In this document: positions 1 to 64,000 of the stretch, piece after piece
Numbering within the stretch: the first letter of the stretch is position 1
Layout of the letters: every line of letters begins with the position of its first letter
NCBI GenBank assembly: GCA_965215605.1
Contig: OZ244070.1
Location: 2,720,001-2,784,000, forward strand
Length of the DNA stretch: 64,000 nt
Source of the DNA: an uncultured Candidatus Binatia bacterium
GTDB taxonomy: Bacteria; Desulfobacterota; Binatia; UBA9968; JAJDTQ01
Direction: 5' to 3'
Notes under the pieces: model-generated
Seen by the model: the letters and a program-made list of their open reading frames with translations, nothing else
The model's database searches: none
Told to the model about the DNA's origin: nothing
Position numbers and translations under genes: made by a program

Positions 1-306
1 GGCTCCCCGGGCCCATATGCTCCAGGGGTAGGACTTCCGCAGTTCCCGGAAGTGGTCGCCCGCGGCGTCGTGCTTCCCGGCCTGCAGGGCGATTCGCCCG
101 AGATAGTAGAGGGCATGGTCGCCGAGGACCAGGTCGGGGTCGCCCAGTGCGCTTCGGAAGAGCGTTTCCGAGCGGGAGTGGTCGCCCTCCGAATAGTGGC
201 GGTAGGCGCGGGCGAACTCCGATTCCGACCCCGTGAGAGCGTGGACGGAAGCCGCCGCCGGCGCGAGCAGCAGAAACCAGACGAGGACGTAGAGACGCTT
301 TTTCAT
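1..306 (-). CDS. Secreted TPR-like protein, 5' part only (runs off the window; possibly a lytic transglycosylase N-terminus)
   Basis: Hand translation from ATG 306: MKKRLYVLVWFLLLAPAAASVHA (signal peptide), then DHALYYLGRIALQAGKHDAARDHFRELRKSYPWS (TPR-like helix pair); frame open to the window edge. Confidence 0.65.
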   Translation of the reverse strand, partial: MKKRLYVLVWFLLLAPAAASVHALTGSESEFARAYRHYSEGDHSRSETLFRSALGDPDLVLGDHALYYLGRIALQAGKHDAAGDHFRELRKSYPWSIWARGA

Positions 307-438
307 CGGCGTGCCGGATCGTTTCGGAATTGTAACAGGCACGGCGCCGGCGGGTAAGGTGCCGGGGGCTGTGGTATACTCGAATCCTGTCGTGCAGGTG
401 GAGGAGCCGCCGGCTCCGAATCCGAGGGCGGGGCATCG

Positions 439-1137
439 ATGGTCGACATCGCCGGTAACTGCAAACGGGTCCTGGAAGGAATCCGCCGCGCCGCGGAGCG
501 GAGCGGCAGGGATCCGCGGCAGGTCAGGCTGCTTGCCGCCACGAAGACCCAGCCCGTCTCCGCGGTGCGGGCCGCCGTGGAAGCGGGGGTGCGTCTGCTG
601 GGCGAGAACTACGTGCAGGAAGCGCAGGCCAAGAAGGATCTCGTCGGCGATATTGCCGAGTGGCACATGATCGGACACCTCCAGCGAAACAAGGTGCGGT
701 CCGCAGCGGAGTTGTTTTCGGTCATCCAGACCCTGGACAACCCGCGCCTGGCCCGGCTATTGGACCGGGAGGGGCGCGAGCGAAACCGGGACGTTCCTGT
801 GCTGGTGGAGGTCAACCTCACCGGAGAGCAGACCAAGACGGGCGTGGCCGAAGAAGGGCTTGCGCCGCTGTTGCGGGAGGTGTCCGGACTGGAACGGCTC
901 CGGGTCCGCGGCCTGATGATCGTGCCGCCGTTCGCCGAGGACCCGGAAGCGGGCCGCCCGCATTTCCGGAGGCTCCGGGAGTTGCGTGATTCGCTGAACG
1001 ACCTCGGCCTTGCCAACGTGGCCCTGGACGAGTTGTCCATGGGGATGACACATGACTATGAGGTGGCGGTGGCCGAGGGGTCGACGCTTGTGCGGGTCGG
1101 CACTGCCTTGTTCGGCCCCAGAGGCCCGTCGCGGTAA
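439..1137 (+). CDS. yggS: PLP homeostasis protein, YggS family
   Basis: LLAATKT, GENYVQE, WHMIGHLQRNK, LSMGMTHDY, VRVGTALFG motifs. Confidence 0.95.
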   Translation: MVDIAGNCKRVLEGIRRAAERSGRDPRQVRLLAATKTQPVSAVRAAVEAGVRLLGENYVQEAQAKKDLVGDIAEWHMIGHLQRNKVRSAAELFSVIQTLDNPRLARLLDREGRERNRDVPVLVEVNLTGEQTKTGVAEEGLAPLLREVSGLERLRVRGLMIVPPFAEDPEAGRPHFRRLRELRDSLNDLGLANVALDELSMGMTHDYEVAVAEGSTLVRVGTALFGPRGPSR

Positions 1138-1166
1138 GCGGGCTCAAACCAACCAGAGGTGGGGAT

Positions 1167-1466
1167 ATGTTCGTGGCGGGAAACTTTCTGCAGGCGGTCG
1201 CTGGACTTCTCGATTTCGCCTTGACTCTCTACGTGTGGCTGATCGTGGGGCGCGCCGTGATCTCCTGGGTCAATGCCGACCCCTACAACCCCATCGTGCG
1301 CATGCTCTGCAACCTCACCGATCCGGTCCTGGACCGGTTGAGGCAGATGCTTCCCATGAGCTTCGGCGGCATCGACATGTCGCCCGTCGCGGCCATCTTC
1401 ATCGCCTGGTTCCTGCGCGCCTTCCTGGTGACGTCGCTCTACGACCTGGCCCGGGCAGTGAACTAG
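1167..1466 (+). CDS. yggT: YggT family membrane protein
   Basis: RAVISWVNADPYNPIVR...LTDPVL...GGIDMSP; follows yggS. Confidence 0.92.
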   Translation: MFVAGNFLQAVAGLLDFALTLYVWLIVGRAVISWVNADPYNPIVRMLCNLTDPVLDRLRQMLPMSFGGIDMSPVAAIFIAWFLRAFLVTSLYDLARAVN

Positions 1467-1522
1467 TGTTCTGTCCCACGTAATTCTTCACCAAGATGCG
1501 CAGGATTTCTTGTCGTCGGCAA
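1463..1522 (+). repeat. MITE-like dispersed repeat, copy A (degenerate, truncated)
   Basis: CTAGTGTT...AAGATGCGCAGGATTTCTTGTCGTCGGCAA shared with 15829 and 24686; starts at the yggT TAG. Confidence 0.7.
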
Positions 1523-1562
1523 CAGGGCACCGCTAGCGTGGGCTTGGAACTTGGCCGTGTAG

Positions 1563-1860
1563 GTGGCCGACCTGCACGAGCGGGCGCACTCGGGAGCGTA
1601 CCGGGCGACGCCGTCGCGGCGCGTGAACATCCCCAAGCCCGACGGCGGGACACGACCGCTCGGCGTCGCGGCCATCGAGGACAAGATAGTCCAGAAGGCC
1701 GTGACGGAGACAATCCTGACACCGATATACGAGGCGGAGTTCCTGGGGTTCGGTTACAGGTTCCGGCCCGGACGTGGGACGCACGACGCGCTCACCGCGC
1801 TCACGACCGGAATAAAACGTCGCGAAATCACCTGGGTGGTGGACATTGACGTACGCGCTG
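1563..1860 (+). pseudogene. Group II intron reverse transcriptase fragment (N-terminal RT blocks only)
   Basis: YRATPSRRVNIPKPDGGTRPLGVAAIEDKIVQ...IYEAEFLGFGYRFRPGRGTHDAL...WVVDIDV; stops before PQG and YADD. Confidence 0.85.
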
Positions 1861-1892
1861 CAGGACTCGGCATCGCGAGAAGGAATCAAATC

Positions 1893-4232
1893 ATGCGGGA
1901 AAGCGCGCAGAACATGACATCCATGTCGAAGCCCGTTTTCTTCGATCTGGTAGTGGGTCGATACTTCTGGACGATAGCCGTCACATTCCTCGTGACCGCG
2001 GTTCTCGCCGCGGGAGTGCAGCACCTGATTACCGTCAATGTAGGCATCCGAAATCACTTCGATGAACATGACCGGCATTTGATCAAACTTGACGATTTCG
2101 AAGAGACCTACGCAGTGTCGGACAGCGTGCTCGTCATTGTCGCGCCGCCGAACGACACGGTTTTCACGCGCCAAGTACTCGTTGCGATTGAGCAACTGAC
2201 GGAGGTGTTGTGGCAAACGCCTTATTCTGTCCGTGTCGATTCGATAACCAATTACCTGCACACCGAGGGAATCGAGGACACCCTGATTGTCGAGCAGCTG
2301 GTCGACGATGCGGCTTTGCTGGACGAGGTCAAACTCGCCCGCATTCGACAGATTGCGCTCACCACACAGGACACGGCCGGCCGTTTCGTCTCTCGCGACG
2401 GTCGTGTGGCCGGGCTGATCGTGAGCCTGGCAATTCCCGATGAAAAACGGAAACAGCGCAAAATCGACGTGGTCGACGGTCTCTACGATCTTGTCAACAA
2501 ACAGCGCGCGGCCAACCCCGACATCGAATATCACATCTATGGTGAACTGTTGTTGAATCGGGCGGTTCGCGAGGCGCTGAATGAAGATATGTCCTTTTTG
2601 GCGCCCATCGCGTTTGCGATGATGGTTCTGGTGGCCATTCTATTGCTGTGGTCGGTTTGGAGCGTCTGTGGAATTTTTGCGATGATAATTGCGGTGATGG
2701 CATCGAGCTTCGGTTTAACCGGCTGGTTCGGATTGAAATTCTATGCGGAAAGCGGCGCTGCGGTATTCGTTCTGATGGCGATCGCCATCGCACACTCCGT
2801 CCACCTGATCGAAGGAATGACCGATGGAATGCGTCGTGGAATGGAACGTAAAGCCGCTGTTGTTCATTCCCTGCAAATCAATGCCCATCCGATATTTCTC
2901 ACTTCGCTCACAACCATGATCGGTTTTCTGAGCCTGAATTTCTCGGAAATGCCGCCGTTTCGAGTGATGGGAAATATCGTTGCGTTCGGCGCCATGTGCG
3001 CATTCGTTTACGCGGTCACGCTTTTGCCCGCATTGCTGGCGATGATGCCCATGCGGGCACCCGCCGAAAAGAGAAACGGAACGAAAACTTTCAAGCGTTT
3101 GGGAGATTTCGTCGTGTCCAAAAGCACCTTGTTGCTTTGGGCTTTCGTCATACTCGTTCTGGTGAGCGGATATGGCGTCTCGAGAATTAAACTGAACGAC
3201 AACAACAACGCCAAGCTGCTGAACGAAAGCTACGAGTTGCGCCGATCGGGGGATTTCATAAACGAGAACTTTTCCGGGCTGGATTCCTTCGAGTATTCAC
3301 TGGATTCCGGGCGTGCAGGGGGGATCACCGACATCGAGTACCTGCATCGGGTGGATTCGTTCGCCAATTGGCTTCGCGAACAGCCTGAAGTTTCTCACGT
3401 CACCTCGATGGCCGATATCATGAAGCGAATTAATCAGAATCTGCATAATGACGCAAAAGGCTCCTATGCCCTGCCGGCAAACTCCGACCTTGCGGCCCAA
3501 TACCTGCTTTTATACCAGTTCTCCCTACCGGTGGGCCGCGACATAAACAATCTCATCAACTTTGAGCGGTCGGCGACCCGGATGACCGTCGTGATCGGGG
3601 GAATGTCGGTCAAAGAGCAAATCGAGTTGGACAATCGCGCTTCTGCCTGGCTGGGAGAAAACGCGCCGCAAATGCGAACCGGAGCGACCGGCGTCGCCAT
3701 TGTCGGCGCTTACTCGGTGATGAGAAACATCGTAAATATGTTGCTCGGCACCTTCATCGCAATCTCGATCGTGTCGTTGCTGTTGATTTTTGCATTCAAA
3801 AGCCTTCGTTTGGGGCTTCTGAGCCTAATACCGAATTTCGTTCCAGCAATCATCGCCCTGGGGGCTTGGGGTTACGCGGTGGGAACCGTGAATATCGCCG
3901 CATCAATCGTTACCGCGATAGCGTTTGCCATCGTTGTGGACGACACCATCCATCTGCTGTCCAAATACCTGAAATCACGCGCAGAGGGCAAATCACCTTC
4001 CGAAGCTATCGCGCCGACTTTCGAGGTCGTTGGAAAACCGCTGTTAAGCACAACCTTGATTTTTGCGGTGGCATTTTTCGTCTTTGGCGCGTCGGGGCTG
4101 GTGACCAATCAGACGCTCGGGTTGCTGGTCGGAATGACGGTCATCGTTGCGCTCCTTGCGGACCTCTTTTTACTACCGCCGCTTCTGCTGGCGCTCGACA
4201 GGACGAAACACGGGCCAGCGCGCGGCGACTAG
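1893..4232 (+). CDS. MMPL/RND family lipid transporter (HpnN/sterol-transporter-like)
   Basis: Two repeats of TM1 + large loop + 5 TM; IFLTSLTTMIGFLSL and AIVVDDTIH motifs; ATG 1893 preceded by AGAAGGA. Confidence 0.88.
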   Translation: MRESAQNMTSMSKPVFFDLVVGRYFWTIAVTFLVTAVLAAGVQHLITVNVGIRNHFDEHDRHLIKLDDFEETYAVSDSVLVIVAPPNDTVFTRQVLVAIEQLTEVLWQTPYSVRVDSITNYLHTEGIEDTLIVEQLVDDAALLDEVKLARIRQIALTTQDTAGRFVSRDGRVAGLIVSLAIPDEKRKQRKIDVVDGLYDLVNKQRAANPDIEYHIYGELLLNRAVREALNEDMSFLAPIAFAMMVLVAILLLWSVWSVCGIFAMIIAVMASSFGLTGWFGLKFYAESGAAVFVLMAIAIAHSVHLIEGMTDGMRRGMERKAAVVHSLQINAHPIFLTSLTTMIGFLSLNFSEMPPFRVMGNIVAFGAMCAFVYAVTLLPALLAMMPMRAPAEKRNGTKTFKRLGDFVVSKSTLLLWAFVILVLVSGYGVSRIKLNDNNNAKLLNESYELRRSGDFINENFSGLDSFEYSLDSGRAGGITDIEYLHRVDSFANWLREQPEVSHVTSMADIMKRINQNLHNDAKGSYALPANSDLAAQYLLLYQFSLPVGRDINNLINFERSATRMTVVIGGMSVKEQIELDNRASAWLGENAPQMRTGATGVAIVGAYSVMRNIVNMLLGTFIAISIVSLLLIFAFKSLRLGLLSLIPNFVPAIIALGAWGYAVGTVNIAASIVTAIAFAIVVDDTIHLLSKYLKSRAEGKSPSEAIAPTFEVVGKPLLSTTLIFAVAFFVFGASGLVTNQTLGLLVGMTVIVALLADLFLLPPLLLALDRTKHGPARGD

Positions 4233-4400
4233 CTTCCGGGACGTTTTGTGATGGCCGAAGGCATGAGGCCCTGGACGCGCCGATCACCCCGGTTCCGCCG
4301 GCGTCTCGCGAGCAAACTTCCGCCCGTCCGCGTCCACGTTCGCGGCATGCCGTCATTCTCGACAGCGTCCGTATTGCCGGTCACGAGTGCAGGAGCACCT

Positions 4401-6419
4401 TCAAGACGAAATTTCGCGCAACTGGCTTGCGATGCGCAGCCGAAGTTTCTTCGTAACCGACAATGCCGGGAATGGGTTGATTTTCAGCTTATAGTCTTTG
4501 GGCGGCGGCGCAAAGTCAAAATGATGCGCTATAACCAACACGGTAACCGTCGCCTGCAAATGCATCCATGCCCATCCCGCGCACGAGTGGGTATCCAAGC
4601 CGTTCGGAGCGTATCCAGGACCTTGATGCTCATTGCGCGGCGGGAGGTAACGGTCGATATCGAAGTCGTAGGGGTCTGCGAAGCAATCACTCATGTAGTG
4701 GGCCGCGGTTTGCACAATGTACAACCGTTCCCTGAGCGGCAGTGAATAATTTTCCACCACGCAAGAATTTGCGACATCGCGAAGATGTGTGCTGATAATC
4801 GGATACATTCGCAAGCATTCCATGAGAAAGCGCCTGGTAACGTCATACTTGTCCGGCGTAAACGCTTCTTTATCCGGATCGCCGCCATCGAACAGCGCGT
4901 TTGCCTCTTCACGAATTCTCGCCGCAATATCCGGGTGCCGGGCCAACTCATAAAGCGCGAAACCCAACATGTCCCCTAGATAAATACTTTGAAACACGGG
5001 CGTTACCGCCATCATGAACATCAGGTTTTGCTCCGGGATAAACTGCGGATCGCTGCTGTGCAAAGAAATCAGCTCGTCCGCCAGCTCCCGGGCGGCGCCT
5101 GCACGGTGAATGGGAATGTGGTTCTGTTCGATGCGCCGAAGGAGTTTCTCGTAAAGCTGGAAGCGATACTTCATGCCGGGAGTGCGCGTCAGGAATTTCG
5201 GCAGAAAATCCGCAACGTAGCAAAGGATTGCTTTTTCATTCCATTTGACCAGGTCTTCAAATACATCTTGCGAATTCGTACTAATAAGAACCTGAGACAT
5301 TTGAAAATTGGTCATCGACCGGGTATCGCGCTGTACTTCCAGTGTCGAGCCTGCCTGCCACTTTTGAGTTATCATGAATTGGCGGCTCAGTCGGAACATG
5401 TCATCCAGCCGCTCATGGAAACTGGCCTTCGAGTAAATTTTCCCCATCAGCTTGCGCAATCGAAAATGATCAGCTCCGTCCGTCGACGGCAGTAAATTGT
5501 TTGCGCCGCAAACCGTCTCCATCTTGCGAAAAAAATTGCCGGAAGTCAAAAACCTTCGGGAATTTCGACGCATCCAATGATTGATGTCAGGTCCTGCCAA
5601 AAATGTTCGCGGCCTTTGAAACGGCGGACAGATTTGAAAGACGGGACCATATCGGTCGGCCAGATTCCCGAACAGCGCCGGGAGGTTGCCGTCCCACAAA
5701 TGCCGATTTGCAAACAAGCTCCTTAGGGGAATCTTCGGAATTGGTTTTGTGAGGGGTGAGTGTTGCAATACAGGCGTAATGGCGAGCTGCTTGACAGCAG
5801 TGGAGATGACCCGGTTGATCAGTTCCGTTTTACAAACCTGGTCAATTCGCTGTTTCTCGTTCTCACCCAGCTCGAAAATGAATTTGATGATATCGCACGC
5901 GTTCAAAAGACCGATTATCAGGGAATCCCTCGGGTCTGGAATGATATCCGTGAAAATCACCTTCGCGATTCGCGATTTGATGTACTTTCCAACGGTTTCG
6001 CTTTGGGGATATCGTTCCAATTCCGCATGCCAGGCGCAGTGGTTCGTTGTATAAAACTCACCATCATGGCGCGTCAGAATTTCGGAGTTGATCAACTGCT
6101 TCAGTGTAGCATCGATGATGTCTTCCGAATGAACTGCAAGCCGCTCAATCCAGTATCGCGGTTCTTCGAGATTGGGATGGGATGCAAACTCGTCCAGGCA
6201 TAGATCCAGTGCCGGGTCGCCTGTTTTGGTCGAGTCCAGGAGAAAGAGCGATTCTTCATCTGTATCAATGCGTGATTTCAGGGAGAGATCGGCCAGAACT
6301 GCGCCGATGGTGGCGCAGTTCAGCGTCCAGCCCTCCACTTGGTGGAAATAACCGTTCTGCTCGTTGAGAATCGTCAGGATGAATTCTTGCGGGATATTCA
6401 ACGATTGCTTCGTTATCAT
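4401..6419 (-). CDS. GPP34/GOLPH3-like domain fused to an atypical cytochrome P450
   Basis: N-terminal EFILTILNEQNG...GAVLADLSLKSRI...TGDPALD...YWIERL (GPP34 pattern); C-terminal ECLRMYP (ExxR), FDIDRY, heme loop PNGLDTHSCAG; start ATG 6419 (or 6431). Confidence 0.82.
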   Translation of the reverse strand: MITKQSLNIPQEFILTILNEQNGYFHQVEGWTLNCATIGAVLADLSLKSRIDTDEESLFLLDSTKTGDPALDLCLDEFASHPNLEEPRYWIERLAVHSEDIIDATLKQLINSEILTRHDGEFYTTNHCAWHAELERYPQSETVGKYIKSRIAKVIFTDIIPDPRDSLIIGLLNACDIIKFIFELGENEKQRIDQVCKTELINRVISTAVKQLAITPVLQHSPLTKPIPKIPLRSLFANRHLWDGNLPALFGNLADRYGPVFQICPPFQRPRTFLAGPDINHWMRRNSRRFLTSGNFFRKMETVCGANNLLPSTDGADHFRLRKLMGKIYSKASFHERLDDMFRLSRQFMITQKWQAGSTLEVQRDTRSMTNFQMSQVLISTNSQDVFEDLVKWNEKAILCYVADFLPKFLTRTPGMKYRFQLYEKLLRRIEQNHIPIHRAGAARELADELISLHSSDPQFIPEQNLMFMMAVTPVFQSIYLGDMLGFALYELARHPDIAARIREEANALFDGGDPDKEAFTPDKYDVTRRFLMECLRMYPIISTHLRDVANSCVVENYSLPLRERLYIVQTAAHYMSDCFADPYDFDIDRYLPPRNEHQGPGYAPNGLDTHSCAGWAWMHLQATVTVLVIAHHFDFAPPPKDYKLKINPFPALSVTKKLRLRIASQLREISS

Positions 6420-6499
6420 GTTACACGCCATTCCTCGTGATTTGATTCTTTCTCGTGATGCCGATGCCTGCGGCTTCCGGTCCCCTTTTTTCCATCCCT

Positions 6500-9400
6500 C
6501 TACGAGAACTTCTTTGCCGTTCCGGTTCTGCCGTCCGGCGTCATGTCCACAGCCGCCACTCTTCCAGCCATGACGCGTTGACTTCTCGCCGGTAATATCA
6601 TGTTCATTCGTTGGTTCCGGCGACGCTGCTCGTAGAGGGCAAGCGCGTGCAGGGGGAAATACTGGCGGTAGAGCACGTAATCCAGGAGCGCCGTTCGAAA
6701 AAAAACGCCGGCCATGTCCTGCTTGGGCCAAGTCCCGTCTGCTTCCTGCGTATCAAGCAGGAAGCCGGCACCCCGGGAAATCGCGGCCCAGTCTGTTGTG
6801 CCCGCCTCGAGGAGCGCTATCAGCGCCCACGCGGTCTGTATGACCTGGCTTTCCTGATGCGGGACGTAGCGACCGCTCAGGCAGCCGCTGTGGTGTTCGC
6901 CCCATCCCCCGTCTTGCTGCTGGCGCTCCAGCAGCCAGCGGCAAGACGCGCGCAGCGCCGGATCGCTTGGACCGGCCCGGTCCGAAACAAGGCCCCTGAT
7001 GCCGAAAAGGGTGCCGTAGATGTACTGTACCCCCCATACGCCGCGCCAACTGCCGTCAGCCATCTGGTGCCGTCGCAACCACAAGACGCCCCGGGCGATG
7101 GAGTCGGCAACCACCGACCTGTCGCCAATTTCGGGAAATCGATCCCGGCAGACAGCCAGCGCCGCGATACAAGACGCGGTACACTCGACAAAAGAACGCT
7201 CGGTCATCGATTCGCCGAACATCTCTGCAGGATTCAAGCGCTCCAGATCAATTGCCGAGCGCCTGGCCTCATAACTGCCGAAGCCGCCGTCGGGGTTCTG
7301 GCTTCGCAACATAAAGCCAATCGCTTCGCTGAGGACGGACGGGTCCGTGTCGTCTCCGTGGGCGGCGACGAGTCCGAGCACCGCCTCCGCCGTGCAGTCA
7401 CTCACCGGCCAGCCATGCCACCCGCCAGCGAAGCACCAGCCGCCTTTGGGGTCAGCGCGGTAGGCTTCACGAAACCGCTCAAAGCTGGTCTTGATCTGTT
7501 CGCCGAGCAGAAAATCGGCGCCGCGCTGGAGCGCATCCCGAACACGGTCCGTCTCAGGCATGGTAGCCAGAGCCTGCAGCACGAACCCGGTATCCCACGA
7601 AGCGCTTCTTGCTCCGGTGACCCGCAAGCCGTCGTCTTCGTCTTCCCATATCCAGGAACCCATTTTCGATAGCGCCCGTCGGCAATCGGTATCGTCCGGA
7701 TCGTGCAGCCACAGCGCCAGAATGTTGAGAATGCCGCTGACCGGAGAGATGCTCGTATGGCCGGTGGTCTGCAGTTCCCATCTGATCTGCCCGAGAATTG
7801 TATCCATGCACCGTGTGCGCAGGTGTTTGCTGTGGAACCGCTCGACCAGCCGTGCAAATCCATATCCGAGCCTGAGCCAGACGGACGGCCTTGCAAAAAG
7901 ATCGGCGTCCCGAAGCCGGTTCCTGGCGGCGAGAAAATCGGCCCTGGCAAAACCTTGCGGATAAAGCTCTTCCCGCAACGCGGCGATAACTGGTGTGACG
8001 GGCACCTGGAACCGGCGGGCATAAATCGACGCCATCGCCATATAGAGGAGCCGTGTATGGCAGTACCAGTTGGAGGGATGCAGCGGTATCTTCCGCGGCA
8101 GGCTCCACAATTCCGGCAGAACAGCGTTCACGCCGTTCCAATCATAAAGATTAAGGAGCGCCAGCCATAATTTTCCCCAGCTCGGAATGCCGAGAATCCC
8201 CTCGGCCTGAATGAACCGCCGGGCCGGCGCGATCAGGGGGTCATCCGGCAATACACCGAGCAGCCGCGCCGCGACATAAACGAGGGCGGTGACGAACAGA
8301 TGGGGCGACGAATGCTCGTGCAGGCCCCATGAACCGTCCTGGAGACGAGTCCTCTCAAACGAGCGCAGCACCCGGCGCCGCTTTCCCGGATCGAGCGGCT
8401 GGCCGATGATGTGGTGGAGCAGTACGTATTGCGCCGTGAGCATGGGACACCAGACCATCTCGCCTTCCCAGTCGCCGTCCTCTCTCTGCAGTTGCACGAG
8501 GCATTGGGCGGCGCTGTCCAGCGCCGGGCCGGCATCGGGCGAATCGACCTCTCCGGCGCGGGCAGGCCGCTCCGATTCGGTTTTCGAAGGGATGGAATAG
8601 GGGAATGCCCGTCGTAGGTGCTCTCGCGCATTCGCGCTTTCCTCCCTTCCTTCCCTGGTCGCCTCCCTCAACTGGCGGATGCCGAGCAGCAACCACCAAA
8701 GGCGAGCAGCCAACGCGCGAAAGTTCACCAACATCCGACGCCATGAAAGCCTGCGGATGGAGAAGGTTATCTCCCGGCTCATTGCCCGCGCGACAGTTTC
8801 GCAAAAGGAGAAAACCGTCATTGACATGGACAAGTCTTCGCAGGCAAGTATCCGCATGGTCCGGTCCCGATACCCCGAATTCGCTCGCCAGCCCTGGTAA
8901 ACGGCCTTTCTGAGCATAGCCGATTCGGTGCGGTAATCGCCCAACACCTCATAAAGCCCCATGGCAAGGAACTCGGGAACACGGGTCGCCTGGAACCGCT
9001 CTGCGGTGAATTGCTGGAAGTCCTCGCTTTTGGAGAGCGCCAGCGCATCGCCGAAGCCGAGAGTCATGCCGACTGCCGTCATGGGATGATAGTGTCCGGC
9101 GGCATCGCCGATAAGCACCCGGCGCGGGCTCCCGTACGTGACACGCGGTCTCAATTGGTTGGGGGCGGCATGGAATCGCCTGACGTGCAGCGCTTCGACG
9201 AAGGCTGGCCCGAGATATCCCGGAAGCAGCTTGCCATAGGATTCAGACAAGAAACTTATCCAGTCCTTGGAATTCCAGCAGTCCAATGGGACATCCACGT
9301 TGACCCGGACGGAGCCGTTCGCAAGTCCGTAAATGAAAATTGGACCCGGCCCGCCCAGAACCACATGTCCGTATCCTTCAAACGGCAGGTCGGCGTCGTG

Positions 9401-9955
9401 TAACGTCACCCCGAGCATCCGCGAACAGAGCATCGGGTCCATGGAATATCCCAAGGATCTGCGCACGATCGAAGCGCGGCCGTCGGCGCCGATAATTCGG
9501 TCGACATTTATGGCGCATTCCGAGGCGTTTTTCGAGAAGGTGATCCGTTCGTCTTCAACGACCTTGACCCGCGCGTGGGAAATGAAATCGACATTGGCCT
9601 CGTTCTCTATGACCTCGCGGAGGCTTGAAACGAGCAGCGCGTGGTCGCATACCAGACCCCGTGAACCGTCTGGATAAGGAAGCAGGATCGGGTCGGAGTC
9701 GTCGTCGGGCAGCACCACGAAACCGACGCCCGACTTGCTGCCGGAAAGCGTGTCGACATCAATCCCGATGTCACGCAACAACTTCACTGCCGGCGGATGC
9801 AACCATTCGCCTGCAAGGCGTTTAGACGCTTTCGGATTCGCTTCGAGCAGGGCCACCTTAACGCCCTTGCGCGCAAGGACAATTGCGCACACGCTTCCCA
9901 CCGGTCCCGCGCCGACAATGGCGGCATCATACTTCAGCACCGAGTCAGCCCTCAT
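6500..9955 (-). CDS. Squalene epoxidase - oxidosqualene cyclase fusion protein
   Basis: FAD monooxygenase motifs GAGPVG, RLAGEWLHP, GADG, LIGDAAGHYHPMTAVGM; then QW repeats, IPSWGKLWL, WYCHTR, HGWPVSDCTAE, GVFFRT..Y..YRQYFPL; start ATG 9955 or GTG 9940. Confidence 0.92.
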   Translation of the reverse strand: MRADSVLKYDAAIVGAGPVGSVCAIVLARKGVKVALLEANPKASKRLAGEWLHPPAVKLLRDIGIDVDTLSGSKSGVGFVVLPDDDSDPILLPYPDGSRGLVCDHALLVSSLREVIENEANVDFISHARVKVVEDERITFSKNASECAINVDRIIGADGRASIVRRSLGYSMDPMLCSRMLGVTLHDADLPFEGYGHVVLGGPGPIFIYGLANGSVRVNVDVPLDCWNSKDWISFLSESYGKLLPGYLGPAFVEALHVRRFHAAPNQLRPRVTYGSPRRVLIGDAAGHYHPMTAVGMTLGFGDALALSKSEDFQQFTAERFQATRVPEFLAMGLYEVLGDYRTESAMLRKAVYQGWRANSGYRDRTMRILACEDLSMSMTVFSFCETVARAMSREITFSIRRLSWRRMLVNFRALAARLWWLLLGIRQLREATREGREESANAREHLRRAFPYSIPSKTESERPARAGEVDSPDAGPALDSAAQCLVQLQREDGDWEGEMVWCPMLTAQYVLLHHIIGQPLDPGKRRRVLRSFERTRLQDGSWGLHEHSSPHLFVTALVYVAARLLGVLPDDPLIAPARRFIQAEGILGIPSWGKLWLALLNLYDWNGVNAVLPELWSLPRKIPLHPSNWYCHTRLLYMAMASIYARRFQVPVTPVIAALREELYPQGFARADFLAARNRLRDADLFARPSVWLRLGYGFARLVERFHSKHLRTRCMDTILGQIRWELQTTGHTSISPVSGILNILALWLHDPDDTDCRRALSKMGSWIWEDEDDGLRVTGARSASWDTGFVLQALATMPETDRVRDALQRGADFLLGEQIKTSFERFREAYRADPKGGWCFAGGWHGWPVSDCTAEAVLGLVAAHGDDTDPSVLSEAIGFMLRSQNPDGGFGSYEARRSAIDLERLNPAEMFGESMTERSFVECTASCIAALAVCRDRFPEIGDRSVVADSIARGVLWLRRHQMADGSWRGVWGVQYIYGTLFGIRGLVSDRAGPSDPALRASCRWLLERQQQDGGWGEHHSGCLSGRYVPHQESQVIQTAWALIALLEAGTTDWAAISRGAGFLLDTQEADGTWPKQDMAGVFFRTALLDYVLYRQYFPLHALALYEQRRRNQRMNMILPARSQRVMAGRVAAVDMTPDGRTGTAKKFS

Positions 9956-10298
9956 CAAAAGGCGCTGAGTGCAGCGCGGCGGCGGTTGTGGAGGGCAGGT
10001 CGCCGTCCTGGATCGAGAGCAGGAACGTTTCCGGACCCTCGATCTCGTCATCATACTCGGTGGGAATAGAGAAGCGGTACCGGGGCCACCCCGCCGGGAT
10101 AGTCACCGTGTAGGGGCCGCCCGTGTAGTCCCCTTGTTCCGACGCGGTCTGGTCCGTGTTCACCAAGGTAACAGTTGTATTCGTGATCCGAGGCCACGAG
10201 AACATCAGTTTCCAGCTCGAGCACCTCGCCTTTGGCCACCGAGTTGGTGTTGTCCAGATACGCAACACGCTTTTCGGGTCACTTCCCGTACCGGACAC
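9945..10298 (-). pseudogene. Calx-beta-like domain fragment of a surface protein
   Basis: TVTLVNTDQTASEQGDYTGGPYTVTIPAG...FSIPTEYDDEIEGPETFLLSI matches the Calx-beta pattern; no signal peptide or convincing start. Confidence 0.6.
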
Positions 10299-10687
10299 CG
10301 TATTGTATTGGTGTCAGCCCGGCCGGATCGGGCCGAATGCCGCTTAACCTATGAGTTTTGGGGTGTGCTCCTGCGTATTCACTCGAGAATGAGGTCTTGT
10401 ATTTCGAAAGCGATTCCCTTATCGGGTCAACCCGCAAACCATGTTCCATGGAATACCTTGGCTATGTGAACGAAATTTGTCAAGAAAATTGATTTGAAAT
10501 ATTTGGCATCATGAGCGCCCAGAAGCGATGGCTTTCGTCTATGACGCCGACGAGGACGCTGCTCCCCAGGTCCTCTGAGGTGGTCCCGGTTTGTAGGACA
10601 GGAAGGCCACCCACCGGGTGATAACCCGCTGGGCCGCGAAGCCGTCTGAGAGTTCGTGCAGTACTACGGCATTTTGTAGCGGCGGCC

Positions 10688-11002
10688 ATGGCCCGCAATC
10701 CCGGGAAAAGGCCGGATGCGCGTGCACTTCCTCCCGATCACAAACAGCCCCGCACGGCTCGTGGCGGCGAACCGGCGCTGCATGACCGCGGGACAATCGT
10801 GTGGACGTTCAGCATCGTGGATCAGGATGGACCTTGGGGTTGGCGTACCGCGGCCGCTCCGGCGTGGTGGGGAGAGATCCTGCCCAAGCTTCAGGACTTC
10901 GAATCGATGACGTGGGCTGAGATTATGCAGGTCGCCGGCGGACGAGCGAGAGGCAACAACAGTCACTTCGTGCAGGCAGAAAGATTGACCAGGCAAGCTT
11001 GA
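10688..11002 (+). pseudogene. Truncated conserved hypothetical protein (resembles RelE-like toxin partners of DUF4065/Panacea antitoxins)
   Basis: WTFSIVDQDGPWGW...LPKLQDFESMTWAEI...SHFV...L; stop codon supplied by a half-REP at 10999-11018. Confidence 0.45.
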
Positions 11003-11018
11003 AACCCGCCCTTCCTAC
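10999..11018 (-). repeat. Half GTAG-type REP
   Basis: Reverse complement GTAGGAAGGGCGGGTTTCAA, similar to the full copy at 54825-54849. Confidence 0.55.
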
Positions 11019-11037
11019 GGCGTCGTCCTGAGGATTG

Positions 11038-11124
11038 TGGTGCGAGGAGGGGGACTTGAACCCCCACGCCATTGCTGGCACTAGCCCCTCAAGCTAGCGC
11101 GTCTGCCTATTCCGCCATCCTCGC
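11038..11124 (-). tRNA. tRNA-Leu (anticodon GAG)
   Basis: GCGAGGATGGCGGAATAGGCAGACGCGCTAGC-TTGAGGG-GCTAG, long variable arm, GGTTCAAGTCC, encoded CCA; downstream of secG. Confidence 0.97.
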
Positions 11125-11145
11125 ACACATCTCGGTGGGCATCGT

Positions 11146-11493
11146 TCATGGAGAAGCCGGTTGTGCCGGCGGTTGCTCGGGACTCTCCGCCGCGGGTGGG
11201 TCGGCCGGGGCCGGCGCCGTCTGGGTTTGAGGGGCCACGGTTTCAAAGATGCTCGATACCGGATCCTGCTCGGCGAAGTACCCCAGGGTCAGACTGGTCA
11301 GCATGAACACCACGGCCATGCCGGTGGTCACCCGGGTCAGGAGATTGCCCGCGCCGCTGCCGCCGAAGACGGTGGTGCTGGCGCCTCCGCCGAAAGCGGC
11401 GCCCATGTCGGTTCCCTTGCCGGTTTGCAGCAGGACCACGACGATGAGTCCGAGGCAAACCAGAACGTGAACGGTCGTCACCAGGATGATCAT
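11146..11493 (-). CDS. secG: Preprotein translocase subunit SecG
   Basis: VLLQTGKGTDMGAAFGGGASTTVFGGSGAGNLLTR; ATGA overlap with the tpiA stop. Confidence 0.95.
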   Translation of the reverse strand: MIILVTTVHVLVCLGLIVVVLLQTGKGTDMGAAFGGGASTTVFGGSGAGNLLTRVTTGMAVVFMLTSLTLGYFAEQDPVSSIFETVAPQTQTAPAPADPPAAESPEQPPAQPASP

Positions 11494-12278
11494 GCGTCCT
11501 CTATCCGTGGGGTGTCGTTCGCCGCGAATGCGTTCACGATGGCGGCAAAGCTCCGTGGGTCGAGACTGGCGCCCCCCACGAGGACCCCGTCGACTTCCGC
11601 CACCGCGGCCAGCTCGGGCGAGTTGTGGGGGTTTACGCTGCCCCCGTACAGAATCGGTATCTCCCGCGCGATCTCTCCCCCGAGCCTGCGTGCCAGTCCT
11701 TGCCGTATCCAGCCGTGGGCTTCGGCGACCTGCGCCGGGGCGGCGTTCTTTCCGGTGCCGATGGCCCACACCGGTTCATACGCTACCGTGAGAAATTCAT
11801 TAACACTTTTCGAAACACCCTTCAACGCGCCCGACAGTTGCGTGGACAGGACCCGGCGCATGCGCCCGGCGCGGCGTTCCTGGAGGGTCTCCCCGATGCA
11901 CAGGATGGGTTTCAGGGACGCTTCCAGGGCGGCGGCGAGCTTCCGTCCGATGTCCCGGTCGGTCTCGCCGAAGAGGCGCCGTCGCTCGGAATGGCCCACG
12001 ATCACGTGGCTGCAGCCCGCGTCCCTCAGCATGCCCGCCCCGACTTCGCCGGTGAACGCCCCCTGGGGCTGCCAGTAAAGGTTCTGCGCGGACAGGAGCA
12101 GGGGGCTTCCCTTGAGCGCCCGGCGCACGGTTTCGAGGGAGGTGAAGGGCGGCGCCAGCACCACCTCGACGGCGGGGGAGCGGTTGCCCACCAGGCGCCG
12201 CACGCCGCGCGCCAGCGCCAGCGCCTCGGCCTGGGTACCGTGCATCTTCCAGTTGGCTATGACCGTGGGCCTTGCCAT
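11490..12278 (-). CDS. tpiA: Triosephosphate isomerase
   Basis: ANWKMH, GHSERR, AYEPVWAIGTG, LVGGASL. Confidence 0.98.
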   Translation of the reverse strand: MARPTVIANWKMHGTQAEALALARGVRRLVGNRSPAVEVVLAPPFTSLETVRRALKGSPLLLSAQNLYWQPQGAFTGEVGAGMLRDAGCSHVIVGHSERRRLFGETDRDIGRKLAAALEASLKPILCIGETLQERRAGRMRRVLSTQLSGALKGVSKSVNEFLTVAYEPVWAIGTGKNAAPAQVAEAHGWIRQGLARRLGGEIAREIPILYGGSVNPHNSPELAAVAEVDGVLVGGASLDPRSFAAIVNAFAANDTPRIEDA

Positions 12279-12293
12279 GGGTCGAAACGTCCT

Positions 12294-13481
12294 TCAGACG
12301 GCGCGGCCGTCTTCCAGCGCCCTTACGCCGGGAAGGGTCTTGCCCTCGAGAAATTCCAGCGCGGCGCCCCCTCCGGTGGACAGGTGGGTCATGTCGTCCG
12401 CAACTCCCGCAAGCCGCACGGCCGCCACCGTGTCGCCGCCCGCGATGACGGCGGCCGCCTCCGAGGCCGCCAGGGCCACGGCCACGGCCACGGTCCCGTG
12501 GCTGAACGGTTCCCGCTCGAACAGCCCCAGCGGGCCGTTCCACAGGACGATGGCCGTGTTTCCGAGTCTGTCGGCGAAGAGGGCCGCCGTCTCGGGACCG
12601 ATGTCCAGCCCGATGGCGTTTTCGGGGATATCCATGCCGGCCGTGACGGAGGGGTCGCCGGCGTCGATGTCGCCGGCGGTGACGTGGTCCACGGGCAGCA
12701 CGAACGGGACCCCGGCCGTCTCCGCCTCCGCCATGATCTCCCGGGCGACGGCGATGCAGTCCTTCTCCAGCAAGGACCGGCCCACGGCCACGCCTCGGGC
12801 GCTCAGGAACGTGTACGCCATGGCGCCGCCGACCATGATGAGGTCCACCCGGGGAATCAGGTTCCTGAGGATGCCGATCTTGTCCGAAACCTTGGCGCCG
12901 CCGAGGATGGCGGCCACCGGGCGTTCCGGCGCGCTCAGGATGCGCGACAGGTAGTCCACCTCCTGGTGGAACAGGAAACCCGCGCCTTTCTCCCGGAAGT
13001 GCCGGGCCATGCCGGCGGTGGAGGCGTGCGCCCGATGCGCGGCGCCGAAGGCGTCGTTGACGTAGACATCGGCCAGGCCCGCCAGCTCTGCCGCGAATTC
13101 CGGGTCGTTGGCTTCCTCGCCGGAGTGAAACCGCAGGTTCTCCAGCAGCAGGATACCGGCTCTCTGGGGGTCCGCGAGCAGTTGCCGGACTCCGGGGCCC
13201 ACGCAGTCCGGGGCGAGCCGCACGGGGCAGGACAGCGTCCGCTCCAGATAGCGTTGCACCGGCGCCAGGCTCCAACGGGGATCGCGCGTCCCGCCGGGAC
13301 GGCCCAGGTGGGAGGCGATGACGAGGCGGCGGGCCTTTTCCAGCAGGAATTCGATGGTGGGGAGCGCGCTGTCGATGCGGTGGGCCTCGGTGATGCCGCC
13401 GTCGGTCAGCGGCACGTTGAAGTCCACCCGAAGAAATACGGTTTTCCCCTCCAGATCCAGTTCCGAAACGCTGCGGAGCAT
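12294..13481 (-). CDS. pgk: Phosphoglycerate kinase
   Basis: RVDFNVP, SHLGRP, LLENLRF, DAFGAAHRAHAS, STGGGAALEFLEG. Confidence 0.97.
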   Translation of the reverse strand: MLRSVSELDLEGKTVFLRVDFNVPLTDGGITEAHRIDSALPTIEFLLEKARRLVIASHLGRPGGTRDPRWSLAPVQRYLERTLSCPVRLAPDCVGPGVRQLLADPQRAGILLLENLRFHSGEEANDPEFAAELAGLADVYVNDAFGAAHRAHASTAGMARHFREKGAGFLFHQEVDYLSRILSAPERPVAAILGGAKVSDKIGILRNLIPRVDLIMVGGAMAYTFLSARGVAVGRSLLEKDCIAVAREIMAEAETAGVPFVLPVDHVTAGDIDAGDPSVTAGMDIPENAIGLDIGPETAALFADRLGNTAIVLWNGPLGLFEREPFSHGTVAVAVALAASEAAAVIAGGDTVAAVRLAGVADDMTHLSTGGGAALEFLEGKTLPGVRALEDGRAV

Positions 13482-13617
13482 GAGTTCGCGGGTCCTTGTC
13501 GATCCGCACGACCGGCGACCGGGGCCGCTGCGGGTCACGGGGTCTGGGCGGGACCAATTGACTAGGAATTGACTAGGTACAGCGATTATAATAACTTTTC
13601 AAGATGGCAGGGTCTTG

Positions 13618-14358
13618 ATGCTGTACTTCTCGGTTTACCAACTAGCAATCCAACCTGACGTTTTGGGAGTGCAGCAAGAGGGCATCCTCGACTTGGTCAT
13701 GGGATCGGGTCCGGTGGTCCAGTTGGTGCTCTATCTGCTGATCCTCTTCTCGGTGGCCAGTTGGGGCATCATACTCTACAAGTTCAGGCACGTACGAGAG
13801 GCCAAGGTCCAGTCCGCCCGTTTCATCGAGATCTTCTGGGAAAGCCGCAACCTGGCCGAGATACGCAAGGCCAGTCAGGAGTTGCCGGCGAGCCCGGTGG
13901 CGCAGGTCTTCACCGCCGGATACGAGGAGTTGCTTCGGGTATCCCGTAGCAATGCGGCGGAAGCGGAGGGCCTGACCACCGACCTGAGCGGGGTGGACAA
14001 CGTGACGCGGGCCATGAAACGCGCCGCCAACGTCGAGTTGACGAAGTTGGAACAGACGTTGACATTCCTGGCCACGACCTCCGGCTCGACGCCGTTCATC
14101 GGACTCTTCGGTACGGTCTGGGGCATCATGAACGCGTTCCGCGGTCTCAGCGTCACCCGGTCATCCACGATCCAGGCGGTGGCGCCGGGAATCGCCGAGG
14201 CGTTGATCGCCACGGCCGCGGGCCTGGTGGCGGCGATTCCGGCGTTGATAGCGTACAACCACTTCCTTCAGGAGATCCGGGTGTTGACCACGGAAATGGA
14301 GAACTTCACGCAGGAGTTCCTCAACATCGCCGAGCGTCACTTCACCAAGAAGTCGTAG
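13618..14358 (+). CDS. tolQ: Tol-Pal protein TolQ
   Basis: PFIGLFGTVWGIMNAF, APGIAEALIATAAGL. Confidence 0.93.
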   Translation: MLYFSVYQLAIQPDVLGVQQEGILDLVMGSGPVVQLVLYLLILFSVASWGIILYKFRHVREAKVQSARFIEIFWESRNLAEIRKASQELPASPVAQVFTAGYEELLRVSRSNAAEAEGLTTDLSGVDNVTRAMKRAANVELTKLEQTLTFLATTSGSTPFIGLFGTVWGIMNAFRGLSVTRSSTIQAVAPGIAEALIATAAGLVAAIPALIAYNHFLQEIRVLTTEMENFTQEFLNIAERHFTKKS

Positions 14359-14384
14359 GGGCCTGTTCGGAGAAAGGCTGAAAC

Positions 14385-14804
14385 ATGGCGGCTGACGTGA
14401 GCCAGGGACGGGACAAGTTGCCGTTGTCGAACATCAACGTCACGCCCTTCGTGGACGTCATGTTGGTGTTGCTGGTCATCTTCATGGTGACGGCGCCGAT
14501 CATCCAGCAGGGCGTGGAGGTCAATCTGCCGCAAGCCAAGGCGAGTCCGGTGGCGGGCGAGGCGGACCCCTTGATCGTCACCGTCCGGAAGGACGGCCGG
14601 GTCTACTTGAACGACAACGAGATGACCCCGGCCGAGTTGGGAGCGAAGCTCCGGGCCAACCGCAGGCTGGACGCCCGGAAGCCCGTGTATCTGAGGGCGG
14701 ACCGTGACGTCCGCTACGGGTCGGTGATCGCCGCCATCGGCGAGATCAAGGACGCCGGCATCGAGAAGCTCGGCATGATGGCCATGCCCTTGAGCGATCA
14801 GTGA
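14385..14804 (+). CDS. tolR: Tol-Pal protein TolR
   Basis: INVTPFVDVMLVLLVIFMVTAP. Confidence 0.93.
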   Translation: MAADVSQGRDKLPLSNINVTPFVDVMLVLLVIFMVTAPIIQQGVEVNLPQAKASPVAGEADPLIVTVRKDGRVYLNDNEMTPAELGAKLRANRRLDARKPVYLRADRDVRYGSVIAAIGEIKDAGIEKLGMMAMPLSDQ

Positions 14805-15832
14805 GGCGGACACCCGCGGAAGTCATGACGGCGATGTTGCGAGGCCTTTTTGATGGAGCCGGTGGAGGATCGGGTCTCAGCCGTCTGAGGTGGTGGATCT
14901 GTTTTTCGGGCGCGCTTCATCTGGTGCTGATCGGAACGCTGCTGGTGGTGCCCACGAGCACGGCGCGCCGAGACCTCCCCATACCCGTCTACACCGTGGA
15001 TCTCGTGGCCGGCGGCGTCCCCGCGCCGCTGCCCCGGCCCGCGCCGCCCGAGCCGAAGCCGGCGCCGGTGGAGACCCTGCCGGCTCCGGAGGAAGACCAG
15101 CCGGAAGAGGCGTTCGCCGAGCCGGTGGTCCCGGAGCCGGTCAAGACCGTCAAGGCTCCGGAGAAGAAGCCGCCGCCGAAGGAGAAGATACAGGTCAAGA
15201 AACCGCCGGAGCCCAAGCTCAAGGAGGCGCCGCCGAAGAAGCCGAAGAAGAAGGTCGTCAAGCGCAAGAAGCCCGTGAAGCCCAGGAAGAAGGCTGTGGC
15301 AAAGGTGAAGCCGCGGAAGAAGAGCGCTCCGAAGGGTCCCAGGAAGGTGGTCAAGAAGCCCCCGACGAAGCTGAAACGAAGCGGCCGGGATGCGCAGGTA
15401 GTCAAGAGACTCAGGGAGACGCGCATCGAGGATGCCGTGGCCACTGCCAGAGAGCGGGCCAAGCTGAGGCGCAAGATCGGTCTGGGACAGGGCCTCGGCG
15501 CCGGTACGGGTGCCGGCGGCACCGGCACCGGCGCCGGCGGGCTCTTGAAGGGGAGGGAGTTCGTGGCCTACCTGAACCGGATGCGCGATGTCTTCAAGGA
15601 ACGCTGGACCTGGATCGGCAAGCGCAGGGACCTGGAAGCCACCGTGACCTTCGGTGTGCGCGTTGACGGGGAGATCTTCGGGCTCAAGTTGGTGGAATCC
15701 TCGGGGGACGCCACGTATGACGAGTCGGTGGTGCGAGCGGTGCGGCGTTCGGATCTGCCGCCGCCGCCACGGCCGTACGCGCGCGAGTTCGCCGAGGTCG
15801 AGTTCACTTTCCGGCCGGACCCCGAAGGCTAG
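14801..15832 (+). CDS. tolA: TolA/TonB-like energy transducer
   Basis: N-terminal TM with SxxxH, Pro/Lys-rich linker, C-terminal SSGDATYDESVVRAV; position in the tol operon. Confidence 0.8.
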   Translation: MRRTPAEVMTAMLRGLFDGAGGGSGLSRLRWWICFSGALHLVLIGTLLVVPTSTARRDLPIPVYTVDLVAGGVPAPLPRPAPPEPKPAPVETLPAPEEDQPEEAFAEPVVPEPVKTVKAPEKKPPPKEKIQVKKPPEPKLKEAPPKKPKKKVVKRKKPVKPRKKAVAKVKPRKKSAPKGPRKVVKKPPTKLKRSGRDAQVVKRLRETRIEDAVATARERAKLRRKIGLGQGLGAGTGAGGTGTGAGGLLKGREFVAYLNRMRDVFKERWTWIGKRRDLEATVTFGVRVDGEIFGLKLVESSGDATYDESVVRAVRRSDLPPPPRPYAREFAEVEFTFRPDPEG

Positions 15833-15927
15833 TGTTACGTTCAGTAAATACGTTGACGAAGATGCGCAGGATTCGTTGTTGTCGGCAAGGCGCGATGACG
15901 AGCAGTGGCGGGAACCACGCGAACTAG
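15829..15927 (+). repeat. MITE-like dispersed repeat, copy B (bounded by CTAG at both ends)
   Basis: Near-identical to 24686-24779; starts at the tolA TAG. Confidence 0.8.
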
Positions 15928-16041
15928 AGAGGCGTATCGTTGGAGAAGGACCGTTTGATCATGCGGGGAAACAGCAGACCGCCACGGGCAAGAACGAGAG
16001 TGAGCCGATTCGCGCGAGGATTCGGCCGCCAGCCGAGCCGT

Positions 16042-17349
16042 ATGCGATGGTGGATCATCGCCGGGTTGACGTTTTGCTGGCTGTTTCCGGCGTTGGCCCA
16101 GGCGCAGGTCAAGGGCCTCATCGTCGGCCCCGGCGCCCAACGTTACCGGCTGGCGGTTTCGCCGCTCAGGAACCTGGGGGCCGCCGGCGACGCCGGGCGC
16201 CTTTCCAAGCGCATCGCGGACGTCATCGCGGACGATCTCGATCGTTCCGGCTGGTTCAAGATCATCGACCGCTCCGCCTACCTCGAGCACCCGCAACGTA
16301 CCGGTATCCGGCTGGGCCGCTTCGACTTCAGGGACTGGGCGACCATCGGCGCGGAGGGCCTGGTAAAGGGAGGCTTCAGCGTCCAGGGCGACCGGGTCAA
16401 GTTCGAGTTCTGGCTCTACGATGTATTCCGCCGGGAATCGGTCATCGGCAAGGCGTACTCGGGTGACATCGATGACGCGCGGCGCATGGCGCACAAGTTC
16501 GTCGACGAGATCATCCTCGAGCTGACCGGCATCCGCGGCGTGTTCGATACCAGGATCGCGTACGTGTCGACCGGAGGGGACCGGTTCAAGGAAATCTACG
16601 TTTCGCATCTCGACGGGACCGAGAGAAAGAAGGTCACCGACAACCGGACCATCAATCTGTTTCCGTCGTGGGCGCCCGACGGCAAGGGCCTCGTCTACAC
16701 GTCGTACAAGAAGGGCAAACCCCACTTCCTGAGCTTCGATCTGGTGGCCAACCGGGAGAAGCCGATCTCGGCGCGCGACGGCCTGCACCTGGGCGGGCGC
16801 TGGTCGCCGGACGGGCGTCACCTTGTCCTCGCCCTGGAACAAGGGCGAAACGTGGACCTTTACCTGTTGAACCCCGCGGGTCGTATCGTCCGGCGCCTTA
16901 CCCGGAACGCCGGCATCGATGTCTCGCCGACCTGGTCGCCGTCGGGTGACCGGATTGCCTTCGCGTCCGACCAGTACGGCACCCCGCAACTCTACATCCT
17001 GACGCTTGCCTCGAAAGCCATCAAGAGGCTGACCTTCAAGGGCTCCTACAATCAGTCGCCGGATTGGTCGCCGTCGGGTGACCGGATCGCGTTTACGGGA
17101 AGGTCCAACGGCGTCCTGAACATCTTTACCATCCGGCCCGATGGACGCGAGCACCGGATGATCACCTCCAATCGCCACAACGACGAAGATCCGTCGTGGG
17201 CTCCGGACGGAAGGTTCCTTGCCTTTGCGTCCGACAGATCCGGTTCCCGCCGGATCTACACCATGCGCGTGGACGGCGAGAGCCAGCGCAGATTGACAGG
17301 GTCTACGGGAGATGATACAGATCCGTCATGGTCACCGAGGCTTCCATAG
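16042..17349 (+). CDS. tolB: Tol-Pal beta-propeller protein TolB
   Basis: Signal peptide, AHKFVDEI...GVFDTRIAYV, repeated PxWSPxG; start uncertain. Confidence 0.93.
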   Translation: MRWWIIAGLTFCWLFPALAQAQVKGLIVGPGAQRYRLAVSPLRNLGAAGDAGRLSKRIADVIADDLDRSGWFKIIDRSAYLEHPQRTGIRLGRFDFRDWATIGAEGLVKGGFSVQGDRVKFEFWLYDVFRRESVIGKAYSGDIDDARRMAHKFVDEIILELTGIRGVFDTRIAYVSTGGDRFKEIYVSHLDGTERKKVTDNRTINLFPSWAPDGKGLVYTSYKKGKPHFLSFDLVANREKPISARDGLHLGGRWSPDGRHLVLALEQGRNVDLYLLNPAGRIVRRLTRNAGIDVSPTWSPSGDRIAFASDQYGTPQLYILTLASKAIKRLTFKGSYNQSPDWSPSGDRIAFTGRSNGVLNIFTIRPDGREHRMITSNRHNDEDPSWAPDGRFLAFASDRSGSRRIYTMRVDGESQRRLTGSTGDDTDPSWSPRLP

Positions 17350-17406
17350 CCCGGTACAGAGTCACGCCCTGATTATCCAGCCCAGGGAAAGGCAGAGAGT
17401 AAACGG

Positions 17407-17991
17407 ATGAAAAGAAACACGTTTTTCTTGCTGTTTTGTTCCCTCTCCCTCACCATGCTTGTCTCCTGCGCGCCGCCTCCCGTGGAGCCGGAAGAGGAGC
17501 TTTCGTCCACCCCGCCCGTGGGTGAGACGGCGGTTCAAAGCGACGCCGGCGCCATTGCCGAGGGCAATCTCGCGCAGACGACGCAGGAGGGGACGGGTCA
17601 GACGAGCCTGAAGGCTCACCAGGAAGGCACGTTGCCGGAACCCGGCGTCCTGGCGGACGTTTTCTTCGCCTTCGACCGTTCCGAGCTCGACCCGGCCGCT
17701 CGTGACGCCCTGCAAAGCAATTCCGAGTGGATCAAGCAGAACTCCGCGGTCACCGTCGAGATCGAAGGGCACGCGGACAACCGGGGAACCAACGAGTACA
17801 ATCTGGCCTTGGGCGCCAGAAGGGCGCAGGCCGTCAAGGACTATCTCGTCACATTGGGAAACGCGCCGGATCGTCTGACCACCATCAGCTACGGGGAAGA
17901 GCTCCCGGTCTGCGGCGTGGACTCCGAAGAGTGCTGGGGCAAGAACCGTCGTGCGCACTTCGTCGTCCGGGCCCAGAAGCCGTCCTCGTAA
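17407..17991 (+). CDS. pal: Peptidoglycan-associated lipoprotein
   Basis: Lipobox LVSC; IEGHADNRGTNEYNLALGARRA; ISYGEE; NRRAHF. Confidence 0.96.
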   Translation: MKRNTFFLLFCSLSLTMLVSCAPPPVEPEEELSSTPPVGETAVQSDAGAIAEGNLAQTTQEGTGQTSLKAHQEGTLPEPGVLADVFFAFDRSELDPAARDALQSNSEWIKQNSAVTVEIEGHADNRGTNEYNLALGARRAQAVKDYLVTLGNAPDRLTTISYGEELPVCGVDSEECWGKNRRAHFVVRAQKPSS

Positions 17992-18061
17992 GGAGTCCTG
18001 CTTGTTCCGGCTTCCTGGTCAAGCCCGTTCATTGGTTTTTCATATGCGAGAAGAAGGCTCC

Positions 18062-18949
18062 ATGTCGATGCGGGTCGCTGCACCGGCCATGTTGGCCGTG
18101 CTGTTTCTGGCCTCCACGTGGGGATGCCAGGTCGACTATCACGCGGCTCCGGCGCCCTATGATCGAGCGCCCCTGACGGCGGCGGAACGGGAAGAGTTGA
18201 ACCAGTTGAAGGCGGAACTCGAACAGGCCCGGAAACAGTTGGCGGACACTCGCGCGGAGGTGGCCGCCGTGGGCGGGCGGGTGAACTCCGTGGAGGGGGC
18301 GATCCAGGAGATCAGGAGCGCTCCCGGCACCGGTCCCGGGAGCGTCGCGGACCTCGGCGAGCGCCTGGCGGCTCTCGAGACGGAAGTCCAGACGCAGCGA
18401 GAGCTCCTGAAGGTACGCGAGGACGAGCTCCGGCTGTTGCGGGACGCGGTGCTCCCGTCCGGCAAGGCGCCGGGTGTTGCCGCGTCCGCGGATCCGAAGA
18501 CGGATCCCGGGACAGCCAAGCCGGATGCTCCGCCGAAGACCGCCGATCCAGCTCAGGCGGCGGCCACCACCCCGGGGGCCGAACAGGACTACGAGAATGC
18601 CTGGAAGCGCTTGAGGGAAAAGGACTACCGCGGCGCCATTCAGCAGTTCAAGAAGTTCGTCGAGAACCATCCGAAGAACGGCCTGACCGACAACGCCCAA
18701 TATTGGATCGGCGAAAGCTACTATGCGCTCAAGGAGTTCGACCAGGCCATTCTGGAATTCGACGAAGTTCGCAAGAAGTACGCCGACGGCGACAAGGCTC
18801 CCGCGGCCTGGCTCAAGATAGGCTTTGCCTTCGCCGAGTTGGGGAATCGCGTGGACGCCAGGCTCATTCTCCAGGAAGTCATCAACCGGTATCCGCAATC
18901 CGACGCAGCCGAAAAGGCTCGAGAAAAGATCCAGGCCCTGGACACATGA
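18062..18949 (+). CDS. cpoB: Tol-Pal protein CpoB/YbgF
   Basis: Coiled coil plus TPR with NAQYWIGESYY; follows pal. Confidence 0.88.
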   Translation: MSMRVAAPAMLAVLFLASTWGCQVDYHAAPAPYDRAPLTAAEREELNQLKAELEQARKQLADTRAEVAAVGGRVNSVEGAIQEIRSAPGTGPGSVADLGERLAALETEVQTQRELLKVREDELRLLRDAVLPSGKAPGVAASADPKTDPGTAKPDAPPKTADPAQAAATTPGAEQDYENAWKRLREKDYRGAIQQFKKFVENHPKNGLTDNAQYWIGESYYALKEFDQAILEFDEVRKKYADGDKAPAAWLKIGFAFAELGNRVDARLILQEVINRYPQSDAAEKAREKIQALDT

Positions 18950-19066
18950 CCCGGGTGCCGCGGCTCTCCCGCGACTTCGAGGACCGGAATCCGGGCGTGG
19001 CCCCGAAGGTGCCTGCACGAGCGGTCCGCCGAACGCCACAGCCCCCGGATGCGGGGTTGAAACACC

Positions 19067-20038
19067 ATGCAGATTCTGCGGCACGTCAAGCGCAAGATCG
19101 TTCGTCCCGTCGTCACCATCGGGAACTTCGACGGTGTGCACCTGGGGCACCAGGACCTTCTGCGCCGGATTATGGAAGACGCGCGGTCACGGGGCGGATC
19201 CTCGGTGGTGTTGACCTTCGAACCCCATCCGCTCAAGATTCTCGCTCCCAGGTTCGCGCCCCGGCTGATCCTCACGCGCCAGGACAAACTGGCGCTCCTG
19301 CGCGGCGTCGGCATCGACTTCGTGGTGATCCAACGGTTCACGCCGGCCTTCTGCGCATTGTCCGCTCAAGAATTCGTGAAGCACTACCTGGCCGGGCTCG
19401 GGGTGGAAGTCCTGTGGGTCGGAGAGGACTTCCGGTTCGGCAAGGACCGGGCCGGTACGGTGGACGAGCTGATGGAATGGGGGTCCGCGGCGGGGATGGA
19501 GATCAGGGTCATTACACCCGTGGCGGATTCGCAACAGGCCATCAGCAGCAGCCGTATCCGTAGGCTGGTGGAAGAAGGCCGGGTCGACGCGGCGCGGCGG
19601 CATCTGGGCCGCAGCCACTTCATTACCGGCGCCGTGGTCAAGGGAAATCAAAGGGGGCGGGAGCTTGGCTTCCCCACCGCCAATGTGCGCACCCGGACGG
19701 AGGTGGTCCCCGCCAACGGAATCTATGCGACGTTGATACGGGTGGAAGGACGGGTTCTCGACAGCGTCACCAGCATCGGCGTCAATCCCACCTTCGGGCC
19801 GGGCGCCAGAACCATCGAGACGCACATCCTGGACTTCGAGGAGGATCTTTACGGACGCCGGGTGCAGGTGTTCTTTGTGGAACGACTTCGGGAGGAACGG
19901 AACTTTCCGTCCGTGCGGGATCTTGTCCGGCAGATCGAAGCGGATGTCGTCGATGCCCGCCTCGTGCTGGTCGGCGCCGGCGCCGAGAGCCTGACCGGGC
20001 CGTGCTTGACAAAGCCGCCTGTATCACCTAGTATCTAG
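19067..20038 (+). CDS. ribF: Bifunctional riboflavin kinase/FAD synthetase
   Basis: IGNFDGVHLGHQ, ISSSRIR, GRELGFPTAN. Confidence 0.97.
   Translation: MQILRHVKRKIVRPVVTIGNFDGVHLGHQDLLRRIMEDARSRGGSSVVLTFEPHPLKILAPRFAPRLILTRQDKLALLRGVGIDFVVIQRFTPAFCALSAQEFVKHYLAGLGVEVLWVGEDFRFGKDRAGTVDELMEWGSAAGMEIRVITPVADSQQAISSSRIRRLVEEGRVDAARRHLGRSHFITGAVVKGNQRGRELGFPTANVRTRTEVVPANGIYATLIRVEGRVLDSVTSIGVNPTFGPGARTIETHILDFEEDLYGRRVQVFFVERLREERNFPSVRDLVRQIEADVVDARLVLVGAGAESLTGPCLTKPPVSPSI
20006..20034 (+). promoter_or_regulatory. Putative sigma70 promoter for rho
   Basis: TTGACA-N17-TAGTAT. Confidence 0.55.
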
Positions 20039-20199
20039 ACCATCGCCCGCTATGATGTGACCCAATCGTTTCCGACCCGGTCCGCATTAATCAATCATTG
20101 CTACATCCGTTCCGTTTGAATCGATCCGTTTCGCCGGCTTTGCACCCGTTTCTTGTCCGGGCTCACAGGCCGCCGGCAGTGTGACTGAAAGGAAGTCTT

Positions 20200-21561
<1,362 letters not shown>

Positions 21562-21764
21562 CCGGACCCCGCGGGCTCCTGAGTTCCCTTGCGCCGGGCT
21601 GCCGATTTTGTTAATAGCCTTCGTTGCTTTCTTCCATTCCCGGTAGCGCACAGCGGGTAGTGGCCTGTATGGTGCAGGCCACTGTGGACCGGCAGTTCAC
21701 TCCACAGGTTGGCAAGGCAGGACAACAGAATGTTGAGCTACGTGAAATTCGAGGTTCTGGCGTT

Positions 21765-22748
21765 ATGACAGATGTAACAATGAAGCAGCTTCTGGAGGCC
21801 GGGGTGCACTTCGGCCATCAGACCAGTCGCTGGAATCCCAAGATGAAGCCCTACATTTTCGGGGCTCGGAACGGGATTCATATCATCGACCTGCAGCAGA
21901 CCGTAAGGATGGTGAAGGATGTCTGCGCCCAGGTCCGCGACCTGATCGTGTCAGGCGGCCACGTCCTGTTCGTGGGGACCAAGAAGCAGGCGCAGGATTC
22001 GGTTCGGGAAGAGGCGGAACGCTGCGGCATGTCCTACGTTCATCATCGGTGGCTGGGCGGCACGTTGACCAACTTCCAGACCGTCCGGCAGAGCATCGAA
22101 CGCCTCAAGAAGCTGGAGGAAATGGCCAACGACCCCAAGATCATCGAGGCGTTGACCAAGAAGGAGATGCTTTCGCACAGCCGCGAGCAGGCCAAGCTGG
22201 AACGCGCCCTGGGCGGCATCAAGGACATCAAGAAGCTGCCGGACGCGGTCTTCATCATCGACCCCGGCCAGGAGGCCATCGCGGTCCGTGAGGCTCGCAA
22301 GCTGGGCATCAAGGTCATCGCGATCGTCGACAGCGACTGCGATCCGGATCTGGTGGACTACAAGATCCCGGGCAACGACGATGCGATTCGCGCCATTCGT
22401 CTCTTTTGCAGCTTGATGGCCGAGGCCGTCAATGAAGGCAAGGCGTTCTGCGACCAGGCGAAGATGGAAGCTGAAGCCGCGCAAGCCGAAGCCGCGCAAG
22501 CCGAAGCCGCTTCGGAAGGGGAGCAGGCGGTGGAGGAACCGGCGGCAGCCGAGGCGGTAGCAGCGCCCGAAACGGCCCAGCCGGAAGCAGCGGAACCGCC
22601 GGCACCAGCGGCCGAGCAGGGGGCTTCCGCGGAACCGGCGGCAGCAACCACGCCGGCAGCAACTGCCGAGGGGGCGCCGGCGGAGCCCGCCAAGGAGAAT
22701 GCGGAGCCCGACAAGTCCACGGATGCGCCGAATGCGGCGGGGAGTTGA
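21765..22748 (+). CDS. rpsB: 30S ribosomal protein S2 with Ala/Glu/Pro-rich tail
   Basis: [36 protein letters not shown]. Confidence 0.98.
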
Positions 22749-22753
22749 TGTAC

Positions 22754-23359
22754 ATGGCCATCGATGCAAGCCTGGTCAAACAACTGCGGGAGAAAACGGG
22801 CGCCGGATTCATGGATTGCAAGAAGGCCCTGATCGAGTGCGAGGGTGACTTCGAGAAATCCGTGGACCACCTGAGAGCGAAGGGATTGGCGCTGGCCGCG
22901 CGCAAGTCGGAGCGTGAGGCGAGCGAAGGTCTTGTGGGCGCGTATATCCACGGCGGAAACAAGATCGGGGTGCTCCTGGAAGTGAATTGCGAGACGGACT
23001 TCGTGGCCCGGACCGAGGAGTTCCAGGCCCTGGTCAAGGATCTTTCCATGCAGATCGCGGCGGCCAGCCCGCGCTACGTGCGGCGCGAGGAGGTCGGCGC
23101 GGATGAGCTGGAGCGGGAGAAGGCCATCTACCGGCAACAGGCCGAGGAGTTGAACAAGCCGGAGCCCGTGCTGGCCAAGATCGTGGACGGAAAGATAGGG
23201 CGTTTCTACGAGGAAGCGTGTCTCATGGAGCAGGCCTTCATCAAGGAGCCGACCCGCCGAGTCAACGACCTGATCCAGGACGCCATTGCGCGTCTGGGCG
23301 AAAACATCCGGGTCAGGCGTTTCGTACGCTACTCCGTGGGCGAGGGAATGAACGAATAG
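22754..23359 (+). CDS. tsf: Elongation factor Ts (short form)
   Basis: VKQLREKTGAGFMDCKKAL, EVNCETDFVA. Confidence 0.97.
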   Translation: MAIDASLVKQLREKTGAGFMDCKKALIECEGDFEKSVDHLRAKGLALAARKSEREASEGLVGAYIHGGNKIGVLLEVNCETDFVARTEEFQALVKDLSMQIAAASPRYVRREEVGADELEREKAIYRQQAEELNKPEPVLAKIVDGKIGRFYEEACLMEQAFIKEPTRRVNDLIQDAIARLGENIRVRRFVRYSVGEGMNE

Positions 23360-23377
23360 CGTCAGGGGTCCCACCGA

Positions 23378-24124
23378 ATGACCGGCGTGGAGTTGAGATA
23401 CAAACGGGTCATTCTGAAGATCACAGGAGAGGTGCTCGCGGGCGAGCGCCAGTACGGCATCGATCCGGCCACCGTCGCGCGGTTCGTGGAAGAGATCCGG
23501 GAGGTTCACGAGCTCGGCTGTGAAATTGCCTTGGTGATCGGCGGCGGCAACATCCTGCGGGGCGCCGAGGCCAGTGACCACGGCATCGACCGGGCCAGCG
23601 CCGACTACATGGGCATGCTGGCGACGGTCATCAACAGCATCGCGCTCCAGGACGCGTTGGAAAAGATCGGTGTTTCAACGCGTGTCATGTCGGCCATCGA
23701 GATGCGACAGGTGGCCGAGTTGTACATTCGCCGGCGGGCGGTGAGGCACCTGGAGAAGGGCCGGGTGGTGATCTTCGCGGGCGGAACCGGCAACCCCTAC
23801 TTCACCACCGACACCACCGCGAGCCTGCGGGCCATGGAAGTGGGCGCGGAAGTGATCCTGAAGGCCACCAAGGTCCGCGGCGTCTACGACACCGATCCCA
23901 TGAAGAACGACGGCGCGAAGCTTTTCCGTGAGCTCACCCACATGGAGGTGCTCAGCAAGGAGCTCAAAGTGATGGACGCCACCGCCATCTCTCTTTGCAT
24001 GGACAACAAGCTTCCCATCATCGTCTTCAACGTCATGGAGCGCGGCAACATCCGCAAGGTGGTAGGCGGCCAACCCATCGGGACCCTGGTAGGGGTCGGT
24101 GACCGCGACGCGGCGCGCCAATAG
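23378..24124 (+). CDS. pyrH: Uridylate kinase
   Basis: [25 protein letters not shown]. Confidence 0.97.
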
Positions 24125-24131
24125 GTGAGAC

Positions 24132-24689
24132 ATGGACGAGGTCTTCTACAGCATCTTCCAGGAAGAGGTGGAGAAAACCATGGCGGCCATGCGCCGGGAG
24201 CTTGCACGGGTGCGGACGGGACGGGCGTCGGCGTCGCTGTTCGATGGGGTGGTGGTGGAATACTACGGCACCGCCACCCCGCTGAACCAGATCGCCACCA
24301 TCGCGGTCCCCGAGCCGCGCCTCGTCACGATCCAGGCGTACGATTCGAGCGCCATCGGGGGCATCGAGAAGGCCATCCTCAAGGCCGGCCTCGGCCTGAC
24401 ACCCGCCAATGACGGCAAGTTGATCCGGGTGCCGATACCGGAGCTCAGCGGCGAGCGGCGCAACGAGCTGGTGAAGCAGACCCGCAAGACCGCCGAAGAG
24501 TATCGCGTCTCGGTGCGGAACCACCGCCGCGCCGCCATCGACGATCTGAAGCAGATGCAGAAGGACAAGGAGATCACCGAGGACGAGGTGAAGCACGCCC
24601 AGGACCGCATCCAGAAAATGACCGCCGATTACGTCACCAGGGTGGACGGTTTCCTCAAGGCCAAGGAAGAGGAAATCATGGAGGTCTAG
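24132..24689 (+). CDS. frr: Ribosome recycling factor
   Basis: RTGRAS, YYGTATPLNQ, ERRNELVK, VSVRNHRR. Confidence 0.97.
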   Translation: MDEVFYSIFQEEVEKTMAAMRRELARVRTGRASASLFDGVVVEYYGTATPLNQIATIAVPEPRLVTIQAYDSSAIGGIEKAILKAGLGLTPANDGKLIRVPIPELSGERRNELVKQTRKTAEEYRVSVRNHRRAAIDDLKQMQKDKEITEDEVKHAQDRIQKMTADYVTRVDGFLKAKEEEIMEV

Positions 24690-24779
24690 TGTTGCGTTCC
24701 GCGAATACGTTGACGAAGATGCGCAGGAATTTCAGTCGTCGGCAAGGCGCGATGACGAGCAGTGGCGTGTACCACGCGA
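24686..24779 (+). repeat. MITE-like dispersed repeat, copy C
   Basis: CTAGTGTTGCGTTCCGCGAATACGTTGACGAAGATGCGCAGG...GGCAAGGCGCGATGACGAGCAGTGGCG; starts at the frr TAG. Confidence 0.8.
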
Positions 24780-24853
24780 GGAAGACCCCGGGTCCAGCCA
24801 TCATGCGAATGAACCGGACAGGACATTAGCGTCCGCCCTCCGATCTTTCAGGA

Positions 24854-25597
24854 ATGGATCTCTACGGGCTGGAAAAGAGCCGACTGCCCACCCATGTCGC
24901 GATCATCATGGACGGCAATGGCCGCTGGGCCAGGCTGCGGGGGAGGAGCCGCATCGAAGGTCACCGTGAGGGGACGGAGTCGGTCAGGGCCACGGTGGAG
25001 GTGAGCCGCAACCTCGGTATTCGCTACCTGTCACTGTACGCATTCTCCTACGAAAACTGGAATCGGCCCCACGACGAGGTCGAGGGGCTGATGGGACTCC
25101 TGGAGGACTACCTGGAGTGCGAGCAGGAGCGCATGATGCGTGAGGGGATCCGCCTCATGGCCATCGGCGACCGGGCGCGTCTGCCGCTCTCGGTGCGCCG
25201 GGTGTTGGACCACAACATTCGCCTTACACGCAAGAACACCGCCATTACCGTCATTCTGGCCCTCAGCTACAGCGGCCGCCGCGACATCGTCAAGACCGTG
25301 CGGGACATTGCCCGGAAAGTGAAGGCCGGGCGCTGCAAGCTCGCTGAGATCGACGAGTCGATGATCGCCGCCAACACGGAGACCGGGCCTATCCCGGACC
25401 CGGACCTGTTGATCCGCACCAGCGGAGAGATGCGCATCAGCAACTTCTTCCTGTGGCAGATACCCTACACCGAACTGTACATCACGCCCACCCTCTGGCC
25501 CGACTTTTCGGAGCAACAGTACGTTCAGGCGCTGCAGGAATTCCAACGGCGGAAGCGCCGTTTCGGCAAAACCGACGAGCAGCTCCTTCAAGGCTAG
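24854..25597 (+). CDS. uppS: Undecaprenyl diphosphate synthase
   Basis: HVAIIMDGNGRWA, FSYENWNRP, LIRTSGEMRISNF. Confidence 0.97.
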   Translation: MDLYGLEKSRLPTHVAIIMDGNGRWARLRGRSRIEGHREGTESVRATVEVSRNLGIRYLSLYAFSYENWNRPHDEVEGLMGLLEDYLECEQERMMREGIRLMAIGDRARLPLSVRRVLDHNIRLTRKNTAITVILALSYSGRRDIVKTVRDIARKVKAGRCKLAEIDESMIAANTETGPIPDPDLLIRTSGEMRISNFFLWQIPYTELYITPTLWPDFSEQQYVQALQEFQRRKRRFGKTDEQLLQG

Positions 25598-25616
25598 TGC
25601 ACATGGGGTTACGCAG

Positions 25617-26390
25617 ATGCGCAACCGGGTGCTGACCGCACTGGTCGGGATTCCCGTCGTCGTGGGGATCATCGTGCTCGACAGCGTCTGGCTGTTCACG
25701 TCGTTCATCGAGATCCTCACCCTCATCGCCCTGTGCGAGTACTTCCGCATGGCCTTTCCGGACCATGGATGGGTGCGCCTGAGCGGGATCGCGGCCGGCC
25801 TGCTGATGTCGCTGACGTTGATGGTTCCCGGGCTGTCGGGCTTCCTGCCGGTGGTGGTGGCCGGCTTGTGCGCGGTTTTCGTCTTCACCGGCGGTGCGGT
25901 GGAGGAGCGTTACCGGCACCTGGGCCTTGCGTTGGCCGGGGCCCTGTACCTGGGATATCTGTTCCCCCATTTCGCGATCCTTTACCGTAGCGGCTACCCA
26001 TGGGTGCTGTGGGTGCTGATCGTGGTTTTCGTCGCCGACAGCGCCGGCTACTTTGCCGGTGTGGCCCTGGGCCGAAGAAAGTTGTATCCTTCGGTCAGCC
26101 CGGGGAAAACCGTTGAAGGATCGGTGGCCGCCACCGTGGCGGGAGTCGCCGCCGGATGGCTTTCGGGCTGGTGGCTTCTGGACTTGCCGTCCGCTCCGCT
26201 GCTGGGGTTTTCCCTGGCTGTCGTCCTCGTCGCCCAGGTCGGCGACCTGTTCGAATCGGTGATCAAGCGGGGCTTCGCGGTCAAGGATTCGGGCGGTATC
26301 CTGCCCGGCCACGGCGGCCTCATGGATCGGCTCGACAGCCTGATCTTTCCGGGAGTCCTGAGCGCCTACTGCCTGCGGTTCTTGTCATGA
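25617..26390 (+). CDS. cdsA: Phosphatidate cytidylyltransferase
   Basis: SPGKTVEG, GDLFESVIKR...KDSG.ILPGHGGLMDRLDS. Confidence 0.95.
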   Translation: MRNRVLTALVGIPVVVGIIVLDSVWLFTSFIEILTLIALCEYFRMAFPDHGWVRLSGIAAGLLMSLTLMVPGLSGFLPVVVAGLCAVFVFTGGAVEERYRHLGLALAGALYLGYLFPHFAILYRSGYPWVLWVLIVVFVADSAGYFAGVALGRRKLYPSVSPGKTVEGSVAATVAGVAAGWLSGWWLLDLPSAPLLGFSLAVVLVAQVGDLFESVIKRGFAVKDSGGILPGHGGLMDRLDSLIFPGVLSAYCLRFLS

Positions 26391-27553
26391 AATCCATCGT
26401 CATACTGGGCTCCACCGGCACCATCGGCGTCAACGCACTGGACGTCATCCGGACCTTCAAGCGCCGCTTCAAGGTCAGCGGTCTGGTGGCCGGGCGCAAC
26501 CTGGAGTTGCTGGCCCGCCAGATCGCCGAGTTCACCCCGCGTATCGTCAGCGTGAGGGACCGGGACGATGTCGACGCCCTGCGGAAGCTCATCGGCCGGC
26601 GCCGGGTCGATCTGGTGTTCGGCGAGGAGGGAGCGGTGGCCGCGGCCACCGAGCCCACGGCGGACTTCGTGCTGGCCGCCATCGTGGGCGGGGCTGGGCT
26701 GGTGCCGACCTTCGCCGCGGTGCAGGCAGGCAAGGACGTGGGACTGGCCAACAAGGAAGCCTTGGTCATGTCGGGCGAGCTCTTCGTCCGCGAGGCTCGG
26801 AAACGGGGGGTGCGGCTCCTGCCGGTGGACAGCGAGCACAGCGCGGTGTTTCAGTGTCTCGAGGGCAACCGCCGCGAGGACGTGGACAAGATCGTTCTGA
26901 CCGCATCGGGCGGACCGTTCCTGCGCACGCCGCTGCGGGAGTTGCGCCGTGTGACCATCCAGCAGGCGCTGCGGCACCCCACCTGGAAGATGGGACCCAA
27001 GATCACCATCGATTCCGCCACCATGATGAACAAGGGGCTGGAGGTGATCGAGGCCCGCTGGCTGTTCGGTGTGCCCGCGGAGCGGGTGGAGGTGACCATC
27101 CATCCCCAAAGCATCGTCCACTCCATGGTGCGCTACCGCGACGGCGCGGTCATGGCCCAGCTCGGGATTCCCGACATGCGCATTCCCATCGCCTACGCGC
27201 TCTCATACCCTGAACGGCTCGATGTCGGGCTGGCGCCGTTGAACCTGCAGAAGGAGGCGGAGCTCACCTTCGCGAAGGTGGAGAGCCGGCGCTATCCGGC
27301 GCTGGACATCGCCTACGGAGCTCTGGCCCGGGGCGGTACGGCGCCGCCTGTTCTCAACGCCGCCAACGAGGTGGCGGTGGCCGCTTTCCTGGACGGACGC
27401 ATCGGTTTCCGCCAGATCCACGAGATCAGCCGGAAGACCATCGAGTCCCACGAGTCCGTCAAGCCGAGGAACCTGCAACAGGTCCTCGACGCCGATCGGT
27501 GGGCCCGAGGGTTCGCCCGGGACCTCGCGCAAGGCAACGGTTCGGCGCGGTGA
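26387..27553 (+). CDS. dxr: 1-deoxy-D-xylulose 5-phosphate reductoisomerase
   Basis: ILGSTGTIG, LANKE, PVDSEH, TASGGPF, WKMGPKITIDSATMMNKGLE. Confidence 0.97.
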   Translation: MKSIVILGSTGTIGVNALDVIRTFKRRFKVSGLVAGRNLELLARQIAEFTPRIVSVRDRDDVDALRKLIGRRRVDLVFGEEGAVAAATEPTADFVLAAIVGGAGLVPTFAAVQAGKDVGLANKEALVMSGELFVREARKRGVRLLPVDSEHSAVFQCLEGNRREDVDKIVLTASGGPFLRTPLRELRRVTIQQALRHPTWKMGPKITIDSATMMNKGLEVIEARWLFGVPAERVEVTIHPQSIVHSMVRYRDGAVMAQLGIPDMRIPIAYALSYPERLDVGLAPLNLQKEAELTFAKVESRRYPALDIAYGALARGGTAPPVLNAANEVAVAAFLDGRIGFRQIHEISRKTIESHESVKPRNLQQVLDADRWARGFARDLAQGNGSAR

Positions 27554-28626
27554 TCGACGTCGCCTACATGATCGTCGCCGCCATCGTGGCGTTCGGCGTG
27601 CTGGTGTTTCTCCACGAGTTGGGTCACTTCCTCGTGGCCAAGAAAGCCGGCGTGGGCGTGTTGACCTTCTCCATCGGTTTCGGTCCGAAGGTGTTGATCC
27701 GCCGCTACGGCGAAACGGAATATTGCGTGAGCGCCTTTCCCCTCGGAGGATACGTCAAGATGGTGGGCGAGGACCCGCAGGAGGACGTCGGCGCCGGGGA
27801 CCTTGACCGTTCCTTCGCGCACCGGAGTCTGGCCAGCCGCACCGCCATCGTGGTGGCGGGGCCGGGGGCCAACTTCCTGCTGGCCATGGCGGTGTTTCTT
27901 TTCGTCTTCATGGTATTCGGCGTGCCCTACCGCACCGCCGAGGTCGGCGGCGTCAAGGCCGGTTCCCCCGCGGCCGGGGCGGGGCTGGAGGCCGGGGACC
28001 GCGTGGTCATGGTGCGCGACCGGCCCGTTCGTTCATGGGACCAGTTGTCCGCCGCAGTGAGGGCGAGCCAGGGCCGTCCCTTGCATCTGGGCGTCGCCCG
28101 AGGCGAACGGGAGTTCTCGGTGACGCTGAGCCCCGAGCGGGGTGAGAGGCAAACGCTTCTGGGCGAGATCGAGGAAACCTGGCTGATCGGCGTCCAGAGC
28201 GCCGGCACGGTGGAGGTGGAGCGGAAAAATCCACTGGCCGCGGCGCGGCTTGCGGTCTCCCGCACCGTGGAGATCACACTGTTGACGTTGGAAGTGCTGG
28301 TGAAAATGGTGGTGGGGCGCGTCGACTCGTCGAATCTCGGCGGCCCGGTGATGATCGTCCAGATGGCCGGAGAGCAGGCCCAGAGGGGCGTCGCCAGCTA
28401 CCTGTTCCTGTTGGCGCTGCTGAGCATCAACCTCGGCGTGCTCAACCTGCTGCCCATCCCCATGCTGGACGGCGGACACCTGCTGTTCTTCCTCATCGAG
28501 GCGGTGCGCGGGAAACCCCTGGAAGCGCACCAACGGGAACGAGCCCAGCAGATGGGTCTGGTGCTGCTGCTCTTCGTGATGGGCTACGCGTTCTACAACG
28601 ATCTGGCTCGGATCTTCAGCGGCTGA
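27550..28626 (+). CDS. rseP: RIP metalloprotease RseP
   Basis: HELGH, PDZ domain, NLLPIPMLDGG. Confidence 0.95.
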   Translation: MIDVAYMIVAAIVAFGVLVFLHELGHFLVAKKAGVGVLTFSIGFGPKVLIRRYGETEYCVSAFPLGGYVKMVGEDPQEDVGAGDLDRSFAHRSLASRTAIVVAGPGANFLLAMAVFLFVFMVFGVPYRTAEVGGVKAGSPAAGAGLEAGDRVVMVRDRPVRSWDQLSAAVRASQGRPLHLGVARGEREFSVTLSPERGERQTLLGEIEETWLIGVQSAGTVEVERKNPLAAARLAVSRTVEITLLTLEVLVKMVVGRVDSSNLGGPVMIVQMAGEQAQRGVASYLFLLALLSINLGVLNLLPIPMLDGGHLLFFLIEAVRGKPLEAHQRERAQQMGLVLLLFVMGYAFYNDLARIFSG

Positions 28627-28648
28627 CGCAACGCGGCGGACACGAACC

Positions 28649-29389
28649 ATGAGGGTGCTTGGAATCGATACATCGACCGTTCTGCTGAGCGTCGCGGTCC
28701 TGGACAATGGCCGGATCGCCGCCGAGTGCGAGCGGGAGTCGGCGCAGACCGGGGACCGGCGGCCGGGCCGTTCGAACCACGCCGAGGGGCTTATTCCGCT
28801 CATCGAGGAAGTGCTCGCGCGGGCGGCGATGGACCTGTCGAGTCTTTCGCTGCTGGGGGTGGCCGTGGGGCCCGGCTCCTTCACCGGACTGCGGATCGGC
28901 ATCAGCACGGCCAAGGGCCTCGTATACGGCTCGGACACCCCGATGATGGGGGTGCGGACCCTCGAGGCCATGGCGTACCGGGTGCCTCCGGGCGACGCCG
29001 CCAACTTCGTCTGCCCCTTGATGGACGCGCGCAAGGGCGAGGTCTACGGGGCGTTGTACCGCCGTACCACGGCGACCCTCGAGTGCCTCATCGAAGACTC
29101 GGTGGCGGCGCCCGAGTCCATGGTCCGGCGGGCCGATGCCATGGCCTCGGGCTCGTGCGTCTTCGTGGGGTCCGGCGCCCGGGCATACGCCGAGCTGATC
29201 GCCCGGTGCACCGGCGGCCGCGCCCGGATCACCGGCGGCGCCGGGTTCCCCACCACCGCCTCGGCCGTCGCCAGGATCGCCGAAGCGAGGTTCCGGGCCG
29301 CGCCGGAAGCCGCCGCCGCGCCGTTGACGCCGCACTACATCCGGCCCCCGGACGCCGTGGTCGGAGCCGGCCGGGACGCCTCCCGGTAG
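28649..29389 (+). CDS. tsaB: tRNA threonylcarbamoyladenosine biosynthesis protein TsaB
   Basis: LGIDTS, GPGSFTGLRIG, DARKGEVY. Confidence 0.95.
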   Translation: MRVLGIDTSTVLLSVAVLDNGRIAAECERESAQTGDRRPGRSNHAEGLIPLIEEVLARAAMDLSSLSLLGVAVGPGSFTGLRIGISTAKGLVYGSDTPMMGVRTLEAMAYRVPPGDAANFVCPLMDARKGEVYGALYRRTTATLECLIEDSVAAPESMVRRADAMASGSCVFVGSGARAYAELIARCTGGRARITGGAGFPTTASAVARIAEARFRAAPEAAAAPLTPHYIRPPDAVVGAGRDASR

Positions 29390-29441
29390 ACGCAGGGCTA
29401 TTCAAACGCCCCGTTTCCCCTTCGTCATTCCCGCCGGCGCA

Positions 29442-29470
29442 TTGACAACAAAGCGGCCGTTGGATACATT
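29442..29470 (+). promoter_or_regulatory. Putative sigma70 promoter for the DUF465-ilv operon
   Basis: TTGACA-N17-TACATT. Confidence 0.55.
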
Positions 29471-29508
29471 TGACGGCTTGCCCCAATCATCGATCAGGAG
29501 GTCGTCCA

Positions 29509-29736
29509 ATGGAGGAGAGAGAGGAACGAATGATTGCCTCTGTCTTGGATCAGGACCCGGAACTGCGCAAATATTATGAAGAACACCTGGAGTACGAGAA
29601 ACGCTTGGTGGACTTGCACGACAAGGGCTATCTGTCACCGGAAGAGGAGATGGAGAAGAAACGCATCCAGAAGCTGAAGCTCGTGGGCAAGGACAGGATC
29701 ATGCAGATTCTCGGCAAGTACAAGTCCACGAGCTAG
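29509..29736 (+). CDS. DUF465/YdcH-like small coiled-coil protein
   Basis: EEHLEYEKRL...LSPEEEMEKKRIQKLKLVGKDRI; AGGAGG RBS. Confidence 0.8.
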   Translation: MEEREERMIASVLDQDPELRKYYEEHLEYEKRLVDLHDKGYLSPEEEMEKKRIQKLKLVGKDRIMQILGKYKSTS

Positions 29737-29763
29737 TGGCGCGGGCCATCGGGGGAGAGAACG

Positions 29764-31539
29764 ATGAAGTTGACCGGGTCGGAAATATTTGTGGAGTCGC
29801 TCAAGCGCGAGGGAGTGAAGACGATCTTCGGCATTCCCGGCGGAGTGGTCCTCAAGCTGTTCGATGTCCTGCACCAACAGAAAGATGTCGAGGTTATCCT
29901 GACCCGGCACGAGCAGGGTGCGATCCACATGGCCGAGGGCTACGGCAAGGCCACGGGCAAGGCGGGTGTGGCGCTGGTGACCTCGGGTCCGGGCATGACC
30001 AACATCGTCACCGGCCTCCAGGACGCCATGATGGACTCGGTCCCGCTGGTGGCATTCACCGGGCAGGTCCCCACCAACCTCATCGGCAACGACGCGTTCC
30101 AGGAAGCCGACAACATCGGCATCAGCCGTCCCTGCACCAAGCACAACGTCCTGGTGAAGGATGTGGCCGACCTCGCGGCCACCATCAAGGAAGCCTTCTA
30201 CATCGCCAACACCGGCCGCCCCGGCCCGGTGCTGGTGGACATCCCCAAGGACGTGAGCACCGAGTCGGCTGAATTCCGCTATCCTGACAAGGTCGACCTG
30301 CGGGGATACCGCCCGACGGTGGCCGGCAACCGCTACCAGATCAAGCAGGCGGCGGGCGAGCTTCTGAAGGCCAAGCGGCCGGTCATCTATGTCGGCGGCG
30401 GGGCGATTTTCTCCGGCGCGGCCAACGAGGTCAAGGAGTTCGCGGAGTTGACGCAGATCCCGGTGACCATGACAGTCATGGGGCTGGGCGCTTTCCCGGG
30501 AACGCATCCGCTGTGCATGGGGATGCTCGGCATGCACGGCACCTACTGCGCCAACATGGCCATGCACGAGGCGGATCTTCTCATCGCCGTGGGCGCGCGC
30601 TTTGACGACCGCGTCACCGGCAAGCTGTCGGAGTTCTCGCCCAGGGCCCGGGTCATCCATATCGACATCGACCCCACTTCCATCAAGAAGAACGTCCATG
30701 CCCACATTCCCATCGTGGGCGACGTGAAGACGGTGTTGCGCGAGCTGGTGGGCGTGCTGAGCTCCATGGACGGCAACCCCGCCAGCGTCAAGGCGCAGCG
30801 GCGGCCGTGGCAGAAGCAGGTGAACGAATGGGCCGCCGCGCATCCGCTGTCCTACCAGCAGGAGGGCAAGAAGGAGACCAAGCCCCAGTACGTCATCGAG
30901 AAGGCGTACGAGATGACGAAGCACAAGGCCATCGTCGTCACCGACGTGGGTCAGCACCAGATGTGGGCGGCCCAGTACTTCAGGGGCGCCACCCAGCGCA
31001 CCTTCCTCACCTCGGGCGGGCTGGGCACCATGGGGTTCGGTTTTCCGGCCGCCATCGGCGCGCAGAAGGCCTATCCCAACAAGACCGTGCTGTGCATCAC
31101 CAGCGAAGGCAGCTTCCAGATGAATCCCCAGGAACTGGCCGTGGCCGCCATCTACAAGCTGCCGGTGAAGATCATCCTGCTCAACAACCAGTTCCACGGC
31201 ATGGTGCGGCAGTGGCAGGACCTGTTCTACGAGGGGCGCTACGCCTCCAGCGACTTGGGCACCACCCCCGACTTCGTGAAGCTGGCGGAAGCCTACGGCA
31301 TCCTCGGGCTTCAGTCGGACGGCCCCTCGGACGTGGAGGCGGTGTTGAAGGAGGGGCTCAAGCACAAGGGTCCGGTGTTGATGAACTTCGCCATCGACCG
31401 GTTCGAGAACTGCTATCCGATGATCCCGGCAGGCGGGGCTCATCACGAGATGGTGCTGGAGGATCCGCCGCACATGAAGACCGTGCGCAAGGGCTCGCGA
31501 AAAAAGGGTGAGGATGCGGACGCCGTCCTGCCGGCGTAG
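29764..31539 (+). CDS. ilvB: Acetolactate synthase large subunit
   Basis: RHEQGA, TSGPG, GNDAFQE, GMLGMHG, TDVGQHQMW, GMVRQWQ. Confidence 0.97.
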   Translation: MKLTGSEIFVESLKREGVKTIFGIPGGVVLKLFDVLHQQKDVEVILTRHEQGAIHMAEGYGKATGKAGVALVTSGPGMTNIVTGLQDAMMDSVPLVAFTGQVPTNLIGNDAFQEADNIGISRPCTKHNVLVKDVADLAATIKEAFYIANTGRPGPVLVDIPKDVSTESAEFRYPDKVDLRGYRPTVAGNRYQIKQAAGELLKAKRPVIYVGGGAIFSGAANEVKEFAELTQIPVTMTVMGLGAFPGTHPLCMGMLGMHGTYCANMAMHEADLLIAVGARFDDRVTGKLSEFSPRARVIHIDIDPTSIKKNVHAHIPIVGDVKTVLRELVGVLSSMDGNPASVKAQRRPWQKQVNEWAAAHPLSYQQEGKKETKPQYVIEKAYEMTKHKAIVVTDVGQHQMWAAQYFRGATQRTFLTSGGLGTMGFGFPAAIGAQKAYPNKTVLCITSEGSFQMNPQELAVAAIYKLPVKIILLNNQFHGMVRQWQDLFYEGRYASSDLGTTPDFVKLAEAYGILGLQSDGPSDVEAVLKEGLKHKGPVLMNFAIDRFENCYPMIPAGGAHHEMVLEDPPHMKTVRKGSRKKGEDADAVLPA

Positions 31540-31550
31540 GGATTTGGCGG

Positions 31551-32030
31551 ATGGAACATATCATTTCGGTTCTGGTTGAGAACAAGGCGGGTGTGCTCGC
31601 ACGGGTGGCCGGCCTGTTCAGCGCGCGGAACTACAACATCGAGAGTCTTTCGGTGGCGCCCAGCCCGGATTCCACCATCTCCATGATCACGATCGTGACC
31701 TCCGGCGAGGAGCTCATCATCGAGCAGATCATGAAGCAGCTCAACAAGGTCATCGAGGTCCTCAAGGTGGTCGACCTGACCGAAGAGGACCACGTCGACC
31801 GTGAAACGGCGCTCATCAAGATCGGGGCCAAGCAGTCGCATCGGGACGAGGCCATTCGAATCGCGCAAATCTTCCGCGCCAACATCGTCGACTCGACGCC
31901 ACAGACCTATACCCTCGAGGTGTCGGGAGATGCCGGCAAGATCCAGGCGGTGATCAATCTGTTGAAGCCCATGGGCATCAAGGAGATCGTCCGCACCGGC
32001 CGGATCGCCATTGCGCGCGAATCCGCGTAA
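31551..32030 (+). CDS. ilvN: Acetolactate synthase small subunit
   Basis: [25 protein letters not shown]. Confidence 0.96.
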
Positions 32031-32091
32031 CCCGATCCGGTGGGCTGCGCCGGACTTCCGGACCGACACCACGAAGACAGGGAGGTTCATC

Positions 32092-33108
32092 ATGCAGGTC
32101 TACTATGACCAGGACGCGGATCTGAGCCGGATACGCGACCGCAAGGTCACGGTGCTCGGTTATGGCAGCCAGGGGCACGCGCATGCCAGCAATCTGCGCG
32201 ACTCGGGCGTGGACGTGGTGGTGGGGCTGAGGCGCGACAGCGCGTCCTGGGCCAAGGCGGCGGATGCCGGCCTGACGGTGATGGAGACGGCCGAGGCCGC
32301 CGAAGCGGGCGACGTGGTCATGGTCCTGCTGCCCGACGAGCTTCAGGGCGACGTCTACCGGGACGTCATCCGGCCCGGCCTCAAGCCGGGCAACTACCTG
32401 GCCTTCGGGCACGGTTTCAACATCCATTTCAAGCGCGTGGTGCCTCCCGAGGACGTCAACGTCTTCATGGTGGCGCCCAAGGGGCCGGGCCATCTGGTGC
32501 GGAGCGAGTTCGAGCGGGGCAGGGGAGTGCCGTGCCTGCTGGCGGTCGAGCAGGATCCCACCGGGGACACCACGTCGGTGGGCCTGGCCTATGCCGCCGC
32601 CATCGGCGGCGCCCGCGCCGCGGTCATCGAGACCAGCTTCAAGGACGAGACGGAAACGGATCTGTTCGGCGAGCAGACGGTGCTGTGCGGCGGCCTCACC
32701 TCGCTCATCCAGGCGGGCTACGAAACCCTGGTGGAGGCGGGCTATCCGCCGGAGATGGCCTATTTCGAGTGCTGTCACGAGGTCAAGCTGATCGTCGACC
32801 TGATCTACGAGGGCGGCTTGGCCAACATGCGGTACTCGGTGAGCAACACCGCGGAATACGGCGACCTTACCCGCGGCAGCCGCATCGTGGACGACGGCAC
32901 GCGCAAGGTCATGAAGGAGATCCTGGCGGACATCCAGTCCGGAAAGTTCGCCGACGAGTGGATGAACGAGCACCGTGCCGGCTCCCCGCGCTTCAACGAG
33001 TTGCGCCAGTCCTCCCGGAGCCACCCCATCGAGAAGGTGGGCGAGCAGCTCCGGTCCATGATGCCGTGGCTGGCCGAGAACCGGCTGGTGGACAAGAGCA
33101 AGAACTGA
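32092..33108 (+). CDS. ilvC: Ketol-acid reductoisomerase
   Basis: [28 protein letters not shown]. Confidence 0.98.
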
Positions 33109-33149
33109 CGCGGGCTGCCACCGGATACAAGGACAAGGGAGACACTCCC

Positions 33150-33761
33150 ATCGGCATCGCAAGAGAAGGCTACCGGTTCGTGTTTGCCGCGCTGGGGCTG
33201 GCGGCCGCGGCGCTGGCCGTGGGCTGGCTGGCCGCGGGTGCGGCGCTGGCGGCCGTCGCCGTGGCGGTGGCGGCGTTCTTCCGCGATCCGGAACGGGTGG
33301 CGCCCGACGGCGAAGGGATCGTCGTGTCGCCGGCGGACGGCAAGGTCGTGGACGTCGGCGAGTCCTCGGAGGCCGGGGACCGCAGGCTCAGCATCTTCCT
33401 GTCGCCTCTGGACGTGCACATCAACCGGGCGCCCATGAACGGGCGAGTGACGGATGTCCGCTATCGGACGGGGCACTTCCTGGCAGCCTACAAAGGCAAG
33501 GCGTCCGACGAGAACGAACGCAACGCCGTCGAACTGGTGGATGACTCCGGAAGGACGCTCCGTATCGTCCAGATCGCCGGCTTCCTCGCGCGCCGGATCG
33601 TCTGCTACGTGGGCCGTGGTGATTCGTTGAAACGGGGCGAGCGTTTTGGCTTGATCATGTTCGGTTCCCGGGTGGACCTCCATCTCCCGGGGAACGCCGC
33701 CGTCGAGGTCCACGCGGGCCAGCGGGTCCGCGGCGGCGAAACCATCGTGGCCAGACTCTGA
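33150..33761 (+). CDS. psd: Phosphatidylserine decarboxylase proenzyme (start uncertain, possibly ATC)
   Basis: IAREG, FFRDPER, SPADG, DVHINRAP, NERN, FGSRVD self-cleavage motif. Confidence 0.9.
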   Translation: MGIAREGYRFVFAALGLAAAALAVGWLAAGAALAAVAVAVAAFFRDPERVAPDGEGIVVSPADGKVVDVGESSEAGDRRLSIFLSPLDVHINRAPMNGRVTDVRYRTGHFLAAYKGKASDENERNAVELVDDSGRTLRIVQIAGFLARRIVCYVGRGDSLKRGERFGLIMFGSRVDLHLPGNAAVEVHAGQRVRGGETIVARL

Positions 33762-33775
33762 CCGCCGAGAGTTTC

Positions 33776-34609
33776 ATGGAACGCTCCGAGAAGGGCGACG
33801 CGCCGTTCAAGAAGGTCCGCCTGATTCCTCCGGGGAAGATGCGGCGGCGCATGAGGCGGCGGAATCCGTCCAACCGGATTCGCCGGGGCATGTACCTCCT
33901 GCCCAGTCTTATCACCGCGGGCAATCTCTTGTGCGGCGTGTTCGCGATCTTCGTGGCCTTGAACGGCGAGTACCACCTGGCGGCCATGTTGATCGTGGCC
34001 GCACACCTGCTGGATGGGATCGACGGCGCCGTGGCGCGGCTGACCCACACCACCAGCCAGTTCGGCGTCGAGTTCGATTCTCTGGCCGACGTGGTGTCCT
34101 TCGGCGTGGCCCCGGCGGTGCTGGTCTACGTGTTCGCGCTGGCCCCCTGGGGGACCTGGGGCGGCCTCGGCACTGCGCTGTTCGCGGTTTGCGGCGCGCT
34201 GCGGCTGGCACGCTTCAACGTCCAGACCCTGACCGCGGAAAAGAGCTACTTCACCGGATTGCCGATCCCCGCGGCCGCCGGCATGATCGCGGCCACCCTC
34301 TTCATGTACCTGATGCTGGGGCTCGAGGACACGGGCAGCAAGCCGGTGGTCTTCACCGTCATCGCCTGTGTCCTGGCCGGCCTCATGGTAAGCAACTTCC
34401 GCTATTTCAGCCTGAAACAGCACCACTTCAAGAAGCGCAGCACCGTTTGGCTGTTGCTTTCCGCGCTGGCAGTCATTATACTGACCATCGCTATGTGGCA
34501 GATCGTGTTGTTCTCGGCGTTATTAGCCTACACCCTATCGGGCCCCCTGTTGGGGCTGCTCGCCGTGCGGAAGCGACGGAGGGACGCACAGGCACTCTTA
34601 CAAGCCTGA
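33776..34609 (+). CDS. pssA: CDP-diacylglycerol--serine O-phosphatidyltransferase
   Basis: DGIDGAVAR...FGVEFDSLADVVSFGVAP, LRLARFN, FTGLPIP. Confidence 0.95.
   Translation: MERSEKGDAPFKKVRLIPPGKMRRRMRRRNPSNRIRRGMYLLPSLITAGNLLCGVFAIFVALNGEYHLAAMLIVAAHLLDGIDGAVARLTHTTSQFGVEFDSLADVVSFGVAPAVLVYVFALAPWGTWGGLGTALFAVCGALRLARFNVQTLTAEKSYFTGLPIPAAAGMIAATLFMYLMLGLEDTGSKPVVFTVIACVLAGLMVSNFRYFSLKQHHFKKRSTVWLLLSALAVIILTIAMWQIVLFSALLAYTLSGPLLGLLAVRKRRRDAQALLQA
34454..34482 (+). promoter_or_regulatory. Putative internal sigma70 promoter for leuA, inside pssA
   Basis: TTGCTT-N17-TATACT. Confidence 0.45.
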
Positions 34610-34637
34610 ACGAAACGAACCTCAGCTTGCATGATCC

Positions 34638-34673
34638 AAACTCCCGCCGGGCATTCCGCGGGAGTTTTTTTTT
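34638..34673 (+). terminator. Intrinsic terminator or attenuator directly upstream of leuA
   Basis: AAACTCCCGC/GCGGGAGTTT stem with a run of 9 T, immediately before GAGGAGG. Confidence 0.75.
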
Positions 34674-34686
34674 GAGGAGGGAGAAC

Positions 34687-36239
<1,553 letters not shown>

Positions 36240-36243
<4 letters not shown>

Positions 36244-37334
36244 GTCACAAGATCACGGTGCTTCCGGGCGACGGCATCGGCCCGGAAGTGGTGGCCGAAG
36301 CCATGGCCGTGCTGGCGCAGGCCGGCGACATCTTCGGCTTCAGCATCGAAGCGGAGGAGGGGCTGGTGGGCGGCGCGTCCATCGATGCCCACGGCAAGCC
36401 CCTCACCGACGAGGTCCTGGCCATGACCAAGTCCAGCGACGCGGTGGTGCTGGGAGCCATGGGCGGACCCAAGTGGGACGGCCTCGACTACTCCATCCGT
36501 CCCGAGCGAGCCTTGCTGGCGTTGCGCCAGGAGCTCGGGCTGTTCGCCAACCTGCGTCCGGTCAAGCTGTTCGCGCCGTTGGCGCAGGCCTCCACCCTCA
36601 AGCCCGAGGTGGTGGAAGGCACGGACCTCATCGTTGTACGGGAGTTGACCGGGGGCATCTACTTCGGGCAGCCCAAGGGCGTCACGGCGGAACCGGACGG
36701 CACCGAGCGGGGCGTCAACACCCTGGTCTACACCACGCCGGAGATCGAGCGCATCGCCCGGGTGGCCTTCGAGGCCGCCCGCAGACGCCGCGGCCGGGTG
36801 ACCTCGGTGGACAAGGCCAACGTGCTGGAGTCGACGGAACTGTGGCGCAAGGTCGTGACCCGGATCCGCGACGACGAAGGCTACGGCGACATCGAGCTCG
36901 ACCACGTGCTGGTGGACAACTGCGCCATGCAGCTCATCCGGGACCCCAGGCAGTTCGACGTGATCGTCACCACCAACATGTTCGGAGACATCCTGAGCGA
37001 CGAAGCGGCGATGCTCACCGGTTCCATCGGCATGTTGCCGTCCGCGAGCCTTGGCGGCAAGGTGGGCATGTACGAACCGGTGCACGGCAGCGCTCCGGAC
37101 ATCACCGGGCAGGACAAGGCCAACCCCCTCGCCACCATCCTCACGGTGGCGCTCATGCTGCGCCACTCCTTTGACCAGGGGGCCGCCGCGGACTGCATCG
37201 AACAGGCGGTGGAGCAGGTGCTGGAGGCCGGTTACCGCACCCCGGACATCGCCGACGGAAAGGGCTCGCTGGTGGGCTGCAAGGAAATGGGCGCCCTGGT
37301 GCGGCAGGAAATCGCGGCCGGCCGCGCGGCGTGA
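36240..37334 (+). CDS. leuB: 3-isopropylmalate dehydrogenase
   Basis: [37 protein letters not shown]. Confidence 0.97.
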
Positions 37335-37341
37335 CACGACG

Positions 37342-38367
37342 ATGACGGGCAAAGAGAAATACAACGTCGCCGTGGTGGGAGCCACCGGGGCGGTGGGCGA
37401 GGAGTTGCGGAAGATTCTCGAGGAGCGCCTGTTCCCCGTGGGCACCCTGCGGTTGCTGGCCTCCGAGCGCTCCGCCGGCCAGCGCCTCGGTTTCTCCGGC
37501 CGGCAGATCCCGGTGGATGTGCTGGACGAGGATTCCTTCGAGGACATCGACATCGCATTGTTCTCGGCGGGGGGTTCGGTGAGCGCCAAGTACGCCCAGG
37601 CGGCGGTGGACGCCGGCGCCGTGGTCATCGACAACACCAGTTTTTTCCGGATGGACGAAGACGTCCCGCTGGTGGTGCCGGAGGTCAACGCGGACAAGAT
37701 CGCCGACCACGTCAACCGGGGCATCATCGCCAACCCCAACTGCTCCACCATCCAGATGGTGGTGGCGTTGAAGCCGCTGTACGACGCCGCGGGCATCAGC
37801 CGCATCGTGGTATCCACCTATCAGTCGGTTTCCGGGGCCGGCCGGCGGGCCATGGAGGAGCTCGGCAAGCAGACCGCGGCGCTGTTCAACGGCCAGGACG
37901 TCGAGTGCGAGCAGTTCCCGCACCAGATCGCGTTCAACTGCATCCCCCACATCGACACGTTTCTCTCAGACGGTTACACCAAGGAAGAGTGGAAGATGAT
38001 CCAGGAGACGCGCAAGATCCTGGACGACCCGGAGATCCGCATCACCGCCACCGCGGTGCGCGTGCCGGTGTTCTGCAGTCATTCGGAATCCATCAACGTC
38101 GAGACCCGCAGCAAGCTCTCGGCGGGCGAGGTCCGCGCCATCCTCAAGGAGGCGCCCGGCGTGCTGCTCCAGGACGACCCCGAGGGCAATGGCTATCCGC
38201 TCGCCACCGAGGCGGCCGGCACGGACGCCACCTGCGTGGGGCGCGTCCGCGAGGACGATTCGGTGGAGAACGGCATCCACCTGTGGGTCGTGGCCGACAA
38301 CCTGCGCAAGGGCGCGGCCCTGAACGCCGTGCAGATCGCCGAGATCCTGATCCGGGACCACCACTGA
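37342..38367 (+). CDS. asd: Aspartate-semialdehyde dehydrogenase
   Basis: GATGAVG, IANPNCST, YQSVSGAG, DNLRKGAALN. Confidence 0.97.
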   Translation: MTGKEKYNVAVVGATGAVGEELRKILEERLFPVGTLRLLASERSAGQRLGFSGRQIPVDVLDEDSFEDIDIALFSAGGSVSAKYAQAAVDAGAVVIDNTSFFRMDEDVPLVVPEVNADKIADHVNRGIIANPNCSTIQMVVALKPLYDAAGISRIVVSTYQSVSGAGRRAMEELGKQTAALFNGQDVECEQFPHQIAFNCIPHIDTFLSDGYTKEEWKMIQETRKILDDPEIRITATAVRVPVFCSHSESINVETRSKLSAGEVRAILKEAPGVLLQDDPEGNGYPLATEAAGTDATCVGRVREDDSVENGIHLWVVADNLRKGAALNAVQIAEILIRDHH

Positions 38368-38473
38368 CACTTCCGCCGAGGAAAGCATTCGCCTCCACCA
38401 TCCCGTCCGTTCCCGAAACCCGTGGACCGTCCGCTCCCGCGCCGACCCCCTGGCCGCTCCTCAGGAAACCTGC

Positions 38474-39241
38474 ATGAACGTGCGACTGACCCTCGAATAC
38501 GACGGCACCGAATACCAGGGCTGGCAGGTCCAGTCCGGCGGGCCGACCGTTCAAGGCGTCCTGGAGGAGGCTCTTGCCGTGCTGCTGAAGCGCAAGGTGC
38601 GCGTACGAGGTTCCGGACGGACCGATGCGGGCGTTCATGCGCTGGGCCAAGTGGCGGATTTCACGTGTCCCGACGCCCGCGACCTCACCGGGCTCCAGCG
38701 GAGCCTCAATGCCCTCACCCCCGACGACATCACGGTGAAGGCCGTCGAGGAGGCGGCCCCATCCTTCGACGCGAGAAGGGATGCGACGAATCGGGTCTAC
38801 GAGTACCGGCTCTGGAACCACCCTTGGCGGTCGGTCTTCAACGATCGCTACTCTTGGCATGTCCGGAGGCCGTTGCGCGTCGACGCCATGGCCGGGGCCT
38901 TGGCTGCTCTCGAAGGGGAGCACGACTTCTCGTCCTTCCGCGCCGCCGGCTGCGGCGCCGTCACTGCGACCCGGCGGATCTACCGCAACGGACTGTACCG
39001 TTGGGAGGATCACTGGGTCTATCGTATCGAGGCCACCGGTTACCTCCGCCACATGGTGCGGAACATCGTGGGCACCCTGGTGCAGATCGGGCTGAACGAG
39101 AGGGATGCCGGCGATCTGCCGGTATTGATGGACAGCCGTGACCGTAGGCTGGCCGGCCCCACCGCGCCCGCACGGGGCCTCTTCCTGGTGGAGGTCTCCT
39201 ATGGTCCGTCCCCATCCCTCCGCCGGGATTCCACCCCGTAA
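38474..39241 (+). CDS. truA: tRNA pseudouridine(38-40) synthase
   Basis: YDGTEYQGWQ, SGRTDAGVHA, HMVRNIVG. Confidence 0.96.
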   Translation: MNVRLTLEYDGTEYQGWQVQSGGPTVQGVLEEALAVLLKRKVRVRGSGRTDAGVHALGQVADFTCPDARDLTGLQRSLNALTPDDITVKAVEEAAPSFDARRDATNRVYEYRLWNHPWRSVFNDRYSWHVRRPLRVDAMAGALAALEGEHDFSSFRAAGCGAVTATRRIYRNGLYRWEDHWVYRIEATGYLRHMVRNIVGTLVQIGLNERDAGDLPVLMDSRDRRLAGPTAPARGLFLVEVSYGPSPSLRRDSTP

Positions 39242-39293
39242 GCGATCCGCGCCCGGAATGACGAATCCAGGCCGCACGACCACCCGTCAGCCG

Positions 39294-39365
39294 GCCATCC
39301 CGGTCAAGCCCCCGGGACGACCTTGGGTCCGCCCTCCGGCGTCCCGGGGGCTTGACCGGGATGGC
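39294..39365. repeat. Perfect 26-bp inverted repeat (REP-like doublet)
   Basis: GCCATCCCGGTCAAGCCCCCGGGACG at 39294-39319 and its reverse complement at 39340-39365. Confidence 0.85.
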
Positions 39366-39466
39366 TTTGCGGATGCCCGGAACGACGGACCGGACACCTG
39401 CGGCCCTTCGGTATTCGTTTCACGAGACTCCGCGTTCACCGTGCCTGCCGCCTGCTTCGCTTGAGC

Positions 39467-39495
39467 TTGAATTAGCACCGGCTGATGGCTATAAC
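39467..39495 (+). promoter_or_regulatory. Putative sigma70 promoter for leuCD
   Basis: TTGAAT-N17-TATAAC. Confidence 0.5.
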
Positions 39496-39520
39496 TTTCC
39501 GCCAAGGAGAAAACTGATCC

Positions 39521-40918
39521 ATGTCGGAACGTACACTTTATGACAAGGTCTGGGATGCCCATGCGGTGACGACGCTGCCCACCGGACAAACCCAGCTCTT
39601 CATCGGATTGCACTTGGTTCACGAAGTCACCACCCCGCAGGCGTTCGACATGATGCGGGAGCGGGGGCTTTCCATCGCCTATCCGCAACGGACTTTCGCC
39701 ACCGCCGATCACATCATACCCACCGATACCCAGGTCCGGCCCTTTGCCGACGAGCAGGCCGAGGCGATGATGGCGGCGCTGGAACGGAACGTCCGTGACT
39801 TCGATATCGAGTTCTACGGCCTGGGAAGCGACCGGCAGGGCATCGTCCATGTCATCGGCCCCCAACTCGGTCTGACCCAGCCGGGAATGACCTTGGCCTG
39901 CGGCGACAGCCACACCAGCACCCACGGCGCCTTCGGGACCCTGGCCTTCGGCATCGGCACCAGCCAGGTCCGTGATGTGCTGGCCACCCAGACCCTGTCC
40001 ATGGACCGGCTCAACGTGCGGCGCATCAACGTCAACGGCAGCCTCCCCCTCGGGGTGCACGCCAAGGACGTGATCCTGACCATCATCCGTACGCTCGGGG
40101 TCGGCGGCGGCAAGGGCTTCGCGTACGAGTACGGCGGCGCGGTGCTGGATGCCATGAACATGGACGAGCGCATGACCGTGTGCAATATGAGCATCGAGGG
40201 CGGGGCGCTGGTGGGTTACGTGAACCCCGACAGCACCACCTTCGACTACCTGCTGGGACGGCCTTTCGCGCCCAAGGGCGAAGCCTTCGACCGCGCCATG
40301 GCGTACTGGCGCGCCATGGCGTCGGATCCCGACGCCCGCTATGACGACGTGGTGGAGATCGACGGCTCGGCCATCGAGCCGACGGTCACTTGGGGCATCA
40401 ATCCCGGGCAGGCGGTGGGCGTGCTCGAAAACCTGCCTCGGCCCGAGGAACTGCAGGACCCCAAGACGGTCGAGAAGGCCTACCAGCACATGGGTTGGGA
40501 ACCGGGCGCGCCGATTCTCGGAACTCCCATCGATGTGGCGTTCATCGGTTCCTGCACCAACTCCCGGTTGTCGGACCTGGTGGCCGCGGCGCGCGTCGCC
40601 AAGGGGAGGCTGGTATCCTCAGACGTGCGGGCGCTGGTGGTGCCGGGCTCGGTAGAAGTGAAGAAACAGGCGGAGGCGGCCGGGCTCGACCGCGTCTTCA
40701 CCGAGGCGGGCTTTCAATGGCGGGAGGCCGGCTGCTCCATGTGTCTGGCCATGAATCCCGACAAGCTCGACGGCCGCGAGGTGTGCGCCTCCTCGTCGAA
40801 CCGCAACTTCATCGGCCGCCAGGGGAGCCCGGGCGGGCGGACGCTGTTGATGAGTCCCGCCATGGTGGCGGCGGCCGCCTTGAACGGCAAGGTCGTGGAC
40901 GTGCGCGAGTACAACTGA
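39521..40918 (+). CDS. leuC: 3-isopropylmalate dehydratase large subunit
   Basis: [43 protein letters not shown]. Confidence 0.97.
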
Positions 40919-40929
40919 TCGGGAGTCCC

Positions 40930-41550
40930 ATGAGCGAGATCAAGCAGGTAGGCGGCAGGGCGGTGGTGGTCCGTGGCCACGATATCGATACCGATCGGAT
41001 CGTGCCGGCCCGCTACCTCAAGGAGATCACCTTCAGCCGGATGGGTGAATACCCGTTCATCGACGAACGGCACGACGCCGACGGTAACACGGTGAAGCAC
41101 CCGTTCAACGAGGCCCGCTTCCAGGGCGCCGAGATACTGGTGGTCAACCGCAACTTCGGCTGCGGGTCGTCACGGGAGCACGCGCCGCAGGCGCTGTACC
41201 GCTGGGGGATCCGCGCCGTCGTCGGCGAATCCTTCGGCCCCATTTTCGCCGGCAGCAGCGTGCTGCTGGGCATGCCCACGGTGATGGCTTCGCCGGAGGA
41301 TGTCGGGCGGCTCATGACACTGGTGGAGTCCGATCCCCAGGTGGAATTGACGGTGGACCTTGAGGCCCGCAAGGTCCGCCTGCCGGACGGCAGCGACATC
41401 GACATCGACATCAGCGAAGGGCACCGCAACGCCCTGACCACCGGCACGTGGGACTCCACGGCCCTCCTGCTCGGCAACATGGATGAGGTGGCCCGGACCT
41501 CCGAGAAGCTGCCCTACACCAAGAACTTCGAGGGGCCGGCGCCGCTGTAG
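40930..41550 (+). CDS. leuD: 3-isopropylmalate dehydratase small subunit
   Basis: DIDTDRIVPA, NFGCGSSREHAP. Confidence 0.96.
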   Translation: MSEIKQVGGRAVVVRGHDIDTDRIVPARYLKEITFSRMGEYPFIDERHDADGNTVKHPFNEARFQGAEILVVNRNFGCGSSREHAPQALYRWGIRAVVGESFGPIFAGSSVLLGMPTVMASPEDVGRLMTLVESDPQVELTVDLEARKVRLPDGSDIDIDISEGHRNALTTGTWDSTALLLGNMDEVARTSEKLPYTKNFEGPAPL

Positions 41551-41588
41551 CGTGCTGTGCCGGTCCCGGCGCCTCCCACCCCACCCCC

Positions 41589-41615
41589 TGGACCCGGGTC
41601 AAGCCCGGGGTGACG
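41589..41615. repeat. REP-like palindrome CCCGGGTCAAGCCCGGG overlapping the LLM gene stop
   Basis: Same core at 55741-55760; related to 39294-39365. Confidence 0.65.
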
Positions 41616-42519
41616 ATTCGATCTGCGGCAACACCTTCTCCACGAACGTGTCTAGTTGCGCCAGGTCGGCGATGGCCAGGCCGATGATCAGGGTCTGGAG
41701 GCCGCCGGCGAAGATCCGGTTGATGCCGTCGGCGCACGCGCCGGCGCTCCCCACCAGCATGTACTTCTCCACGTCCATCCGCACCTTGCCGTAGTAGCGG
41801 ATGAGGTAGTTCTCGCACGCTTCCACCGCCTTGCTCTTGTCGTCGTCGATGGCGATGAAGGTGAGTCCGGCCTTCTCGATGCTGTCGGGGTCCCGTCCGG
41901 CGGCGCGGGCGTGGCCGCTGATCTTGTCCCACACCGTGTCGAAGTCGTGCACGGCGTTGCTGCCGCAGATGTAGCCGTCGGCCAGCCGCCCGACGCGCTT
42001 GAGAACGGCCTCGGCGGTGCCTCCCATCCAGATGGGAGGGTGAGGCGACTGGACGGTGTCCGGGCCGAAGCGGGTGCTGTGAAGGTCGAAGAACCGGCCG
42101 TGGTGCTCCACCTCTTCCTCGGTCCAGAGCCGCTTCATGAGCGCGAGAGACTCCTCGGCCCGGGTGCCACGGTGGTCCCAGGGGACCTCCACGGAGCTGA
42201 AATCGCTTTCCCGGCTGCCGAAGCCGATGCCCAGGGTCATCCTGCCGTTGGACAGAAAATCCAGGGTGGCCACGGTCTTGGCCAGCAGTGCCGGATGACG
42301 CAGCGCCGAAAGCAGCACCGATGTCCCCAGCCGGATGTTCTCGGTGGCGCCGGCCACGGCCGCCAGCACGGTCAGCGCCTCAAGGTTGTCATAGGCGATG
42401 CGGTCGATGGTCCAGAACGAATGCAGGCCCGCCTGGTCGCATTTTCGCGCCATGGCCGTGACGTAGCCCGGCTCTATCTGAGGGGCCGGATTGACGAAGC
42501 AGATGCCTAGGTTTCCCAT
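41599..42519 (-). CDS. LLM-class (luciferase-like) flavin-dependent oxidoreductase
   Basis: LAAVAGATENIRLGTSVL...HPALLAKTVATLDFLSNGRMTLGIGFG, PPIWMGG. Confidence 0.9.
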   Translation of the reverse strand: MGNLGICFVNPAPQIEPGYVTAMARKCDQAGLHSFWTIDRIAYDNLEALTVLAAVAGATENIRLGTSVLLSALRHPALLAKTVATLDFLSNGRMTLGIGFGSRESDFSSVEVPWDHRGTRAEESLALMKRLWTEEEVEHHGRFFDLHSTRFGPDTVQSPHPPIWMGGTAEAVLKRVGRLADGYICGSNAVHDFDTVWDKISGHARAAGRDPDSIEKAGLTFIAIDDDKSKAVEACENYLIRYYGKVRMDVEKYMLVGSAGACADGINRIFAGGLQTLIIGLAIADLAQLDTFVEKVLPQIESSPRA

Positions 42520-42685
42520 GGTGAAACGATCCTTTCCTGGAGTGGAGGGGTTCGCCGCCGCCAACCCCTCCACGTTTTGCCCGTATCCGAACTTGTGAAC
42601 GAGGATACCAGTCGTAGTAGTCGTTTTCCCCGATTCCCGCAACGGAACCGGGTGCCGTGAGAGGACGGAAGTCACCTGCGACAGC

Positions 42686-42714
42686 TTGACAGCCTCCCCA
42701 GACCTAGATATACC
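42686..42714 (+). promoter_or_regulatory. Putative sigma70 promoter for tctAB
   Basis: TTGACA-N17-TATACC. Confidence 0.45.
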
Positions 42715-42749
42715 CCTGTGGATTTTCCAAGGGGCAGAAGGGAGTTCCT

Positions 42750-44282
42750 ATGCTGGAAGCCGCCACCGTGGCGTTTGAGAACCTCCTGGTTCCGACCCGG
42801 TTGGGGTATCTGTTGATCGGCGTGCTGATGGGGCTGGCCCTGGGGGCGATCCCCGGCCTTGGGGGCCTTGTTGGGCTCGCCATCCTTCTGCCCTTCACCT
42901 TCGACATGGACTCCTTCGAGGCCTTCGCCATCATGATCGGCCTGATCTCGGTGACGAGCACCTCGGACACCATCCCCTCGGTGCTCTTCGGCGTCCCCGG
43001 CACTTCGGCGTCCCAGGCCACTATCCTCGACGGCCATCCAATGGCCAAGAAGGGCGAGGCCGGGCGCGCCTTCGGCGGCGCCTACATGGCCTCGCTCATG
43101 GGCGGTGTGTTCGGCTCGCTGGTGCTGGCGCTCTCCATTCCGGTGCTCCGCCCCATCGTGCTCGCGTTCGGCTCTCCCGAGTTCTTCATGCTGGGTCTTC
43201 TGGGCATCTCCATGGTGGCCGTGCTGAGTGGCACCGCGCCGGTGAAGGGGCTCGTCGCCGGCGCCCTGGGCCTGTGCGTGGGCATGGTAGGCATGGACCC
43301 GCAGACCGGCGTGCTTCGCTGGGTGTTCGGACAACTGTACCTCTGGGACGGCGTGCCCCTGGTGCCGGTGGCCCTGGGCATCTTCGCCATCCCCGAGATC
43401 GTCGACCTGACCATCCGGGGCACGCGCATCGCCGACGTGCCCAAGGAGCGGCTCAAGGGCGTCATGGCGGGGATTCGGGATGCTTTCCGTAACTGGTTCC
43501 TGGTGCTGCGTTGCGGCGTGGTGGGAGTCTTCGTCGGCGCCATCCCCGGCTTGGGCGCGTCGGTGGTGGACTGGTTCGCCTACGGCCACGCCATACAGAC
43601 CGAGAAGGGCGCCAACGAGACCTTCGGCACCGGCGACGTGCGCGGCGTTCTGGCGCCGGAGGCCGCCAACAACGCCAAGGAAGGGGGAGCGCTCATCCCC
43701 ACCATCGCCTTCGGCGTGCCGGGCAGCGCGTCCATGGCGTTGCTGCTCGGGGCCATGACCATCCAGGGGCTGACCCCTGGCTCCGCCATGCTCACCAAGG
43801 ATCTGGCAGTCACCTACACGATGATCTGGAGCCTGGCCATCGCCAACATCTTCGGCACCATCCTGTGCATGCTGCTGACCAATACCCTGGCCAAGATCGC
43901 CATGGTGCGGATCAATCTGTTGACCCCGCTGGTGGTGGTCGTCGTTATCCTGGCGTCGTTCCAGGCCACCCGGCACTGGGGCGACCTGTGGTCGCTGCTG
44001 TTCTTCTCACTGCTCGGTTGGTTCATGAAGCGGTTCAGTTGGCCGCGGCCGCCGCTGATCCTGGGGCTGGTGCTGAGCGGCATCATCGAGAACTACCTCT
44101 TCATCTCCATCAGCCGTTATGGCGCGACATGGATGCTGCGTCCCATCGTGCTGATTGTGATGGTGCTCATCGCCGCCAGCCTGTACTACGGCATTCGCAA
44201 CGCGCGCAAGGCGCAGGAGTTGCAGCAGACGCGCGAGGGGCAGATCGGGCGCGAACAAAGCGGGGAAGCCGATGAAGTTTAA
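42750..44282 (+). CDS. Tripartite tricarboxylate transporter large permease (TctA family)
   Basis: GAIPGLG, PGT...ATILDGHPMAKKG, APEAANNA, PLILGLVL. Confidence 0.93.
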   Translation: MLEAATVAFENLLVPTRLGYLLIGVLMGLALGAIPGLGGLVGLAILLPFTFDMDSFEAFAIMIGLISVTSTSDTIPSVLFGVPGTSASQATILDGHPMAKKGEAGRAFGGAYMASLMGGVFGSLVLALSIPVLRPIVLAFGSPEFFMLGLLGISMVAVLSGTAPVKGLVAGALGLCVGMVGMDPQTGVLRWVFGQLYLWDGVPLVPVALGIFAIPEIVDLTIRGTRIADVPKERLKGVMAGIRDAFRNWFLVLRCGVVGVFVGAIPGLGASVVDWFAYGHAIQTEKGANETFGTGDVRGVLAPEAANNAKEGGALIPTIAFGVPGSASMALLLGAMTIQGLTPGSAMLTKDLAVTYTMIWSLAIANIFGTILCMLLTNTLAKIAMVRINLLTPLVVVVVILASFQATRHWGDLWSLLFFSLLGWFMKRFSWPRPPLILGLVLSGIIENYLFISISRYGATWMLRPIVLIVMVLIAASLYYGIRNARKAQELQQTREGQIGREQSGEADEV

Positions 44283-44808
44283 GGCCAACCCTGGGGCGTT
44301 GTTCACCGTCGTCGTCCTGCTGCTGATGGTCGGCCTGGTGATCACCGCCAAGCAGTGGCAATACCAGGCGCGGCTGTTTCCATGGACCATCGGCATTCCC
44401 ACGATGCTGCTATGTTTCCTGCAGCTCGGCCTGGACCTGTTTCGCGGCAAGGACGGAGACCAGGACGTGGCGGGCATGATGGACCTGCCGGTGGACCGAA
44501 GCGTTCCGGTGGCGGTGGTGGTCAGGCGCGCCATCAACATTTTCGCATGGATCGTCGGCCTCTACCTGTCCATCTGGATCATCGGGTTCATCCTCAGCGT
44601 CCCGCTCTTCCTGCTCCTCTACTTGGGCATTCAGGCCGGCGAGTCGTGGAAGGTCGCCGTGACCTACATGCTGGTGATGATGGTGTTCATGATCGGGGTC
44701 TTCGAGATGGTGTTGCACATCCCGTGGCCGCCGGGCTTGATTAACGGGCCGCAAGAGTTCATTCTGGGGCTGGTGGAAAGGTACTTGTCGGGTCTGGTTC
44801 CCATTTGA
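44272..44808 (+). CDS. Tripartite tricarboxylate transporter small permease (TctB family)
   Basis: About 4 TM segments, ARLFP, FEMVLHIPWP; overlaps the tctA stop. Confidence 0.8.
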   Translation: MKFKANPGALFTVVVLLLMVGLVITAKQWQYQARLFPWTIGIPTMLLCFLQLGLDLFRGKDGDQDVAGMMDLPVDRSVPVAVVVRRAINIFAWIVGLYLSIWIIGFILSVPLFLLLYLGIQAGESWKVAVTYMLVMMVFMIGVFEMVLHIPWPPGLINGPQEFILGLVERYLSGLVPI

Positions 44809-44840
44809 TTGCGGGGCCGGAATTTGGGTCAAGATGGCAC

Positions 44841-44870
44841 TTGACATTTGCCGCAAGGCTTACGTATAAA
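44841..44870 (+). promoter_or_regulatory. Putative sigma70 promoter
   Basis: TTGACA-N18-TATAAA. Confidence 0.45.
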
Positions 44871-44916
44871 AAGAGCCGTCTGGATCAGCGGAGAAAAAAC
44901 CAAAGGGAGGTAGCGT

Positions 44917-45315
44917 ATGGCAAGGAAGAGTCTAGTCGGTTTGGCGGCGGCCTTGGGAGCGTTGTTTCTGCTGTCGACGGTCGCTATGGCAATGGGCCCC
45001 AAGCTCATGGTTGACGTGGGCGACGTGAAGAAGGGCCGGCTGCAGGTCAAGATCTCCGCGGAGGGCCTCAAGGCGGGCCAAGAGGTGGGCATCCGCACCA
45101 TGATGGGCGGCGTGCTGTCGGACGTGAGCTTCCTGGCGAAGCCTGCGGTCGAGAAGGCGGACGACAAGGGCATGGTGGCCACCACGTGGGGGATCCGGGG
45201 ACGGACCATCAAGCGGCTGCTGAAGCCCGGCGACCACGAGGTCATGCTGGTGGATGCGGACGGCAACACTTTGGCCAAGGCCAAGCTGTCGATTCCCAAG
45301 CCGGCCAAGAAATAG
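44917..45315 (+). CDS. Small secreted Lys-rich hypothetical protein
   Basis: GGGAGG RBS, signal peptide ending AMA, host-like codon usage. Confidence 0.75.
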   Translation: MARKSLVGLAAALGALFLLSTVAMAMGPKLMVDVGDVKKGRLQVKISAEGLKAGQEVGIRTMMGGVLSDVSFLAKPAVEKADDKGMVATTWGIRGRTIKRLLKPGDHEVMLVDADGNTLAKAKLSIPKPAKK

Positions 45316-45527
45316 GTTTGCATGCGGAAGGAGCGTCCCTGGTCTCGTGCCAGGGACACTCTTCATGCAGGTCGGCTCCGGCAGGAGCGGCCGTCAATTA
45401 CAGACGGGCTGAGGATCTCGGTTTGAACTCGAGTCCTCAGCCCGTTTGCGTTCAAGGCCCGGCTTTGCCCGGATGATCGGGTGGGGTCCCGGCGGCTGGT
45501 GGCCGCTGTGGAGGAGGTAAACGGATC

Positions 45528-46610
45528 ATGAAGCGATCGAGAGTGGCGAGTTGGTGCACCGTGTTCTTTCTAATGTTCTTCGCCGTGTTGACCACGACGG
45601 CGGCGGCCAAGACCATAACCATCCTGATCGGCTATCCGCCCGGCGGAGGCCACGACATCGAGGCGCGCGTCATGGGGCGCTACCTCGGAAAATACCTTCC
45701 CGGAAACCCGAAGGTCATCGTCCAGAACATGCCGGGTGCCGGCGGCATGATCATGTCGTCCTACGTCTACAACCGGGCCAAGCCGGACGGGAACACCATC
45801 GGCCTCTTCGGCAGCAGCCACGGACTGCAGGCGGTGCTGGCGCCGCCGGAAATGGTCAAGTACGATCTTTCCAAGATGCCGATCATCTGGTCCGTTGCCG
45901 GCATCCAGGTTCATCTGACACGGGACTTTCTCGGAGCGAAAAACGCCAACGATCTGTTGACCAAGGTCGACCGTTCGAAGATCGTCGTGGCGGGCCGCTC
46001 CAAGCAGGGCTCCTCGTGCCTGCGCGGCCAGTTGGCCCTGCGGCTCCTGGGCGTCGAAAAGTACACGGCGGTGTGCGCCTATGGGGGAACGTCACCCATC
46101 AGGGCCGCCATGGAACGGAGCGAGGTGAGTTACTTCGTGGCCAGCGACGCTCACCTGGTGGGCGGCGGCGCCTTCGTGGACCTGCACAAGCGCGGCCTGG
46201 TGTTCCCGATGTACCAGAGCGGTATCCTCAAGGCCGATGGGAGCATCGCGCGGTCCGCCACGGTCAAGGGGGACGTCCCCACGCTTTACGAGGTGTTCAA
46301 GGCGGCCCACAAGAAAGAGCCTTCGGGCCCCGATTGGGAGGCGTGGCGCGCCATCGGGCTGGGTATCTCGAATCTGACCCGCACCCTGGTGCTGCCTCCG
46401 GGCATCGCCGCGGCCAAGGTCGGGGAGTTGCGCGAGGCGGTGGGGAAGATGTCCAAGGATCCGGGTTTCGTCAAGGACTGGGAGAGGGTCTTCGGCCAGA
46501 AGCTCGCTCCGGTGCTGGTGACGCCGAAGGATGCGTCCAAGATCCGCGACGAGACCATGGCGCCCGCCGAGTGGCAGACTCATCTCCGCAAGTTCGTCGG
46601 CGTCAAGTAG
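45528..46610 (+). CDS. TTT substrate-binding protein (TctC/Bug-like) 1
   Basis: Signal peptide; GYPPGGGHD, VQNMPGAGG, AKPDGNT. Confidence 0.88.
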   Translation: MKRSRVASWCTVFFLMFFAVLTTTAAAKTITILIGYPPGGGHDIEARVMGRYLGKYLPGNPKVIVQNMPGAGGMIMSSYVYNRAKPDGNTIGLFGSSHGLQAVLAPPEMVKYDLSKMPIIWSVAGIQVHLTRDFLGAKNANDLLTKVDRSKIVVAGRSKQGSSCLRGQLALRLLGVEKYTAVCAYGGTSPIRAAMERSEVSYFVASDAHLVGGGAFVDLHKRGLVFPMYQSGILKADGSIARSATVKGDVPTLYEVFKAAHKKEPSGPDWEAWRAIGLGISNLTRTLVLPPGIAAAKVGELREAVGKMSKDPGFVKDWERVFGQKLAPVLVTPKDASKIRDETMAPAEWQTHLRKFVGVK

Positions 46611-46662
46611 CGTCCGTGTGAACGGAGAGGTGTCCCATCGGTTCTCGCAAAGGAGAAATCTC

Positions 46663-47760
46663 ATGACCTTACGAAAAGTGTTGTTGTTCGTGTGCTGTGC
46701 GATGCTGGGGATTCTCGCCTTCGGCCCGGCGCATGCCTTCACCGAAGGCAAGAGAATACAGATCCTTTCCGGCTATTCTCCCGGCGGCGGGCACGATACC
46801 GAAGGCCGGCTCATCGCCCGCCGCATCGGCAAGTACCTTCCGGGCATGCCCAAGAAGGTGGTCAAGATCAACATGCCCGGGGCGTCCGGTCTGATTCACG
46901 GCGCCTACACTGCCCACAAGGCCAAAAAGGACGGCCTCACCTGGTCCATCATGGGCACCACCCACCTGAGCAGTTCGGTCCTGAAGGAGCCCAAGCCCAA
47001 CTTCGACCTGACGAAGATGCCGTCGATCTACTCCACCAGCGGCGCCTCCGCCGCCATCGTCCGGGACTTCCTCAAGGTCAAGACCGGTCTCGAGCTGACC
47101 AAGATCGATCCCAAGACAATCGCGGTTTCAGGGCGCTCCATCACCGGATCGTCCTTCCTGAACGACGCCATCGGCCTGGACCTGCTGGGCATCAAGGGCT
47201 ACAAGTTCGCCGTGGGTTATCCCGGCACCGCCCAGATGGCCCTTGCGTTCCTGTCGGGAGAGGTCTCCTACGTCGGCGGCACCGGGCTCCATCACGTGCT
47301 TGGCAGCGGGGGGCGGTACTATTCCTCCATCCAGGAGGGGGTCGCCGTCGCCATCTGGCAGGGCGGCGTGTTGACTCCCGACGGGAAGGTCATCCGTTCT
47401 CCCGGCACCGACATCCCGACCTTCGAGGAGGTCTACAAGCAGGTGCATGGCAAGGCCCCCTCGGGCCCGGCGTGGGAGGCGTACAAGCTGACCGGCCCGA
47501 CCCTGCGGACCCTGAACCGTACGCTGGTGGTGCCTCCGGGCACGCCGGCGGACCGCGTGGCCGCCATCCGGGCCGCCTTCGACAAGATGTACTCCGATCC
47601 CGTCTACGTGAAGGAGTGGGAGAAGATTTTCGGGCTCAAGCTCGACTACATCAAGGGTCCCGACGCGGACAAGGTCACCAAGACCCTGCTCCGGCCCTCG
47701 CCGGGGTGGGACTATCTCAAGAAGGAGTACATCCCCGCGCTGCTGGCGCGCAAGAAATAG
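46663..47760 (+). CDS. TTT substrate-binding protein (TctC/Bug-like) 2
   Basis: Signal peptide; GYSPGGGHD, INMPGASG, KKDGLT, PPGTP. Confidence 0.88.
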   Translation: MTLRKVLLFVCCAMLGILAFGPAHAFTEGKRIQILSGYSPGGGHDTEGRLIARRIGKYLPGMPKKVVKINMPGASGLIHGAYTAHKAKKDGLTWSIMGTTHLSSSVLKEPKPNFDLTKMPSIYSTSGASAAIVRDFLKVKTGLELTKIDPKTIAVSGRSITGSSFLNDAIGLDLLGIKGYKFAVGYPGTAQMALAFLSGEVSYVGGTGLHHVLGSGGRYYSSIQEGVAVAIWQGGVLTPDGKVIRSPGTDIPTFEEVYKQVHGKAPSGPAWEAYKLTGPTLRTLNRTLVVPPGTPADRVAAIRAAFDKMYSDPVYVKEWEKIFGLKLDYIKGPDADKVTKTLLRPSPGWDYLKKEYIPALLARKK

Positions 47761-47841
47761 ACCAACAATAGACCAACCCCATTGCCGTCCGGCGCGGTTC
47801 GCGCGCCGGACGGCAATGAATTCCCGACGGCGAAACATCTT

Positions 47842-49224
47842 ATGAAAAAGGACATACGCACCTGGATCGACCAGTTGCGGGGCGCCGGTGTGCTCGACAC
47901 CATCTCGAAGCCGGTGGATCCGCGGACGCAGATGGGCGCGCTCCTGTGGCAGTCCCGTGAGCGGGCGCTGCTCTTCGAGAACCTCGACGGCTATCCGGGC
48001 TGGCGCTGCCTCGGGCAGGCGCCGGGCGACGTGCGGCTGGCGCCGCTGGCCTTCGGCTGCGACCGCAACGAGATGGTGCCGGAGTTCGTCCGGCGTACGC
48101 AGACGGCCGGCACTACCCGCTTGGTATCCTCGGGTCCGGTCAAGGAGCGCGTGCTCAAGGGCGACGAGGTGGACATCACGAAGATGCCCATCCACCAGTG
48201 CGGCATCCGGGACGGCGGCCCCTTCATCTCCGCGGGGCTGATGATCTCCAAGGATCCGGACACGGGCCACCGCAACCTGAGCTTCCACCGCCTGCAGATG
48301 AAGGGACCCCGGAAGACCGGCATCCTGCTCTATCCGCGCCATGGCTGGGCCAACTACCAGAAGCACGAATCCAAGGGCGAGGGCATGCCCGTGGCCTTCA
48401 TGATCGGCCACCACCCCATGTATTACTTCGCCGCCGCCACCACCACGGACTACGGCCGGGACGAGTTGACCATCGCCTCGGGGCTCTTGCAGGAAGAGGT
48501 CGAGATGGTGAAGTGCGAGACCATCGACATGGAGGTGCCGGCCCAGGCCGAGGTGGTGCTGGAAGGCGAGATCCTGCCCCACGTGCGCGAGGAGGAAGGC
48601 CCCTTCAGCGAGTTTCAGGACTACTACCTGGCGGGCGCGGGCCAGAACCCCGTGTTCCAGGTGAACGCCATCACCATGCGCGGCGACGCCATCTTCAAGA
48701 ACATCCAGAACGGCGCCGAGGTGGAGGGCTGCGTCTATCACAAGGTGCCCATGTCCGCCCAGATCCTCCGGCGCATAAGGAGCGTCGGCGGCGGTGCCCA
48801 GGTGAAGAACGTGCTGGCGTTGCCGGGCATCTTCGGCATCGTCGTGCAGATGAACGCCCGCTACTACGGCGAGGCCAGAAATGTCCTCATGGCCGCGCTT
48901 TCCAGCGAGTACCAGCATCCCAAGGTGGCCATCGCCGTGGACGAGGACGTGGACATCTTCAACTATGCCGACGTGTTGTGGGCGATCTCCACGAGAGTGA
49001 ACCCGGCGGAAGACATCATCACCATACCCGGCGCGAAGGTCCACGCCATGGACCCCTCGTGCCAGGAAGTGGGCAAGCCCGGCGCGCCCGGCTGGCACCG
49101 GGTCGGCGGCAAGGTGATGATCGACGCCACCAAGCCGCCGGAGTGCGACCCGGCGCGGCGGTTCGAGTTCGAGCGCCTGCAGCCCATGGGCGCGGGCCAG
49201 GTGCGATTGGAAGATTTTCTCTAG
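47842..49224 (+). CDS. UbiD family prFMN-dependent (de)carboxylase
   Basis: DGGPFI, NLSFHR, EVVLEG, EGPFSE, VDEDVD, WAISTR, KVMIDATKP. Confidence 0.92.
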   Translation: MKKDIRTWIDQLRGAGVLDTISKPVDPRTQMGALLWQSRERALLFENLDGYPGWRCLGQAPGDVRLAPLAFGCDRNEMVPEFVRRTQTAGTTRLVSSGPVKERVLKGDEVDITKMPIHQCGIRDGGPFISAGLMISKDPDTGHRNLSFHRLQMKGPRKTGILLYPRHGWANYQKHESKGEGMPVAFMIGHHPMYYFAAATTTDYGRDELTIASGLLQEEVEMVKCETIDMEVPAQAEVVLEGEILPHVREEEGPFSEFQDYYLAGAGQNPVFQVNAITMRGDAIFKNIQNGAEVEGCVYHKVPMSAQILRRIRSVGGGAQVKNVLALPGIFGIVVQMNARYYGEARNVLMAALSSEYQHPKVAIAVDEDVDIFNYADVLWAISTRVNPAEDIITIPGAKVHAMDPSCQEVGKPGAPGWHRVGGKVMIDATKPPECDPARRFEFERLQPMGAGQVRLEDFL

Positions 49225-49245
49225 CAGCCTGTCCGGCTGGCGGGC

Positions 49246-49268
49246 GTAGGAGCGACCCGCGATCGCCC
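49246..49268 (+). repeat. GTAG-type REP-like palindrome
   Basis: GTAGGAGCGACCCGCGATCGCCC. Confidence 0.45.
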
Positions 49269-49309
49269 GTGCACGCGCCCGCCACCATGGCCGGAAGAAG
49301 GAGCCCAGA

Positions 49310-50050
49310 TTGAGCGACGTGGCCATCATTTCCGGCGGCGGCAACGGCATCGGCCGTTGCGTCGCGTTGCGTTTCGCCCGAGCGGGCATCGCCGTCGCCA
49401 TCGCCGACGCGGACCGGGAGGGAGCCGACAGGGTCGTGGGCGAGCTGACCGCCGCCGGGGCGCAGGCCCGGGCCTACTCCGTCGACGTGACCCGTGCGGC
49501 GGAGATCAAGGACGTGGTGGCGCAAGTCCGCGCGGGTCTCGGCAGCGTCGACATCCTCTGCAACCTGGCCGGCGGCACCATCCACACCAAAGCGGTGGAG
49601 GACCTGTCCTGGGCCGAGTGGCGCGAGGTGCTGGACGTCAACCTGAAGGGGACCTTCCTCTTCTGCCGCGAGGTGGCTCCGCTGATGATGGAGCAACGGC
49701 GCGGCCGCATCGTCAACACCGCGTCCAATTACGGCCTTACCGGCTGCGCCTTGCGCACGCCCTACTCGGCGGCCAAGTCCGGCGTCATCGGGTTCACCAA
49801 ATCCTTGGCACGGGAGCTGGGAGCGTACGGCGTGCTGGTCAATACGGTCGCCCCGGGCCCCACGGATACCCCGCGGGTGCTGGCGAACGCCGCCCCCGGG
49901 TCCCGAGAGGCCTGGAAGCCGCTGATTCCCCTGGGCCGGACCGGCCAGCCGGAGGACATCGCCGAAGGCTTCTATTTCCTCGTGAGCCCCGAGAACACCT
50001 ACATCACCGGGTACACGCTCAACGTCAACGGCGGCGTGGTGATGAACTGA
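49310..50050 (+). CDS. Short-chain dehydrogenase/reductase
   Basis: SGGGNGIG, YSAAK, VAPGPTDT. Confidence 0.92.
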   Translation: MSDVAIISGGGNGIGRCVALRFARAGIAVAIADADREGADRVVGELTAAGAQARAYSVDVTRAAEIKDVVAQVRAGLGSVDILCNLAGGTIHTKAVEDLSWAEWREVLDVNLKGTFLFCREVAPLMMEQRRGRIVNTASNYGLTGCALRTPYSAAKSGVIGFTKSLARELGAYGVLVNTVAPGPTDTPRVLANAAPGSREAWKPLIPLGRTGQPEDIAEGFYFLVSPENTYITGYTLNVNGGVVMN

Positions 50051-50355
50051 ACGGATTCGACGAACGGATATCCGTGGACTCGGCCGTCGCGGATGAATCC
50101 CTTGAATCCGGGCACCAGACGCGCTAGCTAATATCCTCGGTGCCCTCAACCCGGCTGCGGCAAGTTCCGGGGTCGTTTCACCTTACGGTTCCCGTCCCAG
50201 GCAGGTCGCATTAGCGGAGCGAAACCGAGCGCAGGACTTTGATGTCTTGTCGGGTGACGCCTTCGGCCAACCCGGCCGACAGGGAAGGACCTTGTTGCCG
50301 CGCCGGCCGGGAAGGCGCCACCGGGCAGAGTTCGGAATCAGGAGGAAGAACAGGC

Positions 50356-52464
50356 ATGGCCGAAGCGAAAGACTACATCATCGGTATCGACACGGGCGGA
50401 ACCTTCACGGACGTGGTCGTCATGTCACCCGGCGGGGAGGTGTGGACCGCCAAGGCGTCGACGACACCGGACGAGTTCTCCCGTGGCGTCATGGACGCCC
50501 TCACCGAGGCCGCGCGGGTGCTGGACGTGGACCGCGCCGACCTGCTGAAGCAGGCGGTGCTGTTCAAGCACGGCAGCACCGTGGCCACCAACGCGCTGAT
50601 CACCCGCACCGGCGTGAAGGTAGGCTTCATCACCACCCGCGGTTTCGAGGACACCACCGAGATCATGCGCGCCATCGGCCGGGTGGACGGCCTCTCCGAG
50701 GAGGAGATCCGCCACGCCACCTGGGTCACCAAGCCGGACCCCCTGGTGCCGCGCGAGCGGGTTCTGGGGGTGCGCGAGCGCATCGACTACCGCGGCGAGG
50801 TGGTGGTGCCGCTGTCCCGCGAGGACGTGATGGAGGCCATCCGCAAGCTGGTGGACGAGGAGGGGTGCGAAGCCATCGCGGTGAGCCTGCTCCACGCTTG
50901 GGCCAACTCCAGGCATGAGGACGATGTCCGCGCCCTGACCCTGGAGGCCGACCCGTCACGCAAGGTGTTCTGGTCCTTCGGCAGCGAGCTGGCCCAGGTG
51001 GCGGGCGAGTATGCCCGCGCCAACACCGCCATCATCAACAGCTTCCTCGGCCCAACCGTCGACCGCTATCTCGGCGGCCTCCAGACCAAGCTCGAAGAGG
51101 GCGGCCTGGAAGGGCCGTTCCTGATCATGCAGGGGAACGGCGGCGTGGCCCACCGCACCCACGCAACGCCGGTGTCCAACCTCCAGTCCGGACCCGCCGG
51201 CGGCGCCATCGCCTCGGCCTATGTGGCCGGCCTGCTGGGCCACCCCAACGTCATCACCGCGGACATGGGCGGCACCAGCTTCGACGTGGGCCTCATCACC
51301 GAAGGTTACTGGCGCTACGCCGCGGAGCCCATCGTCGAGCGCTTCCGCATGCTGCAGCCCATCATCGACATCCAGTCCATCGGCGCCGGCGGCGGCACCA
51401 TCGCCCGGGTCGACGAGGAGACCGGCCGGCTGCTGGTGGGCCCCCAGAGCGCGGGCGCGAGCCCGGGCCCGGTCTGCTACGATGCCGGCGGCGAGGAGGT
51501 CACAGTCACCGACTGCGACCTGGTGCTGGGCATCATCGACCCCGCGTACTTCCTGGGCGGCCGCAAGTCCCTGAACAAGGAAAAGGCCGAGAAGGTGGTG
51601 GAGGAGAAGATCGCCAAGCCCTTGGGGCTGAACAACGTCGAGGCCGCCGCCGGGGTCTACGACATCGTCAACAGCAAGATGTCCGACCTCATCCGCCAGC
51701 AGGTGGTGCGCACCGGACACCTACCCGAAGAGTTCGTGATCTACGCCTTCGGCGGCGCCGGACCGGTTCACGCCGGCGGCTTTTCCGCCGAGCTCGGCAT
51801 CAACCAGATCTACATCTTCCCCACCTCGCCGGTGTTCTCCGCTTTCGGCGTGGCCTCGGCGGACGTCATCCACACGCGGGTGATCACCTGCCAGTACATT
51901 TTCCCGGCCCAGCCGGAGGGGCCCAACGAGCGGCTCGACACCATCGAGAAGGAGCTCGGCGAGGCCATGACCGGCGAGGGCTTCAAGGCCGACCAGGTGG
52001 AGTACCGCCGGTTCTTCACCATGCGCTACCGGCGGCAGACCGCCGGCGTGGAGATCCTGTTGCCGTGGGATCGCATGACCGACGCGCGGCTGCAGGAGCT
52101 GCAGCAGATGTTCGAGACGAAGTACGAGGAGCTCTACGGCGTGGGCGCGGGCTACACCAAGGCCGGCATCGAGATCAGCGCCATCCGGGTGGACGCCGTC
52201 GGCCTGGTGACCAAACCGGAGCTGAAGCCGCAGCCGGTCGAGAAGGGCGACGGCTCTCAGGCCGTCAAGGGCAAGCGGAACGTTTACTTCACCCGGCCGG
52301 AGCGCAGCTTCATCGAGACCCCGGTGTACGACAACGCGCTGCTCAAGGCGGGCAACGAGGTGGCCGGGCCGGCCATCCTGGAGCTGCCCTTCACCACCAT
52401 CCCGGTACCGCCCGGCGCGCGGGTGACGGTCGACCCGTACCTGAACCTGGTGATGGAAATCTAG
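50356..52464 (+). CDS. Hydantoinase/oxoprolinase A family ATP-binding subunit (acetone carboxylase beta-like)
   Basis: IDTGGTFTD, HGSTVATNA, SGPAGG, DMGGTSFD, IGAGGG, AFGGAG. Confidence 0.92.
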   Translation: MAEAKDYIIGIDTGGTFTDVVVMSPGGEVWTAKASTTPDEFSRGVMDALTEAARVLDVDRADLLKQAVLFKHGSTVATNALITRTGVKVGFITTRGFEDTTEIMRAIGRVDGLSEEEIRHATWVTKPDPLVPRERVLGVRERIDYRGEVVVPLSREDVMEAIRKLVDEEGCEAIAVSLLHAWANSRHEDDVRALTLEADPSRKVFWSFGSELAQVAGEYARANTAIINSFLGPTVDRYLGGLQTKLEEGGLEGPFLIMQGNGGVAHRTHATPVSNLQSGPAGGAIASAYVAGLLGHPNVITADMGGTSFDVGLITEGYWRYAAEPIVERFRMLQPIIDIQSIGAGGGTIARVDEETGRLLVGPQSAGASPGPVCYDAGGEEVTVTDCDLVLGIIDPAYFLGGRKSLNKEKAEKVVEEKIAKPLGLNNVEAAAGVYDIVNSKMSDLIRQQVVRTGHLPEEFVIYAFGGAGPVHAGGFSAELGINQIYIFPTSPVFSAFGVASADVIHTRVITCQYIFPAQPEGPNERLDTIEKELGEAMTGEGFKADQVEYRRFFTMRYRRQTAGVEILLPWDRMTDARLQELQQMFETKYEELYGVGAGYTKAGIEISAIRVDAVGLVTKPELKPQPVEKGDGSQAVKGKRNVYFTRPERSFIETPVYDNALLKAGNEVAGPAILELPFTTIPVPPGARVTVDPYLNLVMEI

Positions 52465-52491
52465 GAGCCTGCGCCGCACAAACGGGTGGCA

Positions 52492-52523
52492 CTCGTCATT
52501 CCCGCTTTCGCGGGAATGACGAG
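52492..52523. repeat. Perfect hairpin, GTCATTCCCGC-type REP
   Basis: CTCGTCATTCCCGC-TTTC-GCGGGAATGACGAG; partial matches near 29423 and 39254. Confidence 0.7.
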
Positions 52524-52556
52524 CAGAGATTCCGTGTAACAGATCAGGAGAGACTG

Positions 52557-54782
52557 ATGGAACCGACAGCGGTTGATCCCATTCGTTACGAGATGTACTT
52601 CCACCGGCTCTGGGCCATCGGGGAAGAAGGCCGCATGACGCTGCAGCGCGTCACCGCCTCTCCCATCGTCGCCCAGGGCGGCGAGTGCATGAGCTCGTTC
52701 TACGACGCCCAAGGCGTCATGGTGCTGGCGTGCTCCGGCCACCTGCGGTTCGCGGCGGCCACCTCCCAGGCCATCAAGAACATGATGGAGTACTTCCAGG
52801 AGTCGCCCGGCTTCTACGACGGCGACCAGTTCTTCTTCAACGACCCCTATGTGGCCGGCTCCCACACCTACGACATGATGGTCATCAAGCCCATCTTCCA
52901 CGACGGCGAGCTGATCGCGTGGACCGCCACCAGCACCCACACCGCCGACACCGGCGGCGTGCTGCGAGGCGGCGCGCTGGAGGTCTTCCACGAGGGCATC
53001 TGCATCAGCGGCCTGAAGATCGTGGAGAAGGGCGAGTTCCGCGAGGATGTGTTCCGCACCCTCACCGGCATGTGCCGGGACCCGCAGTACGTGGGGCTGG
53101 ACATGAAGGCCATGATCGCCGGCAACAACGTCTGCGCCGACCGCTACCTCGGGCTGGTGGACAAGTTCGGCCCGGAATTCGTCGAGGCCGCCGGCCGGCG
53201 CATGATCGAGGACTCGGAGGCCAAGGCTCGGGCCAAGCTGCGCTCGCTTCCCGACGGCACCTGGGTGTCACGCGAGTACGTCACCACCCTGGATCGCAAG
53301 TCGCGCAAGGCCGTGGCCCAGCAGCTCTACTGCACCATGACCAAGAAGGGCGACGAGCTGGAGTTCGATCTCGAAGGCACCAGCCCGCAGACGGACACCG
53401 ACCACAACTCCACCTTTCCCAGCACCGCGGCGCACATCACCCTGGCGCTCACCAACGCACTCTTCTGGGACGTGCCCTGGAGCGACGGCAAGATGCGGCC
53501 GGTGACCCTCAAGGTGCCGGAGGGCTCCATCCTGAACTGCACCTTTCCGGCGGCCTGCGGCGCGGCGCCGCGGGTGGGCAACGTGCTGGTCTCCACCATC
53601 TGCGAATGCGTCTCCAAGATGCTCTACGCCGCCGGCCGGGCGGACGACGTCAACGCCTCCACCACCGGCAACCTCGCCTACGCCGGCGGGCCCGGCTACT
53701 TCTACGGCGGCCATACCCGGGACGGCATCCGGGTGGCCCAGGGACTATACGACATCCACGGCGCCGGCATGGGCAGCGCGCCGCTTCGGGACGGCGTCAA
53801 CACCGGCGGCCACATGAATATCCCCTCCGCCGGCATCAGTGACATCGAACGCATCGAGATGCAGTACCCGTTCCTCTACTTCACCCGGGGACACAATCCC
53901 GACGGCAGCGGCTTCGGGAAGTACCGCGGCGGTCTCGGCAGCTACCGCGTCTACTGGATCTACGGCTCCCAGGACTGCAGCGTGGACTACAAGCCCTACG
54001 GCGGCGTGGCCCAGGGCGGTTACGGCCTGTTCGGCGGCTATCCCACCGGCAAGAGCGTGCTGCGCTACATGGTGGACGCGGGCATGGAGTTGCTCGACCG
54101 GGTCAAGGACGGCGAGTACCCGGACGGCGCCGGCATGCGGGACGGCACCTGGGGCAAGGTGGTCCATCCCGACGGGGTTCCGGAGCGTGTGATGTTGCCG
54201 GAAGGCAGCCTCCTGATCGACTACGTGGCCGGCGGCGGCGGCTTCGGCGACCCGCTGGAACGTGATCCGACTCTGGTGCTGCGGGATTTCGGCCGCGGCT
54301 GGCTCACTCCCAAGATCGGCGAAGAGGTGTACGGCGTGGTGCTGGCCAAGGACGGCGGGTCCGTGGACGCGGCGGCCACGCAGAGCCTGCGGGAGCGCAT
54401 CCGGGCCGAGCGCCAGCAGTTCGGGGCTCCGCCGTCCGGGAAGACCTCGGCGCTGGATTCCGGTCAGGCGGCGGAGTATGACTCGGTGCTGCGCTTCCAC
54501 GCCAGCCTGGAGATTGCCCGGCGGAACGGGCAGCACGCCATCCGCTGCGTCCACTGCGGGCATCTTTACTGCGGCCCCGAGGAGAACTACAAGAACTACG
54601 CGCTGCGGCGCATCTTGGACCTGAACGACTACATGGAGGACGCCCTGCCTTCCGGCGAGCCCTACATCGGCGAGTACCACGAGTACAGTTGTCCGGGCTG
54701 CCGGGTGCAGTTGCAGGTGGATCTGTTCTGCCCCGCCATGGGCGGCGATCCGATCCTGTGGGATACGCGTATCGACGTATGA
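52557..54782 (+). CDS. Hydantoinase B/oxoprolinase family subunit with a C-terminal acetone carboxylase gamma-like Zn domain
   Basis: NDPY..GSHTYD, HTADTGG, HEG, GFGKYRGG, GGGGFGDPLER; C-terminal CVHCGH...ENYK...CPGC. Confidence 0.88.
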   Translation: MEPTAVDPIRYEMYFHRLWAIGEEGRMTLQRVTASPIVAQGGECMSSFYDAQGVMVLACSGHLRFAAATSQAIKNMMEYFQESPGFYDGDQFFFNDPYVAGSHTYDMMVIKPIFHDGELIAWTATSTHTADTGGVLRGGALEVFHEGICISGLKIVEKGEFREDVFRTLTGMCRDPQYVGLDMKAMIAGNNVCADRYLGLVDKFGPEFVEAAGRRMIEDSEAKARAKLRSLPDGTWVSREYVTTLDRKSRKAVAQQLYCTMTKKGDELEFDLEGTSPQTDTDHNSTFPSTAAHITLALTNALFWDVPWSDGKMRPVTLKVPEGSILNCTFPAACGAAPRVGNVLVSTICECVSKMLYAAGRADDVNASTTGNLAYAGGPGYFYGGHTRDGIRVAQGLYDIHGAGMGSAPLRDGVNTGGHMNIPSAGISDIERIEMQYPFLYFTRGHNPDGSGFGKYRGGLGSYRVYWIYGSQDCSVDYKPYGGVAQGGYGLFGGYPTGKSVLRYMVDAGMELLDRVKDGEYPDGAGMRDGTWGKVVHPDGVPERVMLPEGSLLIDYVAGGGGFGDPLERDPTLVLRDFGRGWLTPKIGEEVYGVVLAKDGGSVDAAATQSLRERIRAERQQFGAPPSGKTSALDSGQAAEYDSVLRFHASLEIARRNGQHAIRCVHCGHLYCGPEENYKNYALRRILDLNDYMEDALPSGEPYIGEYHEYSCPGCRVQLQVDLFCPAMGGDPILWDTRIDV

Positions 54783-54824
54783 CGCCGGACGTTCGGCATT
54801 TCACCCGACAGTTCGGGGGGATTC

Positions 54825-54849
54825 GTAGGGGCGGGTTTCAAACCCGCCC
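54825..54849 (+). repeat. GTAG-type REP
   Basis: GTAGGGGCGGGTTTCAAACCCGCCC. Confidence 0.7.
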
Positions 54850-54885
54850 GTGCCCGGCCTGGCGCCGGAACACAGGGAGACTTCG

Positions 54886-55656
54886 ATGAGCGACGACAAC
54901 AAGATCGTAACCGGATTGGGCAAGGCCGAGTTGCATCGCGTCCTGGTCCGCAACATCGACCTTACCAAGGATATCCTGGGCAAGCTCAGCTTCGGCCAGA
55001 TGACCTTTCTGATGCTGGTGGGGCGGGTCCCCTCCGAGAACGAAGGGCGGATGACCGACGCTTTGCTCAACGTCCTGGTGGAGCACGGCATGGTGGGCAA
55101 CATCGTCGCGGCCCGCTTGACGGTGTCCACCGCGCCGGAGGCGATCCAGGGAGCCGTGGCCGCGGCGCTGCTGGGAGCCGGCAGCGTGCATCTGGGCTCG
55201 TCGGAGTATTGCGCCAAGATGCTGCAGGATGCGCTGCCGCTGGACAGCGGCGATGCCGATCTGGCGGCGGCGGCCGAGGGCGTGGTGGAAGACCACTCCA
55301 ACCGCAAGCAGCGGGTCGCCGGCATCGGCCATGCCACCCACTCCGAGGGCGACCCCCGCGCCGACCGGCTGTACGAGATCGCCGCCGAGACCGGCGTGCG
55401 CGGGCGCTACTGCGAGTTCCTGGAAGAAATCAAGAAGGCAGCGGAGGCGCGCCACAACCGGGGCCTGCCCATCAACGTCACCGGCGCCATCGCCGCCATC
55501 GCCTCGGACATGGGGCTCCAGTGGCAGATGGCCAAGGCCTTCGCCCTCATCGGCCGCACCCTGGGAGCCATGGCCCACATCGGCGAGGAGCTCCGCAACC
55601 CCATGCACCGGCGCATCAGCAACCTGGTGCGTTCCAACCTGTCCTACGAGCCGTAG
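54886..55656 (+). CDS. Citryl-CoA lyase-like protein (citrate synthase fold)
   Basis: LVEHG, AVAAALLGAGSVHLG, GIGHATH...DPR, PINVTGAI. Confidence 0.82.
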   Translation: MSDDNKIVTGLGKAELHRVLVRNIDLTKDILGKLSFGQMTFLMLVGRVPSENEGRMTDALLNVLVEHGMVGNIVAARLTVSTAPEAIQGAVAAALLGAGSVHLGSSEYCAKMLQDALPLDSGDADLAAAAEGVVEDHSNRKQRVAGIGHATHSEGDPRADRLYEIAAETGVRGRYCEFLEEIKKAAEARHNRGLPINVTGAIAAIASDMGLQWQMAKAFALIGRTLGAMAHIGEELRNPMHRRISNLVRSNLSYEP

Positions 55657-55760
55657 GGCAACGTGTCGTCCGGGCGGTGCCGTTCCACCGCCTGACCCGG
55701 CGTTACAGCCTGCGGGTGCGGACCGGCCGTGCTCCGCCTCTGGCCCCGGGTCAAGCCCGG

Positions 55761-58187
55761 CTACTCCAGCGCCCCGTCCTCCCTGAGCTGCCGGATGCGG
55801 GCGTCGTCGTAGCCGAGCACGTCCCGCAGGGTCCGGTCGGTGTCCCGGCCGAGGTCGGGGAAGATCCAGTCCTGGGCCATGTCGCTCCGGGTGAAGCGGA
55901 TGGGAAGGCAGGGCAGGGTGAGACGCCCGAAGCGCGGGTTGTCGTGGGTCCCGAGAAAGTCGCGGGCCTGGAGGTGTGGGTCGTTCGTCACCAGGTCGGC
56001 GCCGTTCTGCACCGCCCCGCAGGGGATCCCTTCCCCCTGCAACAGCCGCATGACCTCGTGGCAGTCGCGCGTGCGGGTCCAGTCCTCGATGACGGCGTCC
56101 AACTCGGCGCGGTTCCGGACCCGGTTCTCCACGCTTCCGAACCGCGGTTCGCCGGGCAGTTCCGGCCGTCCGATGGCCGCGGCCAGCCTGTCCCACTGCG
56201 CGTCGTCCTCGGTAGCGATGACGCACCAGCGGTCATCGCCCTTGCAGGCGTAGATGCCGTAGGGGGCGTGGTAGGGGGACCCGTTGCCCACCGCTATGGG
56301 TTCGGTGTCGGTGTTGGCGGCCTGGATCATGGCGGTGCCGATGAGGAACGCGGCCGCCTCCGCCTGGGCCAGATCCATGGCCATTCCCCGGCCGGTGCGC
56401 CGGCGGTAGAGCGTCACCGCAACGGACAGGATCGCCGCCACCACCCCGGAGACGTAGTCCGGCAGCACGGTGCCGGACCCCACGGGAGGATTCACCTCCG
56501 CGGACTCGTTCCACAGCCAGGTGAAGCCGGTGAAGCCGGTGATGATCGTCCCCAGGGTCAGGGAGTCCTTCTTGGGGCCGGTGGCGCCGAGCCCCGGCAT
56601 TCGCAGGGTCACGATGTCGGGCTTTTGCTCCACCAGGTGCTCGTAGTCGAGCCCCAGGCCCGGCATCACCCGCGCCGCGAAGTTGTCCAGGACCAGGTCG
56701 CAGTGTTGGGCCAGTTCCCGGATCAGGGCGGGTCCTTCGGGATGCTTGAGGTTCACGGTGACGGAGCGTTTGTTCCGGTTGAACTCCAGAAAACGCGCCG
56801 ACGCGTTGGGGTCGTCCCCGGTGCCGAAGAAGCGGAAGGGATCGAGCCCGCCCTTGGCGGATTCCACCTTGAGCACCTCCGCGCCCAGGTCCGCCAGCAG
56901 CATCATGCCGAAGGGGCCTGCCAGCACGTGGTCGAAGCTCAGCACCCGCATGCCCTGTAGCGGCAGGCCCTGACTGTTTGGGTCCACCTCCCCGGAGGCG
57001 CCGGCCGCGGACGCATCGGCATCTCCGGCACGCCTTGCCCCGGACCAGACGTCCCGCGCATCCTGGGCGATAGGCCGTGGAGGCTCCACCTTGGGCCGCG
57101 ACCCACTGAACAGGCAGGGAAGGGCCGGCTGGGTCAGCGAGGTCCCGTCCGGGTAGGGCACCTCCTGGACGAAGCGCCGTCCTTCCACGTGCGGGTCCCG
57201 GAGAAAGCCCAGCGGCGGGTTCACCGGCAGGCACGGGATGCGGTTGGACTGGAGACGGTGGGTCAGCTCGTCCATGGAGTACTGGCGGGTGAACTCGCTC
57301 ACCGCGGGGTTGATGACGTCGGCGCGGGATCGCCGGAAAAGGTTGTTGAGGTATTCGGGCGCGTCGAATTCCTCGGGGTGGCCGGGCCAGATGTCGAGGA
57401 ATCTCTGCCAGTGCTGCCGGCTGACATACATGTAGGCGTAGCCGTCCCGGCACGGAAATATCCTGGCCGGCGCCACGTGCTGGTGCTGGCTCCCGGCCCG
57501 GGTGTGGACCTCCTGCTCGTTGGCGTAGAGCCGGACCATATGTTCCTGGGTGGCCAGCGCCTCCTGCATGGACACGTCGATCCAGTCGCCGGCGCCTGTG
57601 CGCTCCCGGCGATGGAGCGCCGACACGATGCCCAGGGCGGCCATGAGGCTGCCGAAGTAGTAGGCTTGGGTCTCGGGGGGCACGCACGGGGGCTTGTCCG
57701 GATCGCCGGAGATGGACATGAGCCCGCACATGGCGAACACCACGAGGTCGTTGCAGGCGAAGCCGCTGTGGGGCCCCCACTGGCCGAAACCGGTGATGGA
57801 CGCCATGATCAGCGCGGGATTGATCTCCCTGAGCCGGTCGTAGTCAAGCTCGAGCCCGGCCAGCCATCCCGGGGCGCCGCTTTCGATGAGGATGTCGGCC
57901 TCGCCCGCCAGCGCCCGCAGCCGGTCGCGCCCCTCGGGCGTTTGCAGGTCCAGCTCCAGGATGCGCTTGTTGGCGTTCAGGTGGGCAAACGCAAGGCTGG
58001 TCTCGCCCACGAAAGGGGGCAGCCGCCGCACCGGGTCGCCGCCGGGCGGCTCGATCTTGAGCACCTCCACCCCGAGGTCGGCGAGGAAGCGCCCGCATAT
58101 CTGGCCCTTGCGGTCCGTGAGGTCCAGCGCCCGGTAGCCCTCCAGCAGCCGGGGGGCGCCGCCGTTTCCTGGTTCGTCCTTGGCCAT
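55761..58187 (-). CDS. Class III CoA-transferase (CaiB/BaiF), two tandem domains
   Basis: Two copies of LADLGxEVLKxE...NxNKR. Confidence 0.92.
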   Translation of the reverse strand: MAKDEPGNGGAPRLLEGYRALDLTDRKGQICGRFLADLGVEVLKIEPPGGDPVRRLPPFVGETSLAFAHLNANKRILELDLQTPEGRDRLRALAGEADILIESGAPGWLAGLELDYDRLREINPALIMASITGFGQWGPHSGFACNDLVVFAMCGLMSISGDPDKPPCVPPETQAYYFGSLMAALGIVSALHRRERTGAGDWIDVSMQEALATQEHMVRLYANEQEVHTRAGSQHQHVAPARIFPCRDGYAYMYVSRQHWQRFLDIWPGHPEEFDAPEYLNNLFRRSRADVINPAVSEFTRQYSMDELTHRLQSNRIPCLPVNPPLGFLRDPHVEGRRFVQEVPYPDGTSLTQPALPCLFSGSRPKVEPPRPIAQDARDVWSGARRAGDADASAAGASGEVDPNSQGLPLQGMRVLSFDHVLAGPFGMMLLADLGAEVLKVESAKGGLDPFRFFGTGDDPNASARFLEFNRNKRSVTVNLKHPEGPALIRELAQHCDLVLDNFAARVMPGLGLDYEHLVEQKPDIVTLRMPGLGATGPKKDSLTLGTIITGFTGFTWLWNESAEVNPPVGSGTVLPDYVSGVVAAILSVAVTLYRRRTGRGMAMDLAQAEAAAFLIGTAMIQAANTDTEPIAVGNGSPYHAPYGIYACKGDDRWCVIATEDDAQWDRLAAAIGRPELPGEPRFGSVENRVRNRAELDAVIEDWTRTRDCHEVMRLLQGEGIPCGAVQNGADLVTNDPHLQARDFLGTHDNPRFGRLTLPCLPIRFTRSDMAQDWIFPDLGRDTDRTLRDVLGYDDARIRQLREDGALE

Positions 58188-58201
58188 GTCCGCTTCCGCC
58201 G

Positions 58202-59020
58202 CTACGACTTCTTCGCGTCGGGCTTCTCGTAGGCCACGCTGCCGCCGCCTTTCTGCGACTGCAGATAGCCCTCCACGTCGTTCAGCGGATTGGTGTACAC
58301 GCGCATGCGGTGGGAGATGATCTCGTCCACCAGGAGCCCGCGGCTGTTGTCCAGGTCCATGGCCGTGTAGGCGGCGATCTTGGCGTGTTCCAGGGTCGCC
58401 GGGTGGCGCGTGGCGATGGTGGCGGCGAATTCCCGCACGAACGGGATCAGCTCCTTCTCCGGCACCGTCTTGGACACCAGTCCCAGGCGCTCGGCCTCGG
58501 CGCCGTCCAGGTTCTCGCCGGTGAGCTGGATGTAGAAGGCCTTCTTGAAGGGGATGCCGCTGCGGAAGAGCGTCGGGGTGGCGGTGGCGCCGTAGCTTCC
58601 GCGGATGATCTCCGGCATGCCGAACTGTGCCGTGTCCGCGGAGATGGCCAGATCATGGCCGTTCACCAGCACCAGTCCGCCGCCCAGCGCCCAGCCGTTG
58701 ACCGCGGCCACGGTGACCTGGGGGGCCTGGCGCAGCAGCGTGACGATCTCCCGGGCCGAGCCGCCTTCGTAGAGCCGGCGCTTGCCCTGCCACGAGGCCC
58801 GCAGGTCGTACAGGTCCAGGCCCGAGCTGTAGGCGTTGCCGGACCCGGTGGTGACGATGCAGCGGATATGGTCGTTCACCGACAGGGTCTTGAGGCTGTC
58901 GGCCAACTCGGCCAGCAGCTTGCGGCTCAGCGCGTTCTTTCGCTCCGGCCGGTTGAGGGTGATCCAGGCGACGCCGGTTTCCTCGTCTATCTCCTCGATG
59001 ATGGTTTCCCTTTCAGCCAC
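58202..59020 (-). CDS. Enoyl-CoA hydratase/isomerase family protein
   Basis: LNRPERKNAL, SSGLDL, AVNGWALGGG, FGMPE. Confidence 0.9.
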   Translation of the reverse strand: MAERETIIEEIDEETGVAWITLNRPERKNALSRKLLAELADSLKTLSVNDHIRCIVTTGSGNAYSSGLDLYDLRASWQGKRRLYEGGSAREIVTLLRQAPQVTVAAVNGWALGGGLVLVNGHDLAISADTAQFGMPEIIRGSYGATATPTLFRSGIPFKKAFYIQLTGENLDGAEAERLGLVSKTVPEKELIPFVREFAATIATRHPATLEHAKIAAYTAMDLDNSRGLLVDEIISHRMRVYTNPLNDVEGYLQSQKGGGSVAYEKPDAKKS

Positions 59021-59038
59021 GGGTTTCCTCCAATCTGG

Positions 59039-60064
59039 TCAACGGGCGCCGAACCGTTCGCGCCAGGAATCCACACACGTCGGGTTCACCACCGTCTCCG
59101 GCACCTGGCCCGACAGCACAGTGAGGATGCTGTCCGCCGCCATGCGCTCGCCGGAGACCTGGGACTGCGGGTTGGTGCCGATGATGTGCGGGGTCATGAT
59201 CAACCGCTCGGGGTCCACCTGCCGGATGGGGTCCGACATGGGCAGCGGCTCCTCCTCGAACACGTCCACGGCCGCGCCGGCGATGACGCCCTCGTTCAAC
59301 GCCCGCGCCAGGTCCTCCTGTTTCACCACGCCGCCGCGGCACGTGTTCACCAGGTAGGCGGTGGGCTTCATCGTCTTGAGCTCGGCCATGGTGATGAGCC
59401 CGCGCGTCTCTTCCGTGAGCGGCGTGTGCAGGGTCACGAGGTCGGACTCCCGGAGCACCGTGTCCAGCGACACCAGCTCCACCCCCAGGTGCTGCACCGA
59501 CTCCTGGCTGACGTAGGGGTCGCAGCCGATGAGCCGCATTTCCCAGGGCCCCAGGCGCTTGGCGACCTCCTTGCCAACCCGTCCGACGCCGACCATGCCG
59601 ACGGTTCGGCCCACCATCAGGTTGCCCCGGTGCTCGTTGCGCTTCCAGCCGCCCTCGCGCAGGAGCTGCTGATTGTGCACCAGCCGCTTGAACAGCATGG
59701 ACATGAGCCCGACGGTGGCCTCGGCCACCCCCGTGAAGTTCTCCCGCGCCGGGCTGTTGCACACCAGGATGCCCAGCTCGGTGGCGCCGTCCACGTCGAT
59801 GGTCTCGTAGCCGATGGCCGCCTTGATCACCGCCCGCAGCTTCGGGCAGCGGGCCAGCACCGCGCCGCTGATGAAATCCCGCTGGGCCGCCCAGACGGCG
59901 TCGCTGTCGCCGATCAGTTGCACCAGCTCGTCTTCCGTGTAGCGGTGCTTGGGAAACTCGTCCTGGTCCTTTCCCAGCACGAGCTCGCACCCCGCCTCCT
60001 CCAGCACGTCCCGCCCCGCCGACAGCTTGTGCGGCGCCGGGATACAGACCTTGTTGCCTTGCAT
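59039..60064 (-). CDS. D-isomer-specific 2-hydroxyacid dehydrogenase
   Basis: GVGRVG, HTPLTEET, NTCRG, DVFEEEP, TPHI. Confidence 0.92.
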   Translation of the reverse strand: MQGNKVCIPAPHKLSAGRDVLEEAGCELVLGKDQDEFPKHRYTEDELVQLIGDSDAVWAAQRDFISGAVLARCPKLRAVIKAAIGYETIDVDGATELGILVCNSPARENFTGVAEATVGLMSMLFKRLVHNQQLLREGGWKRNEHRGNLMVGRTVGMVGVGRVGKEVAKRLGPWEMRLIGCDPYVSQESVQHLGVELVSLDTVLRESDLVTLHTPLTEETRGLITMAELKTMKPTAYLVNTCRGGVVKQEDLARALNEGVIAGAAVDVFEEEPLPMSDPIRQVDPERLIMTPHIIGTNPQSQVSGERMAADSILTVLSGQVPETVVNPTCVDSWRERFGAR

Positions 60065-60242
60065 GGTGACTCCGAGCGTTGAGGCCGGCTCCTTGAGCCG
60101 ACCGGTCTAGAGGCGATAGAGATGCCGAACAGGTTTCTCTTGCGCGTGCCCGCCGGCATCGACTACGGTTGGTCTTCTCAATGAGGGCTCCCTCCAGGCG
60201 GTGTCCGGCCGGATTGCGAAATGACCCGCGGGTTCACGAACG

Positions 60243-60272
60243 AATCTATGAGACGCCGCACGGGGGTGTCAA
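60243..60272 (-). promoter_or_regulatory. Putative sigma70 promoter for the leftward dehydrogenase-hydratase-CoA transferase operon
   Basis: Minus strand TTGACA-N18-TAGATT. Confidence 0.4.
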
Positions 60273-60338
60273 GACTGGTCCGGTTCCGGGAGCCGCGCCC
60301 CGGGAAGAACGCTTTCACGCCAACCCACAGGAGTTCGC

Positions 60339-61511
60339 ATGAAGATCACCGACATCACGATCCTGCGGCTACGCGCGCCCATGGGCGCCATGGGCCGGGT
60401 GGAGAGCCGCACAGGGGTGCGGACCCACCGGTATGGATTCCTCGTGGAGGTCCATACCGATGAGGGAGTGACCGGCGTGGGGTCGTGCTCCGGCAACGGC
60501 CTGGTGCTGGAAACCATCGTCACCCACGTGCTCAAACCGCTACTCGTCGGCATGGACCCCTTGGCCATCGAGGAGGTCTGGGACACGGCCTATTTCCGCG
60601 CCGGCGTTCGCGCCTTCGGCTCCAGGGGGGTCGGTGTGGTGGCTCTCAGCGGCGTGGACATCGCCTTGTGGGACATCGCCGGCAAGGTGAAGGGCGTGCC
60701 GGTGTACGAGCTACTGGGCGGCAAACGCCGGGACCCGGTGGAGGTCTATGCCACCGCGCTCTATCCCGAGGAGACCGGCGCCGCGGTGGAGAAGGCCGAG
60801 AAGCTGGCGGAACGCGGCTTCCACGGCATCAAGATCAAGGTGGGCTTCGACTTGGCCCAGGACGTCGGGATCGTCAGCGCCGTGCGGTCGGCCCTGGGAC
60901 CCGATTTCCCGCTCATGACAGACGCCAACCAGGGCTACGGGCTGGACGTGGCCTTGGCCGCCGCCGCGGCGTTCGAGAAGCTCGGCATCGGCTGGCTGGA
61001 GGAGCCCCTGTTCATGGAGGACGTGGCCGGCCACGCGCAGCTCAAGGCCCGTTCCGGCGTCCCCGTGGCCCTGGGCGAGAACCTCCATACCCGCTTCGCC
61101 TTCGAGTCGTTCATGGCCCGCGACGCCGTCGACGTGCTCCAGCCCGACGTCGCCCGGGCCGGCGGCATCAGCGAGGTGCGCACCATCGCCGCCCTGGCCG
61201 CCCAACAGGGCCTCCCGGTCTCGCTCCACACCTACGGCGACGGCATCGCCCTGGCCGCCAGCCTGCATCTGGCCGCCGCGCTGGACAACAGCGCCGTCAT
61301 GGAGTTCGACTACAACGAGAACCCGCTCCGCAGCGGCCTGCTCCTGGAGCCCCTGGAGCCCAAGAACGGCGTCATGCGCCCGCCCGACGCCCCCGGCCTC
61401 GGCGTCACCCTGGACCCCGAAGCGCTCCAGCGCTACCACTTCGAGGGCGGTGGAGACCTTGCGCTCTGGCGGCGGACGTTGCGCGATGTGGCGGAGTCTC
61501 CCCGTGATTGA
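60339..61511 (+). CDS. Mandelate racemase/muconate lactonizing enzyme family protein
   Basis: SGVDIALWD, KIK, DANQ, EEP, GEN, QPD, PGLG. Confidence 0.92.
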   Translation: MKITDITILRLRAPMGAMGRVESRTGVRTHRYGFLVEVHTDEGVTGVGSCSGNGLVLETIVTHVLKPLLVGMDPLAIEEVWDTAYFRAGVRAFGSRGVGVVALSGVDIALWDIAGKVKGVPVYELLGGKRRDPVEVYATALYPEETGAAVEKAEKLAERGFHGIKIKVGFDLAQDVGIVSAVRSALGPDFPLMTDANQGYGLDVALAAAAAFEKLGIGWLEEPLFMEDVAGHAQLKARSGVPVALGENLHTRFAFESFMARDAVDVLQPDVARAGGISEVRTIAALAAQQGLPVSLHTYGDGIALAASLHLAAALDNSAVMEFDYNENPLRSGLLLEPLEPKNGVMRPPDAPGLGVTLDPEALQRYHFEGGGDLALWRRTLRDVAESPRD

Positions 61512-62007
61512 CGCCGCCTACTGGATTGACCATCTCAGCCTCGAACCCCATCCCGAAGGCGGCCACTTCAAGGAGATCTATCGGTCCCCGGTCGCGGTGC
61601 CGGACGGGGTGCTGCCGGGCTACGACGGTCCCCGCGACCTCGGCACCTCCATCTATTTCCTGTTACGGGACGAAGAGTTCTCCGCCCTCCACCGCATCAA
61701 GCAGGACGAACTGTGGCACTTTTACGCTGGCTCGAGTCTGACCGTGCACATCATCGACGCCGCCGGCGATTACGCGCCTATCAGCATGGGCCCGGATCCG
61801 GAGGCGGGCCAGTGCCTGCAAGCGCTGGTGCCCGGCGGCTGGCTGTTCGGCGCCTCCCTGGACGGCGGCGAGGGCTACACCCTCGTGGGTTGCACCTGCG
61901 TCCCCGGCTTCGACTTCGCCGATTTCGAGATGCCCCCGAGGGAAGAGTTGCTCGGGCGCTACCCGCAGCACCGCGAGCTCATCCACCGACTCACGCGCGC
62001 TTCGTGA
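61504..62007 (+). CDS. Cupin, DUF985 family
   Basis: LEPHPEGG, TSIYFLL, HRIKQDELWHFY, PGFDFADF. Confidence 0.9.
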   Translation: MIDAAYWIDHLSLEPHPEGGHFKEIYRSPVAVPDGVLPGYDGPRDLGTSIYFLLRDEEFSALHRIKQDELWHFYAGSSLTVHIIDAAGDYAPISMGPDPEAGQCLQALVPGGWLFGASLDGGEGYTLVGCTCVPGFDFADFEMPPREELLGRYPQHRELIHRLTRAS

Positions 62008-62062
62008 TTTGTTGCCGAAGCGTTAGACTTGGAGAGAATCAAGTTACGGGGGAGAGCGACTC

Positions 62063-62926
62063 ATGACCACCAAACGCGAAGTGCGCATCGGCTGTGTCCA
62101 GACGCCGGCGCTGGCGACCTTCGACGAGGCCATCGAAGCGGCCCGCCGTCTGGCCGGCGACGCGGTGGCGGCTGGCGCCGAGTTGGTGTGCCTGCCCGAG
62201 TTCTGCGGCGGCCTCGCGACCGAGAACGGCGTGCTCAAGCCCCCGGCCGCGCCGGAATCGAGCCACCCGGTGCTGGAGGCGTTGCGCGCCTTCACCCGCG
62301 ATGCCGGCGTGTGGATGCTCATCGGCTCCGTGGCAGTGGACGGGCCCGGCGGCCGCCTCATCAACCGCGGCTTGCTGGTTGACGACACAGGGGCCGTCCG
62401 CGCCCGCTACGACAAGATCCATCTTTTCGACGTCGACCTCTCCGAAACCGAGCGCTACCGTGAGTCCGCGGTCGTCAGTCCCGGCCAGCATGCCGTGGTG
62501 GCGGACACCCCTTGGGGCCGCCTCGGCATGACCACATGCTACGACCTGCGCTTCCCCCACCTCTACCGCTCGCTCGCCCAGGCCGGTGCCGAGATCCTGG
62601 CGGTGCCCGCGGCTTTCACCAAGGTCACTGGAGAGGCTCACTGGCACGTGCTGAACCGCGCCCGCGCCATCGAGAACGGCACCGTCGTGGTGGCTCCCTG
62701 CTCCGTCGGCCCCGTGCCCGGGGGTGGCGCGGTCTACGGCCACTCGCTCATCGTCTCCCCCTGGGGCGAGATCCTCGCCGAGGGCGGCGACGGCGTCGGG
62801 GTCATCGTCGCCGCCGTCGACATGGAGAGCGTCGCCAGCGTCCGCGAACGCGTGCCGAGCCTGCGGCACGACCGGCCCTTCAGTCAGCCAGCCCATCCGT
62901 TGCCGGATCGACGTTCGGTGGCGTGA
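62063..62926 (+). CDS. Carbon-nitrogen hydrolase (Nit1-like amidase)
   Basis: LPE, YDKIHLFDV, CYDLRFP, RARAIEN, PWG. Confidence 0.92.
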   Translation: MTTKREVRIGCVQTPALATFDEAIEAARRLAGDAVAAGAELVCLPEFCGGLATENGVLKPPAAPESSHPVLEALRAFTRDAGVWMLIGSVAVDGPGGRLINRGLLVDDTGAVRARYDKIHLFDVDLSETERYRESAVVSPGQHAVVADTPWGRLGMTTCYDLRFPHLYRSLAQAGAEILAVPAAFTKVTGEAHWHVLNRARAIENGTVVVAPCSVGPVPGGGAVYGHSLIVSPWGEILAEGGDGVGVIVAAVDMESVASVRERVPSLRHDRPFSQPAHPLPDRRSVA

Positions 62927-62950
62927 CGGGCCGTCGCAAGCGAGTTGCTC

Positions 62951-63439
62951 GTGAAAGAACTGATCATCGTACGGCACGCCAAGTCGAGCTGGAAGGACGC
63001 CGGCCTCGCCGATCGCGAAAGGCCTCTCAACAAAAGGGGTGAACGCGACGCGCCCGAGATGGGGGCACGGCTGGCACGGCGCAAGTACAGGCCGGATCTG
63101 ATCGTGTCGAGTCCGGCGGTACGGGCTCTGACGACGGCGCGGATCATCGCCAAGACGCTCGGCTACCCGCGCAAGGACATCGTGGTAAACGACCGGCTTT
63201 ACGGCGCCGGCATCGTCGAACTGCTCGATGTGATCCGCAACACGGACGAGTCTGTGGCGACACTGATGTTGTTCGGCCACAACCCCGGGCTGACCGAGCT
63301 GGCCAATCACTTGGGGCTACGGCCGATCGCGAACCTGCCCACCTGCGGCGTGCTGCATCTCAGGTTCCATCCCGACACTTGGTTCGTCGTCGGACATGTC
63401 CTGGGCGGCGAGGTGCTGTTCGACTTCCCCAAAAGTTAG
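62951..63439 (+). CDS. SixA-like histidine phosphatase
   Basis: RHAKS, RPLNKRG, SSPAVRA, GHNPG. Confidence 0.9.
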   Translation: MKELIIVRHAKSSWKDAGLADRERPLNKRGERDAPEMGARLARRKYRPDLIVSSPAVRALTTARIIAKTLGYPRKDIVVNDRLYGAGIVELLDVIRNTDESVATLMLFGHNPGLTELANHLGLRPIANLPTCGVLHLRFHPDTWFVVGHVLGGEVLFDFPKS

Positions 63440-63571
63440 CCCACGCGTCACTCCACGCTTCTCAATTTCCCCGCCACGAATTTGTGGGGAACGCTCCCCA
63501 TGGTGTGTGCCTTTTGTCAACGTCTGTATTCGCCCGCGTGTTGCCCTTCCAGCCGTTCCAGGTGTCGCGCC

Positions 63572-64000
63572 CTACTGAAAATCCCGGCTCTTCCTCCTCA
63601 CTGGCTCCGCGCCTATCTCCGGCTGCCATACCGACTCCACGACGATGTGGACCACGTTGGATTCGTTCTGCAGGGGGCCGCTGACGCCCATGAAGGAGAG
63701 GGTCTTGACGGGGACGTGGAACCGTTCATAGACGTCGCGCCACACGATGACGTTGACGAAGCCGGTTTCGTCCTCGAGGGTCATGAAGATGACGCCCCGG
63801 GCGGTCTTGGGGCGCTGGCGGCAGATGACGATGCCGGCGTAGTCCACGCGGCGGCCGTGGGGCATGCGCTGCACGGCGGCGGCGTCGGGAAGGCCCCGGG
63901 CGGCGATCCGCCGGCGCAGGTGGACGAGTGGATGGCCCCGGGGGCTGTGATCGGCGGTGCGGTAGTCCCAGACGATGGACTCGAGGCCGCTCAGGGGCTC
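63572..64000 (-). CDS. dnaE2: Error-prone DNA polymerase III alpha, C-terminal OB domain (partial)
   Basis: AGIVICRQRPKTARGVIFMTLEDETGFVNVIVW and C-terminal SRDF signature. Confidence 0.88.
   Translation of the reverse strand, partial: EPLSGLESIVWDYRTADHSPRGHPLVHLRRRIAARGLPDAAAVQRMPHGRRVDYAGIVICRQRPKTARGVIFMTLEDETGFVNVIVWRDVYERFHVPVKTLSFMGVSGPLQNESNVVHIVVESVWQPEIGAEPVRRKSRDFQ

Follow-up and report, generated by a model that had tools for sequence, protein, structure and literature searches.

The window analysed here is a 64,000-nucleotide stretch of contig OZ244070.1 from an uncultured Candidatus Binatia bacterium, and near its left end an inserted island carries three large, intact genes: an SSD-type MMPL/RND transporter, a GPP34-cytochrome P450 fusion and a squalene epoxidase-oxidosqualene cyclase (SE-OSC) fusion (Table 1). 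An earlier sequence-only reading had placed three such genes in the interval that runs from yggT to tRNA-Leu, the 3' end of which faces the island, and they are found there with the expected Pfam and NCBIfam domains, although with corrected starts. Judged by where relatives begin to align, the transporter starts at approximately 1893 and not at the ORF start of 1563, the GPP34-P450 at 6431 (ORF 4401-6731) and the SE-OSC at 9955 (ORF 6500-10054). Given the start at 6431, the GPP34-P450 gene does not overlap the cyclase gene, and the two are just 68 bp apart.

Table 1 Features of the island and its chromosomal flanks, in window coordinates
Feature	Position	Strand	Evidence or remark
yggT, left chromosomal flank, outside the island	1167..1466	+	Pfam YGGT 1.8e-20
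Inserted island, ~9.53 kb	1467..10995	.	between yggT and tRNA-Leu(GAG)
Dispersed repeat, 56 nt, left border	1467..1522	.	6 further genome copies, 79-93% identity
Group II intron reverse transcriptase fragment	1563..1860	+	TIGR04416 8e-28; Pfam RVT_1 8.1e-07
27-nt leader element, copy 1	1867..1893	+	directly upstream of MMPL start
SSD-type MMPL/RND transporter, 779 aa	1893-4232	+	Pfam MMPL 7.4e-36, Sterol-sensing 1.3e-07, Patched SSD 9.6e-06
GPP34-cytochrome P450 fusion ('GPP34_L'), 676 aa	4401-6431	-	Pfam GPP34 1.8e-22, p450 6.7e-22
27-nt leader element, copy 2	6438..6464	-	directly upstream of GPP34-P450 start
SE-OSC fusion, 1151 aa	6500-9955	-	Pfam SE, FAD_binding_3, SQHop_cyclase_N, SQHop_cyclase_C
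A/T-richer non-coding stretch upstream of SE-OSC	10303..10532	.	82% to L031 over 230 nt
Short dispersed repeats near right border	10575..10661	.	14 further genome copies, 32-60 nt, 80-97%
tRNA-Leu(GAG), right chromosomal flank	11038..11124	-	ARAGORN; Rfam tRNA 53.1 bits

Decayed mobile sequence had been proposed at the borders. On the left this holds: the 56-nt repeat, some genome copies of which form inverted pairs, is followed by the reverse transcriptase fragment, which covers positions 38-131 of the 353 in TIGR04416 (NCBIfam), is in frame with the transporter and occupies the initial 100 codons of ORF 1563-4232; no full copy of it was found in the genome. The right border has short dispersed repeats only, with no recognisable mobile gene (Pfam, PHROGs), and no direct repeats flanking the island were found. 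The window contains exactly two occurrences of the 27-nt leader pattern (expected 0, 100 shuffles); copy 1 belongs to a 49-nt inverted repeat paired with 6426-6474, and the element is kept upstream of GPP34-P450 in G021/L023, L024 and L031. The A/T-richer stretch, whose L031 counterpart also sits upstream of SE-OSC, matches no Rfam family and is possibly a promoter or regulatory region.

Insertion site and horizontal transfer

The site is empty in the three nearest relatives (G014, G016 and G022), the sole ones aligned here, with flanks 92-95% identical to the window at the nucleotide level. They align over window positions 1-1466, the yggT flank matching at 94-95% and ending at base 1466, and then again from 10991-11032. 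The proposed start of the island at 1467 therefore stands, whereas its end is not 11037 but approximately 10991-10999, where alignment to these relatives restarts. In G014, 12 bp separate the two flanks, and sequencing run X5 contains the empty-site joint (1447 to 11032). Across the genus, 26 of the 27 genomes searched hold yggS-yggT, and in all 26 tRNA-Leu(gag) lies within approximately 1.1 kb of yggT.

The genes are indeed more A/T-rich than their surroundings, with a GC of 0.571 for the island versus 0.658 for the genome. GC is 0.540 for the transporter gene, 0.509 for GPP34-P450 and 0.611 for SE-OSC, with GC3 values of 0.667, 0.604 and 0.716, respectively, versus 0.84 and 0.89 for the flank genes yggS and yggT. 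An 8.1-kb core (1899-10001) is the sole part of the window aligning to the genus-mate G021, at 96.5% nucleotide identity; because yggS-yggT of G021 is just 74% identical and its cassette flanks differ from those of the window, the cassette has been transferred recently. Together with the empty site, this supports the earlier proposal that the stretch from 1467 to approximately 10995 is a horizontally acquired island.

Protein families and gene neighbourhoods

The SE-OSC fusion matches Pfam SE at 6.3e-22 (78.4 bits, cut-off 20.1), SQHop_cyclase_N at 3.9e-51 and SQHop_cyclase_C at 4.1e-55, and scores 505.5 bits against TIGR01787 (cut-off 322.7) and 729.3 against TIGR03463 (osq_cycl), which is under the cut-off of 851. 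All 120 relatives among those listed are fused proteins of 1044-1184 aa. Fused homologues that join a squalene monooxygenase (N-terminal) to an OSC (C-terminal) in a single polypeptide have been noted before (Brown et al., Nat Commun 2023, PMC10070321), where the passages concerned mention them as sequences trimmed before tree-building, without function or gene context. The best solved match of the cyclase is human lanosterol synthase (1W6K, 1.3e-134), and the VSDCTAE motif and residues D455, C456 and V453 (human numbering) are kept, which suggests a cyclase of the lanosterol type.

GPP34-P450 has 621 relatives, and 118 of the 120 among those listed carry both PF05719 and PF00067. The heme Cys617 and E538-x-x-R541 are invariant across 52 sequences, and the AlphaFold2 model has a mean pLDDT of 86.6. 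For the P450 domain the closest solved sequence relatives are CYP51 sterol 14-alpha-demethylases (Methylococcus CYP51, 4.6e-14, residues 27-418), and lanosterol-bound Methylococcus CYP51 has the top identity among the fold matches listed, at 20%, a very weak similarity. Assignment as a CYP51 was rejected: the usual I-helix acid-alcohol pair (AGxxTS in CYP51) is absent and replaced by an invariant QSxYxGD, so that ordinary hydroxylation cannot be assumed. The island contains no ferredoxin or reductase gene.

Like BstA, of the Methylococcus capsulatus BstA/BstB/BstC sterol transport system, and the hopanoid pump HpnN (PMC10942540), the transporter is an MMPL-family RND inner-membrane protein beside sterol genes, of a kind thought to deliver polycyclic triterpenoids to the outer membrane. 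However, it has an SSD/Patched-type signature and falls outside both families, scoring far under the curated cut-offs (BstA 19 versus 1400; HpnN 33.3 versus 1100). Matches to NCBIfam HAE3 (6.5e-53) and HpnN-like (7.9e-28) are also both under cut-off.

The same three genes occur together inside long contigs of G021 and G001, with transporters 91% and 76% identical to that of the window. Neighbourhoods within 10 kb were surveyed for the best 80 of 495 confirmed GPP34-P450 loci; these loci have the greatest similarity to the query, and genomes among them that are related do not count as independent. In this set, GPP34-P450 is accompanied by SSD-MMPL genes of two types (52 loci), Rieske/KshA_C (47), sterol methyltransferase (45), an FAD amine-oxidase-like gene (37) and ERG4/ERG24 (16). 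The SE-OSC fusion is present in 16 of the 80, with record titles that cover several classes and phyla, and 12 of these also have the window-type MMPL, so the genes co-occur elsewhere, as a synteny check proposed with the sequence-only reading had asked. At least one sterol enzyme is found in 68 of the 80, and a sterol enzyme or SSD/RND transporter in 73. In nine of the 80 the window-type pump is partnered by a LolA-like periplasmic carrier and not, as in the BstA system, by BstB or BstC. A separate CYP51-like P450 occurs alongside GPP34-P450 in eight of the 80, and in those loci GPP34-P450 is thus no CYP51 replacement.

Clusters of steroid genes (CSG: ERG24-CYP51-LSS) have been described in Ircinia sponge symbionts (Kelly et al., Microbiome 2022, PMC9531527). 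As the relevant passages present them, they resemble the island in being horizontally spread sterol clusters in many symbiont phyla, including Binatia, with a lanosterol-synthase homologue. A CSG order (epimerase/3beta-HSD, Rieske, ERG24, P450, SE-OSC) adjoins GPP34-P450 in L026, L034, L036, L045, L071 and L074, and in L035 minus the cyclase. In contrast to the CSG, the window cassette has no ERG24, CYP51-type P450, SMT or C-4 demethylase, and it has a GPP34-P450 and an SSD pump that are absent from that description of the CSG. ERG24, an intact SMT, CYP51 and C-4 demethylase were not found elsewhere in the genome either.

No squalene synthase had been seen in the window, and squalene was expected to come from elsewhere in the genome or from a host. 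An hpnC-hpnD-hpnE operon lies 1.18 Mb from the island (G000:C1:1544158-1547170), adjoining dxs, ispH and a LolA-like carrier gene, and all three products exceed their NCBIfam cut-offs in bits (HpnC 273.4/250.45, HpnD 313.1/278.6, HpnE 387.7/283.05). Across the genus, 26 of the 28 genomes have an HpnE that exceeds this cut-off, indicating that recipients of the cassette already make squalene.

Proposed pathway and alternatives

We consider it reasonably probable that the island is an acquired cassette in the yggT/tRNA-Leu spacer for making, modifying and exporting a sterol-type lipid, with an 8.1-kb three-gene core that circulates among sponge-type symbionts. Squalene from the resident HpnC-HpnD-HpnE would be epoxidised by the N-terminal FAD-dependent epoxidase and turned into a lanosterol-type protosterol by the C-terminal oxidosqualene cyclase, with the fusion channelling 2,3-oxidosqualene between its two sites. 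GPP34-P450 would then modify that protosterol, or host or community sterols, and the SSD-type MMPL/RND pump would move the lipid from the inner membrane to the outer membrane or outside. The expected product would be an oxidised, exported triterpenol.

A less probable explanation, yet the best placed of the others, is that the P450 and pump act mainly on sterols of the sponge or of neighbouring microbes (uptake, remodelling, detoxification), with SE-OSC as an add-on in some lineages and a cassette that is not self-contained. In ten other genomes with GPP34-P450 and no OSC within 10 kb, three have no cyclase at all and three only an SHC-like one, which indicates that the P450 can be independent of sterol made in the same cell, and the clusters of those genomes nevertheless include genes for sterol methyltransferase, for Rieske oxygenases and for SSD pumps. 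Open frames of approximately 680-740 aa beginning with a GPP34 domain are found in many genus-mates, whereas just 3 of the 28 genomes from the genus contain the cyclase. In G014, MMPL, amine-oxidase, Rieske and GPP34-P450 genes are present but an OSC is not. However, SE-OSC lies within 10 kb of the P450 in the window and in 16 of the best 80 of 495 loci, and the two genes, 68 bp apart here, moved with the transporter gene as a single 8.1-kb unit. RND pumps are in general exporters, which also argues against uptake.

It is improbable that GPP34-P450 is instead a secreted PI4P-binding effector that disturbs phagosome maturation in sponge cells, its proximity to sterol genes being incidental. This role was proposed for the GPP34_L proteins of sponge symbionts (Ferreira et al., Microbiome 2025, PMC11706023), which share with the window protein the GPP34 plus cytochrome P450 architecture, the length and, as judged from the record titles of MAGs and from one sponge-metagenome run, the sponge habitat; the parts of that paper on the family report it as exclusive to sponge symbionts, with 656 GPP34_L across many phyla and 0 of 85 free-living genomes. 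The words sterol, squalene, cyclase and MMPL have 0 occurrences each in its main text, whereas the window gene sits in a mobile sterol cassette. The GPP34 fold is recognisable (GOLPH3 3KN1, 2.6e-05 with a profile), and of the key PI4P-contacting residues of GOLPH3 described in PMC3596250 (W81, R90, R171 and R174), W81 is kept. The others align to I/V, E and I, respectively, in a weak alignment that makes the mapping moderately safe, and the loop bearing R171 and R174 is missing; according to the same source, R90L alone abolishes PI4P binding. By eye, the N-terminus has no hydrophobic signal-like stretch. A heme P450 also requires cytoplasmic redox partners, which argues against secretion. With sterol or SSD neighbours in 73 of the best 80 of 495 loci and three of four PI4P residues lost, the comparison makes a sterol-pathway enzyme more likely than a PI4P effector, and the GPP34 domain is probably a lipid or membrane module and not a PI4P reader.

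Comparably doubtful is a non-steroidal triterpenol as the product of the cyclase, such as one of the arborane or parkeol type, in place of lanosterol. Bacterial OSCs reportedly exist that make arborane triterpenols (Banta 2017, cited in PMC9531527), and the product-linked positions (A381, H449, V453) are mixed. In the sections of PMC4919349 on these residues, H449 is a cycloartenol-type residue, but V453 shows a complete correlation with the production of lanosterol among the bacteria tested, and the best solved match is a lanosterol synthase. Finally, an assembly chimera or bin contamination is very improbable: the contamination estimate of 5.74%, the GC departure of the island and cassette variants far deeper than the flanks in the sequencing runs compared would fit it, but short-read contigs of run X1, which may be the sample from which the genome was assembled, cross both junctions with 0 differences (1-1662; 10491-11106), synteny of the flanks with relatives extends as far as the insertion point, and the independent genomes G021 and G001 hold the same three genes in long contigs.

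The computationally testable parts of the earlier interpretation are thus supported, while its remark that no such system was described needs qualification. The parts have been published separately (PMC10070321, PMC9531527 and PMC11706023, in the passages cited above), whereas no description of SE-OSC, GPP34-P450 and MMPL linked together was found in the literature searched, and the linkage is apparently unpublished. As a cassette for a sterol-type lipid, the three genes would probably enable the bacterium to convert squalene of its own making into a sterol-like lipid, to alter this lipid and to carry it away from the inner membrane.

Content and insertion of the island

ORF listing combined with Pfam and NCBIfam searches shows three large genes between yggT and tRNA-Leu, as the sequence-only reading had stated: an MMPL/RND transporter, a GPP34-P450 fusion and a fusion of squalene epoxidase and oxidosqualene cyclase (SE-OSC), together called the cassette. 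The island has a GC content of 0.571 versus 0.658 for the genome (G000), and GC and codon profiles bear out the earlier impression that codon usage in the cassette is A/T-richer than in the flanking yggS and yggT.

Features of the island, its flanks and a related cluster elsewhere in G000
Feature	Coordinates	Strand	Matches	GC	GC3
yggS					0.84
yggT	1167-1466		Pfam		0.89
MMPL/RND transporter	ORF 1563-4232, true start near 1893	+	MMPL 7.4e-36, Sterol-sensing 1.3e-07, Patched SSD 9.6e-06 (Pfam)	0.540	0.667
GPP34-P450 fusion	ORF 4401-6731, start 6431	-	GPP34 1.8e-22, p450 6.7e-22 (Pfam)	0.509	0.604
SE-OSC fusion	ORF 6500-10054, true start 9955	-	PF08491 6.3e-22, FAD_binding_3 1e-20, SQHop_cyclase_N 3.9e-51, SQHop_cyclase_C 4.1e-55	0.611	0.716
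tRNA-Leu(gag)	11038-11124	-
Decayed second sterol-type cluster, outside the window	G000:C1:1142820-1144910 (L137 8821-10910)

The transporter start is placed downstream of the ORF start because alignments of relatives begin only at about residue 99-109; the initial 100 codons belong instead to a group II intron reverse transcriptase fragment, which covers positions 38-131 of the 353-position model TIGR04416 (8e-28). Likewise, alignments of GPP34-P450 relatives begin at ORF residue 102, which sets its start 68 bp from the stop of the cyclase gene. A 27-nt element with an identical core lies directly upstream of the MMPL start (1867-1893, +) and of the GPP34-P450 start (6438-6464, -). Two matches lie in the window versus none expected. 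The element forms part of a 49-nt inverted repeat and may act as a common regulatory site of both genes, either operator or leader. The copy upstream of GPP34-P450 is also kept in G021, another genome of the genus, and in two related GPP34-P450 loci (L024 and L031); the MMPL copy was not found in G021. Upstream of SE-OSC, window 10303-10532 is 82% identical to the corresponding stretch of L031. The tRNA was the sole match in an Rfam scan of window 1-12000, and promoter and terminator matches in the island were no more frequent than in shuffles.

The yggS-yggT DNA was searched in 27 other genomes of the genus and found in 26, the remaining one being 76% complete. tRNA-Leu(gag) shares a short locus with yggT in 26 of 26 genus genomes, 52 bp downstream in G014 and about 1.1 kb off in G021. 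The three nearest relatives, G014, G016 and G022 (yggS-yggT 95% identical), align to window 1-1466 and then again from 10991-11032, with 12 bp between the two aligned flanks in G014. These empty-site alignments place the insertion at 1467 to about 10995, some 40 bp from the tRNA 3' end, and a site by a tRNA 3' end that is empty in relatives is that of a tRNA-associated genomic island. Neither an integrase nor a transposase was found in the island by Pfam or PHROGs, nor were att-like direct repeats found flanking it.

Decayed mobile sequence had been proposed at the borders, and this holds for the left, where a 56-nt dispersed repeat (1467-1522) accompanies the reverse transcriptase fragment. 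The right border has short dispersed repeats only (10575-10661); the small ORFs at 9945-11002, like those at 1496-1849, have no Pfam or PHROGs match, and it is therefore without a recognisable mobile gene. The repeats at the opposite ends form two families with 6 and 14 further genomic copies, some as inverted pairs, and look REP- or MITE-like. By the tRNA, window 11146-13565 has a GC content of 0.70 and long overlapping ORFs on both strands, three of which were scanned without a Pfam match; MotA/ExbB follows at 13615-14358.

Horizontal acquisition, as first proposed, is upheld by the empty site in the three nearest relatives and by comparison with G021. The DNA alignment to G021 is limited to window 1899-10001, where identity is 96.5% over 8103 nt; the flanks are unrelated and yggS-yggT is just 74% identical, the lowest of the genus. 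An 8.1-kb cassette so similar between species so distant therefore indicates recent horizontal transfer. The proteins are identical at 98%, 98% and 91%, the last value being that of the MMPL protein (window 1899-4232), which hints at recombination inside the cassette. In G001, a third genome of the genus, the three genes recur in unchanged order, with proteins 64-76% identical. They thus lie together in two other genomes of the genus, and G026 has a cassette fragment at a contig end. A cyclase domain occurs in 3 of 28 genus genomes.

Logan contigs of sequencing run X1 span both junctions (1-1662 and 10491-11106) with no differences, but that run may represent the source sample of the genome and is thus not independent support. 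Independent support for the assembly is the flank synteny together with the separate genomes G021 and G001. Run X5 contains the empty-site joint, from 1447 to 11032 with 34 other letters between, and four runs, including one with a sponge metagenome label, contain cassette variants of 90-99% identity at higher depth. Shares below 0.2 in runs X9-X20 were kept out of the evidence, as were island parts lacking exact-match contig cover, and the runs listed as containing the stretch include no RNA run.

Cyclase, squalene supply and transporter

The epoxidase part of SE-OSC has PF08491 at 78.4 bits (cut-off 20.1), PF01494 at 1e-20 and a GAGPVG motif in the translation, as expected of a squalene epoxidase. 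The cyclase part carries both oxidosqualene cyclase domains (PF13249 3.9e-51, PF13243 4.1e-55) and scores 505.5 bits with TIGR01787 (cut-off 322.7); TIGR03463 (osq_cycl) is by far the top-scoring model at 729.3 bits yet stays under its cut-off of 851, a score that the fused architecture may affect. Against human lanosterol synthase (1W6K) the match is 1.3e-134, and the catalytic-Asp motif GWPVSDCTAE aligns to human W451-E459 with D455 and C456 kept. DxDD is the motif of squalene-hopene cyclases (SHC), in contrast to the xSDCTAE of oxidosqualene cyclases. The product-linked positions are A381, H449 and V453. Wei et al. tested a set of bacteria in which lanosterol went with V453 and cycloartenol with I453 (PMC4919349). 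Our best guess for the product from these residues is lanosterol, perhaps plus parkeol; V453 points there, and A381 and H449 are mixed. The SE-OSC relatives are fused in 120 of the 120 matches listed and are named by their sources only as 'FAD-dependent monooxygenase'; the methods of one paper already mention fused SMO/OSC proteins (PMC10070321).

No squalene synthase is in the window, and of the two sources first proposed, the rest of the genome or a host, the former is borne out by an hpnC-hpnD-hpnE operon at C1:1544158-1547170. It holds two of the three SQS_PSY genes of G000, and all three of its proteins score above their NCBIfam equivalog cut-offs. The third SQS_PSY gene (crtB-like, C1:2877571) was rejected as a squalene synthase, as it adjoins a crtI-type desaturase and is probably carotenoid-related. 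HpnE is above cut-off in 26 of 28 genus genomes and a squalene or oxidosqualene cyclase is found in just 3 of 28, so the genus would already make squalene, a supply into which the cassette plugs; by gene content, squalene synthesis without a cyclase to use the product seems to be the case for most of the genus. The wider locus, G000:C1:1538000-1548000 (L008), reads dxs, a LolA-like carrier at C1:1541013-1541756 and a 417-aa ORF of unknown function, then ispH-hpnE-hpnD-hpnC on the opposite strand.

The transporter combines MMPL/RND with SSD-type signatures: PF03176 at 124.2 bits in two stretches (cut-off 20.5), PF12349 at 32 (22.3) and PF02460 at 25.9 (23). Among solved structures it is most similar to mycobacterial MmpL4 and MmpL5, though weakly (2e-09), and its scores lie far below the thresholds for HpnN and BstA (NF052374 33.3/1100, TIGR03480 96.9/751.85, BstA 19/1400 bits), two proteins that carry hopanoids and 4-methyl sterols in the direction of the outer membrane (PMC10942540). 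By analogy, the transporter most likely serves to export from the inner membrane. The LolA-like protein at the hpnCDE locus is 63% identical to the LolA-like proteins that other symbionts encode alongside the window-type pump, which suggests that the likely partner of the pump is encoded at the squalene locus and not in the island.

ERG24 and CYP51 are both absent from the island, and hence the cyclase does not adjoin them as it does in the published ERG24-CYP51-LSS cluster (CSG). Pfam searches of G000, whose controls gave no signal, returned neither ERG24 nor Sterol_MT_C, and tblastn with proteins of related loci found no ERG24 (three proteins), epimerase/3beta-HSD or intact sterol methyltransferase (SMT). 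A CYP51-like P450 query had a sole match in G000, at 26%, to its second full-length P450 (C1:3749204), which was rejected as a CYP51 because its best solved match is the unrelated 'putative P450' 7wzl.

The GPP34-P450 family and its sterol gene neighbours

GPP34-P450 keeps the heme-binding H615-x-C617-x-G619 (heme Cys617) and E538-x-x-R541 invariant across 52 sequences, and its AlphaFold2 model (mean pLDDT 86.6, pTM 0.73) has a P450 fold with a TM-score of about 0.78-0.80 normalised to the target. A fold search of the model against the PDB returned generic class-II P450s (BM3, CYP184A1, CYP51) and no specific lead; the GPP34 part had no match among those listed. In sequence, the best solved relatives of the P450 part are CYP51s, weakly (4.6e-14), and the CYP51 I-helix HTS signature is absent, so that the protein does not group with CYP51. 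The usual I-helix acid-alcohol pair of P450s, A/G-G-x-D/E-T, serves in oxygen activation. In GPP34-P450 this pair is absent and the invariant residues are S482, Y484, G486 and D487 (QSxYxGD), which align to AGHHTS of CYP51B1 and sit in a long helix (467-498) of the model. The pair is missing in some known P450s of unusual chemistry, and the reaction may therefore be other than plain hydroxylation, for example of an isomerase or peroxide type.

The window protein joins both domains in a single chain of about 670 aa, as does GPP34_L, a published group of 656 proteins that is described as exclusive to sponge symbionts and for which PI4P binding and a block of phagosome maturation have been proposed (PMC11706023). 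We find 621 matches, with both Pfam domains in 118 of the 120 listed; 117 of these 120 have 50-99% identity over at least 97% of the query and the other three are truncated forms. With one genome per species, 495 loci were confirmed, whose titles span Binatia, Alpha- and Gammaproteobacteria, Nitrospirales, Chloroflexota/Dehalococcoidia, Latescibacterota, Gemmatimonadota, Opitutia and others. Run X8, labelled sponge metagenome, has variants of 90-99% identity in 27 of 30 bins. Titles among the relatives include a 'Poriferihabitans' MAG, and their isolate names correspond to data sets mentioned by PMC11706023.

Alone, the GPP34 domain is too weak in phmmer against the PDB (E 0.33) and needs a profile; with one built from 17 GPP34 domains, the match to GOLPH3 reaches 2.6e-05. 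GOLPH3 contacts PI4P through W81, R90, R171 and R174, and R90L abolishes binding (PMC3596250). The tryptophan is kept (W35), which suits PI4P binding, but R90 is replaced by I/V, R171 by E and R174 by I, and a 10-residue loop is absent. This pattern is moderate evidence against GOLPH3-like PI4P binding, with only that weight because the GOLPH3 alignment is weak.

Sterol tailoring is the alternative suggested by the neighbours. For the 80 best of the 495 loci, ORFs within 10-kb flanks were clustered all-against-all and recurrent clusters were named by Pfam, with recurrent antisense ORFs excluded. One or more sterol enzymes occur in 68 loci, SSD-MMPL proteins in 52 and some neighbour of these kinds in 73, counts that apply to the loci most like the query, among which related genomes are not independent. 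Seven have no such neighbours, one of them a 2.9-kb contig.

Recurrent neighbours of GPP34-P450 in the best 80 of 495 loci
Neighbour	Loci
Rieske/KshA_C oxygenase	47
Sterol methyltransferase (Sterol_MT_C)	45
FAD amine-oxidase-like	37
SSD-MMPL, second type	31
SSD-MMPL, window type	21
SE-OSC fusion	16
ERG4/ERG24	16
AcrB-type RND	11
Rieske/VanA_C	10
LolA-like	9
LppX-like	9
MFS	9
ABC ATPase	9
Additional P450	8
Epimerase/3beta-HSD	8

Sterol gene clusters of sponge symbionts, spread by horizontal transfer, have been published (PMC9531527). The CSG order (epimerase, Rieske, ERG24, P450, SE-OSC) adjoins GPP34-P450 in L026, L034, L036, L045, L071 and L074, and in L035 without the cyclase. Beside this order, which includes a P450, GPP34-P450 is an extra gene and not the CYP51 of PMC9531527. 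Loci L047-L102 of Chloroflexota/Dehalococcoidia show a recurrent order of amine-oxidase, Rieske, GPP34-P450, SMT and SSD-MMPL, to which an LppX-like lipoprotein and an MFS gene are often added.

Ten other genomes were examined whose GPP34-P450 has no OSC within 10 kb. An SE-OSC-sized cyclase frame lies elsewhere in the genome in four, three Dehalococcoidia (G061, G066, G067) have only SHC-like cyclases (about 1e-130 to the SHC model), and three have no cyclase. By gene content, GPP34-P450 is apparently independent of sterol made in the same cell, and the Dehalococcoidia locus order together with an SHC-like cyclase only points to sterol methylation without own sterol synthesis. Many genomes of the Binatia genus, too, have open frames of about 680-740 aa starting with a GPP34 domain, yet no cyclase. 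A GPP34 domain is present in 27 of 28 genus genomes, and a short single-domain gene of the GPP34_S type (G000:C1:3158416-3159012) is conserved in nearly all of them.

G000 also holds the remains of a second sterol-type cluster. Its MMPL is reduced to the first ~140 codons and adjoined by an SMT fragment of about 156/357 codons, and its GPP34-P450 lacks about 950 nt of the P450 core. At the syntenic locus, G014 has intact MMPL, amine-oxidase, Rieske/KshA_C and GPP34-P450 genes. G000 has therefore lost the older cluster of the genus and gained a cassette that would add de novo synthesis.

A candidate mobile sterol cassette

Bacterial sterol synthesis is rare, and it is debated whether eukaryotic sterols evolved from it and whether it confounds sponge sterane biomarkers. 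The sequence-only reading knew of no described system with this gene combination. Its parts proved to be separately in print (PMC10070321, PMC9531527, PMC11706023), and it is the combination that was not found published: article texts gave neither a description of this three-gene cassette nor a link of GPP34-P450 to sterol genes or SSD pumps, although supplements may show neighbouring genes. The words sterol, squalene, cyclase and MMPL do not appear in the main text of PMC11706023.

As far as computation goes, the evidence supports the sequence-only interpretation of an acquired pathway that would make and export an oxidised cyclic triterpenoid, and it supports reading the cassette as a putative minimal mobile form of the sponge-symbiont sterol cluster, centred on GPP34-P450. 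More broadly, and with slightly less than an even chance of being right in our judgement, GPP34_L would be the hallmark enzyme of a sterol toolkit held in common, through horizontal transfer, by sponge symbionts of many phyla, and not a host-manipulating phosphoinositide binder. It would be an atypical P450, with QSxYxGD for the I-helix motif, acting on protosterols alongside dedicated SSD-type RND pumps. The window would then hold the smallest mobile form of the toolkit, an 8.1-kb three-gene cassette that enables any squalene-maker to produce and export a modified sterol, and that here replaced a decayed resident cluster.

The window is a natural experiment, with a minimal recent cassette, an exact insertion point, the squalene supply of the recipient and an older decayed cluster in the same genome. 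The three genes plus hpnCDE are a small enough set for rebuilding in a laboratory host, and the sponge-symbiont GPP34-P450 family gains a concrete setting in sterol tailoring and export, which is open to biochemical test and rivals the effector hypothesis in print. If the toolkit reading is true, part of the sterol pool of the sponge holobiont would be supplied or remodelled by bacterial symbionts, which would bear on how sponge sterane biomarkers are read.

Follow-up and report, generated by a model that had tools for sequence, protein, structure and literature searches.

The window analysed here, a stretch of 64,000 nucleotides from an uncultured Candidatus Binatia bacterium (contig OZ244070.1), carries one open reading frame in which a squalene epoxidase (SE) and an oxidosqualene cyclase (OSC) are joined. 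This raises the question of whether a single polypeptide could lead from squalene to a sterol, and how such a gene came to stand in this genome apart from the sterol genes that accompany most of its relatives. The gene and its parts are the following:

6500..9955, minus strand: fused squalene epoxidase/oxidosqualene cyclase gene of the MsbE type, 1151 aa (P0001), supported by ORF, Pfam and assembly
8606..9934, minus strand: squalene epoxidase (SMO) domain with GxGxxG, DG and GD flavin motifs, residues ~8-450, among them the helical C-terminal portion
~8534..8605, minus strand: inter-domain linker, residues ~451-474, predicted to be disordered
6626..8533, minus strand: class II oxidosqualene cyclase domain, residues ~475-1110, with H633, H847, V851, D853, C854 and Y895
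7385..7399, minus strand: DCTAE catalytic motif, residues 853-857, D853 corresponding to human D455

The translation of the gene comprises 1151 codons with zero internal stops. Pfam recognised FAD_binding_3 (residues 9-308, 74.8 bits), SE (155-354, 78.5 bits against a cutoff of 20.1), SQHop_cyclase_N (480-773, 174.6 bits) and SQHop_cyclase_C (784-1109, 187.6 bits), that is, a single ORF with an N-terminal PF08491/FAD domain and C-terminal PF13249 and PF13243, as in an MsbE-type fusion. The ATG at 10054, also in open frame (1184 aa), was rejected as a start in favour of ATG 9955, since it is the latter that corresponds to the ATGA at which the fusion begins in relatives with a full cluster.

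A chain of this kind might be an assembly or annotation artefact, or its N-terminal domain might be a monooxygenase other than SE; the low identity of the domain to human SQLE (22-23% in the structural alignment) and the alteration of the Y195/Q168 pair of that enzyme would fit the second possibility. Both are barely credible. All 120 listed best homologs (66-94% identity, 1044-1184 aa) possess both domains, and SQLE is the top match in sequence and in fold, far ahead of other flavin monooxygenases. Moreover, although none of the listed contigs spans the entire ORF singly, run X5 contains a contig of 2530 nt that extends over 8442-10280 and crosses the linker with 0 gaps and 66 differing letters; among the indels listed near the linker in four runs, there is just one compensating -1/+1 pair (8612/8615), in a contig of the single run X9. 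The two-domain homologs and the gap-free contig refute the artefact. These data bear out what the sequence-only reading had claimed, i.e., an uninterrupted ORF of about 1150 aa, an N-terminal SE-like FAD monooxygenase and a class II cyclase with DCTAE, not DxDD, at 7385-7399 (residues 853-857 = nt 7399-7385); the read support that it had asked for across the linker was found as well, with neither a stop nor an uncompensated frameshift there. Its further proposal, that one polypeptide turns squalene into a cyclic triterpenol, is supported by domains, motifs and fold, and we infer the activity itself from these.

The best PDB sequence match of the SE domain is human SQLE (6C6N, E 7e-27; runner-up 3e-9), which is also its best fold match (TM 0.75 over 437 columns). 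With a Pfam SE score above cutoff, the SQLE fold, the flavin motifs and the equivalents of human E153, R161, E165, Y335, D408 and P415 all retained, the domain can be assigned to the squalene epoxidases. Against this assignment, the human-type pair Y195 and Q168 is replaced by F79 and H53, and in human SQLE Y195F costs >90% of the activity (PMC6327030). The replacement is shared by the whole family: of 267 related SE domains, none of them from a characterised enzyme in this dataset, 266 have H and 262 have F.

As for the cyclase, the DCTAE motif lies in the context GWHGWPVSDCTAEA, and the columns of V851 and C854 are both occupied by D in all three squalene-hopene cyclases of the outgroup. The fusion protein scores 505.6 with TIGR01787 (cutoff 322.7) and 266.8 with TIGR01507 (cutoff 431.1); together with DCTAE, these values identify an oxidosqualene rather than a squalene-hopene cyclase. 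TIGR03463 (bacterial 2,3-oxidosqualene cyclase) gives 729.4, below its cutoff of 851, which speaks against membership in that family; it is nonetheless the top-scoring model, and eight of nine other scanned cyclases likewise fall under the cutoff. V851 corresponds to the product-determining V453 of the human enzyme and is Val in all 120 listed homologs; in the available part of the work of Wei (2016, PMC4919349), this valine marks the lanosterol synthases among the bacteria tested. The pocket, in turn, differs at several positions from that of human lanosterol synthase (Y98, W230 and N697 being replaced by M, Y and F, with a one-residue deletion near T381), so that the exact product might deviate. 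From V851, a lanosterol-type product is predicted, i.e., lanosterol, possibly with parkeol.

The sequence-only reading had also called for separate phylogenies of the two domains. A search for characterised Group 1 OSCs returned none by name among the 120 matches listed. In a FastTree tree built without such a reference and with squalene-hopene cyclases as outgroup, the cyclase belongs to a 65-row clade (support 98) that consists of short OSC-type proteins and is separate from the clade holding the eukaryote-sized OSCs of 730 aa or more, and the cyclases of the SE-OSC fusions form a 38-row clade shared with four unfused proteins. The SE tree (for which rows of <420 aa or fragmentary ones had been dropped in the first search) is weakly supported, and distant SE-OSC fusions are scattered in it.

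Two catalytic domains on one chain might dock and channel oxidosqualene directly between their active sites, as the earlier reading had suggested. The distance from the SE GD motif to the cyclase start is 213 aa in the window protein and 205-214 aa in 118 of the 120 homologs in which both motifs were found, and this conserved spacing, together with the wide distribution of the fused form, would be in keeping with docking. Nevertheless, the linker is predicted to be disordered (pLDDT < 50 at residues 458-502) and the full-length model reaches a pTM of 0.43, so that the suggestion found no support; being poor in the cyclase part (rmsd 21 A to 1W6K), the AlphaFold model is uninformative on domain packing. 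Furthermore, stand-alone SEs, some maybe assembly fragments, are interleaved with fused ones and stand-alone OSCs are sisters of fused ones in the respective trees, which implies that the fusion is dispensable for the pathway. Both enzymes draw their lipid substrates from the membrane, which also counts against channelling. On balance, we consider direct channelling very unlikely.

The remark of the earlier reading that bacterial SE-OSC fusions had been noted before proved correct. Mohanty et al. (2020; available part of PMC7074536) described an msbA-F locus, with MsbE as the fusion, from a symbiont of Melophlus sarasinorum that belongs to the Gammaproteobacteria, and the available methods of Brown et al. 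(2023, PMC10070321) mention "Fused SMO/OSC homologs", which were trimmed before the trees were built. In the non-subscription literature searched, the fusion is named in these two papers alone; the words "fusion" and "fused" are absent from PMC4919349 and PMC7306690, and in PMC8237579 they occur solely within a reference title. The OSCs of demosponge metagenomes are placed in bacterial Group 1 and described as lanosterol synthases (available parts of PMC10070321 and PMC4919349). Clusters of steroid genes (CSG) of Ircinia symbionts are reported, in the available part of Kelly et al. (2022, PMC9531527), from 115 of 537 sponge MAGs in 10 phyla, including Binatota/Binatia, with horizontal transfer. 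The word "fused" is absent from the main text of that paper; however, its "LSS/ERG7" alignment of 3765 nt and its cluster length of 5910 +/- 74 bp, compared with a mean ERG24-to-fusion span of 5932 bp over 58 related loci, suggest to us that the CSG "LSS" is evidently the SE-OSC fusion.

Among the related loci (78 of 79, the fragment L011 having been removed), an intact CYP51 adjoins the fusion in 63, and most relatives share the order msbA-E, i.e., SDR, Rieske, ERG24, CYP51 and fusion. The fused form is the usual one in sponge symbionts. The novelty that the earlier reading had tentatively placed in lineage and context can thus be retained for the context, which lacks CYP51, ERG24, SdmAB and SMT, and must be rejected for the lineage, since an msb/CSG-type cluster was already published for Binatia. 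In other words, the SE-OSC fusion is a published architecture common in sponge-dwelling bacteria, and what differs here is the stripped gene context, together with the recent long-distance swap. The features surrounding the fusion are the following:

9952..10000, minus strand: 3'-end stump of an msbD-type CYP51, ~45 nt, in ATGA overlap with the fusion start and in gap-free alignment with the CYP51 3' ends of loci L005, L027 and L016
4401..6419, minus strand: gene for a GPP34-cytochrome P450 fusion of 672 aa (P0002), immediately downstream of the SE-OSC fusion, heme Cys motif HSCAG
1914..4232, plus strand: MMPL/RND transporter, 772 aa, with a sterol-sensing-domain match, convergent
1563..1856, plus strand: group II intron reverse transcriptase fragment bordering the shared stretch on its left, in the same frame as the MMPL gene (TIGR04416 residues 3-98, 97.6 bits against a cutoff of 300)
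9945..10298, minus strand: gene fragment with Calx-beta-like similarity, lying upstream of the fusion, a weak match (Pfam 24.2 bits, below the cutoff of 27), also in locus L001
11038..11124, minus strand: tRNA-Leu(GAG) beside secG, where the low-GC insertion ends on the right

CYP51, ERG24, SdmAB-like, SMT and SDR/Rieske partners are missing from the locus, which accordingly does not qualify as an msb/CSG cluster. A weak scan found no promoter-like site upstream of the fusion on the coding strand, a point against the protosterol-synthase reading given below; promoter and terminator counts were no higher than in shuffles.

The window matches L001 with 95.6% nucleotide identity over 8438 bases and L002 with 91.5%, the flanks being unrelated in both cases, while the RpsB of the window host is 60% identical to that of the L001 bacterium and 59% to that of the L002 bacterium. 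The shared 8.4-kb stretch carries the fusion, the GPP34-P450 and the MMPL genes, and similarity to the relatives begins at 1857. The GC content is 0.47-0.65 in 300-nt bins from 1801 to 11100 and 0.53 over 2001-6000, against 0.659 for the genome contig. In a FastTree tree of 76 fusions, including those of the window and G001 and excluding those of <1050 aa, the window fusion is nested among Paracoccaceae copies and among fusions adjoined by CYP51. Vertical inheritance in Binatia, as a single Binatia clade, was rejected (p-AU 7e-8), as was the idea that the orphan arrangement had arisen once (one orphan clade, p-AU 3e-56); these values are overstated, since the groups were chosen after viewing the tree and the gene recombines, L013 being a mosaic inside the fusion gene. 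A search of the left edge for a direct repeat of the tRNA 3' end was negative, which lends no support to an integrase-type insertion. Judging from these comparisons, the fusion is a gene recently swapped between distant bacteria, namely sponge symbionts.

The host genome, 97% complete, encodes HpnC, HpnD and HpnE, each above its NCBIfam cutoff, and its sole triterpene cyclase is the fusion. No ERG24 was found in it (positive controls: 9 of 18 genomes), nor any msbD-type CYP51 (best match 26%), and the search for a C14 demethylase, a C14 reductase, a C4 demethylase and an intact sterol methyltransferase was likewise negative. Across the genus, the fusion occurs in just two of 24 genomes and hpnE in 22; a triterpene cyclase was seen only in those with the fusion.

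According to these data, the gene probably encodes an MsbE-type bifunctional protosterol synthase. The hpnCDE pathway would supply squalene, which the N-terminal flavin domain, with O2 and an external reductant, would epoxidise to 2,3-oxidosqualene; this would travel via the membrane and reach the attached cyclase, whose D853 would open the epoxide and whose V851 would steer towards a lanosterol-type product (lanosterol, possibly with parkeol). The presence of hpnCDE and of no other triterpene cyclase makes unmodified lanosterol (or parkeol) the likely product, and since none of the four tailoring enzymes was found, it probably remains a C30 protosterol. The fusion would have been excised from a full msb-type cluster, have come to lie beside the GPP34-P450/MMPL pair and have been transferred with these neighbours horizontally among sponge symbionts.

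A different fate can be depicted, in which the orphan fusion is intact but decaying, with the operon lost, weak expression or relaxed selection, and little or no host sterol. Its dN/dS (Nei-Gojobori) is 0.56 against L004 (12 synonymous and 20 non-synonymous changes) and 0.60 against L001, whereas 18 close pairs from full clusters give 0.11-0.31, and the two genes next to the fusion give 0.09-0.27 in the pairs used for it. Tested against four low-dS pairs taken together, the excess has Fisher p values of 2e-9 and 6e-4, sites and pairs not being independent. The upstream operon is gone, a matching ATG is absent from L001, L002 and L004, where a nearby GTG would be needed, just two of the 24 same-genus genomes have the gene, and the host genome contains, at another place, a decayed relic of MMPL/SMT/GPP34-P450. 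Nevertheless, the ORF is free of stops and frameshifts over 3.4 kb in the window, L001, L002 and L004; dN/dS is still <1, 0.27-0.33 against L002 and 0.16-0.25 in other orphan pairs, and the ratio is inflated in low-dS pairs. Departures from conserved columns number 11 (family range 0-27) and spare the catalytic residues. The raised ratio hints at relaxed selection, whereas decay as a whole appears doubtful.

Finally, the fusion, the GPP34-P450 and the MMPL transporter might form one unit, in which a protosterol would be made, oxidised or bound in place of CYP51 action, and exported, possibly onto sponge phagosome membranes. Of the 15 loci that lack an intact CYP51, 10 have both the GPP34-P450 and the MMPL (32 and 27 loci, respectively, over all 78), the trio is also present in G001 with another allele of the fusion, and the orphan copies are not one clade, which implies that the arrangement recurs. 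Moreover, the MMPL has a sterol-sensing Pfam match above cutoff, an SMT-like gene neighbours six of eight metagenomic GPP34-P450 loci and CYP51s are among the best PDB matches of the P450 part. However, that similarity is weak (E 5e-14) and no better than to a non-CYP51 P450, the GPP34-P450/MMPL pair is adjacent in 10 of 22 fusion-free same-genus genomes, the fusion is found at none of the eight metagenomic loci, and the genomes outside the genus in the neighbourhood survey were selected for having the fusion. The three genes also show unequal dS in the same pairs, which, with the L013 mosaic, means that hot-spot recombination in the island could explain the recurrence. We therefore hold the single unit to be a tentative and rather unlikely reading. 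The broader proposal is unlikely too: that the fusion is a portable one-gene add-on from squalene to protosterol, and that the trio was assembled several times, passed among distant symbionts and may make, oxidise and secrete a host-directed sterol. If the trio were a sterol module, the long GPP34-P450 proteins would gain a sterol substrate.

Returning to the protosterol synthase, no assay of the window fusion or of any fused homolog was found in the non-subscription literature searched, where the fusion is annotated; as a predicted natural single-chain squalene-to-lanosterol catalyst, it might be of use in triterpenoid engineering. Sterol synthesis by symbionts bears on the origin of sponge sterols and on the interpretation of sterane biomarkers, and the window copy is a clear example of a stripped fusion that was recently transferred over a long distance, with a hint that GPP34-P450 proteins handle sterols.

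Among known systems, human SQLE (6C6N) is the best solved relative of the SE domain and shares its flavin-site residues, but it is a separate protein with Y195/Q168 where the window has a fused domain with F/H. Human lanosterol synthase (1W6K, E 4.5e-134), the best solved relative of the cyclase domain, has its catalytic D455/C456, H232, Y503 and V453 all retained in the window, and differs in being a stand-alone protein with several unlike pocket residues. MsbE, compared through its description in the available part of PMC7074536, agrees in the N-terminal epoxidase, the C-terminal sterol cyclase, the key valine suggesting lanosterol and the sponge symbiont host; unlike its locus, the window lacks msbA-D and msbF and has GPP34-P450 and MMPL neighbours. 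The CSG (available part of PMC9531527) contain ERG24 and CYP51, both missing from the window copy, which for this reason cannot be counted as a CSG, and their dN/dS of 0.17 is exceeded by that of the window fusion against its close relatives. The fused SMO/OSC homologs of Brown et al. (as mentioned in the available part of PMC10070321) have the same architecture as the window gene. The downstream gene has that of the long-form GPP34-cytochrome P450 proteins, reported to be exclusive to sponge symbionts in the available part of PMC11706023, whose main text contains neither "sterol" nor "squalene" and does not describe the link with a sterol gene seen here. A further parallel is the minimal Sqmo and Osc pathway of Gemmata obscuriglobus (available part of PMC6606645), two steps to lanosterol and parkeol with no tailoring, as is predicted from the gene set of the window genome; there, two separate co-located genes are essential for growth, whereas here a single fused gene is patchy in distribution and recently transferred.

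The gene at window 6500-9955 translates into 1151 residues with zero internal stops, and it is organized as follows:

Window 6500-9955, reverse strand: squalene epoxidase (SE)-oxidosqualene cyclase (OSC) fusion
Residues 9-354: flavin monooxygenase with the SE family (Pfam, above cutoff)
Residues 480-773 and 784-1109: the two cyclase halves (Pfam, both above cutoff)
Residues 853-857 (nt 7399-7385): DCTAE motif

The reading frame is also open from ATG 10054; this start was set aside because ATG 9955 corresponds to the ATGA start in full-cluster relatives, i.e., loci harboring SDR, Rieske, ERG24, CYP51, and the fusion in msbA-E order. All 120 best homologs listed carry both domains (1044-1184 aa, 66-94% identity). 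When four public sequencing runs were compared with the window stretch, a contig from one of them (X5) was gap-free across 8442-10280, spanning the linker; no single listed contig from these runs covered the whole gene. The SE-OSC fusion is real: the sequence-only reading had described one uninterrupted SE-cyclase ORF with DCTAE, as translation and Pfam confirm, and the read support that it proposed to check across the linker is provided by the X5 contig.

The N-terminal part is nearest to human SQLE, both by sequence (E 7e-27; next match 3e-9) and by fold (TM 0.75 over 437 columns), and keeps the equivalents of E153, R161, E165, Y335, D408, and P415. It differs from the human enzyme in harboring F79 for Y195 and H53 for Q168, and PMC6327030 reports that Y195F costs human SQLE >90% of its activity. 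Damage to the window copy is nevertheless ruled out as the explanation, since related SE domains, fused or not, almost always share H (266/267) and F (262/267) at these positions, so that the pair represents a family trait. A 45-member clade of stand-alone SE-like proteins of ~460 aa (among P0123-P0242) is nested within the SE domains of the sponge fusions; its members often lack the R161 equivalent.

The cyclase is nearest to human lanosterol synthase (E 4.5e-134; squalene-hopene cyclase, SHC, 1.5e-50) and retains the equivalents of human D455, C456, H232, Y503, and V453, the last of which tracked lanosterol production in the bacteria that Wei 2016 (PMC4919349) examined. It scores above the cutoff of TIGR01787 (506, cutoff 323) and below those of TIGR03463 (729, cutoff 851) and the SHC model (267, cutoff 431). 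In a FastTree phylogeny of 112 cyclases with no named Group 1 reference, it belongs to a clade of 65 rows that is separate from the long OSCs of eukaryotic size, a placement that would fit Group 1. The channelling proposed earlier is unsupported by the predicted full-length model, which has a pTM of 0.43, a low-confidence linker, and no sign of a fixed SE-cyclase interface.

Other multi-domain triterpene proteins were also observed. Sixteen of the 32 long proteins scanned (P0313, P0315, P0325, P0332, P0334, P0341, P0350, P0358, P0360, P0372, P0376, and P0381-P0385) carry SE together with a squalene/phytoene synthase domain at the C-terminus; among them, 14 exceed 1030 aa and have a middle part of ~330 aa, for which a loose scan gave weak cyclase/prenyltransferase-toroid matches in three out of five such proteins. 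These might possibly be three-domain triterpene enzymes, of which our literature search found no description. P0307 is a synthase-cyclase fusion.

Regarding the squalene supply, the host genome (G000) harbors hpnC, hpnD, and hpnE, all above cutoffs and adjoining dxs and ispH:

G000:C1:1539000-1547200 (L093:5006-13170): dxs, a LolA-like gene, a probable barrel gene, ispH, and hpnE/D/C

The fusion is the sole triterpene cyclase found in this genome, where no SHC was found. Among the 24 same-genus genomes, 22 have hpnE and none gave a cyclase-strength match besides the fusions; as a positive control, SHC-like matches (E 1e-40 or better) were retrieved from three same-order genomes. With hpnCDE as supply and no other cyclase, one gene would therefore be enough, in principle, to convert squalene into a protosterol. 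The gene is a genuine MsbE-type fusion; this copy is probably active, and the most likely products made from the squalene of the host are lanosterol or parkeol. For carotenoids, crtI (above cutoff) and a crtB-like synthase gene are located at G000:C1:2875955-2880700 (L094), and an MMPL transporter gene lies within ~6 kb of hpnE in many same-genus genomes.

None of the usual cluster partners occurs at the window copy. In the host genome (97% complete), neither ERG24, which was matched in 9 of 18 genomes searched, nor SDR was retrieved; the best CYP51 match has 26% identity, and for Rieske and SMT the matches retrieved are remote or partial. A run of ~45 nt preceding the fusion start aligns with the 3' end of full-cluster CYP51, which indicates that the gene was cut out of a full cluster. 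Judged from its sequence, the fusion gene is unbroken, and its departures from conserved columns are inside the family range, with none at catalytic residues. Selection on it may be relaxed: its dN/dS reaches 0.56 and 0.60 when compared with the two most similar copies, above the 0.11-0.31 obtained for 18 pairs from full clusters and the 0.09-0.27 of the genes next to it.

Downstream of the fusion lie a GPP34-cytochrome P450 fusion gene (GPP34-P450) and a convergent MMPL gene; this locus has lowered GC and is bounded by a group II intron fragment and a tRNA-Leu. Window 1857-10283 is 95.6% identical to a stretch in another genome (L001), and similar stretches reach 96.5% (L004) and 91.5% (L002), with unrelated flanks. 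Host RpsB shares 60% and 59% identity with those of the L001 and L002 genomes, and 92% with that of the Ca. Binatia L004 genome; the latter value, together with the sponge titles and sponge-metagenome runs given below, makes a Binatia symbiont of sponges the most likely host. The window fusion clusters with Paracoccaceae copies (support 100/100), and a tree test (root unresolved; groups named after the first tree) rejected the six Binatia-group copies as one group. Moreover, the gene occurs in only 2/24 same-genus genomes, one copy being a 65%-identical allele with the identical three-gene layout. Short repeats at 10575-10661 have many copies across the host genome, and a 104-aa ORF at 10688-11002 (forward strand), without Pfam match, adjoins the tRNA-Leu. 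The related fusion locus L013:10003-12711 (with L003) is a mosaic, part of the cyclase half being 87% and the SE half 70% identical to the window at the nucleotide level, which suggests recombination inside the fusion gene.

That the three genes form a sterol module is unlikely: the GPP34-P450/MMPL pair is also present in 10/22 same-genus genomes without the fusion, none of eight metagenomic GPP34-P450 loci (L100-L107) has the fusion, and the P450 resembles CYP51 only weakly. Six of these eight loci have an SMT-like neighbour (Sterol_MT_C confirmed for L100), a sterol-methyltransferase link absent from the main text of PMC11706023. The heme loop PNGLDTHSCAG is found in the window (4401-4600, reverse strand), L001, L002, and L004, with Y or F for N in other copies. 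A decayed relic at G000:C1:1142808-1144915 (L095:6809-8916) embeds N-terminal fragments of MMPL and SMT-like genes and a frameshifted GPP34-P450.

Scanning GTDB genomes confirmed 321 stretches, of which 79 loci were kept, from Alpha- and Gammaproteobacteria, Nitrospirales, Binatia, Bryobacterales, Acidimicrobiaceae, Palauibacter, and others; sponges are mentioned in some of the record titles, and pieces at least 95% alike are present in two sponge-metagenome runs. Excluding one fragment (L011), the fetched flanks contain an intact CYP51 in 63/78 loci, ERG24 and Rieske in 62/78 each, SDR in 61/78, SMT in 51/78, GPP34-P450 in 32/78, and MMPL in 27/78. SE-OSC fusions had indeed been noted before: MsbE, encoded in the msbA-F locus of a gammaproteobacterial symbiont of Melophlus sarasinorum (Mohanty et al. 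2020, PMC7074536), likewise combines an epoxidase at its N-terminus with a sterol cyclase at its C-terminus, and the methods of Brown 2023 (PMC10070321) mention trimming 'fused SMO/OSC homologs'. Kelly 2022 (PMC9531527) reports the cluster, along with its horizontal transfer, in 115/537 Ircinia MAGs, which represent 10 phyla, Binatota among them. Its LSS is evidently the SE-OSC fusion, because the LSS alignment is 3765 nt and the clusters are 5910 bp long, against an average of 5932 bp for 58 related loci here. In the openly available literature searched, no assay of such a fusion was found.

Hence, of the novelty anticipated in lineage and gene context, the former fails, the cluster being known in Binatota, and the latter stands, the usual partners being gone; the architecture is already known, and the stripped, recently transferred context is unusual. 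In Gemmata, Sqmo and Osc extend squalene to lanosterol and parkeol (PMC6606645); the route from squalene to protosterol would be alike here, with a single fusion gene in place of two.
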